DNA of 51,609 nt, taken from a virus (Duplodnaviria; Caudoviricetes). Positions 1 through 51,609 of the stretch are shown here, piece after piece; positions within the stretch are counted from its first letter, which is position 1; the number at the start of each line of letters is the position of its first letter. The notes under the pieces were generated by a model that was not told the origin of the DNA, made no database searches, and saw only the letters and a list, made by a program, of their open reading frames with translations. The stretch covers positions 1 through 51,609 of the IMG/VR virus record IMGVR_UViG_3300005805_000120; one strand, written 5' to 3'. The position numbers and the translations under genes were made by a program.

Positions 1-85
1 TAAATTTTATCCCAGTCAGCCATTAGCCCTCGTAAAAATAGGTAGATACATAATGTAGTATTAAATAGGTCTTTCATTTGCTAAG

Positions 86-274
86 GTGACGGTCTCAATG
101 AATATTTATCGTAAATTACTTTTATTCGCCACACGCCGCAACCTTGCAAACTGTTTGATGTTTCTATTCGTCGTAGGCGTTGCGTTGGGTGCTGGTTTAA
201 TATTTCCCCCTGCGGGATTTATCGCTGGCGGTATCGCCTGCGGAATCTATGGGTATCTGTTGGGATCTGAATAA
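86..274 (+). CDS. small membrane protein upstream of portal
   Basis: Two hydrophobic segments; stop overlaps the portal start (TAATG). Confidence 0.6.
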   Translation: MTVSMNIYRKLLLFATRRNLANCLMFLFVVGVALGAGLIFPPAGFIAGGIACGIYGYLLGSE

Positions 275-2484
275 TGGCTTGGAACAGCAACAACAATAAA
301 GATCTCAGGAACAGCAGTGAAAAAGCCTTGTCCAATCCTGGCGCGCCGATTGCTTTTGACACACAAAGAGCAGGCAAGCCCTATAGGGATGGATGGGATA
401 TTGAACGAGCGTACCGAGATGGTATGCAAAAAGTTACTTGGGTTTTCCGATGCATAGATGTAATTGCAGGTAACCAAGCACGCTTGCCCGTCGTTCTGCG
501 AAAAGGTAACGACCAGCGAGGGGAACTAACTAAAGACAATAAATCACTACTAGAAATATTCAACTCAAAATCCAACGACGGAGAAAACTCTTTCGCGTTC
601 CGATACAGAATCTCGGCACAACTCTTGATGAGTACCAGAGGTGTTTTTATTGAGAAAGTTCGTTCTCGTGACGGAAAAATTATTGCACTACAACTTCTTC
701 CCCCTCAACACACAGCGCCAATTCCTGACCCTAAAAAATTCGTGTCAGGTTTTGAAGTGGATATGCGCAACGGAACAAAATTCACTCTCAAGCCAGAAGA
801 TGTTTGCTGGATTAGACGACCGCACCCATTAGACCCATACCTTTCAATGACCCCAATGGAGTCTGCGGGTATTGCAATTGAGTTGGAGACTTTGTCAAAA
901 CTCTATAACCGAAACTATTTACTAAACGATGGTCGACCTGGCGGATTGTTAGTTGTTCGTGGCGACATGGAAGATGACGACAAACAAGAACTCAAAAACA
1001 GGTTCCGTGGAAACCTATCCAAAACAGGGTCAACAACTGTTATCGCTTCGGAGGCGGGTGTTGATTATGTTGATACTTCAGCATCACCAAGAGACGCCGC
1101 GTACACGCAGATGCGAGAAATTCAAAAGAACGAAATCTTCGCCGCCTTCGGTGTTCCCGAGTCCGTTATTGGTAATGCCGCTGGAAGAACTTTCTCAAAC
1201 GCTTCAGAAGAACTAAGAGTTTTTTGGATGGAGACAATGGCTCCACATCTTCACACTCTTGCTCGAGCGTTTGATGAACTTGACGATAAATACTACGTTG
1301 ATTTTGATACCAACGACATTCCAATTCTCATTCTTGCCAAACAGGAACGAGAACGCTATGTCATGGACGAATTTCAACAAGGGTTAATTAGTCTGAACGA
1401 ATACCGAGATGCAACAGGACGCAAAAAAGTTGAATCAGAACTCGCCGACAGTCTTCTCTCTAACCCGAACCTCACGCCTATCGCAAACACGGAGAAGCCA
1501 TTCAAACCCGAGGAACAACAACCAGTTGACATGGCTGGGGTTGACCCGAATGCCGTACCAGGTGGTCTTCCACCACAGGAAGGCGCTATGGAAATGCCTC
1601 AACCCGCTCCGCCAGCACCAGTTCCCGCTCCAGATATGCCAGTCCAAGCGCCTACTGAAACAACGGCTCTGACTCCCGACCAGCAACTTTCTGAATTTGA
1701 AAAGATTCAGAGCGAAATGCAACTCAAGTTCCTCAACGAACTTGAAACCAAAGCGGACACAGACACCGAAAGGTGGACTGAAATTCTTGACCGAGCGCTT
1801 GAGCGATTGTTCGAAAGGCAACAAAGAGTTGTCATGGAAAAAACATTTGGCAAACGCGGAGTTAAAGCGCTAGCAAGCGGTGCTTTGACGGTTGACATGA
1901 TTTTTGACACCGAGGTCTGGAACAAACAACTCGCAGATGACCTAGAACCAATCATTCTTTCCATCTATCAAGACGCAAAAGAATATGTTGCTTCCAGAAC
2001 AAGCGAACAAGTTTCTCTTGAACCCCAAGAGGTTGAAAAACTTGCACAGCAACAAATCGCTAGAGTTCAAGAAGCCAATACGACAACAGGAGCAGAAATC
2101 GCCGCGGCTATCGCTGTTGCGTTGATGGAAGAAAATCAAGAAGAAAGATCGGTTCTTCTGCGACTGGCTTTGATTGCGATATTCCTGAAATTGATATCCA
2201 AACGGAAACGAGACATTGCCGAACATGAAGCGCAGTCTTCATACAACGGCGGTGTCTACTTGGCAGGCAAAGACAGCCAAGGCAGTTTCACGAAAACATG
2301 GCTGACAAGAAAAGACTCTCGTGTTCGCACCGCTCACAAATTTCTTGAAGGAAAGACGGTGAAATTCGGAGATGGATTTGTTGTGGACGGGTTAACTTTA
2401 CGCTTTCCAGGAGACCCGATAGCCCCACCCGCGCTCACCTTCAATTGTCGTTGCCGTCTTCGTTTTGGGTTTGACTCGGAGTAA
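274..2484 (+). CDS. HK97-family portal protein fused to a C-terminal MuF/gpF-like head morphogenesis domain
   Basis: Portal motifs (WVFRCIDVIA, NDGRPGGLL, EIFAAFGVPESVIG, GLISLNEYR); C-terminal KTWLTRKDSRVRTAH...RFPGDP...NCRC typical of MuF. Confidence 0.92.
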   Translation: MAWNSNNNKDLRNSSEKALSNPGAPIAFDTQRAGKPYRDGWDIERAYRDGMQKVTWVFRCIDVIAGNQARLPVVLRKGNDQRGELTKDNKSLLEIFNSKSNDGENSFAFRYRISAQLLMSTRGVFIEKVRSRDGKIIALQLLPPQHTAPIPDPKKFVSGFEVDMRNGTKFTLKPEDVCWIRRPHPLDPYLSMTPMESAGIAIELETLSKLYNRNYLLNDGRPGGLLVVRGDMEDDDKQELKNRFRGNLSKTGSTTVIASEAGVDYVDTSASPRDAAYTQMREIQKNEIFAAFGVPESVIGNAAGRTFSNASEELRVFWMETMAPHLHTLARAFDELDDKYYVDFDTNDIPILILAKQERERYVMDEFQQGLISLNEYRDATGRKKVESELADSLLSNPNLTPIANTEKPFKPEEQQPVDMAGVDPNAVPGGLPPQEGAMEMPQPAPPAPVPAPDMPVQAPTETTALTPDQQLSEFEKIQSEMQLKFLNELETKADTDTERWTEILDRALERLFERQQRVVMEKTFGKRGVKALASGALTVDMIFDTEVWNKQLADDLEPIILSIYQDAKEYVASRTSEQVSLEPQEVEKLAQQQIARVQEANTTTGAEIAAAIAVALMEENQEERSVLLRLALIAIFLKLISKRKRDIAEHEAQSSYNGGVYLAGKDSQGSFTKTWLTRKDSRVRTAHKFLEGKTVKFGDGFVVDGLTLRFPGDPIAPPALTFNCRCRLRFGFDSE

Positions 2485-2575
2485 TTTCAGTAAAACACCC
2501 CCAATATACTGAAAGTGTTCCTTTTTTGGCGCTTCAAATGGTTTATTGTTTATAAACCAACATTTTTGGAGAACA

Positions 2576-4693
2576 ATGCCAACATCACTATCAGAAACAC
2601 AACAATATAAAGCGCTGCAAGGTCAATTCAATATTGACGAAGCACTTGGTGTTGTTGAATGTTTCGTCGCAGGTATCGGGAACAAGGACTCCGTAGGTGA
2701 CATCATCGTACCTGGCGCCTTCAACGAGAGCCTAAAAAGGCGTAAACCCCGTGTTGTATGGGGTCACAACTGGAATGAGCCAATCGGCAAAGTTCTTGAA
2801 ATGTACGAAGTTCCATCGTCCGACCCTCGACTTCCAATGAAGATGCGTGCTGCTGGGATTGGCGGTCTCTACGCCAAAGTTCAATTCAATCTGAAGTCAG
2901 AACGAGGTCGTCAGGCTTTCGCCGATGTCGCTTTCTTTGGCGAGGAGCAAGAGTGGTCAATCGGCTACAAAACACTGGATGCTGATTTTGACCCCAAGCG
3001 TCAAGCCAATGTCCTGAAAAAAGTTGAACTGTACGAGGCAAGTCCTGTTCTTCACGGAGCAAACCAACTCACTGGCACCATCTCCATCAAATCTGTTGAA
3101 GGACAAAACAACAACGACAGCATCAAGGCTCAAATGCGTGATGAAAAAGGAAAACTCACGGAGCAGGGTCGTTCACTACTTATGCGCATTTTGGCAAACA
3201 GTATGGAACAGCAGAAACCTCGCAAGCAATCAGAAGAAGAGGACGACGACGCTGTTGACGCCCCCATGCCCCAAAAAGGTCGTAAAGAAAATCTTCCACT
3301 TGCCTTAGCAAAGAAATTTGGCGGCGCAGTACGAGTCAGAGAATCGGACGCAAACAGCGTCATTTTTGACCACAGAAGCACCGAAGGCGAAATGATGACG
3401 ATGCGCGTCTCTTACCATTTTGAAGATGGACAGTTCATGTTTGGTGACGCAACGAGAGTTAAACCTCAAACCGTATATGTGAATATTGATGGAGACACAC
3501 CAAGTGGGTCTGATGCTGAGCGTCGTTTTGAAGACCGTTACCGAATGGAAGAAGACCCACAAGTCCCAGTAGGCGTAAAACCAAAGTCACCCGAAAAGGC
3601 TGATCCTCTTGGCGGAATTATCCCTCAGGAAATCGTCACTGCCCGCACTCGTGGGTACGGTCCTCGTAGGGGCAACCTTGAAAAACTATTGCGCTATTGG
3701 CGCCCAATCATGCGCAAGCCAGGCGGTTTCCGACGATGCCGAGTCATTCTTGCAAACCACCCCGAGTTGTATCCGTTGAGCAATATATGCGCTTGGCTTC
3801 ACCACGAAACTACTGGTCTCTGGCCGAACGAAGGATGCCATCATCCTGGCATGAAAAACTGCCGAGGCAAGTTGCGTAAACAGAACTGGAGTGATTCTCA
3901 GTTCAACGAAAGGCTTGGAAGTCTTATCAAGCCTGGCAAATCGTTGGAAACACTTGATGAGCAAGAAATTAAATCAATCTTCGATTTCCTTGATGGTGAG
4001 GAAAAGGGATACGAAATGATGGAACAACTTGCTACCCGTCTTGCCGAAGAAGACCAACCTAAGGGTGAGCAGGAAATGCAACTTGAGGATGTTGAATTCG
4101 ACAATGAAGATGAGGGCAACGAAAAGGCTTATGAGGCTCTTAAAGAGTTCATGAACTCGGAACCAGATTTCATCAACTACATGGCAGATAAAGATAATTG
4201 GGTGATGGAAGGCGACGACGACAATGGCGGCGTCATAGAAATGCCTTACTACGACTCAGAAAAAGAACATGACTGCGGATGTGGTGGTGGGGGAAGTATG
4301 ACTCCTCAAAGCATGATTCCGATGTTGATGGCGGCTATTTCCGAACTCATGGGCAAAGATGCCGATGAGGACATGGAGGTGAAAGCAGGGCGGGTCATTA
4401 ATTCTCGCAACATGGCAAAACTGCAAAATGCGTTCAACCTGCTAAAAGAGGTATTGAACGCTGGAGGAGCAAACTCAGATATTGAGAAGAAGTCCATGTC
4501 GGAAGTTGAGAAAGAAACGCTTCTCATATCTTCTTCGGACTACACCCTGTACGAAGTGAAAGAACTTTTAGATCCAATTTTGGATTATTATCAAATCAAA
4601 TCAGAGGTAACGGAAGAGGGTGTTCAAGTTCAAATCAGCGATGTGGCAGACGAAGCGTTTGACGCATTACTCAATATTATGGACACAATGTAA
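2576..4693 (+). CDS. HK97-type prohead protease (S78-like) with a long C-terminal extension
   Basis: KDSVGDIIVPGAF, HNWNEPIGKV, EWSIGY, VELYEASPVLHGAN; GGAG RBS before ATG 2576. Confidence 0.9.
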   Translation: MPTSLSETQQYKALQGQFNIDEALGVVECFVAGIGNKDSVGDIIVPGAFNESLKRRKPRVVWGHNWNEPIGKVLEMYEVPSSDPRLPMKMRAAGIGGLYAKVQFNLKSERGRQAFADVAFFGEEQEWSIGYKTLDADFDPKRQANVLKKVELYEASPVLHGANQLTGTISIKSVEGQNNNDSIKAQMRDEKGKLTEQGRSLLMRILANSMEQQKPRKQSEEEDDDAVDAPMPQKGRKENLPLALAKKFGGAVRVRESDANSVIFDHRSTEGEMMTMRVSYHFEDGQFMFGDATRVKPQTVYVNIDGDTPSGSDAERRFEDRYRMEEDPQVPVGVKPKSPEKADPLGGIIPQEIVTARTRGYGPRRGNLEKLLRYWRPIMRKPGGFRRCRVILANHPELYPLSNICAWLHHETTGLWPNEGCHHPGMKNCRGKLRKQNWSDSQFNERLGSLIKPGKSLETLDEQEIKSIFDFLDGEEKGYEMMEQLATRLAEEDQPKGEQEMQLEDVEFDNEDEGNEKAYEALKEFMNSEPDFINYMADKDNWVMEGDDDNGGVIEMPYYDSEKEHDCGCGGGGSMTPQSMIPMLMAAISELMGKDADEDMEVKAGRVINSRNMAKLQNAFNLLKEVLNAGGANSDIEKKSMSEVEKETLLISSSDYTLYEVKELLDPILDYYQIKSEVTEEGVQVQISDVADEAFDALLNIMDTM

Positions 4694-4747
4694 ATAAAAA
4701 AAATACTTTTATGTTGGTTCCATTTGTAGTAAAAAGAAAACACTAAG

Positions 4748-6307
4748 ATGAGTTATACTTCTATAACAGGTTTACCACAAAAAATAGCAAAATATCAGTG
4801 TCTGATGTCAGGCGAAAAGCGCTTGACACCATGCTCTGTTTGCTCTAATCCATCACGGTGCATTGCAAAAACAATGCACTACAAGGAGTCCACGAACATG
4901 GCTAGCGAAACACCAACAGTAAAACTTTTGGCAGACGGCGGAATCGAATGCGCAAAAGGTTTGGAACTGAAAGATTGCGGATACAAGCCTGGTTCAAAAG
5001 TTTGTGGCAAATGTGGAGCCAAGGCTGTTACACAGACCGAAGAAGCCGTCCCCGCTGATGCCGCTCCAGAAGTTGCTGCTCCAGTTGAAGGCGAGAAGAG
5101 TGAATGGGTCTCCGCATCTGACGAAAAGGGCATGCACGAAGGAACGATGACGCCCAAAAAGAAGAAGCCGATGGATTCGATGATGAATGACGAAGAAGCA
5201 TCAGAAGAAGAAGAAGAAGACATGGAAAAAATGTACGGCGATGCCATGATGCCCAAAAAGAAGAAACCCGTCAAAATGATGGGCGAAGACGAAGAAGACG
5301 AAGAAGATATGCCAGAAGATCTTGACGAAGAAGAAGAAAAGATGTATGGCGAAATTGAAAAGATGATGGAGCAACGCAAAAAGGCTCGTGCCAAGCGCAT
5401 GGAAACAATGGGCGTCAAGTCCGCAGACTACGACGACCTTGCTTTTGTTTGCGCAATTGAACGTCGTGTTTATGCAGGTGGTTCTCAAATCTGCGCATCA
5501 TGCCCAGGTGGATGCGAACAACAAGACACAATGCCAAGCCTGCTAGAGGTAGAAGGTTTGGCTGAGAGCATGTTTGCGGGTAAAGTTCTTGACTCGGGCT
5601 ACGCAGACGAAGTTGACGTGTTCGTAGTTGACGTCCAACGCAAAGATGGGAAGCCCGTTGAGGCTTACTTTGACGGAACAACTGGCGAATGCATGGGCTG
5701 GCATCTTCTTAACGAAGATTTGATTGGTGAAGTCGCAACAGTCCCAGGACAAAAAGTCATTTCTTTCAGTGAGGCTTCTGATATTGCAACAAAGTCAATC
5801 GAAGGTGAAGTTGTTTCTGTTGACGCAGACATGTTTGACGGTTACGACGCTTACGCCGTGGAAATTGAAGGCGTAGACGGCAAGTCATACGATGTCTATG
5901 TCGGCGTAGACGGAGAAATCCTAGGTTTCGACGAATACGACCCTGAAGAAGCCGCCGAAATTGATGAAGAAGTAGCCGATGTTGCTTTGAAAGCAATGTA
6001 TAGCGAAGATGAGCGCATGGAAATGGCAAAGGGCGGAATGGCAATGGCAGACGGCTCTTATCCAATCAAGGACGAAGAGGACTTGAAGATGGCAATCATG
6101 GCTATCGGTCGTGCCAAAAATCCTGAAGAAGCAAAGATGCACTGCATGAAGCGCGCTGCAGAACTTGGCAAAGAAGACATGATTCCAGAATCATGGACTT
6201 CAGAAAAACCAAACGAGAAAGTTCTTCTTGACGATGAAGCAAAAGAGTTCTTGAGCAGTTTGATGGAACTTGAGATGCTTGAGATTGAAACAGGACTTGA
6301 CAAATGA
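4748..6307 (+). CDS. acidic Cys/Met-rich head-module protein with two PepSY-like repeats
   Basis: ISFSEASDIATKSIEGEVVSVDA...YAVEIEGVDGKSYDVYVGVDGEIL resembles PepSY; alternative start 4898 with AAGGAG RBS. Confidence 0.6.
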   Translation: MSYTSITGLPQKIAKYQCLMSGEKRLTPCSVCSNPSRCIAKTMHYKESTNMASETPTVKLLADGGIECAKGLELKDCGYKPGSKVCGKCGAKAVTQTEEAVPADAAPEVAAPVEGEKSEWVSASDEKGMHEGTMTPKKKKPMDSMMNDEEASEEEEEDMEKMYGDAMMPKKKKPVKMMGEDEEDEEDMPEDLDEEEEKMYGEIEKMMEQRKKARAKRMETMGVKSADYDDLAFVCAIERRVYAGGSQICASCPGGCEQQDTMPSLLEVEGLAESMFAGKVLDSGYADEVDVFVVDVQRKDGKPVEAYFDGTTGECMGWHLLNEDLIGEVATVPGQKVISFSEASDIATKSIEGEVVSVDADMFDGYDAYAVEIEGVDGKSYDVYVGVDGEILGFDEYDPEEAAEIDEEVADVALKAMYSEDERMEMAKGGMAMADGSYPIKDEEDLKMAIMAIGRAKNPEEAKMHCMKRAAELGKEDMIPESWTSEKPNEKVLLDDEAKEFLSSLMELEMLEIETGLDK

Positions 6308-6567
6308 GAAAACCCAATCAACCCGTTGACTCAGTAAACACTTCAGGGCTTCTTTTTGACACAAAACAGGAACAAGTTCCCGTAGTCGCAGTGCCCGAAG
6401 TTGAAGTCGCTGTTGTTGAAGTTGAAGTTAAGAAAGAACCAGCAGTCGTTGAAGAAGTTGTAAAAGAAAAAACGGAACCCAAGAAGGCTTCTAAACAAAA
6501 AGAAGTAGAGGATGATGATGTGGTTCCAATGTCAACGATTAACAAAGCGTCAGATTCAAACGACTGA
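6304..6567 (+). CDS. hypothetical low-complexity protein
   Basis: ATGA overlap with the upstream gene; V/E/K-rich. Confidence 0.6.
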   Translation: MRKPNQPVDSVNTSGLLFDTKQEQVPVVAVPEVEVAVVEVEVKKEPAVVEEVVKEKTEPKKASKQKEVEDDDVVPMSTINKASDSND

Positions 6568-6579
6568 CAAGGAGAGGCG

Positions 6580-8421
6580 ATGATTAAATCGTCTCGTGCT
6601 TTTGACGCAAACGAGAGAGTAGCGGAGTACCGAAAATCTGTTTCGGTCGTTCATGACAACCTTTTGCTTTTCAAGGGGTTCCTCGGTCCTACCATAAAAG
6701 ATAAACCAGGTTTGGGCTCTGTTGGCGTGAGAGCGGCGAGAGCCGCAGGTGTGATAGTCGATGCTGCTGGCAAATTGAGGTGTCCACCTGGCACCCCGAA
6801 CGCCAACCAATTCACCGACATGCAAATGTCTAACTGTTTAGTTCCTAGTGCCGAAGCAGCAGCGAAAGATATTGCCTCTCTTGCAGGGAAAATGATTGAT
6901 GGCGCTAGAGGCATTCTAAAAAGTCAAAAACTCCGAAATGGAGCGAAAGCAACAGCGATGGCGGCTTTGCAAGCATACGATTACATGACAGTTGACGGGT
7001 CGGGAACGTTGACTGATTCAACCTTAATGAGTTTGTTGCTTCTCAGGACAGGAGGCGCTCAAATGCTTGATTTTGCTACAGAATCGCTTCACAAGCGAGG
7101 CAAAATATCCGACAAGAGAAAAGAACAATTGGAATCAATTGCGGCAAAAATTAAACGCGACAGTTTAGAGGATGCAAAAAATTTTCTAGCGTCTACATTC
7201 AAGAGACGCAAAGACAAAAAAAAGAACCCAAAGGTTGACCCTCCTACCGTCAAGACCCCAAGCGGATTCAAAAAAGGAAATGGTGCTTTAGCAAAGGCTA
7301 AGGAATTTGAGCCAACTGTCGGCATAGCGGATGCAAACGGCAACAATATTGCCCGAGATTTGCCTAGTGTAAAACCCGAAATTGATACAGCAGAGAAGGC
7401 TTCTGCTCATATTGCCAACGGTGGAAAAATAAATGAACTAGGTGACACGGTCGTCCTAGACGCAATCCTTGACAATATTGATGTCTATGACTCAGAAGGA
7501 AACGTTACTGAAATTAAACGATTTGAATTGCTTGGAAGTGGCGGCGGTGTTGTCGGGATGAACCGCTTGCGAGATAGGCAAACTGGACAACTTTTGGGTG
7601 TCAAATATGCTTCACGACCGTCAATGTGGGATGACAATGTTCCGCACAGCAAAGCCCCTCTGAGCAAAGGTAGAGCAACTCGCTGGTTTGAGCCAGTTCA
7701 AGAAGTTTTAGCAACCTCAATAACCGAGGAATTCGGGTATCCCGCCTCCTCGCTTCGTGTTGTTCAAACTGCACCCGAGTCAGCATCTATGGGCGTCATC
7801 ACCGATTTGGTTCACAACTCTTACGACGGGAAAATACTTTCCGCAGGTCCTGAACAACTTGAGAAAACCGATACAAGAAAACTTTTACACATGCAGGTGA
7901 TGGACGTTGTTTTGGCTAACGGCGACAGACATGATGGGAATGTTCTTTTCAGTGAGACATCTGAAGGAATGGACGCTGTGCCAATCGACCATAGTTTCAT
8001 CTTTCAAGTTTTTGATTTCAATGACACAGCCGAAAAATATGCCCCAATGATTAGCACTGGCACATTGGGGTCAGAACTCAGCCGACGTCACGGTTCTAGC
8101 GTTGACGAGCATGCCAAACTGGTTGCAGATGCAGGAAAAGTTCTAGAAGATGTCAAAAAGATTGACGTTGACTCTTTGGAAGACAGGCTAAAACGTCAAC
8201 TTGAAGAGACGATGTCTGATAGGAATCTCATCGGACAATACAGTCTCACACCAGAAATACTAGAACAACTTGAAGAATTGCGAACAAATTTGACTAAATC
8301 AGTGCAACGCTTGAGAGAAATACAGGGCATGACCCCAAAACAGTTGGCTGACATAATCGTCAAACCGCCTAAGCCAAAAGCCGATTCCGCATTGGAAAAT
8401 ATTGTTGCGAGTGTCGTATGA
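6580..8421 (+). CDS. effector 1: C-x17-C motif protein with a C-terminal HipA/PI3-PI4-kinase-like domain
   Basis: RCPPGTPNANQFTDMQMSNC; Gly loop GSGGGVVG, VKY, DRHDGN catalytic loop, PIDHS; AAGGAGAGG RBS. Confidence 0.8.
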   Translation: MIKSSRAFDANERVAEYRKSVSVVHDNLLLFKGFLGPTIKDKPGLGSVGVRAARAAGVIVDAAGKLRCPPGTPNANQFTDMQMSNCLVPSAEAAAKDIASLAGKMIDGARGILKSQKLRNGAKATAMAALQAYDYMTVDGSGTLTDSTLMSLLLLRTGGAQMLDFATESLHKRGKISDKRKEQLESIAAKIKRDSLEDAKNFLASTFKRRKDKKKNPKVDPPTVKTPSGFKKGNGALAKAKEFEPTVGIADANGNNIARDLPSVKPEIDTAEKASAHIANGGKINELGDTVVLDAILDNIDVYDSEGNVTEIKRFELLGSGGGVVGMNRLRDRQTGQLLGVKYASRPSMWDDNVPHSKAPLSKGRATRWFEPVQEVLATSITEEFGYPASSLRVVQTAPESASMGVITDLVHNSYDGKILSAGPEQLEKTDTRKLLHMQVMDVVLANGDRHDGNVLFSETSEGMDAVPIDHSFIFQVFDFNDTAEKYAPMISTGTLGSELSRRHGSSVDEHAKLVADAGKVLEDVKKIDVDSLEDRLKRQLEETMSDRNLIGQYSLTPEILEQLEELRTNLTKSVQRLREIQGMTPKQLADIIVKPPKPKADSALENIVASVV

Positions 8422-8732
8422 GATACGCCCTAGTAACCCCAATGGAAGAGGTTTCAGGTATTCCTTACGTTCTGCTTGAAAACGACCAAGGCATTTTTGC
8501 TGTAATAGCACCCGACACCAAATTCTCGTCCAGACTCAACAATCAACTGCTTTTAAGTAAAAGAGATACCATTGAAAAAGCAACTACTGGAATGTCGTAT
8601 CATAGTATTAGCACCAATATTTTGGACGACAACAATATTGCGCTTTTAAGACAGTTGGCTAGAAAATGGAAAACAACCCTGCCCGCTCCACTTGCGGAAC
8701 CTGAAGCACCAAAAGAATCGGCAAAAAAATGA
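8418..8732 (+). CDS. small partner of effector 1 (putative immunity protein)
   Basis: ATGA overlap with the kinase stop; similar to 13219-13521. Confidence 0.55.
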   Translation: MRYALVTPMEEVSGIPYVLLENDQGIFAVIAPDTKFSSRLNNQLLLSKRDTIEKATTGMSYHSISTNILDDNNIALLRQLARKWKTTLPAPLAEPEAPKESAKK

Positions 8733-10468
8733 GCAATCACCTCAACCAAGGTTTTGAATATTTTGCACGAAAACTTCGTATGTCCATGCGCGAAAAAACG
8801 AAAATGAAAAGAACAAATATCGCATTGGGACAGGAACTAATTTTTGACCCCGAAAATGCGAAAACAAAATTTATTTTCACCAAAGGTTCACAGGTCAGGA
8901 AGACGAGACTCAATGGGGATAGAGACCTTCTAAATTTCAAAGCAAAACTTTATATGAAGTCTCGCACTTCTCGTTTGGGTTCAGAAACATTTGTTGGCGA
9001 CGAAACAAAGCGTGGCGGTTTGGGCAAATGGTTTGATGAGGAATGGGTTGACATTTCTCGCCCCAAAAAAGGTGGGGGCTTTGAACCGTGCGGTCGTGGA
9101 GATGCCAACACGGGAAAGTATCCCAAATGCGTAAAAAAGTCTAGGGCAATGAACATGACTGCCGAGCAGATTGCTTCCGCTATTAGAAGGAAACGCCGAG
9201 CCGAGAACTCTGAAACCCGTGTGGACAAGAAACCTATCAATGTGCCCACAATGAAGTCTGATGTAGTCACATCTTGCTGTGGAGAAAACGAAATTAAGGG
9301 TGCTAATATTCCAACCGACCCAGATCTTTACGCAAGGGTAAAAGCAGAAGCAAAAAAGAAATTCAATGTTTACCCGTCTGCTTACGCAAATGCTTGGCTG
9401 GTTCGTGAATATAAAAAGCGTGGCGGAGGATACCGAGTAGAGAAAGATGACTCGGAAGGATTAGAAGAAAAAGCAGGACTTGTCGGTTCAAGTAGTACTG
9501 CTGGTCGTGTAGCACAATCAATCGGCTCCGCCCTGACACCAGGCAACATTTCTCCAATCACCTCGCCTATTCGTTCAAGATTGTATGGCGCTCTGATTCC
9601 TGGCGGCGGGCAAGGAGTTCTCAGTAGGTTAAAACCAAACCGCAGAAGACAAGCACGATGCCCTGCTGGTTTTGAATTCGGTGGAAGATTCACAGACAAT
9701 CGTTTTTCTACTTGCGGTGCACAACTATTCGAAATACCAGGTCCTTTAGAACTTATTAGACAGGCAGCGCGCCCAATAGCGGCACCGAAAATACCACAGG
9801 CAAGACAAGAAAACCTTTCAGAGGTATTAGAGGGTGCGCCAAACCAAGCAAGAACAATCCAGATTCAACGCATGGCGCAGATACCAAGAACAGGCGCATT
9901 TCAAAAAGATAAATTTAATCGTTCCGTTGCTGATTCAATCAAACTACTCAAAGGTGCGCCGAAAGGCGAGGGAAGAATGATTCGTCGAGACGGAGTAATT
10001 TTGCGCCCTGTTGTTCCTTCCTCTATTCTGCGTTCGTTCAGCGAAAACCCTGACATGGAAGACGGCGCAATGGTGCGTGCTATCCAGTTACCTGCCGATA
10101 TTGGAGCCGACGATTTGGCGTTATTGGGTGGTCCATCAATGAGCAAAATTGCTTTTGTAGCCCCCAACGGTGTGACTATCAGCATTGAACGCTCACGACC
10201 ATTCACAATTGGAGAAAAACGCAAGTTTCCAAGAATGATTAACTCGTTGGCAGAGTCAAGCAACAAAGACAACATCATCAAAAATATTGAAGATTTTGCC
10301 AAAGAGTCTCAAGGGGCATTCAAATTCAATGCCGACACTGCTGGAATCCCAGACGCATTACAACTTGTTGAATACACAGGTCTTGACGGCGTAAAGCGAA
10401 CCACCACACGATGGATATACGAAACTTTTCTTAAACAAGATTTGGCGAAAGCACGAAAGAAAAAATAA
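8729..10468 (+). CDS. multi-module head-associated protein (DUF5872-like modules, C-x17-C motif, degenerate JAB-like C-terminus)
   Basis: GLGKWFDEEWVDI..CGR..YPKC; PTDPDLYARVK..YPSAYANAWLVREYKKRGGGY; RCPAGFEFGGRFTDNRFSTC. Confidence 0.65.
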   Translation: MSNHLNQGFEYFARKLRMSMREKTKMKRTNIALGQELIFDPENAKTKFIFTKGSQVRKTRLNGDRDLLNFKAKLYMKSRTSRLGSETFVGDETKRGGLGKWFDEEWVDISRPKKGGGFEPCGRGDANTGKYPKCVKKSRAMNMTAEQIASAIRRKRRAENSETRVDKKPINVPTMKSDVVTSCCGENEIKGANIPTDPDLYARVKAEAKKKFNVYPSAYANAWLVREYKKRGGGYRVEKDDSEGLEEKAGLVGSSSTAGRVAQSIGSALTPGNISPITSPIRSRLYGALIPGGGQGVLSRLKPNRRRQARCPAGFEFGGRFTDNRFSTCGAQLFEIPGPLELIRQAARPIAAPKIPQARQENLSEVLEGAPNQARTIQIQRMAQIPRTGAFQKDKFNRSVADSIKLLKGAPKGEGRMIRRDGVILRPVVPSSILRSFSENPDMEDGAMVRAIQLPADIGADDLALLGGPSMSKIAFVAPNGVTISIERSRPFTIGEKRKFPRMINSLAESSNKDNIIKNIEDFAKESQGAFKFNADTAGIPDALQLVEYTGLDGVKRTTTRWIYETFLKQDLAKARKKK

Positions 10469-13222
10469 ATGCAGAAAAACGAAGTCAACTTCAAGGCTTT
10501 GACTTTTATCTCGGAACAAACCGCAAGCACTTTTAACTACGAAGTGAAAGGTGTAAGGGCTTTATGGGATCCAAGTCTTTCCATACCAGGCACTAATCGC
10601 CGTGGTGGTTGGCGTTGTCCTGTTGGCACTCGTTATGGTGGACAAATTACCGACAGATTCGGGCGTTCTTGCGGTTGGGGTGTGGCTCGTCGTATCGCAA
10701 ACCAAATTGCCGACATCGGCGAACGGCTAGAAAACATTGACGACCGAAAACGCAATAATCGTCTTGCTAAACGTAATGCTCGCATGCAACGTTTTTTGGC
10801 TCGTCAAGAGAAACCTGGTTTGCTTGAGCGTGGTGCAAGAAACATTGCCGAAGCACTTGAGGGTGGACAGACGCCACGACAAGTTAGACCCGCCGCACGC
10901 CCTGCTCGGCGTCAACCATTGGGAGGAATGATTGACCCAAATACAGGACGTGTTATCCCCCTAAGACCAGACCCCGTCATAGAACAGGCACGAGAGGTAA
11001 TAGAACAAGCGAGAAATCCTCGTGCCCCTCGTAGGAGAAGAGGAAATCTTCGCGAATCAGAACAGCGAAGAATGGATAGAGAACTTGTACAACCTGGCGC
11101 ACCTCGCACGGGCGAACCACCTAAACCTAACGCTCCAAGACGTCGGCGCAGAGCCGCTGCGCAACAGGGGGCAAAGCGAACTGTACGCAGAAAGCCTGAA
11201 GCAGATTTTGTTGATGGCGCTCCACCAGAACCGACAAGAGTTCCACGCAGAAAACCTGCACCAAAGCCAGCAGAGCCACCAAAACCTTCAACACCAATAC
11301 CAAGTCCCCCGACCTGGAATCCGACGGCAGAAGCAGCAGCCCAAGCGCCACAGTTCAATTTGCCAAGTCAGCCGCCTCCCGCACCAAACCCTCCTTCACC
11401 AGATTTAGGCGGAAGTTTGCCAGACGAGCGTTCAATAAGAAATGTTCGCAACCGTTTTCGTGAAAGAGGACTTCCAGATACTGCTTACTGGCGTGACAAC
11501 GATTTTCCAGAAGGTGAAGAAAAAGCAGAACTTGAAAGAAGGTTCGGGCGCTATTACGGAAAAGATAATAAACGTAATGCACGAGGCGATTATGTGAATC
11601 AGAAAATCTCTGCCAACCAAGGTGGTTTGGCGAACAGAGGTGGCGCTCGTAATCCTGCTCCAGAGTCTCCACCTGCCCCACCCGCACGTCCAGCAGGTCC
11701 GCCTCCAGTTCGTAAAGTTTTCAATGCCGAAGGCGAATTTAATAAACCTGAAGATGCGGACATGCTTCAAATAGTGCTTGAGGACTTAAATGGTTTTGAG
11801 CCAAACGCATTTAATAATTTGAGGGGTCTAAATAGAGATGCTTTGGTTGAAAAACAAAATAAATTGAACGCAGACCAAAAGGAAATTGACGAAAGATTTG
11901 AAGCAGCGCTTACTGCGTGGTCTAGAGATAAAGATGTGGGATTTCAAACTCGTGCAGAGGCGCGTGCCAACATAGCAAGAGCGCACATTGCTCGTGAACG
12001 CAATAGAATTGAACGAGAAGCCGTAAATCTTCGCCTTATTGAAGTTGACGCAGGGATTGCTTTTCAACCCAAACAAAGAAATCCATTACCAGAAGCAGCA
12101 CAACGGGTAAGGGTTCCGCAAGCACCAGTCCCTGATATTCCAGAACCAGAAGGCGGATTTGATGTTTCTCCACCTTCCCCCAAAGCAGATCATTCGCCAG
12201 AAAAACTTGGTCGCCTTGGTGAGGATGGTTTGCCAGAAATTAAAAATGTTCCCATTGGGAACAAAGGAATAAATACAAAAGCAGATGCGATTGGGCACTT
12301 GGAACGAGGCGGCGATTTGGCTGATGTTCCAGACGATTTGCTTGCTGACGCATTGGCTGGGGCTACTGGTCGATTTGAGAAAACAGATGCTGGTGGTGGA
12401 GTGAACGCAGCACAAATCAACGACAACATGTTCCTGTTTAAAGACAGGGTTACTGGCAAAAAATATTTCCTGAAATACACGAATGGTGCAGTGGCGGAAA
12501 ATGAAGATCTTCACGAACTCGTGGGCAATAACCTCGCAGGTCGATTGGGTATGCCGATTGGCGCAGTCCGAACAGACGGAAAACAAAAAGGCAGAGGAAA
12601 CGCACCTCACTCAGAAGGTAGGGCTATCGTTTTTGAGCACGCTGCGAACTATGCGGAAGGCGAAATTCAGAGCCCGAGAGATGTAGGAAATATGGCTCGT
12701 ATCAAAGCGTCTGACCGAGTTCGTGCAACCCTTTTGGATTTCATCATAGTTAACAGAGACCGCCACCAAGGGAACTTCTTTGTGGCGACTGACGCCAACG
12801 GGAACAAACGATTTGTCCCCATTGACCCGTCTTTGGGATTTGACGTGAATTGGGGTGGACGAGACTTTCAAGGTTTTGACGGAGATGATGCAGGTTTCAA
12901 CGCATGGATGAATCACAATTATGGTGGTGGAAGAAATCAAATGCTCAATTCGCTTCGGGCTCAGTTCCAGAACCAAGAACTAAGCAAGCGAGAGGTGATT
13001 GCCGCCATCGCAGATGTTCAAAGGTCTATTCGCGAAGCAGAACGCAAAAACCCATATATGAACGTTGTCAATGATGCCCTCAAAGCGGGAGGAGATGGAA
13101 CCCAACAGCCACGGTCTGGAGATAACGCTCGTGAGCGAATCGGTGTCCGCCCCATGAGAAAAATGAAGTACATCACCGATGTCGACCCAAGCAGACTCGC
13201 CGACTTGATACTAGGATTGTGA
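10469..13222 (+). CDS. effector 2: conserved N-terminal domain, Pro/Arg linker, HipA/PI3-PI4-kinase-like domain
   Basis: WDPSLSIPGTNRRGGWRCPVGTRYGGQITDRFGRSCGWG; DAGGGVN, YFLKY, HELVGNNLAGRLG, NRDRHQGN, PIDPSLGF. Confidence 0.82.
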   Translation: MQKNEVNFKALTFISEQTASTFNYEVKGVRALWDPSLSIPGTNRRGGWRCPVGTRYGGQITDRFGRSCGWGVARRIANQIADIGERLENIDDRKRNNRLAKRNARMQRFLARQEKPGLLERGARNIAEALEGGQTPRQVRPAARPARRQPLGGMIDPNTGRVIPLRPDPVIEQAREVIEQARNPRAPRRRRGNLRESEQRRMDRELVQPGAPRTGEPPKPNAPRRRRRAAAQQGAKRTVRRKPEADFVDGAPPEPTRVPRRKPAPKPAEPPKPSTPIPSPPTWNPTAEAAAQAPQFNLPSQPPPAPNPPSPDLGGSLPDERSIRNVRNRFRERGLPDTAYWRDNDFPEGEEKAELERRFGRYYGKDNKRNARGDYVNQKISANQGGLANRGGARNPAPESPPAPPARPAGPPPVRKVFNAEGEFNKPEDADMLQIVLEDLNGFEPNAFNNLRGLNRDALVEKQNKLNADQKEIDERFEAALTAWSRDKDVGFQTRAEARANIARAHIARERNRIEREAVNLRLIEVDAGIAFQPKQRNPLPEAAQRVRVPQAPVPDIPEPEGGFDVSPPSPKADHSPEKLGRLGEDGLPEIKNVPIGNKGINTKADAIGHLERGGDLADVPDDLLADALAGATGRFEKTDAGGGVNAAQINDNMFLFKDRVTGKKYFLKYTNGAVAENEDLHELVGNNLAGRLGMPIGAVRTDGKQKGRGNAPHSEGRAIVFEHAANYAEGEIQSPRDVGNMARIKASDRVRATLLDFIIVNRDRHQGNFFVATDANGNKRFVPIDPSLGFDVNWGGRDFQGFDGDDAGFNAWMNHNYGGGRNQMLNSLRAQFQNQELSKREVIAAIADVQRSIREAERKNPYMNVVNDALKAGGDGTQQPRSGDNARERIGVRPMRKMKYITDVDPSRLADLILGL

Positions 13223-13521
13223 ACATGAGGGCAGCAATTATCACTTCCAAAGACGATTCAGTTAAATCGTCGCCCTTGGTTATAGTTGAGGACGACAAGG
13301 GAATTCTCAAGTATTACTCGCAAAACCGTGAGGCGGACAAACTTGACAACGAGAACTTTTTGTATGCCAAAAAGAATTCTCCGAAAATAGCAAACTTGGA
13401 GCACATGTTGCACGGGTATTCATACTTTGATACTCAGGTTTTTGAGTACGAGGGTTCTGGCAAAGAGAAGATTGATAATATGCTTTTGTCCATTGGACAC
13501 AAAAAACTAGACACCAAATAA
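13219..13521 (+). CDS. small partner of effector 2 (putative immunity protein)
   Basis: GTGA overlap with the kinase stop (or ATG 13225); similar to 8418-8732. Confidence 0.55.
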   Translation: MNMRAAIITSKDDSVKSSPLVIVEDDKGILKYYSQNREADKLDNENFLYAKKNSPKIANLEHMLHGYSYFDTQVFEYEGSGKEKIDNMLLSIGHKKLDTK

Positions 13522-13645
13522 TATATTTACACTAGGTCGTTTTAAATATCAACGCCCTTTTAGTGATAACATTTTAATGTGGCGATATAGCGACTGCGAT
13601 ATTTGCAGGGCTCGCTGAATGTCTTTCAACTGTGGAAAGTAAACA

Positions 13646-16417
13646 ATGAACCTAGTTTTCATTATCAAAAACCGTGACAACACACCATTTATGGTTGTTA
13701 GAACCACGCCCAACGGCTCAACTTTTGAGCCAATGTCGGAACCAGCCAAAGAACTTGCAGGCATCTTGCGTCAAGAATACGGGAAAACACCAATTACAAA
13801 ACCTGAACTAGTTCAATCAATGGACGCATCAAAAATCATTGAAGGACCTAGCCCAGCAGGGACAGCATCACAAAAGAAAGTCATGAGCCTGTCTCTTGAA
13901 AAAACAGAACTGCCAAAACTTCCAGTTATCTCCATTTCTGAAGTCCTTTTGTCTGAATTCTCCAATGAAGAATTCAAAAATGTTTTAACATTCAAAGCGT
14001 CATCGTTCATATCTGACCAAACTCGTTCTTCGGCACATTTTGAAATCAAAGGTGTACGTGCTGTTTGGGATCCAGGTTTGGCAATTCCTGGCACAAATCG
14101 TCGTGGCGGTTTTAGATGCCCTGTTGGCACAAGATACGGTGGACAAATCACAGACCGATTCGGGCGTTCCTGTGGATGGGGTGTAGCGAGGCGTATTGCC
14201 AACCAAATTGCTGACATTGGGGAACGATTGGAACAACGAGATGACGACAAGCGTAAGCGTCGCCTTGACCGTCGTAACGCAAGAATGATTAGACGACTTG
14301 GTGGCAACGCTGGAGAAGGTCGTGTTGAAGGTGGTTTGCGTAATATCGCCCGACGCCTTGACGGTGGAAGTGAAGCAACCCCAAAACCGCCAAGACAACG
14401 AGTAGGTCGTGGTGAAGGTAGGGAATTTGCACAAAGAGTATTTGACGAAAGCACTATCGGAAGAATCATCAACGATGTTCGGCGACGACCCCAGAATGCC
14501 GAACAAGAAGATGTCGAGTCACAAGCACCGTCTGTACGCGTCCCACGCAACAGGCGACGAGATGTCACACAAGAAACAGAACCGACTCCAAGACCCGCAC
14601 GACGACCACGCCCACAAGTCGCCCCACGACCAAGGAACGTTGATGTGCTCACACCACAAGACGCATCCGACGCAGGAGAAACAGAAGATTTCAAACCTTA
14701 CGTATTACGAAAATACGACGAGTATGCAAAACGAGTCCGAGAAATTCGGCTGGCTGGCGGTAATGCGGGAATGTTGACTCGCCGTGAATGGTACGCAATC
14801 AACAAAGAAAATCTTCGTGAGGCTTGGAAAGACGCTCACGGTCGTAACGCACCACAAGATTTTGAACCACCAACACCACAGGCTCGTCGCCCACGAAACA
14901 ACCGTCGTCGCCGTAGGCAGTCAACAGCACAAGGCGCAGGGCGTTCTGCTACTCGTAGACCAACACCTGATGATGTTCCCGAACCACCCCCTGCGAGACC
15001 CGTAAGACCAGCACGACCTCGTCGTCCTCGTCGTGACCCCAACTTCGCGGGTGGTGCAGGTTTTGTTACACCTGGTGATGGAGGCGGAGCGCCGCCAGAA
15101 GTACGACCACCAGCAGCCCCACCGTCAGGCATCTCAGCCGATTTCCCAAGTGCGCCAGAGCCATCAACACCAACACCAAAACCAAAGGCTCCACGAGGTG
15201 GAAGAAAGAAGCAATCGCCACCACTTAATCGTGCAAAAGACAGACACGAAACAGGTTTGCCAAAATTGGAAAACGGAAAGTTTGATGAAGTTCCAGTTGG
15301 CAACAAAGGGATTAACACCAAAGCACAAGCACTTGCATACAATGGTCCGCTGGGTGATATTCCAGACAAATTCCTTGCTGATGTTATGGAAAAGCGTTCC
15401 GACTTTATTCAAGACCGAGGCGGAGATACGAACCCGAGAAGCGCACTAGCAAAAGCGATGTTCGGCGCTAATGGGGCTACAACTCCCGAACAATTACGAG
15501 ACCTCAGGGCAACAGTTACTCGCCTAAGAAAATCACGAACAAAAAACAACGCATTAACTGCTCGAGACAAGGAAACACTGAAAAGACTTAAAGAATCGGG
15601 AGTGAACTACATAAGTTTCTATGCGGGAACTGGTGGAGCAAACCCAAGTTTCCATCTTTTCATTGACGATAATGGGAACATGGATGGGCGAGGATATTTG
15701 CTAAAGCCAAGAGACATGAGTTTTGGCAATGGGGCGAATCACGCAGAATTGTTGGGTGCCGTCCTCGCCGAACAAATGGGCTTTGCTCAGGGGCAAGGTC
15801 GAATAATTCCAGGAACTTCATACAATAAAATATTGCTTGAACTCGGTCCTAATTTTGCCGAAGGGCAAGTGGACAATATCGGCAACGTAGCCAACGGCGC
15901 TAACGCTATTAAAGACAAAGAATCTCGTCTTGGTGCCGCTCTGCTAAATGGAATCATGGGGGCTGCGGATAGGCACGCTGGCAACGGAATGATATTTGAA
16001 GGAAATGGCGCATTGCCGATTGACTTTGGTCGCGCTTTTGTTCACCGCAACGATGATGCACCATCACTATTCCGATACATCATGGGTGGTCGGGAATACG
16101 GAGGTATTGATAGGAGCCCCCTTGGAGGATACAAACAGAAATACCAAGAACTAGTACGAGCAGGTAGAACTCCGCAACAAGCAAAGGATGCTTTGCGCAC
16201 CGAATTGAAGCAATCATTAGACCAATGGCGTGCTGGGATGAAAGAAGTGCTTGACAATGGTGTGGCAGACAATTTGGCTGCAAGGTTTGCAAATAACGAC
16301 AATATTGGTGGAGCAAATGTTCGTATTGCCGATAGAAAAGCAAAAATTGGAAGCAGACTTGACATTATGGTTTCAGATGAATTCGTTAATCTTATGATGG
16401 AGGAAATTGGGCGATGA
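13646..16417 (+). CDS. effector 3: N-terminal extension, conserved domain, linker, HipA/PI3-PI4-kinase-like domain
   Basis: Same conserved domain as 10469; GTGGAN, YLLKP, AELLGAVLAEQMG, ADRHAGN, PIDFGRAF. Confidence 0.82.
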   Translation: MNLVFIIKNRDNTPFMVVRTTPNGSTFEPMSEPAKELAGILRQEYGKTPITKPELVQSMDASKIIEGPSPAGTASQKKVMSLSLEKTELPKLPVISISEVLLSEFSNEEFKNVLTFKASSFISDQTRSSAHFEIKGVRAVWDPGLAIPGTNRRGGFRCPVGTRYGGQITDRFGRSCGWGVARRIANQIADIGERLEQRDDDKRKRRLDRRNARMIRRLGGNAGEGRVEGGLRNIARRLDGGSEATPKPPRQRVGRGEGREFAQRVFDESTIGRIINDVRRRPQNAEQEDVESQAPSVRVPRNRRRDVTQETEPTPRPARRPRPQVAPRPRNVDVLTPQDASDAGETEDFKPYVLRKYDEYAKRVREIRLAGGNAGMLTRREWYAINKENLREAWKDAHGRNAPQDFEPPTPQARRPRNNRRRRRQSTAQGAGRSATRRPTPDDVPEPPPARPVRPARPRRPRRDPNFAGGAGFVTPGDGGGAPPEVRPPAAPPSGISADFPSAPEPSTPTPKPKAPRGGRKKQSPPLNRAKDRHETGLPKLENGKFDEVPVGNKGINTKAQALAYNGPLGDIPDKFLADVMEKRSDFIQDRGGDTNPRSALAKAMFGANGATTPEQLRDLRATVTRLRKSRTKNNALTARDKETLKRLKESGVNYISFYAGTGGANPSFHLFIDDNGNMDGRGYLLKPRDMSFGNGANHAELLGAVLAEQMGFAQGQGRIIPGTSYNKILLELGPNFAEGQVDNIGNVANGANAIKDKESRLGAALLNGIMGAADRHAGNGMIFEGNGALPIDFGRAFVHRNDDAPSLFRYIMGGREYGGIDRSPLGGYKQKYQELVRAGRTPQQAKDALRTELKQSLDQWRAGMKEVLDNGVADNLAARFANNDNIGGANVRIADRKAKIGSRLDIMVSDEFVNLMMEEIGR

Positions 16418-16707
16418 TTAAATCAATATGTCTTCTGACTGACCCCAAGGTTCTTCTTTCTTGCGACGGAAAAAAATTTCAGGCGCTAGGCAGTTCGTCT
16501 ATTGCACAGTCGATAAGAGACAGCATGGAAAACGAAGAAGGTGCCTTTTATCAATTCATGAAGAAACCAAAAGAAGATTTTGACCCAGTTAATTACTGGT
16601 TTACATCTTCCATGAATTTTGCTGACGAAGTCCCCCCGAAACCATACAGCGAAGAACTTTTTGAATTGTTAAAAGAAGAATTAGCCATGCTTGAGAAAGA
16701 CAAATAA
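16414..16707 (+). CDS. small partner of effector 3 (putative immunity protein)
   Basis: ATGA overlap with the kinase stop; 97 aa, acidic. Confidence 0.55.
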   Translation: MIKSICLLTDPKVLLSCDGKKFQALGSSSIAQSIRDSMENEEGAFYQFMKKPKEDFDPVNYWFTSSMNFADEVPPKPYSEELFELLKEELAMLEKDK

Positions 16708-16713
16708 AAACAG

Positions 16714-19700
16714 ATGCTTCAGAATGTTGTTGATTTCAAAGCAAAATCTTTCTTAACTGAAAGAAATACCTCGACTATGTCTTATGAGGTGAAGGCTGTT
16801 CGTGCTATTTGGGACCCGAGTTTGTCTATTCCTGGAACGAACCGTCGTGGTGGTTGGCGTTGCCCCGTAGGAACTCGTTACGGCGGACAAATCACCGACC
16901 GTTTCGGCAGGTCTTGTGGTTGGGGTATCGCACGACGAATTGCCAATCAAATTTCTGACATCGGTTCGCGGTTAGAGAGTGTTGATGATGCTCGCAGAGG
17001 TCGTCGTATTGCTCGCCGAGAACGCAGAATTCTTGCTCGCCTAAACGCACAAGAAGGAGGCGCTAGTCGTCTTGAGCGTGGATTGCGAGGGGTTGCGGAA
17101 AGACTAGATGGAGGGGAAGCACCAACTCCTCGTGGAGGACGACGGAGAACAGTAACCGCAAGACCTCCATCGGTTGACGAACCTGAAGCAATTAGCGAAT
17201 CGACACCCGATGCTCCACGCCCACAGCGCAGACGGCGCGCACCTGCTCGTCCTGTTCGTGAAGAAGGAAATCTCCTCGCAGCCGAACCAACAGAAGTTTT
17301 GGAAGAAATGCGTGCAGAGTTGGAAAACGCTACTGGTGGCAGAGACAGCGATGATTACAAGCGAGTAATGGCAGAGTTGAAACGGCGTGAAGCCTCCGCT
17401 CGTCCTGCTCGTAGACGGCAACCAGCAAGGCGTCGTGGCGGAAATCTTCGTGAGTCGGAACAACGAAGAATGGATAGAGAGATTGAAGAGCCAGGCGCAC
17501 CGCGTACTGGTGAAGCACCTGCTCGTCGCCGTCGTCGTGCCGTCGTTGAGGCAACAAACAAGCCAAAAGCACCCGTCCAAAAACCCGAAGCAGTTTTTGA
17601 ACCCAAGGTTGTTAAACCTCGTCGCCCGAAGCCAAAAAGAGAAAATGTTGACATCGGTAACCCGCCAAAAGATTTTCAAGAAGTTGGCATCGGGCGTTGG
17701 AGAAAAGGTGATTGGTATATCGCGGTAGACGCAGAAGGGGACAGACAATTAGGTCTTACCGCAACAGACGGTAGAGGCAACGTCATACAGGTTCGTAATT
17801 TCGATGAACTAGTTAGAAAAATGGAAATTGCTGACCGACAACCACGTCCTCGTCGTCCTCGTCGCAATCCAAACTTTGCGGGAGGCGCTGGTTTTGTGAC
17901 ACCTGGTGATGGTGGAAATCCAAATCCCCCTCAACCAGCAGCGAGACCGCCCGCAGCACCACCTCAACCAAGTCGTCGGAATGAAAAGCGACGAGTGAAT
18001 CTCAATGCGGTTGTAGGTGAGCAAAATTTTGAAAAGTTACTCAAACGTGAGTACATGATTAATGACCGAATAATGATTGTTAATGATGTGCGCAATTTTC
18101 CCAATTACGATGCGGGAAAAATAATCGCAGGAAGATATGCAGAAGGAAGAATAGAGCAAGCCCAAGAGCACTTGCGCAAACTAGATGAGGCAATAGCGAG
18201 GGGCGACATTTCCGAAAATGACTTTATTGAAATGGATATGTTCAATTCAAGACCCGAACGAGTCAGTGTCGCAAGAGTTAAGGAAATCATTGGTAGTTAT
18301 AGAGACGGATTTGAAGAAGTTAGAGATGCGAATCTAGGTCGCAGACGACCAGCAACACCTGCGCCTGCACCTGCGCCTGCGCCAGTTGACCCGATAGACG
18401 CACCATTTCTTACTCCAGACAAAAAAGATGTCAGAAAAGCGCCAGCCGCTCTTAAGTACAAGGCACCAAAAGTTGAAGTAGCAAAATTTTCTGCTCAACA
18501 AGAGGAAGCGATAGAGCGAATACTGGTAGAAATCGCAGATGCAAAAAGATTGAATGAGTTTTCTTTGGCGGTAGACCAAGCAAACTTTTTTCAAAACGAA
18601 GGACGTCAAAACGCTTTAAGAAGTTATCAAAGAAGACTTGCTGAGATTGCGGCAAAATTACGAAATGATCCTGGAGCACGAGTGCCTGCTCGGGTTGATA
18701 ATGAAATCGCTATAGCAAAACAAGCATTGTTGCGCTCGGTTGGCGGTGGGAGCATTGATACCGCTAAAGCAAGACTTGACCAACTAAATAGTCAACTGGC
18801 AGACAAGTTTTCTCGGTTGAGAAAACCCCTCGGTAACGATGCTGAGCGGAAAGAAATTGACCGTGTAAGAACGATGCAGGAAATTGGTTTAATCAAACAA
18901 GAGATGGGAAATTTGGAGGGGGTAATTGCTGTACATGATTTGCTCGATGCCGAGGTGCGCAAAACGGTTGAACGAATTGCCCAAGGTTACGAGTTCAATC
19001 CTGACGCAACCGATATTCCGAAACCGACCCCCGAGACTGTCAAAGCACAAATCAAAGAGCAAATTGCTGGAGCAATTAATCGCAGACAAGGCAAACTTGC
19101 CAAATACCTGAAAGAACGAAACCCACAGGGTGGTGCTCTCTATGAAGATATGACACCAGAAAAATGGCGTGGGTTGTCGTTGTCGCAAAAAGAAGCATAT
19201 TTGAAAGAGGCTTATAGTCACAATTTAATCAAAGGCAAAAACGGAAGATTCTATAATGCCGTTGCGCAAGTTAGGGGAAATTCTATTCAAGTTGTATTCA
19301 ACGAGGTTAACGCCCAAGGACAAATTATTAGAGCACGTATTGGGTCTTCCAGCAGAGAAATAAGCGGCAATTCGGTGTATCAAGCAAGTATGTTTGTCTC
19401 AAGCAAATTAGACAGAGGCGCAGACATCCAAACTATTTATAATCAGCACGCATTTCTATATCTCAGCAAAATGGGTGTCACATCGGCAAGAGTTAACGCA
19501 GCGGATGACGGACAGTATGTTTGGGCTCGAGTCGGTTTCAAAAAATCTGGGGGAGTTGACCGAGCCAGACTGCAGAGTCTTGTATCGGAGATGCGCTTTT
19601 ACGAAGAATTTGGGGCAGGTGGACTCATATCAAATGATGCAGAATATGCACGAATTGCTTCCATCCTGAGACAAGCAGAAGGTGGGACTCGGTTTTATCA

Positions 19701-19875
19701 TCAAGACATTATTTTTGCCATAGATGATGTTGATGATAAGGCGAGAGCAGAATATGTGAAACAATGGTTTAAGAGCAATATTCCGTTTAGCGGAGGGGTT
19801 CTGACTTTTTCTGAGCAAAAAGTTGCGGGAGCAGGAAGAGTGAGGCGACCAAGAGCGCCAAGGGTAAGGGCTTAA
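16714..19875 (+). CDS. effector 4: conserved N-terminal domain, linker, C-terminal GNAT-like domain
   Basis: Same conserved domain; C-terminal DRGADIQ..YLSKMGVTSARVNAADDGQYVWARVGF resembles GNAT motifs A/B. Confidence 0.65.
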   Translation: MLQNVVDFKAKSFLTERNTSTMSYEVKAVRAIWDPSLSIPGTNRRGGWRCPVGTRYGGQITDRFGRSCGWGIARRIANQISDIGSRLESVDDARRGRRIARRERRILARLNAQEGGASRLERGLRGVAERLDGGEAPTPRGGRRRTVTARPPSVDEPEAISESTPDAPRPQRRRRAPARPVREEGNLLAAEPTEVLEEMRAELENATGGRDSDDYKRVMAELKRREASARPARRRQPARRRGGNLRESEQRRMDREIEEPGAPRTGEAPARRRRRAVVEATNKPKAPVQKPEAVFEPKVVKPRRPKPKRENVDIGNPPKDFQEVGIGRWRKGDWYIAVDAEGDRQLGLTATDGRGNVIQVRNFDELVRKMEIADRQPRPRRPRRNPNFAGGAGFVTPGDGGNPNPPQPAARPPAAPPQPSRRNEKRRVNLNAVVGEQNFEKLLKREYMINDRIMIVNDVRNFPNYDAGKIIAGRYAEGRIEQAQEHLRKLDEAIARGDISENDFIEMDMFNSRPERVSVARVKEIIGSYRDGFEEVRDANLGRRRPATPAPAPAPAPVDPIDAPFLTPDKKDVRKAPAALKYKAPKVEVAKFSAQQEEAIERILVEIADAKRLNEFSLAVDQANFFQNEGRQNALRSYQRRLAEIAAKLRNDPGARVPARVDNEIAIAKQALLRSVGGGSIDTAKARLDQLNSQLADKFSRLRKPLGNDAERKEIDRVRTMQEIGLIKQEMGNLEGVIAVHDLLDAEVRKTVERIAQGYEFNPDATDIPKPTPETVKAQIKEQIAGAINRRQGKLAKYLKERNPQGGALYEDMTPEKWRGLSLSQKEAYLKEAYSHNLIKGKNGRFYNAVAQVRGNSIQVVFNEVNAQGQIIRARIGSSSREISGNSVYQASMFVSSKLDRGADIQTIYNQHAFLYLSKMGVTSARVNAADDGQYVWARVGFKKSGGVDRARLQSLVSEMRFYEEFGAGGLISNDAEYARIASILRQAEGGTRFYHQDIIFAIDDVDDKARAEYVKQWFKSNIPFSGGVLTFSEQKVAGAGRVRRPRAPRVRA

Positions 19876-19879
19876 CATC

Positions 19880-20137
19880 ATGAAACTTACGCAAGAACAA
19901 AAAGATTCAATCAGATCTGAACTATTTGCAAAAGTCAAGAATGCCGATGTGCGCTCAAAAATTCTGACCACTGCTTACGGTTATGCAGAGGAAAATGGAA
20001 AAGATGGAGACATTGAATCAATGGTTCTCTACCTTATGGACAACCAAGACAAAGTCAATGAACTGTTTAACGAATATGGGATGTCTATGCCGTACACATC
20101 CGAAGTAGAGCAAGTAACCAAAAAAGATAAAAAATAA
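19880..20137 (+). CDS. small partner of effector 4 (putative immunity protein)
   Basis: Starts 4 nt after the effector stop; 85 aa, helical. Confidence 0.5.
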   Translation: MKLTQEQKDSIRSELFAKVKNADVRSKILTTAYGYAEENGKDGDIESMVLYLMDNQDKVNELFNEYGMSMPYTSEVEQVTKKDKK

Positions 20138-21738
20138 TGGCAGAAGAAAAACCTAATATCGTTTCACGGGAACAGGCTCTTCGTGTCGCACGTATGCTCG
20201 GGTGCCAAGGAGCACATGAACACCCAAACGGTTGGATGCCGTGCGCCTCACATGAAGAGTATGAAGCAATTAAAAAAGGTAAAGAAGAATATCTGAAAGT
20301 TCTTGCCGCCAAGAAAAAGAAGCCTTTGCCAAAGATGGTTCAACGCACTAAGCGTTTGGAAACAAAATCTGATGCGTATTACGAGAACCGTGCCGACGCT
20401 TTATCCATTTCCAAGATTCGTGGTTGTGGTGGTGTTCGTACCGTCATGCTTGCAGGTAAAAGGTATTACACGCCTTGTGACCACAAACCTCGTAAAGGTT
20501 GGGAAAAACTTGACGAGAAACCTATTACAGGTATTGCAACTTTGCCTGGTGGTGGGCTTGTTACTGGTTCATTCTCGGGGAAAAACGCTGAAGACGATGT
20601 AGAGCAAAAGGGTTTTGTTAACTTTGTTAGCCGTTCAACAGACCCCGACACTTTTAGTGACCCTGATTCTGCTCGTATCCGTGCACGCAACCTTGGATGC
20701 ATCGGTATTCGCCGATATACAGCAAGGGATGGAAAACTTGTTTGGATGCCCTGCACAAATGTGTCTGACTACAACCGTGTCACAGGTATCCGAGGAGATA
20801 ACAGCCCTAGGAATAACCCAAGACGACAAGGTTCAGGATTTAAGAAAAAGGCTCTCGGTACGCCTATTGGCTCTTCATCCAGCGGAGGACAGCAGGCGAC
20901 CGATGGTGACGGCGACGGCTATGTTGCGTCAACACCTGGTGGTCCTGATGACACACCTGTAAGAAAAAGAAATCAAGCACCTGCTGTTCGCGGACAGATT
21001 GAGAAGGGGAACATTGACTTAAATAATCGCCCTGTAGTGCGGAATTCGGACGGGAGCATAAGCACTGTACGAAGTATCAGTATCACAGAAGGCAAAGTTA
21101 CTGTTTTGATTCCAACGGTAATCCGCGATAGGAAGGGTCGCGGGAAGGTGGTCAGCGACAGGGATGCGATTCGTCATTATCAAAGAAGCGGTGAGCATTT
21201 GGGAAAGTTTTCTAGTTCTGGTGACGCCGATAGGTATGCGGAACAATTACACAATCAACAGGCGGCGCAATACTCAGGAAAGTCTCTAACCGTAGAAAAA
21301 TCACTGAATACTCTCGTCGGGGGTATGAGCGAAGGTATCGTTTTGTTCAAAGGCGTACCCAAAGCCCGCAAGAAACCGCCAACAGTCACAAGCACAGATA
21401 TCAATAACCTTGCCGTTCGGGTGCGTCAACACAATGCCAAAGCCAAACCTACACAAAGGGCTAACCTGCGAGATCTCAAAAACGTATATCTACGAGGTCT
21501 TAAAGATGGCGATAAAACCTCAGCAAACAAGCGTGTTTCCAAGTTTTTGTCGCTTTTGATGTCCGACAAACCAAAAGATGTCAAATATTTTGATGACAAT
21601 GATTTGCTTCCGCTAGACCACCCATGGCGCAACCGCAAAACAAACAAGAAGCGAGCAGGATTTGACAATGGCGAATACGGAGTCAAGTACGCTGAAAAAT
21701 GTTGCCCACAAGTCGTAAAACGATATCGCGTAAAGTAA
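20137..21738 (+). CDS. multi-module head-associated protein with three GCxG...PC repeats (DUF3721-like)
   Basis: ARMLGCQGAH..WMPC; IRGCGGVR..YTPC; ARNLGCIGIR..WMPC; plus GNIDLNNRPVV and DNDLLPLDHP modules. Confidence 0.65.
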   Translation: MAEEKPNIVSREQALRVARMLGCQGAHEHPNGWMPCASHEEYEAIKKGKEEYLKVLAAKKKKPLPKMVQRTKRLETKSDAYYENRADALSISKIRGCGGVRTVMLAGKRYYTPCDHKPRKGWEKLDEKPITGIATLPGGGLVTGSFSGKNAEDDVEQKGFVNFVSRSTDPDTFSDPDSARIRARNLGCIGIRRYTARDGKLVWMPCTNVSDYNRVTGIRGDNSPRNNPRRQGSGFKKKALGTPIGSSSSGGQQATDGDGDGYVASTPGGPDDTPVRKRNQAPAVRGQIEKGNIDLNNRPVVRNSDGSISTVRSISITEGKVTVLIPTVIRDRKGRGKVVSDRDAIRHYQRSGEHLGKFSSSGDADRYAEQLHNQQAAQYSGKSLTVEKSLNTLVGGMSEGIVLFKGVPKARKKPPTVTSTDINNLAVRVRQHNAKAKPTQRANLRDLKNVYLRGLKDGDKTSANKRVSKFLSLLMSDKPKDVKYFDDNDLLPLDHPWRNRKTNKKRAGFDNGEYGVKYAEKCCPQVVKRYRVK

Positions 21739-21879
21739 CCCCAAGGGGGGGTTGCATTTCTGATACTACTTTGATGTTATTCTCGTAATACAGCAAATGT
21801 AACTGACTAGGTGCTTACCGAAGTCTTCGAAATAAAAAATAAGTAACCACCAACAATCAATTCACCAGGAGTGAAAATC

Positions 21880-23184
21880 ATGTCATTTGACAATAGTCGT
21901 TTAACTGAACTTCAAAGCGCAATGCGCGCCAAGATGGCAGAAAATAAGACAATCGCAGACAACTTCAAAATTGAAGATGGAACTGTGGTTGTTTCCGCAG
22001 AACAGAAGACAGCCTTCGATAAGAACATGGCTGACATCCGTGAAATCAAGGGTCTCGTTGAGAGCCTTGAGGCAATGCGAGATGCAGACAAGTGGGCTTC
22101 GGAGCCACAGGATTCTGTCGCACAGGCTTCCGCCTACGCAACTTCAGAATTGCAGAATGCACTTCAGCAAGTTCGTTCCAAGACCATCGGCGAAGCATTC
22201 CTTGCTTCGGCGGAGTTCAAGTCGTTGCTTGCCAGCGGGTCAGCAAACATGCCAGCACCATACAAGAGTGATTACAACGTGAAAGACTTGTACTCGGCAC
22301 TCCCAACTGGCACGCCTGGCTCGTTTGGAACCATCCAACGCGATGCAATGGTCATCCCTCCAATGCGTACCAAGCGTGTTCGTGACTTGTTCCCAAGCCG
22401 CACCACGACTGCCGCAATCATTGAGTACTTCCGCATGACGGGCTTCACCAACAACGCAGCAGCAGTCGCTGAGCGTTCGGGTGCCGCCTTCGCAGCCAAG
22501 CCACAGTCGTCCTTCACCTTCGTTGGTGAACAGGCTCCTGTTCGCACCTTGGCTCACTGGGAAGCCGCACACCGCAATGTTCTTGCTGATGAGCCACAGT
22601 TGCGCTCAATCATCGACAACGAGTTGATGTACGGTCTTCGCCTGCAGGAAGATGCACAAATCCTGAACGGTTCGGGAACTGGTGAGAACCTCACTGGTAT
22701 CTTGAACACCGCAGGTGTGCAGACTTACAACTGGTCGGATGGCACATACTCGGCAACTGCTGGTATGAGCGACACCAAGGCAGACGCAGTCCGCCGTGCC
22801 GCAACCCTTTCCTTCTTGGCTTACTACGAGCCATCGGGCATCGTTCTTAACCCGAACGATTGGGAAGACATCGAACTCAGCAAGGACGGCAACGGCGCTT
22901 ACGTCGTGGCGGTCTCTGTTGCGATGGGTGGCGAACAGCGTTTGTGGAGAATCCCAGTCGTGGATACCCCAGCAATTGCTGAAGGCACGGCACTTATTGG
23001 CGCATTCGGTACGGGAGCACAAATCTACGACCGTGAATCGCCAAGCATCCGAATCAGCGAACAGCACGCAGACTTCTTCGTGCGTAACGCAATCGTAATT
23101 CTTGCCGAGCAACGCCTCGCTCTCGCTGTGAAGCGACCAGAGTCGTTCGTGAAGGTAAGTTTTGATGCGGCTCCATCAGCCTAA
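21880..23184 (+). CDS. major capsid protein, HK97 fold
   Basis: N-terminal coiled-coil delta domain; EDAQILNGSGTGENLTGIL, IVLNPNDWEDIEL, RLWRIPVV, FVRNAIVILAEQRLALAVKRPESFV; AGGAG RBS. Confidence 0.95.
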   Translation: MSFDNSRLTELQSAMRAKMAENKTIADNFKIEDGTVVVSAEQKTAFDKNMADIREIKGLVESLEAMRDADKWASEPQDSVAQASAYATSELQNALQQVRSKTIGEAFLASAEFKSLLASGSANMPAPYKSDYNVKDLYSALPTGTPGSFGTIQRDAMVIPPMRTKRVRDLFPSRTTTAAIIEYFRMTGFTNNAAAVAERSGAAFAAKPQSSFTFVGEQAPVRTLAHWEAAHRNVLADEPQLRSIIDNELMYGLRLQEDAQILNGSGTGENLTGILNTAGVQTYNWSDGTYSATAGMSDTKADAVRRAATLSFLAYYEPSGIVLNPNDWEDIELSKDGNGAYVVAVSVAMGGEQRLWRIPVVDTPAIAEGTALIGAFGTGAQIYDRESPSIRISEQHADFFVRNAIVILAEQRLALAVKRPESFVKVSFDAAPSA

Positions 23185-23201
23185 TCACTGATTAATTCAT
23201 A

Positions 23202-23240
23202 AAGCCCCCGCTCCGACCGCAAGGTTAGGGCGGGGGTTTT
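23202..23240 (+). terminator. intrinsic terminator after the major capsid gene
   Basis: AGCCCCCGC...GCGGGGGTT stem followed by a T-tract. Confidence 0.85.
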
Positions 23241-23265
23241 GTGTTTTGTGGGATAATGAGGGACG

Positions 23266-24027
23266 ATGAAATTTTCTGACATTTTGACTGAGCAACAGGT
23301 TTCTGTTCGCATCAAAGAAGCAAAGCAATGTCCAAAAGCAACGCAGGACATTGCTGTCAATCTTGCTAACAGAGGCAAGGCAATCAAAACAGCAATGTAT
23401 GGTCCACTAAACCCTGCTGAGCCCAATACAAAATATTGGGATGAGTTGGCAAAAGAGTGGGATGTAAGTAGTAGTTCAGCAAAAAAACAATTGTGTGGCA
23501 ACTGTTCGCTTTTCATTCAAACTCCTTCTATGAAAGATTGCATCAATAAAGGTGTTACTGACGGAGAGCGTCAGGATGAATGGGAAGCAATTGATAGCGC
23601 TGGAGAACTTGGATATTGCGAAGCGTTTGATTTTAAGTGTGCTTCAAAAAGAACTTGTCGTGCGTGGGTTGCTGGTGGTCCGATTGTCAAGGAGAAGTCA
23701 GCGAAACCCTTACGAGACCCAAAAGGTGGTTTAACCGCCGCTGGTCGTGCGCATTTCAACAGAACTGAAGGGTCAAATCTTAAACCAGGCGTGAAAGGTC
23801 CTGCTGACACGCCTGAAAAGATGCGTCGCAAAGGCTCTTTCCTTACACGATTTTTTACCAACCCTTCAGGTCCTATGAAAGACGAAAAGGGACGCCCAAC
23901 ACGACTTGCTCTTTCAGCGGCAGCATGGGGAGAACCAGTCCCCCAAGACAGAGAAGCGGCGGCTCGTCTTGCCGAAAAAGGCAGACGATTGCTTGAACGA
24001 TACAAAAAATCCAAAGAAAAGGATTAA
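23266..24027 (+). CDS. two-module protein: Cys-rich domain plus DUF6321-like domain
   Basis: CGNC..YC..C..TCRAW; DPKGGLTAAGRAHFNR..KGSFLTRF..KGRPTRLALS. Confidence 0.6.
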   Translation: MKFSDILTEQQVSVRIKEAKQCPKATQDIAVNLANRGKAIKTAMYGPLNPAEPNTKYWDELAKEWDVSSSSAKKQLCGNCSLFIQTPSMKDCINKGVTDGERQDEWEAIDSAGELGYCEAFDFKCASKRTCRAWVAGGPIVKEKSAKPLRDPKGGLTAAGRAHFNRTEGSNLKPGVKGPADTPEKMRRKGSFLTRFFTNPSGPMKDEKGRPTRLALSAAAWGEPVPQDREAAARLAEKGRRLLERYKKSKEKD

Positions 24028-24029
24028 CA

Positions 24030-24437
24030 ATGCAAAGATTTTGGTATGGCGCAACAGTTCTCGGTGTTGTAGATGGTGACACCGTTGATTTAATGGTTGA
24101 CCTAGGTTTTAGTGTGCACCACAAAATTCGTGTCAGATTGTACGGAATCAATACACCCGAATCGCGGACAAAAGATTTGAAAGAAAAAGAACTCGGGTTG
24201 AAAGCAAAGAAGTTTGTTGAGGATTGGATTACGAATCATAAATGGGTTTTTGTAAACACCATTCCCGATAAGAACGACAAGTACGGTCGTGTTTTAGCAA
24301 GAATTTATTCTTCGGACAAAATTGATGACCCAAAAACAGCGTGTCTTAACATTGACATGATTGAGTCGGGAAACGCTAGAGAATATTATGGTGTCGGGGA
24401 CAAAACTTGGGCAGAGTTCAAAAAGGAAACAAAATAA
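24030..24437 (+). CDS. thermonuclease (SNase-like)
   Basis: VVDGDTV, RVRLYGINTPE, DKYGRVLA. Confidence 0.88.
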   Translation: MQRFWYGATVLGVVDGDTVDLMVDLGFSVHHKIRVRLYGINTPESRTKDLKEKELGLKAKKFVEDWITNHKWVFVNTIPDKNDKYGRVLARIYSSDKIDDPKTACLNIDMIESGNAREYYGVGDKTWAEFKKETK

Positions 24438-24785
24438 ATGGAAAACGAAAAATCAATTATAGAAATGTTGATGTCAAGGCTCCCAGTGAGGATTGTGAGC
24501 ATGGCAAAACCGATGATGCCCAATCTTCACCCTGAAGAAAAAGCGCTTGCGGATGCCTTGGTGCAAATTACTCAACGGTACGGGAAATTCAATCAGGACT
24601 ACACAGGAGTGTGGGCTGGATACGATGACCCATCGCAAAACGAAGTAGCAAAAATAGGTGTTAAATGCTCCAATTGTGTTCTGTATGAGGGGGGTTCTTC
24701 GTGCAAGATAATCTCACTTCCTGTAGCCCCTGAAGGAAAATGCAGATTTGCTGTTATCCCCGATGGGGTTGTAAAAGCAAAATAA
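24438..24785 (+). CDS. small protein with a HiPIP-like four-Cys domain
   Basis: Y...KCSNCVLY...CKII..VAPEGKCRF. Confidence 0.55.
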   Translation: MENEKSIIEMLMSRLPVRIVSMAKPMMPNLHPEEKALADALVQITQRYGKFNQDYTGVWAGYDDPSQNEVAKIGVKCSNCVLYEGGSSCKIISLPVAPEGKCRFAVIPDGVVKAK

Positions 24786-24788
24786 CCC

Positions 24789-25610
24789 ATGAGCAAAATT
24801 TTGTACAAGATACTTGGGACGCCAATCGGCGTTTTCTCATCTGGAAAAGTCCCTAAAGATGGCGATGGTGATGGAATGTTCACCCTCGGCGATGAAGACA
24901 ATGTCCCCATCGGTGCGGCTATTGAAATTGCACGAAAAATGGCGAGAGACAAAGTAAGAAATTTCATCAAAGATAATCCCGAAAGAGAAGAACGCATACG
25001 GAAAATTTTGGCAAAAGCAAAAGAGGGTGGTTTTAGCGTAAACAGAACCAAAAAAGACGATATTGTTACAGGAATTTCCATTGGTCGCAACAAGCATGGA
25101 ATCAAAAAACCGCAATCCGAAATGTTTGACGAACTTGGCAACCCGACTGACGAGGCTGTGAGGCTCGTAATGTCTTGGTTGACTTTTCACGGAGAAAAAA
25201 TATTTGATGAACCCCTAGAGGGAGCACGAGAAGTAGGGGTCGGAGGGTGGATAGAAGACGACTTGGTCTACTTTGACATTATTGATGTTTACGACAACAA
25301 TTCAGAAAATCAAGCAAAAGCAGTCGAACGAGGAAAGAAACAGAATCAGATAGGTGTAGCCGATCTTGACGAAATACAAAAAGCCTTGGAAACTGGTGAC
25401 TGGAGCAAAACCCTCATTAGGACAGGTGGAGATGGTGCGGAAACGATTGACACCAGTCTTTTTGAAGACCTGATGGAGGTATATAAGTCTATTCCAGAAG
25501 GCACAAATCTTGAAGTCACACTACCTCCACGAAAGACTGTGTCGGAAAAATTAGCGTCTTTAGAACATTTTCGTATAATGGTAGTCAATGGTTCAAGGGA
25601 CACAAAATGA
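24789..25610 (+). CDS. hypothetical protein with an LGTPIG...DGDGDG leader and a possible SAM-lyase-like domain
   Basis: Leader shared with the 20137 gene; GGFS..VGGW..VYFD..A..G..QNQ pattern. Confidence 0.55.
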   Translation: MSKILYKILGTPIGVFSSGKVPKDGDGDGMFTLGDEDNVPIGAAIEIARKMARDKVRNFIKDNPEREERIRKILAKAKEGGFSVNRTKKDDIVTGISIGRNKHGIKKPQSEMFDELGNPTDEAVRLVMSWLTFHGEKIFDEPLEGAREVGVGGWIEDDLVYFDIIDVYDNNSENQAKAVERGKKQNQIGVADLDEIQKALETGDWSKTLIRTGGDGAETIDTSLFEDLMEVYKSIPEGTNLEVTLPPRKTVSEKLASLEHFRIMVVNGSRDTK

Positions 25611-25756
25611 AAAAAACGACTGACAAAATTACTCACAGAGAAAAAAAACTTGATAGAAAGTATTTTTCTTTAACTCCCGAAGAGCAATATAAAAAAGTTG
25701 TTGAGATGCTGAAAGACTTAAGCCCCAACGAGGATGTTAGAAACCGCAAACAATAG
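25607..25756 (+). CDS. 49-aa ORF coupled to the upstream gene
   Basis: ATGA overlap; MKKTTDKITHREKKLDRKYFSLTPEEQY..., read from the sequence, below the ORF-track cutoff. Confidence 0.45.
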   Translation: MKKTTDKITHREKKLDRKYFSLTPEEQYKKVVEMLKDLSPNEDVRNRKQ

Positions 25757-25915
25757 TTACAGGTTTTTGGAGTTTTCTCGCTCAAGCCAATCTATTTGAC
25801 CACGCAGTTCTTCTATCTTGGCTCTCAATGCCTTGATTTCCTCTACCAGTTTTCGGCGGTCATCGTTGTACAAAGAGTTGAATTCGGTTTCCGCTAATGA
25901 TGTTTTTTCGAGCAT
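25757..25915 (-). CDS. small coiled-coil protein
   Basis: MLEKTSLAETEFNSLYNDDRRKLVEEIKALRAKIEELRGQ..., read from the sequence. Confidence 0.45.
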   Translation of the reverse strand: MLEKTSLAETEFNSLYNDDRRKLVEEIKALRAKIEELRGQIDWLERENSKNL

Positions 25916-25943
25916 TTACATACATTAGCCTTTGAACGAGGCG

Positions 25944-26201
25944 TTACTTGACAATATCCCCTACGGTTTTGATTGTCGCCCCAAGGGAGCCCCTAATATC
26001 CAAATTGGGTATATTGACTACGTCTTTTTTGACCACCGAGGAGTTGATTTTATTCAGTTCCTTCTGAAGTTGAACAATTTTTGCTTCAAGTTCTTCAATC
26101 TTTTTATTGGTTGATTCAACAAAATCCTCAAAGCGATTTTCGTGGTTTCCCTCACTGTAGTAATTAGACATTTTTACCCTCTTCGTTTTGTTTCTCGACA
26201 A
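25944..26201 (-). CDS. hypothetical coiled-coil protein
   Basis: ORF in the minus-strand operon; probable start at the second Met. Confidence 0.5.
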   Translation of the reverse strand: MSRNKTKRVKMSNYYSEGNHENRFEDFVESTNKKIEELEAKIVQLQKELNKINSSVVKKDVVNIPNLDIRGSLGATIKTVGDIVK

Positions 26202-26445
26202 TTTTCAATGCTCGTGCACATATTTTATCCCATTGTTCTGGGTGGTTGTCCTTGACCCATTTAATTGTCAACTGTGAACGCTTGTTGGCAACAATTTGAT
26301 GGAATCTTGCCTGTTCTTTACCAACACCTGTTTTTCGGTAGGCGCGCATATATTCCGCGGCGGCTTTTCTGCATTTAGGGCACCTACATTTTAGATTCGT
26401 ATAGGTTGCGTAAAGCCCGTGTACTATTTCGTCTGCCATGACCAA
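26164..26445 (-). CDS. small Zn-binding protein
   Basis: HG..TY..KCRCPKCR motif common in actinophage proteins. Confidence 0.6.
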   Translation of the reverse strand: MVMADEIVHGLYATYTNLKCRCPKCRKAAAEYMRAYRKTGVGKEQARFHQIVANKRSQLTIKWVKDNHPEQWDKICARALKIVEKQNEEGKNV

Positions 26446-27392
26446 CCATAAATTGTTTTGAGATGTGTTTTTGCCACATCGTCTCTTGTGGTGGAAACAC
26501 CCGAGTACCCACCCGCCAAAGCAAAAATTGCCTTGTGAGAACCGATGAACTCTGACACTATTTTCTCCCGTCCAAATATCACTTCGGTGTCTATCCCTCG
26601 GGAACCTATTGGGTCAATTCCCGCATTGTAGATAAAGATGGTTTTATCGGTGATGAAGAATTCGCTTAAGGCTAGCGCTTTGCTTACTTCAAGCAAATAA
26701 TCTTCACCTGCGCTAAGCACATGCAGATTTGCCCAAGTTTCACATCCATCAACATCATATGAATCAAAAGAGTTAGTTGATAAATCAATGTGCCGAATTG
26801 GCACAAAATTTGTGCCAAATAATTTGTCTTTGGTCTCTTGAACACCATTGAATGTTTTAAGAAAGTCCATAGTTCCACCACCGCAATGTGCGTCAAAGTC
26901 AAGAATGATGGGTTCAAGACCTTGTTGGTGTGCGTATATCGCCGATAGTGCTAGACCGTTGATTGTGCAGAAACCTGCGCCCTCGCTTCGTGAAGCGTGA
27001 TGTAAACCAGACGAAAGACTTCCGCTTCGTCCACCGTTAGTCAAGACTTCGTCAACAGAAGCAATCAACCCGTGAGTGTGCGCACGGGCAAATTTGTAGG
27101 TGTTGGGACACCACGAAAAACCTTGACTTTCGGAAAGATAACTATCATTGTTGGTTTTTAACGCCTCAACATATTTTGGCGTCAACCAACTATTGATAAG
27201 TTTTTCTGTTACCGAGATGTCGGTTGTCTTTTCGGGGTCAACTATTTCCACTTTCGGAATGTCTTTCATCATTCGAACCTTGGGTTGAGTTTCAAAATCT
27301 TCTTCAATCAAACGAATGATGTTGTCAGATTTCCGTGATGTATCAAAATTATGTTTGATACTTGTGTAATCCGTGTTCCAAAAAACTTTCAT
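26424..27392 (-). CDS. histone deacetylase (HDAC/AcuC) family Zn-dependent deacylase
   Basis: GLHHA..GAGFC..N, ILDFDAHCGGGT, YNAGID, LAGGY. Confidence 0.88.
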   Translation of the reverse strand: MKVFWNTDYTSIKHNFDTSRKSDNIIRLIEEDFETQPKVRMMKDIPKVEIVDPEKTTDISVTEKLINSWLTPKYVEALKTNNDSYLSESQGFSWCPNTYKFARAHTHGLIASVDEVLTNGGRSGSLSSGLHHASRSEGAGFCTINGLALSAIYAHQQGLEPIILDFDAHCGGGTMDFLKTFNGVQETKDKLFGTNFVPIRHIDLSTNSFDSYDVDGCETWANLHVLSAGEDYLLEVSKALALSEFFITDKTIFIYNAGIDPIGSRGIDTEVIFGREKIVSEFIGSHKAIFALAGGYSGVSTTRDDVAKTHLKTIYGWSWQTK

Positions 27393-27396
27393 TTGA

Positions 27397-27885
27397 TTAC
27401 CAACCCCTCACCGTGTATTCATTGCGTATGTCCTGAAGGGTGCTTCCCAATTTGAAATATTTGTCTAGATGTTCAACTATCAAAAGATTTGGTGCGAATG
27501 GTCGTTTTCCGACACCGAAATAGCCTGTTTCTTGGGGGTGATTTTTCTTCAGGGCAAGAAATGAAACAACTGGGTCATTACCGTTTGCTATTGCCACACC
27601 CCATGCTGTTGCTGTGGAACGAGAAATACCCGCATGGCAATGAACCAATAATTTCGGTACACCTGCACCGAATTCAATAAGTTCAACCACATTCTCATAT
27701 GACGGTCCGCCATGCTTGGATGATATGGTGTCACTAAATTGAACCACCTTATGAACGGGGTGTTTAAAGTCTCGGACTTCTTCTTGACGGGGTCCTGCCG
27801 TTAGGACTGCGTCGTATTCAAAACACTGTTCCCGTGCTTCCTCCAAATTTCTAACGGTCGGAAGCAGTATTAGCGATGTCTTCAT
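27397..27885 (-). CDS. protein tyrosine/dual-specificity phosphatase-like protein
   Basis: VHCHAGISRS (CX5R) P-loop, FSD acid loop, PN motif. Confidence 0.88.
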   Translation of the reverse strand: MKTSLILLPTVRNLEEAREQCFEYDAVLTAGPRQEEVRDFKHPVHKVVQFSDTISSKHGGPSYENVVELIEFGAGVPKLLVHCHAGISRSTATAWGVAIANGNDPVVSFLALKKNHPQETGYFGVGKRPFAPNLLIVEHLDKYFKLGSTLQDIRNEYTVRGW

Positions 27886-27934
27886 TTTTTTGTTCTCTTT
27901 TCCTAGTTTTAGTAGTTATGTTATTCGTACCGTA

Positions 27935-27963
27935 AGTGTAGCCCCTTCCATGGGGTTACGCAA
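27935..27963 (-). promoter_or_regulatory. sigma70-type promoter for the phosphatase-deacetylase operon
   Basis: TTGCGT-17 nt-TACACT on the minus strand. Confidence 0.55.
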
Positions 27964-28032
27964 CTTTGCCAAAACCCCATAAACACCCCAGAATATGAAG
28001 ATAAATTAAATAATAATTTCTTTTTTGGGGGG

Positions 28033-28061
28033 TTGTTTTATCCCGTCGGACTAGTTAGTAT
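28033..28061 (+). promoter_or_regulatory. possible sigma70-type promoter, divergent from the above
   Basis: TTGTTT-17 nt-TAGTAT. Confidence 0.35.
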
Positions 28062-28104
28062 CTCTCAATAAGAAATAAACCACTAGACAAAATAGGAGCC
28101 CATA

Positions 28105-28353
28105 ATGGCTACAACGACATATCAGCAACTCAAGAAGAAACTCGGCGTAAGCCGTGGTCGGAAACCTCTGCCCGCAGAAGAGCGTGCAAGGCGAGCGGAA
28201 CTTCGCAAGATTGAAGCAAAGCGTCGCAACGAGGCAAAGCGTCGAGCATCCTTTGTTCTGCAAACCCGATACAGCGAAGAATTCAATGAACTGTTCGCAG
28301 AAGAAATGAACGCAATGAAGTCAGAAAATAAGTTCGCACCCAAGACCAAGTAA
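28105..28353 (+). CDS. small basic protein, probably nucleic-acid binding
   Basis: AGGAG RBS; RGRKPLP and an Arg-rich helix. Confidence 0.7.
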   Translation: MATTTYQQLKKKLGVSRGRKPLPAEERARRAELRKIEAKRRNEAKRRASFVLQTRYSEEFNELFAEEMNAMKSENKFAPKTK

Positions 28354-28453
28354 TAAATTGGGGCAACATTTCTATGCCCCCCGCATAGAGGAATGACTAA
28401 GGAGCACCGAAAGGTGCTCCTTTTCCTTTTATAGCCAAGAGGTATCATTGGGT

Positions 28454-28591
28454 ATGAACACCTATCAAGACCCGTTCAACGAGTATCCACCTCACAGTCA
28501 CCAGCCCAACCCCAACCACGCCGAAACTTGCCAAGTATGTGGTGCGCTCATCATGGCGGACAGTGAAGAAGATGGGTTTGGATATGGCTGA
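28454..28591 (+). CDS. 45-aa ORF with CxxC
   Basis: TATCAT -10-like box 5 nt before the ATG; overlaps the next start. Confidence 0.35.
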   Translation: MNTYQDPFNEYPPHSHQPNPNHAETCQVCGALIMADSEEDGFGYG

Positions 28592-28877
28592 ATACATCTA
28601 CGGAGACATAGAAATACTCCGTGCCACAGGGGAGCCGTGCATCGTTTGTGGGCACCCAAGTGGCGGTTGCGCACCCGAAGGGCATGAACCACCTGAGAAA
28701 CTTATTGGATTAGGTCTCTTCAAATCAGTGGATGAAAAACAAACATTTCAAGTAATGGAAGATTTCTTTCTTCCTGAGGAAGTTTCACCTGGCGTTTTTG
28801 CCAAAGTTCGCAAATTCTCTCGTGGTCAAGTAATCCCATTATCAGAGGCAAGAAAATATAACCTTACTCGTAATTAA
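28584..28877 (+). CDS. hypothetical protein with CxxCGH..C
   Basis: ORF; start chosen at MAEYIYG. Confidence 0.6.
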   Translation: MAEYIYGDIEILRATGEPCIVCGHPSGGCAPEGHEPPEKLIGLGLFKSVDEKQTFQVMEDFFLPEEVSPGVFAKVRKFSRGQVIPLSEARKYNLTRN

Positions 28878-28951
28878 CCTTTTACTGAAAATGGTTGGTG
28901 TTGTAATATGGTTCTTTACCCATATTGCCCTATGCGCCGAAAGAGGACGTA

Positions 28952-30880
28952 ATGACCGCTCATCTATCTCAAGAATTTGTAGACCGATACAAGACGCAAA
29001 CACCACCCTGGGGATTCAATGGGCTCGGGGAAGTTGTTTACCTTCGCACATATTCTCGACGCATAGAAGAACAGAATCGGAACGAGACTTGGTTGGAGAC
29101 AGTTCAGCGATGCGTTGATGGAGCCATAGATATTGGGACTCCACTCACGAAAGAACAGGCTGAAAAACTATTTGACCATGTGTTCAATTTGCGTGGGTCG
29201 TTTTCGGGTCGTGCGTTATGGCAACTCGGAACACCGTTAATCAAACAATTCAACGCCGCTTCGTTGAATAACTGCTATTTCGTAAACATTGAAAAAGTAG
29301 AAGATTTTGAGTTTCTTTTTGACCACTTGATGCTTGGCGGTGGTGTTGGATTCTCGGTTGAACGAGCAAAAATTCATGACCTTCCCAAGGTTTTGCCGAA
29401 TGTAAAAATCACCCACGAGCGTTCAAATGACGCAGACATCATTGTCCCCGACTCACGACAAGGATGGCGACGCCTTCTCCATAGCGTATTGAAATCATAT
29501 TTTGATACAGGAAAATCTTTCTCGTATTCCACAATCCTCATTAGAGAGTTTGGCGCACCACTCAAAACTTTTGGCGGAACAGCAAGCGGACCTGGCGCAT
29601 TGGTGGACGGTATCGCCGACATCTGCAAGGTGATGGAAGCACGAGAAGGGAAAAAACTTCGCTCTATTGACGTCCTCGACATTTGCAATATCATCGGACG
29701 AGTAGTTGTCTCTGGTTCCTCTCGTCGTTCAGCGCAAATCGCCATCGGCGACCCCGACGACATGTTGTTCCTGCGAGCAAAAAATTGGGCTTCGGGGGAT
29801 ATTCCTGGCTATCGAGCCAACTCAAATAACAGCATCTATGCGGACTACTACGACCACATCATGCCCGAACTCTGGAAGGGCTATACGGGAGGCGGAGAAC
29901 CTTATGGTCTCGTAAATCGTCGCCTAGCCCGCAAATACGGTCGCCTCAAAGAAGAGCGAGCCGATAAAACAATTGAAGGTTTTAACCCGTGTGCAGAAAT
30001 AGGTTTAGGTGACGGAGAATCATGCAATCTCTCAACCATCTTCCTGCCGAATATCGAAAGCATTGAGCAATTCAAAGAAATATCAGAACTGCTTTACATG
30101 GTTCAGAAACAAATCACTCGCCTCTCGTACCCCTACGCGAAAACCAACACGATTGTGGCGAAGAATGCCAGACTTGGGCAAAGCATCTCTGGCGTCCTAC
30201 AGGCTTCTGAAGAACAGATTTCGTGGCTAGATGAGGCATACCAACACCTAGACCAATTTGATGTCAACTATTCAAACGAAAAAGGGTTTCCTCGATCGGT
30301 CAGACTCACCACAGTTCAGCCCTCTGGCACGCTCTCTCTGCTTCCAGGTATCACGCCTGGTATCCATCCTGCATTTGCGCCTTTCTACATCCGTAGAGTG
30401 CGTTTTGGTGCGTCTGACGCCCTTGTGGCGGGATTACGGGCACGGGGACACAAGGTTGTTTGGGACATAGGTATTGATGGCAGGGAAGACCACACTCGCT
30501 ATGTTGTTGAGTTCCCCTGCAAGTCACCAGAAAACGCTGTACTCGCAGAAAGCATGACAGCCGTGCAACAACTTGAATGGGTTAAAAAGATGCAAACCGA
30601 ATGGGCGGACAATGCCGTATCGGTAACCGTCTATTACAGGAAAGAAGAACTTGAGTCAATCAAAGAATGGTTGTCAAAAAATTATGACACTGGTGTCAAA
30701 TCGGTATCATTTCTCCTTCACGCAGACCACAACTTCCCGCTTCCTCCATATGAGCAAATCACGCAAGCAGATTATGATGCGCTCGTGAAGAAGATTGATA
30801 TATCCCTGCCCTTAAGTCAAGCAACGGGTTTGGATTTGTCGCTTGATGACTGCGCTACAGGTGCTTGCCCGATTAGATAA
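28952..30880 (+). CDS. nrdJ: class II (adenosylcobalamin-dependent) ribonucleotide reductase
   Basis: VYLRTYSR, SLNNC, GGGVGF, RRSAQI, NPCAEI, TTVQPSGT, C-terminal CATGACPIR; AGAGGA RBS. Confidence 0.93.
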   Translation: MTAHLSQEFVDRYKTQTPPWGFNGLGEVVYLRTYSRRIEEQNRNETWLETVQRCVDGAIDIGTPLTKEQAEKLFDHVFNLRGSFSGRALWQLGTPLIKQFNAASLNNCYFVNIEKVEDFEFLFDHLMLGGGVGFSVERAKIHDLPKVLPNVKITHERSNDADIIVPDSRQGWRRLLHSVLKSYFDTGKSFSYSTILIREFGAPLKTFGGTASGPGALVDGIADICKVMEAREGKKLRSIDVLDICNIIGRVVVSGSSRRSAQIAIGDPDDMLFLRAKNWASGDIPGYRANSNNSIYADYYDHIMPELWKGYTGGGEPYGLVNRRLARKYGRLKEERADKTIEGFNPCAEIGLGDGESCNLSTIFLPNIESIEQFKEISELLYMVQKQITRLSYPYAKTNTIVAKNARLGQSISGVLQASEEQISWLDEAYQHLDQFDVNYSNEKGFPRSVRLTTVQPSGTLSLLPGITPGIHPAFAPFYIRRVRFGASDALVAGLRARGHKVVWDIGIDGREDHTRYVVEFPCKSPENAVLAESMTAVQQLEWVKKMQTEWADNAVSVTVYYRKEELESIKEWLSKNYDTGVKSVSFLLHADHNFPLPPYEQITQADYDALVKKIDISLPLSQATGLDLSLDDCATGACPIR

Positions 30881-30891
30881 TGTGGGATAAA

Positions 30892-30965
30892 GCCCTTGTA
30901 GCCCAATTGGATAGAGCAACAGACTTCTAATCTGTAGGTTCCAGGTTCAAGCCCTGGCAAGGGCG
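30892..30965 (+). tRNA. tRNA-Arg (anticodon TCT)
   Basis: Acceptor GCCCTTG/CAAGGGC, anticodon arm ACAGA-CTTCTAA-TCTGT, T arm CCAGG-TTCAAGC-CCTGG; CCA not encoded. Confidence 0.93.
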
Positions 30966-30978
30966 CTAATATCGCTAC

Positions 30979-31302
30979 ATGGAAGATGCCAGCAAGGAAA
31001 CAGACAATATCTGGCGCTCCCTATATCCAGTTGTGATAAGAGAGTCTCGCTATGGCGGTGTTTATGAAGGCGGGAAATGGATTGCGTTTCCAGAATGCAA
31101 TGAATTCACGGAACCAATGATTGATTACTTTGAAGGTGATGACTGCTTTGCGCTTGATTTATTTACCGACGAATACAAGCAGACAGTGGGTTTAGGGGAG
31201 AGTCCGAACGACGCATATGCCGACCTTTGTCTCAAAAGAGAGACTGAAATAAAATTAATTGAAACAAACAATTCCTTAACCAGTAATCAACTTGCGGAAT
31301 AA
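30979..31302 (+). CDS. hypothetical protein
   Basis: YPVVIRESRYGGVYEGGKWIAF; leaderless-type start. Confidence 0.65.
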   Translation: MEDASKETDNIWRSLYPVVIRESRYGGVYEGGKWIAFPECNEFTEPMIDYFEGDDCFALDLFTDEYKQTVGLGESPNDAYADLCLKRETEIKLIETNNSLTSNQLAE

Positions 31303-31667
31303 TGTTTCCGACATTAAAACAGTTTGGGGCTGACATCATCTACGACAAGGCTGTTGACCTTATAAAAAAACATGGTTTTTCTAGTCACGCAACCTACGAC
31401 CCCTACACAAAAGAAATAGACATATGGGGAGCGATACTTCTTGCATGTGGCGCTAAAGAAAAACTTTTAGCGGAAGGATTTATGGAAGCAGAGGAATGCG
31501 GTGTTCCTCCGTTTATGCGAGGCAGGGCAAGATTCTTTTGTGAATATTTAGAACTTATTACCAATACAGAAATATCGGAATGGTGTTCAACACACACGCA
31601 AACAGAAGCATTAGTTCTACTTCAACAGGCAAGCGACAGAGTCGCAATAACAGTTCTAAGACAGTAA
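31302..31667 (+). CDS. hypothetical protein
   Basis: TAATG coupling to the upstream gene. Confidence 0.6.
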   Translation: MFPTLKQFGADIIYDKAVDLIKKHGFSSHATYDPYTKEIDIWGAILLACGAKEKLLAEGFMEAEECGVPPFMRGRARFFCEYLELITNTEISEWCSTHTQTEALVLLQQASDRVAITVLRQ

Positions 31668-31718
31668 AATAGTTACCCCCCTCGCAGACCTGCACAGCAT
31701 GCGAGGGGGGAACTATTT
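31667..31718. terminator. bidirectional terminator between convergent genes
   Basis: AAATAGTT-A-CCCCCCTCGCA...TGCGAGGGGGG-AACTATTT inverted repeat. Confidence 0.8.
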
Positions 31719-31750
31719 GTCGGGTTTAATTCTCTTTTACTTACTTAAAA

Positions 31751-32182
31751 TCAGGAAACTACGCCACCTGGGTGGTTGCCACGAAGCGTTGCCACCGAGA
31801 CGACATCCGAACCGTCTTGGTCTGCCGACTGGTCGACATGAAGGAGTGCCGTCAAGTTGGAACCAGCGGTTCCAGAACCAACAGCGGCAACGACAAGGTG
31901 AACCAAGTCATCGGCTGCGAGTTCGTCTGCGCCGTCAACGGTTGACATTGTTGCTACAGCAGAAGTTGCTCCAGCGGCGATTGACCAAGTTCCTACAACG
32001 GTTCCCGAAGAGGTTGCCTTGCGAACAGTTCCGTTTAGCGTTGAACCAGCAGGGGCAGTACCAACTGCAACCGTGATTCCACGAACACGACCTGCGACAG
32101 GAGTGCGAACAACAACAGTTGAAGTTGTTGCAACGGCTCCGCCGACTGTCATCGGGAGAAGAAGTGGGGCTGATGCTGACAT
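31751..32182 (-). CDS. small beta-rich protein, probably virion structural or decoration
   Basis: A/G/T/V-rich; GGAGGT RBS; followed by a terminator. Confidence 0.6.
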   Translation of the reverse strand: MSASAPLLLPMTVGGAVATTSTVVVRTPVAGRVRGITVAVGTAPAGSTLNGTVRKATSSGTVVGTWSIAAGATSAVATMSTVDGADELAADDLVHLVVAAVGSGTAGSNLTALLHVDQSADQDGSDVVSVATLRGNHPGGVVS

Positions 32183-32234
32183 TACTTGACCTCCAAGTCA
32201 AAGAGAATTGCTATGTAGATAAATAATACAACAT

Positions 32235-33599
32235 TTATTGCTCGTCGGAATGAACCTCAAACAAAGAAGGTTGAGCCTCATTAGCAAGCGTTAAAAGCCT
32301 ATTTTTTTCTTTTTCTTCCGCTAGCCGTTCAGTTGCTATAAGAGCATATTCTGGGTTTAACTCACACCCCAGATACGACCTGCCCAGTCTTTGTGCTACC
32401 ACGCCTGTAGTTCCAGCACCAAAAAACACATCCAAAACAGTGCATGGAACAATGTCCTCAGTTGGACATTTACACTCTTTGCCCCAACCTATTGTGTCTG
32501 TTTGAGAAAAACCTGCGTCCCCTTTTCCATTGATTTCCCCATATGCGCCGTTGTAGTTGTTGGGACGGTAACGAGGATCGTTCTGTGGAAGTTCGTTGCG
32601 TGCTATTCGCTGGCGAGTAACTTGCCGAATCACTGGTGAACCACATTGCGAACAACACCCCTTCTTGCTCGTGCCAGCGGCAATACAGGGTTCTATCAAA
32701 TCTTGAGGGAATGTAGCAAAATGCGCTTCCTTGAATGGTTTTGTCGTCACTGTCCATACTGACCTCTTGTTCCTGAATGCTCCAGTTGAACCGTGCATTG
32801 CGTTTGATATTCCTGCGTCTTTCCGACTGTCCGCACGAGACCCCCTATCGTCGTAAGCATATTTTGCTGGTTCTTTAATCGCTTCGCTATCAAAAAAATA
32901 ATGTGGCTTCTTGGTCAGCAAAAAAATGTACTCGTGAGATTTTGTACACCTGTCACGCACTGATTCGGGCATTGGATTTGGCTTTGCCCAAACGATGTCT
33001 TGCCTCAAGTACCATCCGTCTGACTGAAGGGCGAAAGCGACTCTCCAAGGCACGCCAACCAAATCCTTGGCTTTTAAACCTTCGGGAACAGTTCGTTTTG
33101 TGGTGTTGTCGTTGACGCCCTTTTTTTGTTTTACTTTGCCAGATAAGCCGTTCGTATTTCCCTCTTTTGTGGTTGCGTAACTATCGCCGAGGTTAAGCCA
33201 AAGTGTTCCGTCATCTCGTAGAACTCTGTGAACTTCTCGGAATACTTGAACCATGTTTTCAACGTATTCGTCCACTGTCGGCTCTAAACCAAGTTGACTG
33301 TCTTCCCGTAATGCGCCACAACGAGGACATTGGACTTTATATATCCCGTCGCCGATTGCGCCTTCTAAAAGTTTTTGTCCTGTGGAACAACTTTCGCTGA
33401 ATTTGCTGTCACGCTTATGGGAGCATTCGGGGTCGCCCCCAATCCATGTCGCTGTGCCGTAATCACGCAAACCCCAATACGGTGGCGACGTAACTACACA
33501 ATGAACACTTTTATCTGACAGTGAAGCCAAAGTTTTTCTAACATCGCCGAGAAGGATATTCGGGTCAATATCTACGGGCAGCACGGTGTTATCGGTCAT
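32235..33599 (-). CDS. DNA amino-methyltransferase (N4C/N6A, beta class) with Cys-rich insertions
   Basis: VVTSPPYW, HFATFP, VLDVFFGAGTTG. Confidence 0.92.
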   Translation of the reverse strand: MTDNTVLPVDIDPNILLGDVRKTLASLSDKSVHCVVTSPPYWGLRDYGTATWIGGDPECSHKRDSKFSESCSTGQKLLEGAIGDGIYKVQCPRCGALREDSQLGLEPTVDEYVENMVQVFREVHRVLRDDGTLWLNLGDSYATTKEGNTNGLSGKVKQKKGVNDNTTKRTVPEGLKAKDLVGVPWRVAFALQSDGWYLRQDIVWAKPNPMPESVRDRCTKSHEYIFLLTKKPHYFFDSEAIKEPAKYAYDDRGSRADSRKDAGISNAMHGSTGAFRNKRSVWTVTTKPFKEAHFATFPQDLIEPCIAAGTSKKGCCSQCGSPVIRQVTRQRIARNELPQNDPRYRPNNYNGAYGEINGKGDAGFSQTDTIGWGKECKCPTEDIVPCTVLDVFFGAGTTGVVAQRLGRSYLGCELNPEYALIATERLAEEKEKNRLLTLANEAQPSLFEVHSDEQ

Positions 33600-33639
33600 C
33601 TCTTTTGTTCCCCCGTTGTCTCCCATCAGGAGACGAATG

Positions 33640-33924
33640 CTACTTGTAAATCGTGAACCAAGCAAGCATTCTCTTGCGAAGTGACGGCGATTTGACGTCA
33701 TTTGCCTTCACGAGAGGAGTGGTAGCAACCGATTTCAGAAAAGTGTCAGCGCTGGCAAACTGTGGTTTCGCTTGTTCAAGTTTTTCTTGAACTTCAGTTC
33801 GTGTGCTTTCTTTCTTACTATCTGCTACAGGCTTCTTTTTTGGAGAGCCCTTTTTCGCAGTAGCCTTTTTGGTTGAAGGCTTTTTGCTGGATGGTTTCTT
33901 ATTGTTGTTTGATTTTGCTGTCAT
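33640..33924 (-). CDS. Lys-rich small protein
   Basis: Histone-H1-like N-terminus; TAGTCT -10-like box 7 nt before the ATG. Confidence 0.6.
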   Translation of the reverse strand: MTAKSNNNKKPSSKKPSTKKATAKKGSPKKKPVADSKKESTRTEVQEKLEQAKPQFASADTFLKSVATTPLVKANDVKSPSLRKRMLAWFTIYK

Positions 33925-34005
33925 AACGAACAGACTAGTACAGGTGACCCGCCTTGAAAAAGAACTACATTTTGGCGATGTTTTAATAGAGTAGCGTTTT
34001 AGTAT

Positions 34006-34644
34006 ATGTATACAGGATTCTATGAAACCGATATGGACAAGATAGCCCTATGCACGGAATCGGTCAAAACAGCCAAAATGGCGATTGTTGAAGAGCAGGG
34101 TATTGGTTCAGATTTAAATATTAATATATTTGGGTGGAAAAAAAATGAATTAGTTATTATTGCTCAAATGAAAGATACCTTCAAAATGACGAAGGAGGAA
34201 AGACTGCCTTTAATTATTGAAGCGGCTTGCATAGCCCGACAGGGTTGGGGTATTGATGAATTCACACTAGCCGCTGAGGGGTATTGCTCAATGTCGCCAG
34301 CAGATACACACGGCAAAGACCTTTCTTTTCTTTATGCGAACAACAACGATTCGGTCAAGGAATGTATTTCTTTCACACATCTTGGAAAAAATGACAACAC
34401 ATTTGTGGCAATGCCGTACAAAATTAAACTTGGAAGAAAAATAGATTTTTACGATGTACTCTGGTATCCAGGTGGGAATGTCATGCGGGATATAGAGTTT
34501 CCCGCAGCACTCAAAGCGGCATTAAAACTTAAGAGCGTTGCAATAACCAAAGAAGGAAAACTAGACAGAGAAACGTACTACGGAACTCTTGCCTCTGCCG
34601 TAATGAATTGTGGATTTGAAATATTTTATAGAGACGATGTATGA
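34006..34644 (+). CDS. hypothetical protein
   Basis: 212-aa ORF coupled to MazG. Confidence 0.65.
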   Translation: MYTGFYETDMDKIALCTESVKTAKMAIVEEQGIGSDLNINIFGWKKNELVIIAQMKDTFKMTKEERLPLIIEAACIARQGWGIDEFTLAAEGYCSMSPADTHGKDLSFLYANNNDSVKECISFTHLGKNDNTFVAMPYKIKLGRKIDFYDVLWYPGGNVMRDIEFPAALKAALKLKSVAITKEGKLDRETYYGTLASAVMNCGFEIFYRDDV

Positions 34645-34988
34645 ACCGAGAAATAGAGAACATGGACTTCGCCAACTATCAACTACGCACAAGCCAAACC
34701 GCCATCTACCCTCTGGATAAGGCTCTTGAATATCTTTCTCTCGGTCTTGTTTCTGAAGCAGGAGAAGTTGCTGGAAAAGTGAAGAAGATTATCAGAGACC
34801 ACGAATCGGTTCTAAACGAAGAAACCAAAGAAAAACTACTTGCCGAAATCGGGGATGTGCTGTGGTACATCGCCCAACTTTGCGAAATCCTTGGAACAAA
34901 CATGAGCATCGTTGCACGAAATAATGTTGAAAAACTTGCCAAAAGACAAGAAAAAAATACTCTCAGCGGAGACGGAGACAGCAGATAG
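34641..34988 (+). CDS. MazG-like NTP pyrophosphohydrolase
   Basis: LGLVSEAGEVAGKVKK..EIGDVLWYIA..NVEKLAKR. Confidence 0.9.
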   Translation: MNREIENMDFANYQLRTSQTAIYPLDKALEYLSLGLVSEAGEVAGKVKKIIRDHESVLNEETKEKLLAEIGDVLWYIAQLCEILGTNMSIVARNNVEKLAKRQEKNTLSGDGDSR

Positions 34989-35013
34989 TAATAATGTGGA
35001 AAACTAAAGGAGA

Positions 35014-35694
35014 TTGATGTTCGTTTGTTTATCAGGATTGCCACGCTCGGGTTCAACACTTCTGTCCGTGATTTTGCATCAAAATCCAAAGATACATGCT
35101 GAAGGCAATAGTGCTGTCTGTCAAATGATGTGGGATATGTGGCAATCTTGCGAAAAGAACTGCAATGAACAACTTTCAGCAAACAATCGTCTTGATACGA
35201 AATATCAGTTGTTGAATCAAATACCAAAAATCTATTATCAGAATACAACAAGAGAAGTTGTTGTGGACAAATGCCGTTCGTGGACTTTGCCAGCAAATCA
35301 AGATTTGCTGCGCCGATTTATAACTGATAAACCAAAAACTATTGTTTTGACCAGACCAATTGACGAAATTGTTGCTTCGTTTGCTTCACTGTATGAGCGG
35401 AACAATCGAGAATTTGATGAAAATGTTTTGCTTCGTGAAAATAGTGACCCATTGATGCGTTCGTTGCTTGGTGTTAACTGGGCTAAACAAGTCAATAAAG
35501 GCGAGTTTTTGTTCATTACCTACAAGGAATTAGTTGATGAAACAGATGCGGTTCTTGACAGCGTTTATAGTTTTATTGGTATTGAACGGTATGAGCACGA
35601 TTTGAATAACATTTTGAATGAGATGCCCGAAAATGATTCGGTCTATGGATTGATTGGCATGCACGATGTTCGCCAAACTATTTGCCCAAGATAA
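35014..35694 (+). CDS. sulfotransferase family protein
   Basis: PAPS-binding GLPRSGSTLL, DKCRSW, RP..EIVAS, ITYKELV. Confidence 0.85.
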   Translation: MMFVCLSGLPRSGSTLLSVILHQNPKIHAEGNSAVCQMMWDMWQSCEKNCNEQLSANNRLDTKYQLLNQIPKIYYQNTTREVVVDKCRSWTLPANQDLLRRFITDKPKTIVLTRPIDEIVASFASLYERNNREFDENVLLRENSDPLMRSLLGVNWAKQVNKGEFLFITYKELVDETDAVLDSVYSFIGIERYEHDLNNILNEMPENDSVYGLIGMHDVRQTICPR

Positions 35695-35708
35695 TAAAGT
35701 AGCAAAAA

Positions 35709-35870
35709 CTAGATATCTATTGAATTCGCTCGTCTCTCAAAATCCGCCCAGTCTCGGCATGTGGTGCTTCTCTCACCATAACCATTGAATTTGTCAACCG
35801 AGTCCATCACAAACAAATGCGTGGAGACAATAACGAAAAGAGCAAGTACTAGGGCGATAATCATAGACAT
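35709..35870 (-). CDS. small membrane protein
   Basis: MSMIIALVLALFVIVSTHLFV..., read from the sequence. Confidence 0.4.
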   Translation of the reverse strand: MSMIIALVLALFVIVSTHLFVMDSVDKFNGYGERSTTCRDWADFERRANSIDI

Positions 35871-35924
35871 ACATAATGCCATTCCAACAAACGGTCAACT
35901 GCAATAAAACGCCTTTTTACAAAA

Positions 35925-36575
35925 TTAGATAATGTCAATCTCTTTTTGCGATACGACACGGCTCTCAGGTTCAATTATTTCAGCGTCCTCAATATCCTCT
36001 GTCCCATCAGCCAACGCTGGAAAATCACCAAGCAATTGCTGAATTGTTTCTTTCGGCATAATGCCAGCATCTGCCATAAGAGCAAGCAATTTCTTGCCCT
36101 CGGCTTCAGAATCAAACTTCTCCACCTGAACCACACCAGGAGCACCAGCCAAGACGGCTCGAAGCGGGGATGAATCTCTAACATCCATCTGAACATTGAC
36201 ATTTGTCTGATCCATGCCAAGCAGTTTCGCCCGTCTGTCAATAATTGAAAGCACCGTTGATACCGCTTTGATATCTGGCTCTATGGAAACCTCTGTGCCA
36301 TCATCCATTTTCTGTTTTCTATGTTGAGTTAGCGGCCAGATTGCGGACTGCAACGCATCCAGTCGTTCAAGTTCCATCTGAAGCACCTCAGGGTAAACAA
36401 GTAATGCCTCTTGGCTTAGTTTGTTTAACTGCCTTTTAATTGAATTAGCCACATTGGATGTGCCGATGCCGAATCTGCGGGCAATCTCAGCAATTGGCAC
36501 ACCAGCCTGCCTCATCTTAAAAATACGCAGGTCTCGTTCGGCAAGAAACTCTCTTGTTAAACCTTTTTCAGCCAT
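35925..36575 (-). CDS. HTH protein, possible terminase small subunit
   Basis: N-terminal HTH (RQAGVPIAEIARRFGI); ELERLDAL..IIDRRAKLLGMD as in actinophage small-terminase-like proteins. Confidence 0.65.
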   Translation of the reverse strand: MAEKGLTREFLAERDLRIFKMRQAGVPIAEIARRFGIGTSNVANSIKRQLNKLSQEALLVYPEVLQMELERLDALQSAIWPLTQHRKQKMDDGTEVSIEPDIKAVSTVLSIIDRRAKLLGMDQTNVNVQMDVRDSSPLRAVLAGAPGVVQVEKFDSEAEGKKLLALMADAGIMPKETIQQLLGDFPALADGTEDIEDAEIIEPESRVVSQKEIDII

Positions 36576-36576
36576 T

Positions 36577-38331
36577 TTAAGACGCCTTCATAAATTCCAT
36601 AACTTCAAACGGGAAGACTTTCCCTCTTCTCATTTTAGTCGGAAACTCCCTCAGGTCACGGGCACCACGGAAATGTCTCACATCGTAAACATAATCTCCG
36701 ACAGCCGTTGGGTCGGGGGTGAGCGAAAGACCGAATTCCGGCCACCGTGACCACACGGCAGAACCAAAAGGTCGCAAATCTCTGGTGGAAGCAGATGTGC
36801 CCAAGGGAGCGTGGTGCTCCAGCCAAAGAGCACAGTTGTAGTAATCACGCAACATATCAAAATACTTAGCAACTTCTACGGTGATTGATTCAGATGTCCT
36901 ACCACCTGGGTCAACGAAAGACTTGTAGATAGGACCGAGCAAAATTAAGTCAGGTTTAATTGTGTCCACCGCTTCTTCAATAATTGAGCGGTCGGACGGG
37001 CGCATTAAATCAACACCCGAGGGTTTAATCAAAATATGGCACTCTGGGTCGCCGTCCAAGTACCCAAGGCGTCGGGCAGCGCCCATGATATTTGACGAAG
37101 TTCTCCTGATGATTCGTTCAGGGTTTTCAAGGTCAATTGTTAAAGTTTTTATTGGCTTCATACGAGACATATTGAACGGGTTGATTCCGAACGAACTGCA
37201 TATCGCTATCTGTCTTGCCAACATTGTTTTTCCAACACCTTCGGCGGCTACAACAATCACTCTTTCGCCACGCTCAAGAACATTAGGAATAATCCAGTCG
37301 TAGTCATCATTTGCTGTTTCCAGCAAGAAATCAGACCAGTTAACAAGTCTCCCTCTATCAATTTCATCTTCATGACCGAAAGAACTAATCATCATTGACG
37401 CTTTTGTTAGGCGTACAGTTTCGGAAATATCTTCTCTTGTCAGCAACGAATTTATTCGTTCTGCGAGAGCGACTAAAGGTGTTGTCGCCTCAATTATTGC
37501 TTCTGTTTGTTTTTCTTCCTCTTCGTGCTGAACAATGTCGTCAAGCGGTTCAGCATTGTCCATCTCAATCAAATCGTCAATTGTTCCGCCAGCACCAAGG
37601 AGTTCGGAAACATCTTTATAGTTGTTTGGTGGAACCCAAGTAACAACCTTGCAACCGTTTTGTTCAAGTTTTTTGGCAACCATTTTTGTGTGGTCTCTAC
37701 CGACGGTGTCGTTGTCTGAGATAATCCAGACCTGCGCACCCTCAAGTGCCTGAGTGTGGATATCAAGCCACTTACCCGCGCCACCTGGCGGTGTGGTTGC
37801 ACATAAACCAAGTTTGACCAAATTGTCAGCATCTTTTTCGCCTTCAACAAGCCAAATAATTTCACCATTGTTTTTGCTGTGAAGAACGTCTGGCAAACGA
37901 TAAAGAACTTTTGGTGTGTCATCTAGTGTGAAAATGTATTTACCCTTGTTGACTGGGTCAGGTCTTCGCTGTCTAAAAGTTTTTTTACCCCATTGGTCTA
38001 CGAAACGCTGTTTTTGAAAAAGAAGTTTTCCATTTTCGTCACGGTAGTCATAGGTGGCGACGAGGGAAAGTTTTCGTTCTTCTTTTTTTTCGGGATACAA
38101 ATCAGAAAGTTTCATACCCATTGCCTGACAAACTTGGTCAACAGAACATCCCTGCCCCCGATGACAGGTAACCAATATCTTGTTTTCGTTGCCCAAACCG
38201 ATGGAAAGAGAAGGGTTGTTGTCGTCGTTGCGACACGGGCAACGAGCCTCCCATCCGTTGCTTGTCGGTCGGACGCCGTTTAGTTTGGAAATGAACCTGT
38301 CAACATGTATTGGGACAGAAACATTACTCAT
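36577..38331 (-). CDS. DNA primase-helicase (Zn finger, Toprim, RecA-like AAA_25)
   Basis: CPCR..D..PSLSI, VEGEKDAD, ISDND..G, Walker A AAEGVGKT. Confidence 0.9.
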   Translation of the reverse strand: MSNVSVPIHVDRFISKLNGVRPTSNGWEARCPCRNDDNNPSLSIGLGNENKILVTCHRGQGCSVDQVCQAMGMKLSDLYPEKKEERKLSLVATYDYRDENGKLLFQKQRFVDQWGKKTFRQRRPDPVNKGKYIFTLDDTPKVLYRLPDVLHSKNNGEIIWLVEGEKDADNLVKLGLCATTPPGGAGKWLDIHTQALEGAQVWIISDNDTVGRDHTKMVAKKLEQNGCKVVTWVPPNNYKDVSELLGAGGTIDDLIEMDNAEPLDDIVQHEEEEKQTEAIIEATTPLVALAERINSLLTREDISETVRLTKASMMISSFGHEDEIDRGRLVNWSDFLLETANDDYDWIIPNVLERGERVIVVAAEGVGKTMLARQIAICSSFGINPFNMSRMKPIKTLTIDLENPERIIRRTSSNIMGAARRLGYLDGDPECHILIKPSGVDLMRPSDRSIIEEAVDTIKPDLILLGPIYKSFVDPGGRTSESITVEVAKYFDMLRDYYNCALWLEHHAPLGTSASTRDLRPFGSAVWSRWPEFGLSLTPDPTAVGDYVYDVRHFRGARDLREFPTKMRRGKVFPFEVMEFMKAS

Positions 38332-38731
38332 TCAAAGAGCCTAGCCGAGTAACTGTTCTGCCGACTCGACCAGCGTTTACTGACCTGCGGACAGATGGCG
38401 AAGATTTCCTATCGGGAGGTAATTGAATTCCTTTTTGACGTCTCAAAACTTCTCTTTCGACTTCTGTTTTTCCACCCCAAACACCAAGGGGCTCAAAATG
38501 AAGAGAATATTCCAAACATCCTTTAAGGACTTTGCACGATGCGCATATTTCTTTTGCGGTTAAAACCTGTTTGCTGTGACTTGCTCTGTTGAACATATAT
38601 CTACTGCCGTAGTCAGGATAAAAAATTGTTATGTCTTCGCCTTTACACGATGCTTGCTCCGTGTCAAAGAAATCATTTATGTCTCGTACTTCCACGTTGC
38701 CCCCGATGCTTATTCTCTTTATATTCGTCAT
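38324..38731 (-). CDS. whiB: WhiB-family transcription factor
   Basis: C..IFYP..AKEICASC....CLEY..GVWGG. Confidence 0.9.
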   Translation of the reverse strand: MTNIKRISIGGNVEVRDINDFFDTEQASCKGEDITIFYPDYGSRYMFNRASHSKQVLTAKEICASCKVLKGCLEYSLHFEPLGVWGGKTEVEREVLRRQKGIQLPPDRKSSPSVRRSVNAGRVGRTVTRLGSLNE

Positions 38732-38755
38732 ACGCTACAACGCAAAGCGAGCGTG

Positions 38756-39190
38756 TCAAATAGTTTTCGGGTATTTTCCTATTTTTTTGGCAAGTTCTAT
38801 GTCAAGAAAAATTCTCACATAATTGACTCGCAGAACATTATTCTCGTTGATTTCGGATATAACTTCAACACTGTCCTGTGGACAACCTATGGCACTTGCT
38901 ATACCAGCACGAAGTTCCGCCACATTGACTTCCTCGTTTACTGATTCGTCGTAAAAATCCCACACTTCCTCAATGGTCGGTGGCTGAACGATGGTCAAAG
39001 CCCTCAGTTCTTTCCCTTTTTCCTCGCCAATTACGCACCACGTGCAGGCAATTTGTGGGGCTGTGGAAGCCCTTTTGCGAACCTCAATATGACCGCATTC
39101 AAGTTTGTGGTGGTAAGAGACATCCCCCCAACCACCTTTTCTGTCAATAGAAACAATAATTTTTTGAGGGGCGGATTTTTTATTTACCAC
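38756..39190 (-). CDS. hypothetical protein with a Zn ribbon
   Basis: LECGH..CTWC; TACAAT 6 nt before the GTG. Confidence 0.6.
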   Translation of the reverse strand: MVNKKSAPQKIIVSIDRKGGWGDVSYHHKLECGHIEVRKRASTAPQIACTWCVIGEEKGKELRALTIVQPPTIEEVWDFYDESVNEEVNVAELRAGIASAIGCPQDSVEVISEINENNVLRVNYVRIFLDIELAKKIGKYPKTI

Positions 39191-39216
39191 GAATTTATTG
39201 TAGTAATGTTTCGGTT

Positions 39217-39747
39217 GTGAAAAGAAATGTTATGGGTTTAGACCTCTCGCTAACAAGCACTGGAATCAGCATCAACGGGTCAACGCAAAGCATCAGGTCA
39301 AAAAACAGGGGTACCAAGCGCCTTATTGAGATAAGGGACAACATACTGCAGATAGCGAAGGCAGAAAAAGTTGAAATAGTCGCAATTGAGGGGTACTCCT
39401 ATGCCTCGCAGTATTCCCAAGCCCACTCCATTGGAGAATTGGGTGGAGTTGTGAAAGTGGCAATAAAAGAACTCGGTTTGCCAATAGCGGTTATCCCCCC
39501 AACTTGCCGTGCAAAATTTGCGACAGGGAAAGGGAATGCAGGAAAATCTGCTGTGATTGCTTCCATTACCGAGAAAACGGGGTTATTGTTTACTGGTGCC
39601 GATGGAAACGACCGATGTGATGCTTGGATACTTGAACAAATGACGCTCACATACTTGGGTTTATCTGCTTATGAATGGAGCCAAGACCAACTCTTGGGAT
39701 TAAACAAATGTGATTTTACAGAATTAGAAAAGGGAAACAATGGCTAG
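39217..39747 (+). CDS. RuvC-like Holliday junction resolvase
   Basis: GLDLSLTSTG, AIEGY, ELGGVVK, KFATGKGNA, DRCDA. Confidence 0.85.
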   Translation: MKRNVMGLDLSLTSTGISINGSTQSIRSKNRGTKRLIEIRDNILQIAKAEKVEIVAIEGYSYASQYSQAHSIGELGGVVKVAIKELGLPIAVIPPTCRAKFATGKGNAGKSAVIASITEKTGLLFTGADGNDRCDAWILEQMTLTYLGLSAYEWSQDQLLGLNKCDFTELEKGNNG

Positions 39748-40084
39748 GTCGCAACCCATATCGCAGGTAGAAATCGAATCAGAGATTATGAGATTACTGG
39801 GGATACTTGAGGAAGAAACTGAAGCCTTTGAAGTGCTTGCTGTGGATGCCGCAAAAAAAGATGCTTTGATGAAAAGCAATTGGGCAAAAGAGTACCTTGC
39901 CGCCAAAGGGTCAATTAAAGAGCGTGAAGCGTGGGCGGACTACAAACTTTCCGACGAGGCGTATTCGTATAAGATTAGTGAGGCGTTGGTTAAATCCAAA
40001 CGAGAGAAACTTTTAACCGTGCGCACATCTTTGGATGCACTCAGAACATTGAACGCCAATGTTCGCATACAAACAGGAACATAA
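39740..40084 (+). CDS. helical hypothetical protein
   Basis: Coupled ORF ending SLDALRTLNANVR. Confidence 0.65.
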   Translation: MARSQPISQVEIESEIMRLLGILEEETEAFEVLAVDAAKKDALMKSNWAKEYLAAKGSIKEREAWADYKLSDEAYSYKISEALVKSKREKLLTVRTSLDALRTLNANVRIQTGT

Positions 40085-40098
40085 GCAGGAGCACAAAA

Positions 40099-40932
40099 AT
40101 GACAACAGATGTTTACCCCAAACGTGTTCTTTCGCTAGGTGCGGGCGTCCAATCAACAGCCCTTTTGTTAATGATGGTCAAAGGCGAAATACCCAAAGCA
40201 GACGAAGTTATATTCGCAGATACTGGTTGGGAACCGAAAAAAGTTTATTCACATCTTGAATGGCTCAAAGGCATAATGAATGAAAACGACATGCCTTTTC
40301 ATATTGTTTCCAAAGGAAACATCCGCAACGATTTCTTAGCCGAACAAAAACGCTATGCGTCAATGCCATTGCATTTAATCGGCGAAGACGGCAAGGGAGG
40401 AATGATTAGACGGCAGTGCACAAGCGAATACAAACTCGGTCCTTTGATGAAGAAACAGCGTGAACTTGCTGGCTTGAAACCTGGACAACGATGCAAAGAA
40501 CATCGCATCACTACCGTTATAGGCATTTCATATGACGAGTCACAGCGAATGAGAGACCCAGAGTTCTCGTGGATTAGACACGACTATCCGCTTGTTGAAC
40601 AAAAAATAACAAGACAGGATTGCATTGATTGGTGCACAACGAATGGTTACCCAAGACCTCCCCGCTCCGCATGCATCGGTTGCCCTTTCAAAAACCAAGA
40701 TGAATGGCGTTACCTTAAACAGACACCCGAGGAATGGGACGACGCCGTGGATTTTGATAATTCTCTGCGAACTTTGCCTCATTTGATTGCTCGTTTCCGA
40801 GGCACTCCATTTTTGCATAAATCTAAAGTTCCGTTGTCGGAAGCAGACATTAGAACAGATGAAGAAAAAGGAATCTACGATTTATTTGGCGATAACTTCG
40901 GTCAAGAATGCGAAGGAATGTGCGGAATCTGA
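40099..40932 (+). CDS. PAPS-reductase-like (PP-loop) protein
   Basis: SLGAGVQS, FADTGWE, RQCTSEYK, IGISYDE..R, YPL, SACIGCPF. Confidence 0.85.
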   Translation: MTTDVYPKRVLSLGAGVQSTALLLMMVKGEIPKADEVIFADTGWEPKKVYSHLEWLKGIMNENDMPFHIVSKGNIRNDFLAEQKRYASMPLHLIGEDGKGGMIRRQCTSEYKLGPLMKKQRELAGLKPGQRCKEHRITTVIGISYDESQRMRDPEFSWIRHDYPLVEQKITRQDCIDWCTTNGYPRPPRSACIGCPFKNQDEWRYLKQTPEEWDDAVDFDNSLRTLPHLIARFRGTPFLHKSKVPLSEADIRTDEEKGIYDLFGDNFGQECEGMCGI

Positions 40933-41600
40933 CACAAACCCCACAATTAACCCTAGTCCTTGGGGATTGTAGAGAGATGCTATCAAAACTTGATATTGAT
41001 TACGAAAAAGCAATTTTCGTGAGTGACCCGCCGTTCAATATCGGATACCACTACGACACTTATGACGACGACATGACCGAAGAGGATTACTACACTTTTC
41101 TTTCCGATGTATTCGGCACTAACAAGCAGGTAATTATCCATTATCCAGAGGCTCTTTACCGACATTCTTATAACATCGGCATTTTCCCCGACAGGGTTGT
41201 TAGTTGGGTGTACAACTCAAACACCGCTAAGCAACATAGGGACATTGCGTTTTTTGGAGTACGTCCAGATTTTCGCAAAGTTGGACAAGACTACAAAAAT
41301 CCTTCTGACAAAAGGATTGCGAAACGGATAGCAGAAGGTAAGACCGCAAGACTTTACGACTGGTGGGAAATTAACCAAGTCAAAAATGTAAGTTCAGAAA
41401 AAACAGAACACCCTTGCCAGATGCCATACGAAGTCATGCGTCGCATAGTGGGAATACTTCCCGACGATTACACAATCATTGACCCTTTCATGGGGAGTGG
41501 AACGACTGGTCTAGCCTGTAAAGAACTAGGAAGAAACTTCATCGGGGTTGAACTAGATGAAAAATATTTCGAGATTTCAAAACGGAGACTCAATGTCTAA
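40908..41600 (+). CDS. DNA amino-methyltransferase
   Basis: SDPPF, HPCQMP, IDPFMGSGTTG; start uncertain. Confidence 0.9.
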   Translation: MRRNVRNLTQTPQLTLVLGDCREMLSKLDIDYEKAIFVSDPPFNIGYHYDTYDDDMTEEDYYTFLSDVFGTNKQVIIHYPEALYRHSYNIGIFPDRVVSWVYNSNTAKQHRDIAFFGVRPDFRKVGQDYKNPSDKRIAKRIAEGKTARLYDWWEINQVKNVSSEKTEHPCQMPYEVMRRIVGILPDDYTIIDPFMGSGTTGLACKELGRNFIGVELDEKYFEISKRRLNV

Positions 41601-42369
41601 TATTCACAAAAACATAGAACACTTGGCTGTTCCACTCACCAAACTTGTTCATCTAGAGAACAACCCCAGAAAAGGAAATATTGATGCAATTGTCGCCTCA
41701 TACAAAGAGTTTGGTCAAGTAAAACCAATAGTCATTAAAGACAACGATGATGGAACCTCAACAATCATCGCAGGCAACCATCAATACGAGGCAGCAAAAA
41801 AACTCGGATGGGACAAAATTGCTTGTGTCAAATTTGAAGGAGATACAGAAAGCGCTATTGCCTACGCATTGGCAGATAACCGAACGAATGAACTAGGAAC
41901 AACAGATAGCAACATGCTGTTTGAACTCCTCGGCGAGGTCGGAGAGCAATACGACAGTCTGATAGACGCACTCGGATGGGACGAATTTGATTTAGCCGCA
42001 ATGGAGGGTGACTATTACCAAGAAGATGACATCCCGTATGAGCCTCCCGTCATTCAACCGATAGCACCGATAGCGACACCTGAACCGCCAAGCAACCCAA
42101 CGGCAGTCAGCACGCAAATGGAAAACGGCGAAACAATGCTCACAGCCCCAAAAGGTACAGACATACAACAGGCTGTAACGCAGGGGGCACCGTCGGTGGT
42201 TGCTAACGGTTCAAAAACAATCGTTCAATACACACTTGTATTTGACAGTCCAGACCAGCAAAGAAAGTGGTACGACTTTATTCGCTGGCTCAAATCAGAT
42301 CCTGGCACAGACGGAGAAACAACTGCGGAACGAGTATTAAATTTCGTTGACGCACACGCTGATTACTGA
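41593..42369 (+). CDS. ParB/Srx-like N-terminal domain protein
   Basis: NPRKGN..FGQVKPIV..IIAGNHQYEAAKKLG..LADNR; GGAG RBS. Confidence 0.85.
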   Translation: MSNIHKNIEHLAVPLTKLVHLENNPRKGNIDAIVASYKEFGQVKPIVIKDNDDGTSTIIAGNHQYEAAKKLGWDKIACVKFEGDTESAIAYALADNRTNELGTTDSNMLFELLGEVGEQYDSLIDALGWDEFDLAAMEGDYYQEDDIPYEPPVIQPIAPIATPEPPSNPTAVSTQMENGETMLTAPKGTDIQQAVTQGAPSVVANGSKTIVQYTLVFDSPDQQRKWYDFIRWLKSDPGTDGETTAERVLNFVDAHADY

Positions 42370-42390
42370 TTTTCCTGTAAGTTTGTAGCA

Positions 42391-43515
42391 ATGGAAAACC
42401 TTCTGCTTGTTGGTGATGTTAGAGAAACACTCAAACAAATTGCCGACAAATCCGTTCACTGTTGCGTAACAAGTCCACCCTATTGGGGTCTACGGGATTA
42501 CGGAAACGATGGGCAACTCGGTCTAGAGCCAACGCCGACCGAATATATTGACGCATTAGTCAAGGTATTCAAAGAGATACATCGAGTTTTGCGAGATGAC
42601 GGAACCCTGTGGATAAACATCGGAGACAGTTACGCATCTTTTAGAGATGGAAAAGTTACGCCAGATACCACAAGAGGCGAAAGCACAGGAACTTTTGTGG
42701 AAAAAGGCAAGGCGTCCAACCGAATGGCATCATCCTTTGTCAACACACCGATAAAACACAAAGATTTGGTCGGAATACCGTGGAGGCTTGCCTTTGCTTT
42801 GCAGGCAGACGGTTGGTATTTGAGGCAAGACATTATCTGGGCTAAACCCAATCCAATGCCAGAATCGGTTACAGATAGATGCACCAAAAGCCATGAATAT
42901 ATTTTTTTGTTAACCAAGTTGCCAAAATATTATTTTGACTATGAGGCAATTAAGGAAAAAGCCGTGTCCAACAACAAGCCACGACAATTTGGTGCCACAA
43001 ATCAAATTGGGACGTTGCGAAACGATGTCGGCAGGATATTTGAAGATAGTGGAACAAGAAATAAGCGTTCCGTATGGGCGGTGACAGTTAAACCTTTCAG
43101 GGAAGCACACTTTGCCACATTCCCCTCAGAACTCATAGAACCATGTGTCTTGTCTGGCACCTCAGAGCATGGTGTGTGTAATCAATGTGGGAAGCAGTAT
43201 GAGCGCAAAATGGAAAAAGGGGAAATACCTGAAAGAAAAACACGAGACAATACATTGGGCGTACATCCGAACAGGTTGACCACTACTCGCCTCAATAGTG
43301 TTGACATGATAGCCATACCAAAACATCAAGTTGGGTGGCAGAAAACTTGTGACTGCGCAAAAAGTATCCCAGTCCCCGCCACAGTGTTAGACCCGTTCTT
43401 TGGCTCAGGAACCACGGGTCTTGTTGCTCAACAACTCGGAAGAAATTGGATTGGTTGCGAAATCAACCCCGAATACGCAAAAATAGCGTCCGAGAGGCTC
43501 GCCCACGAGTTCTAG
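42391..43515 (+). CDS. DNA amino-methyltransferase, paralog of 32235-33599
   Basis: CVTSPPYW, HFATFP, VLDPFFGSGTTG. Confidence 0.92.
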   Translation: MENLLLVGDVRETLKQIADKSVHCCVTSPPYWGLRDYGNDGQLGLEPTPTEYIDALVKVFKEIHRVLRDDGTLWINIGDSYASFRDGKVTPDTTRGESTGTFVEKGKASNRMASSFVNTPIKHKDLVGIPWRLAFALQADGWYLRQDIIWAKPNPMPESVTDRCTKSHEYIFLLTKLPKYYFDYEAIKEKAVSNNKPRQFGATNQIGTLRNDVGRIFEDSGTRNKRSVWAVTVKPFREAHFATFPSELIEPCVLSGTSEHGVCNQCGKQYERKMEKGEIPERKTRDNTLGVHPNRLTTTRLNSVDMIAIPKHQVGWQKTCDCAKSIPVPATVLDPFFGSGTTGLVAQQLGRNWIGCEINPEYAKIASERLAHEF

Positions 43516-43533
43516 TTGAAATAAACTAGGCAA

Positions 43534-44259
43534 GTGGAAACCAATCTCATAATATGCGGTGATGCCTTAAGGGAACTGCGAAGATTGCCTGACTCAACAA
43601 TCAACACCGTTGTAACTTCGCCACCGTATAACAAAAAGGGAATACAAAACGGCAAGACCCAAAACAGTAATCAAATATGGCAAAAGCACAACATTGATTA
43701 CAACGAGTATCACGACAACATGCCCGAAGACGAATACCAGAGTTGGATTATTGAAATAATTAACGAACTTCATCGTGTCATCACGCCCAACGGTTCTATT
43801 TTTTTCAACCACAAACCGAGGCGTCATAATAATCAAGCCAGATTGCCCACAGAGTTCATTCACAAAACAAACGCAAACATCTATCAACTGATTATCTGGA
43901 ATCGCAAGAACAGCCCGAATATACGCAAAGACCATCTGCTCCCAAACACAGAACATATTTATTGGCTGTCAAAAGACAAACCAAAAACATTTCGGGAGAA
44001 CATAGACCCAAAATATCTAGGCGAAATATGGGATATTCCGCCACAAAGACAAACCACACACCCTGCGCCATTTCCTCCACAATTAGTGGAAAACTGCATT
44101 CTTCTGACCACGCAACCAGAAGACATAGTTCTAGATCCATTCAATGGGATAGGCACTACGACATCAGTTGCGAAACGCCTAAACAGGAGATACATCGGTT
44201 GCGACCTAGACGCCGATTATGTGGCGCAAGCGAACAGAGACTTGACAAAGTATTTTTAG
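43534..44259 (+). CDS. DNA amino-methyltransferase
   Basis: VTSPPY, HPAPFP, VLDPFNGIGTT. Confidence 0.92.
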   Translation: METNLIICGDALRELRRLPDSTINTVVTSPPYNKKGIQNGKTQNSNQIWQKHNIDYNEYHDNMPEDEYQSWIIEIINELHRVITPNGSIFFNHKPRRHNNQARLPTEFIHKTNANIYQLIIWNRKNSPNIRKDHLLPNTEHIYWLSKDKPKTFRENIDPKYLGEIWDIPPQRQTTHPAPFPPQLVENCILLTTQPEDIVLDPFNGIGTTTSVAKRLNRRYIGCDLDADYVAQANRDLTKYF

Positions 44260-44270
44260 TTGGTTAAACT
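44242..44270 (+). promoter_or_regulatory. sigma70-type promoter
   Basis: TTGACA-17 nt-TAAACT; a second candidate TTGTGA-17-TAGACT at 44331-44359. Confidence 0.6.
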
Positions 44271-44405
44271 GGGACAGTGTTGGTCTTGGCAAATAGTGGT
44301 ACAGACAATAAAAAGATTTTTATTTACGGGTTGTGATTTACAAATTTAGCCGATAGACTGAATATACTAGAAAGAAAAATAACTAGACCGAAAGGCAAAC
44401 CGCAA

Positions 44406-44918
44406 GTGAAAAAACTGAATGAGGAAATGATTACCAACTATCATCACTCACTTTGGGAAAAAGCAAAAACAGAATTTGGAACCGTTTTCAAAGTCCCATC
44501 CGAGGAAACATACAGAATCAGTGAACTGGTTCGTGGACTGCATGTCCTACATCTATGGCAGGAAAGTGGTGGCGGTGGGAATGCAGTGCGTTTCCTGAAA
44601 AGATACGACCTTCCACAGCGAGCGATAGACACCTTGGTTGTTGACTACCTTGAATACTTCGGTGTTGAATCAGAAGAAGAAATTGAAAAAGCAAAAGTAC
44701 CAGTTGAGAAGCGTGCGGACAAATTCAATAAATTCTTAAAATGGGCGAACGAGCACCATTTTGAACAATTCACGACCGAGCAACTAACCGAGCAAAGTGG
44801 TTTTTCATATCAGACCACCCTGAAATACTTGCAGGAATCACCAACTTTCAGAAAACTCAAAAAGGGTCTGTGGGAAATCCGTTGCGCGAAAACCGACCGA
44901 GAGGCGGCAGGCAAATAA
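44406..44918 (+). CDS. hypothetical protein, possible C-terminal winged HTH
   Basis: GAAAGG RBS; FTTEQLTEQSGFSYQT..FRKLKKGLWEI. Confidence 0.6.
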   Translation: MKKLNEEMITNYHHSLWEKAKTEFGTVFKVPSEETYRISELVRGLHVLHLWQESGGGGNAVRFLKRYDLPQRAIDTLVVDYLEYFGVESEEEIEKAKVPVEKRADKFNKFLKWANEHHFEQFTTEQLTEQSGFSYQTTLKYLQESPTFRKLKKGLWEIRCAKTDREAAGK

Positions 44919-45838
44919 TGACCACTATAGAAGACACCAAAACATACACAGTCCACATCCCCTTACGAGGGAAAAGCGCAGAATCATTCCAAGACGACCT
45001 AGGGATGGAACTCTCCGACCAACTAGACGAAGATGACCCCTACCAAATGGAACTAGCAGAACTTATCTGTGGCGACGATTTCAGCAAAAGGGCAGTAGAG
45101 GTAGTCAAAGACCGACAGCGTCAACTAGAACTCACAATTTCCCGAGGAGCATTAGAACACCTCATCTCCGTCGTTGACTACCGAACGAGTGGAGCACCAT
45201 ACCTAGAAAATGACGCAGAGTGTCGGGCGCTAAACAAATGGGGGCAACGACTGATTGACTCACTCACGCACACCCTCAACGGCACCACCCCACCGCCCCA
45301 ACCACCCAAACCCCAAAAACCTAAACCTCTCACCGCAAAACAAAGAGAAAAACTCACCAAACAACGACACAGACTCCTGACCAAAGAAGCACAAATCATT
45401 TGGAAAAAAATGGAGCAATGGCACGGCGGGAAACCCCTACCAGAAATCACCATCGCAATAGCACGCAGAAAAAACAAAATGGGCGCAGGATGGGCAAACT
45501 CACAAAGAGAACACCGAAACTGGCACCCCAAACCCCGCATCCAAATAAACATCCCCACTCAAATCCCCGACGACAAACACTGGTGGATATGGGCAGTACT
45601 CGTCCACGAACTCGCACACCACGCATGTCCACCGATAAAGGCAGAAACAGGCAAAGGATGGCGAGACAATACCCATCACCGTGTCTTCTACTACTGCATT
45701 AGGCATGTATGGGAGAAGCGACTAAAGTGCGAACTTACCTTCAAAGATGTAAGAACTTGGGGTTATTCGGTAGACCACATCATAGAAAAACAGGCGTACC
45801 ACCTCATAAAGTTCAAACTACCCAACCACAAAAAATAA
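44918..45838 (+). CDS. SprT-like zinc metalloprotease
   Basis: VLVHELAH..HHRVF; TAATG coupling. Confidence 0.7.
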   Translation: MTTIEDTKTYTVHIPLRGKSAESFQDDLGMELSDQLDEDDPYQMELAELICGDDFSKRAVEVVKDRQRQLELTISRGALEHLISVVDYRTSGAPYLENDAECRALNKWGQRLIDSLTHTLNGTTPPPQPPKPQKPKPLTAKQREKLTKQRHRLLTKEAQIIWKKMEQWHGGKPLPEITIAIARRKNKMGAGWANSQREHRNWHPKPRIQINIPTQIPDDKHWWIWAVLVHELAHHACPPIKAETGKGWRDNTHHRVFYYCIRHVWEKRLKCELTFKDVRTWGYSVDHIIEKQAYHLIKFKLPNHKK

Positions 45839-45874
45839 CCGCAAACAGTCCCTCGCTAGATAAACTACAACGAG

Positions 45875-46408
45875 ATGGAAACCGCTACAAAATATCCGTT
45901 GATGCACCTCACCGCCCGAGAGGTATTGCAACTCCGCCAATTCACACAAAAATGTAAACAAAATAAAACAGAGCATCAGGTTACCGACCGCAAATACACG
46001 CCCACAGCCACAGAAAAAGGCATCATCATGCTCGGCAAAGCAGGAGAAGTAATCGTCTCCCGCTACTACAACACAGAAATAGATTGGGACATTTACATTG
46101 GCGCAGACCACGGCTTTGATACAACCATCAACAACAAAAGCACCGAAATTAAAACATCAAGCCAAAAAAATCTTATAATCAACGACCCTGAACACTGCAA
46201 ATATGGGCTGTGGAAACCAGACACCGAACAATGCATCGTCGTATGGTGTAACCAACCCAAAAACCAATGGGAAAACATCGGCACAAACACACAATTTCAA
46301 ATAATCGGCGGAACAACCCGCGAACATTTTTTTGCAAACGCCCACAAATCAGACTACGGTTACGGACCGAGACTCACCCTTAACGCAGATAAACTAATCC
46401 ACCTGTGA
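45875..46408 (+). CDS. PD-(D/E)XK nuclease-fold protein
   Basis: GKAGE..D.GFD..TEIKT. Confidence 0.55.
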   Translation: METATKYPLMHLTAREVLQLRQFTQKCKQNKTEHQVTDRKYTPTATEKGIIMLGKAGEVIVSRYYNTEIDWDIYIGADHGFDTTINNKSTEIKTSSQKNLIINDPEHCKYGLWKPDTEQCIVVWCNQPKNQWENIGTNTQFQIIGGTTREHFFANAHKSDYGYGPRLTLNADKLIHL

Positions 46409-46536
46409 ACCAAAATCGCAGAAAATGCGTCGCAAAAACCGCATACAGCGGAACACCATGCCGACGACAAACCGCCCCCACAGACCGATACTGCAAAGTA
46501 CACAAACAAACAGAACGCAGATAAACTCATCAATCT

Positions 46537-46929
46537 GTGACCATACCCATATCAAATCAAAACCGTTCAATACTCCCATTTGATACAAAACTCTCAGCCT
46601 GCCAAGAACACGGCGTCAGCGTCTTCTACCCACTAGCAGAACACGCCCACCTGTCATCAAAAATGCGGGCACTCATCATAAAAGCAAAACAAATTTGCGA
46701 AACATGCCCAGTGAAAGAACCATGCCTAGAGTACGCGCTAGTCAACGAATCATACGGCATCTGGGGAGGCATGTCCGAAACAGAACGCCAATACGAACGC
46801 ATGAACAGAGGACTCGTATACCAACCGTGGAGAACTGGATACGGACACGAAATAGAAAGCGCCAACGCCATGCGAGCACGCAAAAGATGGAGAGACCGAA
46901 AACTCAAACAAAATGAAACAATTCAATAA
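46537..46929 (+). CDS. whiB: second WhiB-family transcription factor
   Basis: AC..VFYP..AKQICETCPVKEPCLEYAL..YGIWGGMSETER. Confidence 0.9.
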   Translation: MTIPISNQNRSILPFDTKLSACQEHGVSVFYPLAEHAHLSSKMRALIIKAKQICETCPVKEPCLEYALVNESYGIWGGMSETERQYERMNRGLVYQPWRTGYGHEIESANAMRARKRWRDRKLKQNETIQ

Positions 46930-46932
46930 ACC

Positions 46933-47175
46933 GTGAAACCAAAAGAAAAGAAAACAACCAAAAAAACTCCGCAACCAACAACAGCAGACATAACCTTCAT
47001 CGGAGGACAATACGACAAACGAACCCTCCGATTCGTATACCCAACACCCGAATACTTAGTCATGAGCAAAGGAACAGAACTATATAAACGCCTAGACCCC
47101 ACAGGCGTAGTAGACGCCAACTACAAAATCACCACCAACTGGGAAGAATACGAACAAACAAAAGAGACACTCTGA
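46933..47175 (+). CDS. hypothetical protein
   Basis: FIGGQYD motif; within the operon. Confidence 0.55.
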   Translation: MKPKEKKTTKKTPQPTTADITFIGGQYDKRTLRFVYPTPEYLVMSKGTELYKRLDPTGVVDANYKITTNWEEYEQTKETL

Positions 47176-47594
47176 TGTACACCAACACCATCACAAACAT
47201 CGCCCGAAACGGTCGCCGATGCTCATACACCCTCCTCTGCTACGCCCGAATGCGCACCAGAATGCGCCAAGGAGAATGGTTCACCAGAGACGACTACTAC
47301 AACTTCCAAAACAAACAAATAGCAAGATCAAAAATCAAGGACTACACAGCACGACTCGCCCAAGCAGGACTCCTTGAACGCCACCCCGACAACAAAACAC
47401 TATGGAGAATCACCACCGACGGCATCAAATCAATCCCAGCAATAGAACGAAAAATGCATCAACTAAACCCACACGGAAACAGCACCACAGACGAAGCACA
47501 AAAAGAACGCCAAAAACGCCTACGACAAGAAGAAACAAACATCCTGACCAAACTCCTCACCAAAACAGAAAAACGCGCGCCGAATTTTTTTTAA
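47175..47594 (+). CDS. winged-helix-like protein
   Basis: RLAQAGLLER..WRITTDG. Confidence 0.55.
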   Translation: MYTNTITNIARNGRRCSYTLLCYARMRTRMRQGEWFTRDDYYNFQNKQIARSKIKDYTARLAQAGLLERHPDNKTLWRITTDGIKSIPAIERKMHQLNPHGNSTTDEAQKERQKRLRQEETNILTKLLTKTEKRAPNFF

Positions 47595-47636
47595 AAACAC
47601 CACCAACAGTCCCCGATTGGATAAACTAAAACAGCC

Positions 47637-48095
47637 ATGACCGATAACAATAAAAACCAACCCACCCCAGGCACCGAAATACTCCTACACGCCCACCAAA
47701 TCGTCAACCAAGACAGACAAAACACCTACGGACACCCCAAAGACGACTACACCAAAGTCGTAAACATCTACCAAACCCTCACAGGACACCAACTCAACCT
47801 CACCGACGCACTACTATTCATGGTCTCAGTCAAACTCGCAAGACTAAAAACCAACCTAGACCAAGGACAACTCCACTACGACACACTCCTAGACACCATC
47901 GGCTACCTCACCTGCATCAACATGATTCACCAAACAGAAAGCACCACCAATGACAACCCCCAAAACACCCAAAAAGAAACAAACAATCCAACAAGAAATC
48001 AAACAAATAGAAAAAGAAACAACACAAATAAACCGAGAAATCAAAAAACTAGAAAACGAAATCAAACAACTAGACAAAGAAATCGCCAAACTTGA
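47637..48095 (+). CDS. DUF6378-like phage protein
   Basis: IVNQDRQNTYGHP..MVSVKLAR..DTLLDTIGY. Confidence 0.75.
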   Translation: MTDNNKNQPTPGTEILLHAHQIVNQDRQNTYGHPKDDYTKVVNIYQTLTGHQLNLTDALLFMVSVKLARLKTNLDQGQLHYDTLLDTIGYLTCINMIHQTESTTNDNPQNTQKETNNPTRNQTNRKRNNTNKPRNQKTRKRNQTTRQRNRQT

Positions 48096-48180
48096 TAAAG
48101 AACTCAACACACCCACCTCAGATAAACCTAAAAAACAAAAACCGACCAAAAAATTTGTCTCACCACCGCCCACACTGTAG
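47950..48180 (+). CDS. coiled-coil protein
   Basis: EIKQIEKE/EIKKLENE/EIKQLDKE/EIAKLDKE heptads. Confidence 0.45.
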   Translation: MTTPKTPKKKQTIQQEIKQIEKETTQINREIKKLENEIKQLDKEIAKLDKELNTPTSDKPKKQKPTKKFVSPPPTL

Positions 48181-48415
48181 CCAGAGTTCAAAAAGGTTGG
48201 CAGTCCCGATTATGAAACCTATTTTTGACATGATGTTTTCAGTCAATGTCAAGGTCTCGTGTTTGTGATGCGTTTGCTTTTGCCTTTGTTGTTTGTGATG
48301 GTTGTTTTTTATTGGGTTTGTGAGTTGTTGTGGTTTGTGTTTGTGACGAACTTTGAGAGTGTTGTTGCTTCTGTTGTGATTTGTTTTGTTGGGGTGTTTG
48401 TTTATTGGTGTGTTC

Positions 48416-48634
48416 GTGCCTTACAAAAACTTTTCTGACCGTAGGGAGTGGCAACGTTGTCATCGTGAGGATACGAGGGCTAAGCGTGAGTGGCGTAGGG
48501 AGTATGAGCGTGAGCGTAAGAATGCTAAGCGTGTTGCTTCTTATATGTTGTTGCCTGAGCCTGAGAGGTCTCGTAGGTTGGAGGCTAATGAGAGGCGTAG
48601 GGGTTTGGGGTTGAGGTGGCGTGTTGGGGAATAG
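48416..48634 (+). CDS. small Arg-rich protein
   Basis: GTG start, MPYKNFSDRREWQR...; G/T-rich codons. Confidence 0.5.
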   Translation: MPYKNFSDRREWQRCHREDTRAKREWRREYERERKNAKRVASYMLLPEPERSRRLEANERRRGLGLRWRVGE

Positions 48635-48680
48635 TGCTACGGGTGGCTTGCGGGTAGCATAACTACTATCAATTTAATAC

Positions 48681-48709
48681 TTGACATATATTCATTACCG
48701 TTATATACT
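48681..48709 (+). promoter_or_regulatory. near-consensus sigma70 promoter, leaderless
   Basis: TTGACA-17 nt-TATACT, ATG 7 nt downstream. Confidence 0.75.
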
Positions 48710-48716
48710 TAGCCTT

Positions 48717-48866
48717 ATGAACTATCGTTACGACATTAAACCTGACATATACCCATCCACTAAATGGTTGGTCATTGACACACAGAACCGCAACTGTCCT
48801 GTGTCATCTCACAACACTCGCAAAGAGGCATATAAAGAATGTCTCAGATTAGACAGAGGTAAGTGA
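48717..48866 (+). CDS. small hypothetical protein
   Basis: Leaderless ATG after the promoter. Confidence 0.55.
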   Translation: MNYRYDIKPDIYPSTKWLVIDTQNRNCPVSSHNTRKEAYKECLRLDRGK

Positions 48867-49414
48867 TAACGATGATAAGCATTGACTTAGAGGAAGAGGC
48901 GAAAAAGGTTGCGGGTATAGCAAAACTTCGCAAGCAACAAGTATGTCAAGCAGATAACGGTATTACTGATATGCCGTCTTTCGTTGTGTTTCAGAAAGGC
49001 GATGTGTTTGACTGTCACGAACCCAATCACGATGGTCATCCGTTTGAGGTGTTACCTGAAGTGTTATCCAAAGCGTTTGAAGAGGACGATATCACTTCGT
49101 TTGACACTGTAAGTCTCGTCATAGATAGTTATGTTCGTGTTGCGAAACCTGACGAAGTAAACAAGTATGAGCACGGTTCATTAGCGCAAGAGTTCAAAAG
49201 TCAACCCAAAACTGATGTGAAAGAGGCGTTGACCGTAACTACCTACGGGTATCACGGGGGTAGTGTAGGTGTATGTATGTCCTATGTATACAACGATAAA
49301 GGTGTACCTGAGTTCACTGTGATAACTGATAATGAGGCGACGAAGACAAGGTCTGAGTTCGTTGATTATGTGATGACAAAGTTCATTGAGTTCTGTAAAA
49401 GGAGTGAAGCGTGA
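48863..49414 (+). CDS. hypothetical protein
   Basis: GTGA coupling; 183-aa ORF. Confidence 0.65.
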   Translation: MITMISIDLEEEAKKVAGIAKLRKQQVCQADNGITDMPSFVVFQKGDVFDCHEPNHDGHPFEVLPEVLSKAFEEDDITSFDTVSLVIDSYVRVAKPDEVNKYEHGSLAQEFKSQPKTDVKEALTVTTYGYHGGSVGVCMSYVYNDKGVPEFTVITDNEATKTRSEFVDYVMTKFIEFCKRSEA

Positions 49415-49503
49415 TAACTCGTCTAGTGGGATTACTTATCCTTATTGCGGGCATATGGTTATGGCGCAAAGGTATTGAGTATGAGCGCAGAGGGAAAAGA
49501 TAA
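49411..49503 (+). CDS. 30-aa membrane peptide
   Basis: AGGAG RBS, GTGA overlap, MITRLVGLLILIAGIWLWRK. Confidence 0.4.
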   Translation: MITRLVGLLILIAGIWLWRKGIEYERRGKR

Positions 49504-49550
49504 TGCCTACGGGTAGCCTTGCGGGTAACCATTATTGGAAGAGAGTTACT

Positions 49551-50384
49551 ATGAAACCCATACGCATAGCAGTCGCATTAGCCCTAGTGTTATCGCTCTC
49601 CCCTATCAGCGAAGCGAAGGCAAGTGAGTGTACTGAGCCGAAAGAAGCACCATCGTCGTCTGAGCCGACGCTATTAACAATCATTGACACCGAAGTAGGC
49701 ACTGAAGCCTTTGAGCGTCTAGTCACCTATTCCAATGGCGGTCATCGTTCACTAGGCATAGCCATAGCAAAAGCGCACCAATGGTTCGCAGTGTGTGAGT
49801 ATGTCGGAGTAGGTATCGGCAGTGGTTCGGGTGGAAACGGGTATCGTCCCAACTTTATGCTTGCCTTGTGGCGTGGCGGAATAGACATCGCCGTCGCTCG
49901 CAGTGCCGTCTATCAGTTGATTGGTGCTAGCAGTAACCCAGTAGTTACTAATGGGGATTGCGCTATTTCGTGTAACGGAACAGTAGGCGGAGCGACATCT
50001 ACGACTACTACTACCGCCCATGAGCAGACAACCACTACAACTAGCGTCCCTGAGACGACGACTACAACTACTACGGTCGCTACAACTACTACAGTCGCAC
50101 CGACAACTACAACCACCGTTGCTACCACTAGTGAGCCAGTAGCAACCGAGACAGCAACCACCATTGCGACGACTACAACTACAACGACGATTGTCGTATC
50201 CAAGACGGGCGAACCGATGACAATGAATGAACCAGTCTCAGACCAAACAGTTACGGGCGCAGGCGTATCCGTATTGCTATCGCCAGCGAAAGTAGAACCC
50301 AAGAAGCAAGTCGCAACCAAGAAGCAACCAAAGAAGTCAGTAACAAAGAAGTTGCCACCCAAGAAGCAAACTGTCAAGAAGTAA
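49551..50384 (+). CDS. secreted protein with a Thr-rich linker and Lys-rich tail
   Basis: Signal peptide MKPIRIAVALALVLSLSPISEAKA; poly-Thr tract. Confidence 0.7.
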   Translation: MKPIRIAVALALVLSLSPISEAKASECTEPKEAPSSSEPTLLTIIDTEVGTEAFERLVTYSNGGHRSLGIAIAKAHQWFAVCEYVGVGIGSGSGGNGYRPNFMLALWRGGIDIAVARSAVYQLIGASSNPVVTNGDCAISCNGTVGGATSTTTTTAHEQTTTTTSVPETTTTTTTVATTTTVAPTTTTTVATTSEPVATETATTIATTTTTTTIVVSKTGEPMTMNEPVSDQTVTGAGVSVLLSPAKVEPKKQVATKKQPKKSVTKKLPPKKQTVKK

Positions 50385-50393
50385 TCCGCACCC

Positions 50394-50429
50394 CTCGGGT
50401 GCTACTCGGGTACTACTCGGGTGCTACTC
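50394..50429. repeat. three 11-bp tandem repeats CTCGGGT[G/A]CTA
   Basis: Visible directly between convergent genes. Confidence 0.85.
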
Positions 50430-50777
50430 CCAAGAGTGCTTTGCCAACCCCAAGTCAAACGCCAACTGAGGATGATTGCCAATCCGATTATGGCAGTCCC
50501 GACACACAGCAATACAGTTGCTTTCACTAACAACCGACCCACCCTGAGAACGTCTGACCAACTCGTGAATATCCCTTGACGGCTTGCGAACATAAGTAAC
50601 CAGTCCATCGTGTTCAGCAAACACAGGACACGCAACACAATACGGGTGTTTGTTCAGCATCATCGCAACAAAGATGCGTCTCTCCACATCGGCAACTTCC
50701 CGTTTCGCCGACTTCTGCTTCAGCGGTTTAGTCGACCGTTTGAGGGGCGACCTTTTTAGCGGTTTGCGGGGCTTCAA
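50424..50777 (-). CDS. HNH endonuclease
   Basis: CVAC..DIHE..RSQGG..NCIAVCRDCHN. Confidence 0.85.
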   Translation of the reverse strand: MKPRKPLKRSPLKRSTKPLKQKSAKREVADVERRIFVAMMLNKHPYCVACPVFAEHDGLVTYVRKPSRDIHELVRRSQGGSVVSESNCIAVCRDCHNRIGNHPQLAFDLGLAKHSWE

Positions 50778-51157
50778 CGCCGATTTCCGAAGTTCGAGTT
50801 ATCGTTCTTCATCCATAAAATCTGACCGCACTTCAGACATTCTTCTCTCCACGGGTAACTTCTACGAAACCCAGATGGGTGGTCACATCCCGCCATTGTA
50901 GATTCAGCCTTTTCATTGGCGGAAACACGAAGAAACTCAGCCATAGAAATACCCAAATGTTTGGCGCATTCCTCCCACTTCTGCTTGTCCTCAGTTGACG
51001 CTCGAAACAAGACCTGTTCTTGTGCTGTTGAAGAAAGTTCAGTCCCGTCTTTGTCTTTCTTTTTCTTTCCAACCAGCCGGGACCGAGTTGGCTCGAGCGA
51101 CTCGGCGACCTTCTCCATCGCTGATTCAAGATTGTCCTCTGCGGGTGTGTCGCTCAC
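50774..51157 (-). CDS. ribbon-helix-helix-like protein with a C-terminal Zn site
   Basis: QVLFRAS..KQKWEECAKHLGISMAEFLR; CDH..CLKCG. Confidence 0.6.
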   Translation of the reverse strand: MSDTPAEDNLESAMEKVAESLEPTRSRLVGKKKKDKDGTELSSTAQEQVLFRASTEDKQKWEECAKHLGISMAEFLRVSANEKAESTMAGCDHPSGFRRSYPWREECLKCGQILWMKNDNSNFGNRR

Positions 51158-51576
51158 AAAACCTCCTGAACATATTCTTCTGCTTGTAGAACTGCGTCAC
51201 GCAACCCGTCTGACCACTGAAACAACAACATTGGAGCCCATTTTGCGTTCATCCACAACGGGATTTCAGCGTTCTTTGCTTGTTCTTCTCCGAAGGGTGC
51301 TTTTTGGGCGAGTATTTTTTGTACTGCTGTCGCCCTGTCCTGCCAAGATGCTTGTTCGTCAAGCCACGCTTTTGCTTGGTCTAACTCGTTCACAGAGACT
51401 TCTTCGGTGTTGATGCCCAAATAGTTGGCGATTACGGCGACAACGGGACTAGCGGGCATGAGTTCTTTGACTTCGGAATCGTCAATATCTATGTCGGAGT
51501 CCCCGATGAAGCGACCAATTAAATCAACATAATCCTCGGGCATTCGGGCAACCAAGGAGGTGGGTGTATCTGCCAT
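51154..51576 (-). CDS. hypothetical protein
   Basis: 140-aa ORF coupled to the downstream gene. Confidence 0.6.
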   Translation of the reverse strand: MADTPTSLVARMPEDYVDLIGRFIGDSDIDIDDSEVKELMPASPVVAVIANYLGINTEEVSVNELDQAKAWLDEQASWQDRATAVQKILAQKAPFGEEQAKNAEIPLWMNAKWAPMLLFQWSDGLRDAVLQAEEYVQEVL

Positions 51577-51609
51577 ATAAATACCTTACCCCATTTTCAG
51601 GGATGTCAC

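What the first reader, a model, noticed from the sequence alone, without database searches (positions are those of the whole stretch)
6580..20137. Candidate new system: array of polymorphic kinase/acetyltransferase effectors with cognate partner genes inside the capsid-assembly operon
Seen: about 13.5 kb between the prohead protease and the major capsid gene holds repeated large-gene plus small-gene units: 6580/8418, 10469/13219, 13646/16414 and 16714/19880. The large genes share an N-terminal Cys motif; in three of them it sits in a near-identical ~65-aa domain followed by a long Pro/Arg-rich linker. Their C-terminal enzymatic tips vary: three are kinases (Gly loop, Lys, DRHxGN, ID[H/P/F]) and one is GNAT-like. 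Each is followed by an overlapping or adjacent 85-104 aa ORF. Established: this is the layout of polymorphic toxin/immunity systems, and phage MuF-fused toxins sit in head modules. Inference: these effectors are loaded into the capsid through a non-MuF targeting domain and injected to phosphorylate or acetylate host targets (takeover, anti-defence or phage competition), with the small genes neutralising them during assembly. I do not recognise this as a described system.
Basis: partly seen in the sequence, partly recalled or inferred. Interest (0 to 1): 0.92.

Follow-up and report, generated by a model that had tools for sequence, protein, structure and literature searches.

The report
Phage head effector array with erasers
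A freshwater virus of bacteria has, among its head genes, a row of proteins that share one short module but end in swappable enzymes, mostly paired with a small partner gene and accompanied by matching reversing enzymes elsewhere in the genome; the proteins are likely packed into the virus particle and injected to modify the host, with partners and reversers likely acting as antidotes.

Summary
The array is real and polymorphic. It lies in the HK97-type head operon of a WhiB-bearing freshwater phage (likely an actinophage, probably lytic). Five genes, not four, carry an unclassified Cys module (RCPxG..TD..C). Three end in HipA/PI3K-like kinases with intact catalytic residues, one in a GNAT fold, and one in an unassigned domain with no small partner. 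In relatives the same module carries kinase, GNAT, HExxH, ParB-like, DUF3626 and RelA-like tips. Each tip clade has its own small downstream ORF: partner identity tracks the tip (r=0.86), not the module (r=0.24). One close relative differs from the window only in one tip+partner cassette. None of 277 carriers has MuF. New here: a deacetylase 6 kb away occurs in exactly the records with the GNAT tip (19 both, 25 neither, 0 discordant; at least two independent joint changes), and a neighbouring phosphatase follows the kinases less cleanly. Best reading: virion-loaded writer enzymes, cognate inhibitors and erasers. It works like MuF toxins but is not a member. Packaging, toxicity, binding and substrates are untested.

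The parts
274..2484 (+). Portal protein with C-terminal MuF domain (MuF at about 2197-2460)
   Evidence: PF04860 E 1e-48 and PF04233 above cut-off
2546..4693 (+). HK97-type prohead protease; its middle domain also heads 8 of 277 module carriers in relatives
6580..8421 (+). Carrier 1 (613 aa): slot-1 type Cys module (motif 6778-6837) + HipA/PI3K-like kinase (catalytic Asp codon at 7924). In relatives this slot holds kinase, HExxH, DUF3626-like, ParB-like or RelA-like tips
8418..8732 (+). Small partner 1 (104 aa), same family as partner 2; predicted kinase inhibitor
8729..10468 (+). Some relatives add a pseudokinase. No small partner
10469..13222 (+). Carrier 2 (917 aa): module 10541-10744, Pro/Arg linker, kinase tip about 12200-13219 (catalytic Asp codon at 12758)
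13219..13521 (+). Small partner 2 (100 aa; 98 aa from the ATG at 13225, which matches relatives)
13646..16417 (+). Carrier 3 (923 aa): unexplained conserved N-terminal extension of about 105 aa, module 14042-14245, linker, kinase (catalytic Asp codon at 15968). Tip plus partner (15300-16800) is replaced in an otherwise 67-99% identical relative
16414..16707 (+). Small partner 3 (97 aa), family specific to this kinase clade
16714..19875 (+). Carrier 4 (1053 aa): module 16786-16989, linker, GNAT-fold tip about 18985-19848
19880..20137 (+). Small partner 4 (85 aa), family found only behind GNAT tips (12 of 12 units)
20137..21738 (+). 533-aa head-module protein of short modules (DUF3721, DGDGDG-type motif), followed by a terminator-like hairpin at 21735-21755
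21871..23184 (+). Major capsid protein, HK97 type; Lys-Asp conserved at the predicted scaffold junction in 14 of 14 copies printed
26424..27392 (-). Zn-dependent deacetylase with intact motifs; co-occurs with the GNAT tip; predicted eraser
   Evidence: PF00850 E 3.6e-18
27397..27885 (-). HCX5R phosphatase-like protein; co-occurs with intact kinase tips; predicted eraser
   Evidence: PF00782 E 0.004, below cut-off

Best explanation
The head operon encodes a row of proteins with a shared Cys module, a basic linker and exchangeable enzyme tips, which are likely loaded into the prohead and likely injected with the DNA to phosphorylate and acetylate targets in the actinobacterial host. Shown: the layout, the folds, intact kinase catalytic residues, cassette exchange of tip plus small gene, and co-occurrence of the deacetylase with the GNAT tip. 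Inferred steps: (1) made late with the head proteins, each active tip is held silent by its cognate 85-105-aa partner, so the producing cell keeps assembling particles; (2) the module, perhaps with the Lys-flanked segment before it trimmed by the HK97-type protease, targets the protein into the head, and the basic flexible linker lets it sit among the DNA and unfold for ejection; (3) in the new cell, free of partner, the tips modify host proteins (takeover or defence blocking); (4) the oppositely transcribed deacetylase and phosphatase then remove these marks, timing the effect and giving broad protection against payloads of related co-infecting phages; (5) tip exchange reflects an arms race with hosts or rival phages.
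For: Position between protease and capsid genes; in 5 of 5 near-complete relatives all module copies (2-5) cluster within about 10 kb. Invariant kinase Lys, Glu, D-R-H-x-x-N and Asp in 23 aligned tips; 107 of 114 kinase-cluster tips keep loop and Asp. GNAT model pLDDT 85.7; 50 of 50 listed VIA rows are acetyltransferase-type or GNAT-like chains, best Z 7.7. 268 tips fall into several unrelated classes. A small ORF follows 70 of 71 scorable kinase, GNAT and HExxH carriers but only 1 of 30 H-type carriers, whose tips are unassigned or pseudokinases. Partner identity tracks tip identity (r=0.86; 0.91 among 49 kinases) and not the module (0.24). Partner families need the minimum 7 changes on the kinase tree, N-terminal type 8 against a minimum of 2. 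Direct cassette swap. None of 82 partners has a hydrophobic segment, so they look cytoplasmic. Deacetylase and GNAT mark the same 15 of 38 records and agree in 5 near-complete genomes. Precedents: MuF toxins with small downstream genes and with product-erasing immunity (PMC5576092, PMC12226406, passages); T4 capsid-targeting propeptides (PMC9026906, passages); GMA2 orf10, a short-module + basic linker + enzyme protein, found in virions (PMC4524720 Table S5).
Against: No protein of this family has been seen in a virion and no cultured phage carries the module. In GMA6, whose capsid protein is 47% identical, the head-region enzymes orf12-15 were not among the 3 proteins detected (shallow data). 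The GMA2 module is not homologous to this one (HHalign about 1%), so it is only an analogy. Tip-partner correlation also follows from mere adjacency, and the rows are related, so p-values are inflated. Eraser co-occurrence rests on 3 changes on the capsid tree, 2 forced by strong branches, and one record (G015) has a kinase but no phosphatase hit. 8 of 12 GNAT tips, including the window's, have Asp in the acetyl-CoA loop where Gly is usual (the canonical motif is recalled). Proteins of 600-1050 aa (2000-4500 aa in relatives) must pass a tail, and no sheath gene was found in 5 relatives. The Lys cleavage motif was chosen after looking at the data and did not top an unbiased count.
Confidence: 0.6

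Rival explanations
1. Late-expressed toxin-antitoxin or superinfection-exclusion cassettes that act in the infected cell and are never packaged. The module serves only for oligomerisation or as a recombination anchor.
For: HipA-like and GNAT toxins with small antitoxins are common TA chemistry; TacT and AtaT are among the VIA hits. Weak PADLOC hit PDC-M03A, E 3e-5. No virion data.
Against: Strict placement inside the head operon. Fusion of the module with a protease-gene domain in 8 of 277 carriers. One tip is shared with MuF-type 'head morphogenesis' proteins (phrog_7625, E 2e-21). A pure TA role does not need 600-aa basic linkers.
Confidence: 0.14
2. Packaged but self-directed: the tips modify phage structural proteins or DNA-bound proteins during assembly, and the small ORFs are folding or loading chaperones.
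For: Co-transcription with head genes. The conserved partner-less H carrier (dN/dS 0.06-0.07) and the conserved extension of carrier 3 look structural.
Against: One slot accepts unrelated chemistries (kinase, HExxH, ParB-like, DUF3626, RelA-like), which a core assembly step would hardly tolerate. Carriers with dead tips lack partners.
Confidence: 0.12
3. Trojan-horse toxins aimed at protist grazers that eat infected cells.
For: Proposed for ADP-ribosyltransferases of freshwater actinophages (PMC6802176, passages). PI4K and Fam20 are the nearest solved sequences, at weak E-values. HCX5R phosphatases can act on phosphoinositides (own knowledge).
Against: Cognate cytoplasmic partners and erasers imply that the target is in the bacterial cell. 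No hydrophobic or translocation segment in the five carriers.
Confidence: 0.06

Closest known systems
MuF polymorphic toxins (PMC5576092; Apk2/IapK/Aph1 in PMC12226406)
   Same: Head-module location, conserved N-terminus, variable enzyme tip, small downstream ORF under 150 aa. Apk2 also has two-layer immunity (binder plus product-erasing enzyme). A RelA-like tip here matches the C-terminus of a MuF-type family.
   Different: No MuF in carriers (0 of 277). Four to five full-length paralogs in tandem rather than one gene. No integrase or resolvase in 5 of 5 near-complete relatives. Kinase and GNAT tips dominate ('kinase' does not occur in the MuF survey text). Erasers sit in a separate, oppositely transcribed block.
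Polyvalent proteins of phages (PMC5512222)
   Same: Same toolkit (kinase, GNAT, metallopeptidase, ParB, ART, 2H, NUDIX) proposed to be head-packaged. Distant relatives fuse several modules and enzymes into 2000-4500-aa proteins.
   Different: Window proteins each have one tip and a cognate partner. Their kinases keep the C-terminal lobe that the polyvalent kinase clade has lost.
T4 internal proteins and Alt with capsid-targeting sequence (PMC9026906)
   Same: Shared short N-terminal signal on divergent payloads, protease trimming, injection.
   Different: T4-type head and Glu-specific protease; small payloads; no cognate immunity genes. Here the signal is only predicted.
T7 kinase as broad anti-defence factor (PMC13645617, listing abstract and one passage)
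   Same: Phage phosphorylation used against host defences.
   Different: T7K is an expressed gene product of another kinase type (own knowledge), not a head-module polymorphic array.
Head-region enzyme genes of Gordonia phages GMA2, GMA6, Chidiebere, DalanDe
   Same: GMA6, Chidiebere and DalanDe have the nearest cultured capsids (46-47%), portals with a C-terminal MuF-like match, and enzyme genes (2H, ART, HExxH) between portal and capsid genes. These and GMA2 use a short Lys-preceded module that in DalanDe also heads the protease. GMA2 orf10 is a virion protein.
   Different: Their module is not detectably homologous, and they carry no Cys module.

Membership tests
MuF polymorphic toxins | N-terminal MuF domain | tested here: not met
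   No PF04233 in window carriers or the relatives scanned. Own MuF profile hits 0 of 277 carriers and 0 of 146 tip homologs. The profile comes from portal-fused MuF and could miss remote types.
MuF polymorphic toxins | Encoded in the head/packaging module near the portal | tested here: met
MuF polymorphic toxins | Small ORF under 150 aa downstream of enzymatic forms, rarer after non-toxic forms | tested here: met
   70 of 71 versus 1 of 30 scorable carriers, using a 200-aa limit; partners printed are 66-155 aa
MuF polymorphic toxins | Temperate phage | tested here: not met
   No PF00589 or PF00239 in 5 of 5 relatives at least 90% complete. GTDB scans gave 0, then 2 contigs of one MAG. Non-integrating lysogeny is not excluded.
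Polymorphic toxin systems (general) | Conserved N-terminal domain with tips exchanged by recombination | tested here: met
Polymorphic toxin systems (general) | N-terminal domain mediates trafficking | not testable with these tools
   Inferred from context only
Polymorphic toxin systems (general) | Tip toxic and neutralised by the cognate immunity protein | not testable with these tools
   Genetic covariation only; the complex predictor was unavailable
Polymorphic toxin systems (general) | Orphan tip/immunity cassettes | tested here: inconclusive
   One degraded kinase remnant behind a ParB-like tip in L003; none in the window
Polyvalent proteins | Two or more effector domains per polypeptide | tested here: not met
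   Window carriers have one recognised tip. Some relatives do meet it (L021 kinase + HExxH; P0140 NUDIX + weak kinase hit).
HipA/PI3K-like atypical kinases | Fold and catalytic Lys, Glu, DxHxxN, Asp | tested here: met
   Atlas TM 0.59 to HipA_2 and HipA_C clusters
HipA/PI3K-like atypical kinases | Protein (versus lipid or small-molecule) substrate | not testable with these tools
   Nearest families are mixed
GNAT acetyltransferases | GNAT fold | tested here: met
   each single score is modest (Foldseek E 1e-3, Z 7.7), but the lists agree
GNAT acetyltransferases | Canonical acetyl-CoA binding loop | tested here: inconclusive
   Asp variant in 8 of 12; tip under purifying selection; linked deacetylase suggests activity
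Capsid-targeting propeptide (T4 CTS-like) | Short N-terminal segment removed by the prohead protease | tested here: inconclusive
   Lys motifs 13 vs 2 and 7 vs 0 in head versus other window proteins (patterns chosen post hoc); 87 vs 50 in shuffles of 186 carriers, but not top in an unbiased count

The most novel reading that the evidence does not exclude
Lytic freshwater actinophages carry a complete writer-inhibitor-eraser warfare kit. A new capsid zip-code module loads several exchangeable kinases and acetyltransferases into an HK97-type head; cognate mini-proteins give allele-specific protection; a paired deacetylase and phosphatase reset the injected marks and shield the cell from rival phages' payloads. 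Short modules (this Cys module, a DGDGDG-type module, the GMA2-type module) are interchangeable loading tags for a shared pool of tips.
Probability: 0.3. Interest if true: 0.92.

Novelty: new variant of a known kind. Interest (0 to 1): 0.8.

Why it matters
MuF toxins are tied to temperate phages, and how tailed phages other than T4 and the giants load protein cargo is poorly known. This family (521 clusters at 50% identity) offers an unclassified candidate loading tag for HK97-type heads, a large pool of unstudied kinases and acetyltransferases with cognate inhibitors, and a genetic hint that injected modifications are later erased by the phage itself. It makes directly testable whether phages time injected protein modifications, and whether lytic phages of abundant freshwater Actinobacteria fight each other with allele-specific payloads.

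Tried and rejected
Module identity: no Pfam, PHROG or NCBIfam hit; no usable Atlas hit. The AlphaFold model was low-confidence (pLDDT 60, pTM 0.30) and its fold search uninformative (best Z 3.8); this does not show a new fold. No match in cultured phages. The idea that carrier 3's N-terminal extension is a fused partner of the partner-1/2 family was rejected (HHalign 2%; 37% to one other ORF). Homology of the GMA2-type module to the Cys module was rejected. A recalled resemblance of the H domain to JAB-like domains got no support. Partners have no convincing Pfam hit, including HipA-coupled antitoxin families. The complex predictor was not available, so tip-partner binding is untested. Promoter and terminator counts were at chance level. 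Laid runs showed no tip swap among strains of the same population. Four look-ups of earlier findings returned nothing. Paper searches returned no description of this module, array or eraser pairing; the library lacks most subscription papers, and the supplements of the polyvalent-protein papers, which could list such architectures, were not seen.
Full report
Setting. The window is a 51.6-kb virus record. Its left part is an HK97-type head operon: portal-MuF fusion, S78 protease, PepSY protein, the array, and the major capsid gene. Two WhiB genes, WhiB in 5 of 5 near-complete relatives, and best capsid hits among cultured phages to Brevibacterium and Gordonia phages at 46-47% point to an actinobacterial host. 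The 19 runs holding half or more of its words are lake, river, freshwater or aquatic metagenomes from 7 studies. Relatives at least 90% complete are 128-151 kb and gave no tyrosine integrase, resolvase or sheath hit (5 of 5), so the phage is probably lytic.

Observation. The four large+small units are as described. A fifth carrier of the motif, 8729-10468, lies among them without a small partner. Assembly is confirmed by contigs of four runs. All computable dN/dS values for tips and partners are 0.08-0.22.

Tips. Twenty-three aligned kinase tips keep the Lys, Glu, D-R-H-x-x-N and Asp residues. Pfam and the Atlas place them with HipA_2, HipA_C and PI3_PI4 kinases, and one Atlas row is a 947-aa 'phage head morphogenesis' cluster. 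The fourth tip gives a confident model whose best matches in three searches are acetyltransferases, apart from unnamed phage proteins, each with modest scores. Eight of 12 aligned copies have an unusual Asp in the acetyl-CoA loop.

Polymorphism. Two scans of viral contigs gave 41 and 80 loci, partly from the same contigs. A profile of the module found 521 clusters at E up to 0.001, of which the best 150 were read. Clustering 268 C-termini gave kinase 114, GNAT 45, H-type 30, HExxH 19, pseudokinase 11, DUF3626-like 10+3, ParB-like 7, plus small groups and fragments. HExxH, ParB-like and RelA-like labels rest on motifs and PHROG or weak Pfam hits. One relative aligns to the window at 67-99% (mostly 85-97%) in every covered 300-nt bin except 15300-16800, the third tip and its partner. 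GNAT and kinase tips also occur behind a different, DGDGDG-type module in 3 of 91 and 3 of 55 homologs; 76 of 91 and 52 of 55 carry the Cys module, and 12 GNAT homologs start inside linker-like sequence. MuF was found in none.

Partners. Among unique complete carriers, a small ORF follows 49 of 50 kinases, 12 of 12 GNATs and 9 of 9 HExxH tips, but only 1 of 30 H-type carriers; truncated cases were set aside, and long polyvalent slot-1 carriers are often followed by large genes. Across 82 units, partner identity correlates with tip identity (0.86) and weakly with module identity (0.24). On a tree of 49 kinases, partner families need the minimum number of changes, while N-terminal type needs 8 against a minimum of 2. 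This proves co-inheritance as cassettes, not binding. The absence of partners behind dead tips (0 of 11 pseudokinases keep the catalytic loop; HHalign 98% to the kinases) is what favours an inhibitor role.

Erasers. The window encodes a deacetylase (26424-27392) and an HCX5R phosphatase-like protein (27397-27885) on the minus strand, with intact motifs. In 38 records, the deacetylase family and the GNAT profile hit the same 15. In 5 near-complete genomes the deacetylase is in the three whose carriers include a GNAT tip (tips). With the window this makes 19 both, 25 neither, 0 discordant. Many negatives are fragments; among the 29 records that hold the neighbouring phosphatase, 19 have both and 10 neither. 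On a capsid tree of 25 rows (23 of these 44 records plus two outgroups) the pair needs 3 changes, 2 of them forced by strong branches. The phosphatase is in 23 of 24 records with a kinase hit under 1e-10 (not G015), in one fragment lacking the kinase slots, and in none of the other 13, most of them distant or incomplete. This link is weaker and confounded by lineage. It parallels Aph1 beside IapK in MuF-Apk2 systems (PMC12226406, passages).

Loading. The evidence is indirect. Module copies are confined to the head region. A protease-gene domain heads 8 of 277 carriers. Lys motifs precede the module and resemble the conserved Lys-Asp at the capsid scaffold junction (post hoc, weaker). In Gordonia phage GMA2, orf10 (short non-homologous module, Lys-rich linker, 2H-like C-terminus with Pfam hits below cut-off) gave 29.4% virion coverage, with the first peptide near residue 140 (PMC4524720 Table S5). 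In GMA6 comparable genes were not detected among three listed proteins.

Comparison and verdict. It works like MuF toxins and polyvalent proteins but fails MuF membership (no MuF domain, no sign of a temperate life). Papers seen: passages of PMC5576092, PMC9503650, PMC12226406, PMC6802176, PMC9026906 and PMC12749128; passages and section 10 of PMC5512222; passages, section 19 and Table S5 of PMC4524720; listing abstract and one passage of PMC13645617; PMC3482391 as a listing only. Searches found no description of this module or of the eraser pairing. Verdict: a real new variant of head-associated polymorphic effectors, with an unclassified module, tandem paralogs and coupled eraser enzymes. 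Mechanism confidence 0.6, interest 0.8.

Noticed in passing
window 26424-27885 (-): Deacetylase and phosphatase pair whose presence follows the GNAT and kinase tips across relatives; taken into the main finding.
   Followed up: yes
window 13646-13960: Highly conserved extension of about 105 aa in front of the module in one carrier type (32 unique copies); kept even where the upstream pseudokinase is lost; unexplained.
   Followed up: partly
window 9884-10450: Conserved 189-aa domain of the H carrier with no database match; present in 58 of 277 carriers.
   Followed up: partly
window 20137-25610: Further head-region proteins built from short modules (DUF3721, DUF6321, DGDGDG-type) and a staphylococcal-nuclease-like gene (24030-24437) right after the capsid gene.
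   Followed up: no
L105:9506-20079: 3429-aa carrier ending in a RelA/SpoT-like domain shared with MuF-type proteins, followed by a 94-aa ORF.
   Followed up: partly
L003:4813-7898: ParB-like tip inserted into a kinase gene, leaving a degraded kinase remnant downstream: a replacement caught in progress.
   Followed up: partly
L123:1-7734: Prohead protease reading frame of at least 2577 aa in a MAG contig, apparently a phage contig; the protease seems to carry a very long extension.
   Followed up: no
G013:C1:12910-13191: Second, weak GNAT match (E 9e-5) next to the deacetylase in one relative.
   Followed up: no
G032, G036, G037 capsid genes: One in-frame TAA inside the major capsid match.
   Followed up: no
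window 32235-33701 and 40099-44259: Cluster of several methyltransferase-like genes and a ParB protein; only the first and the ParB gene were scanned.
   Followed up: no
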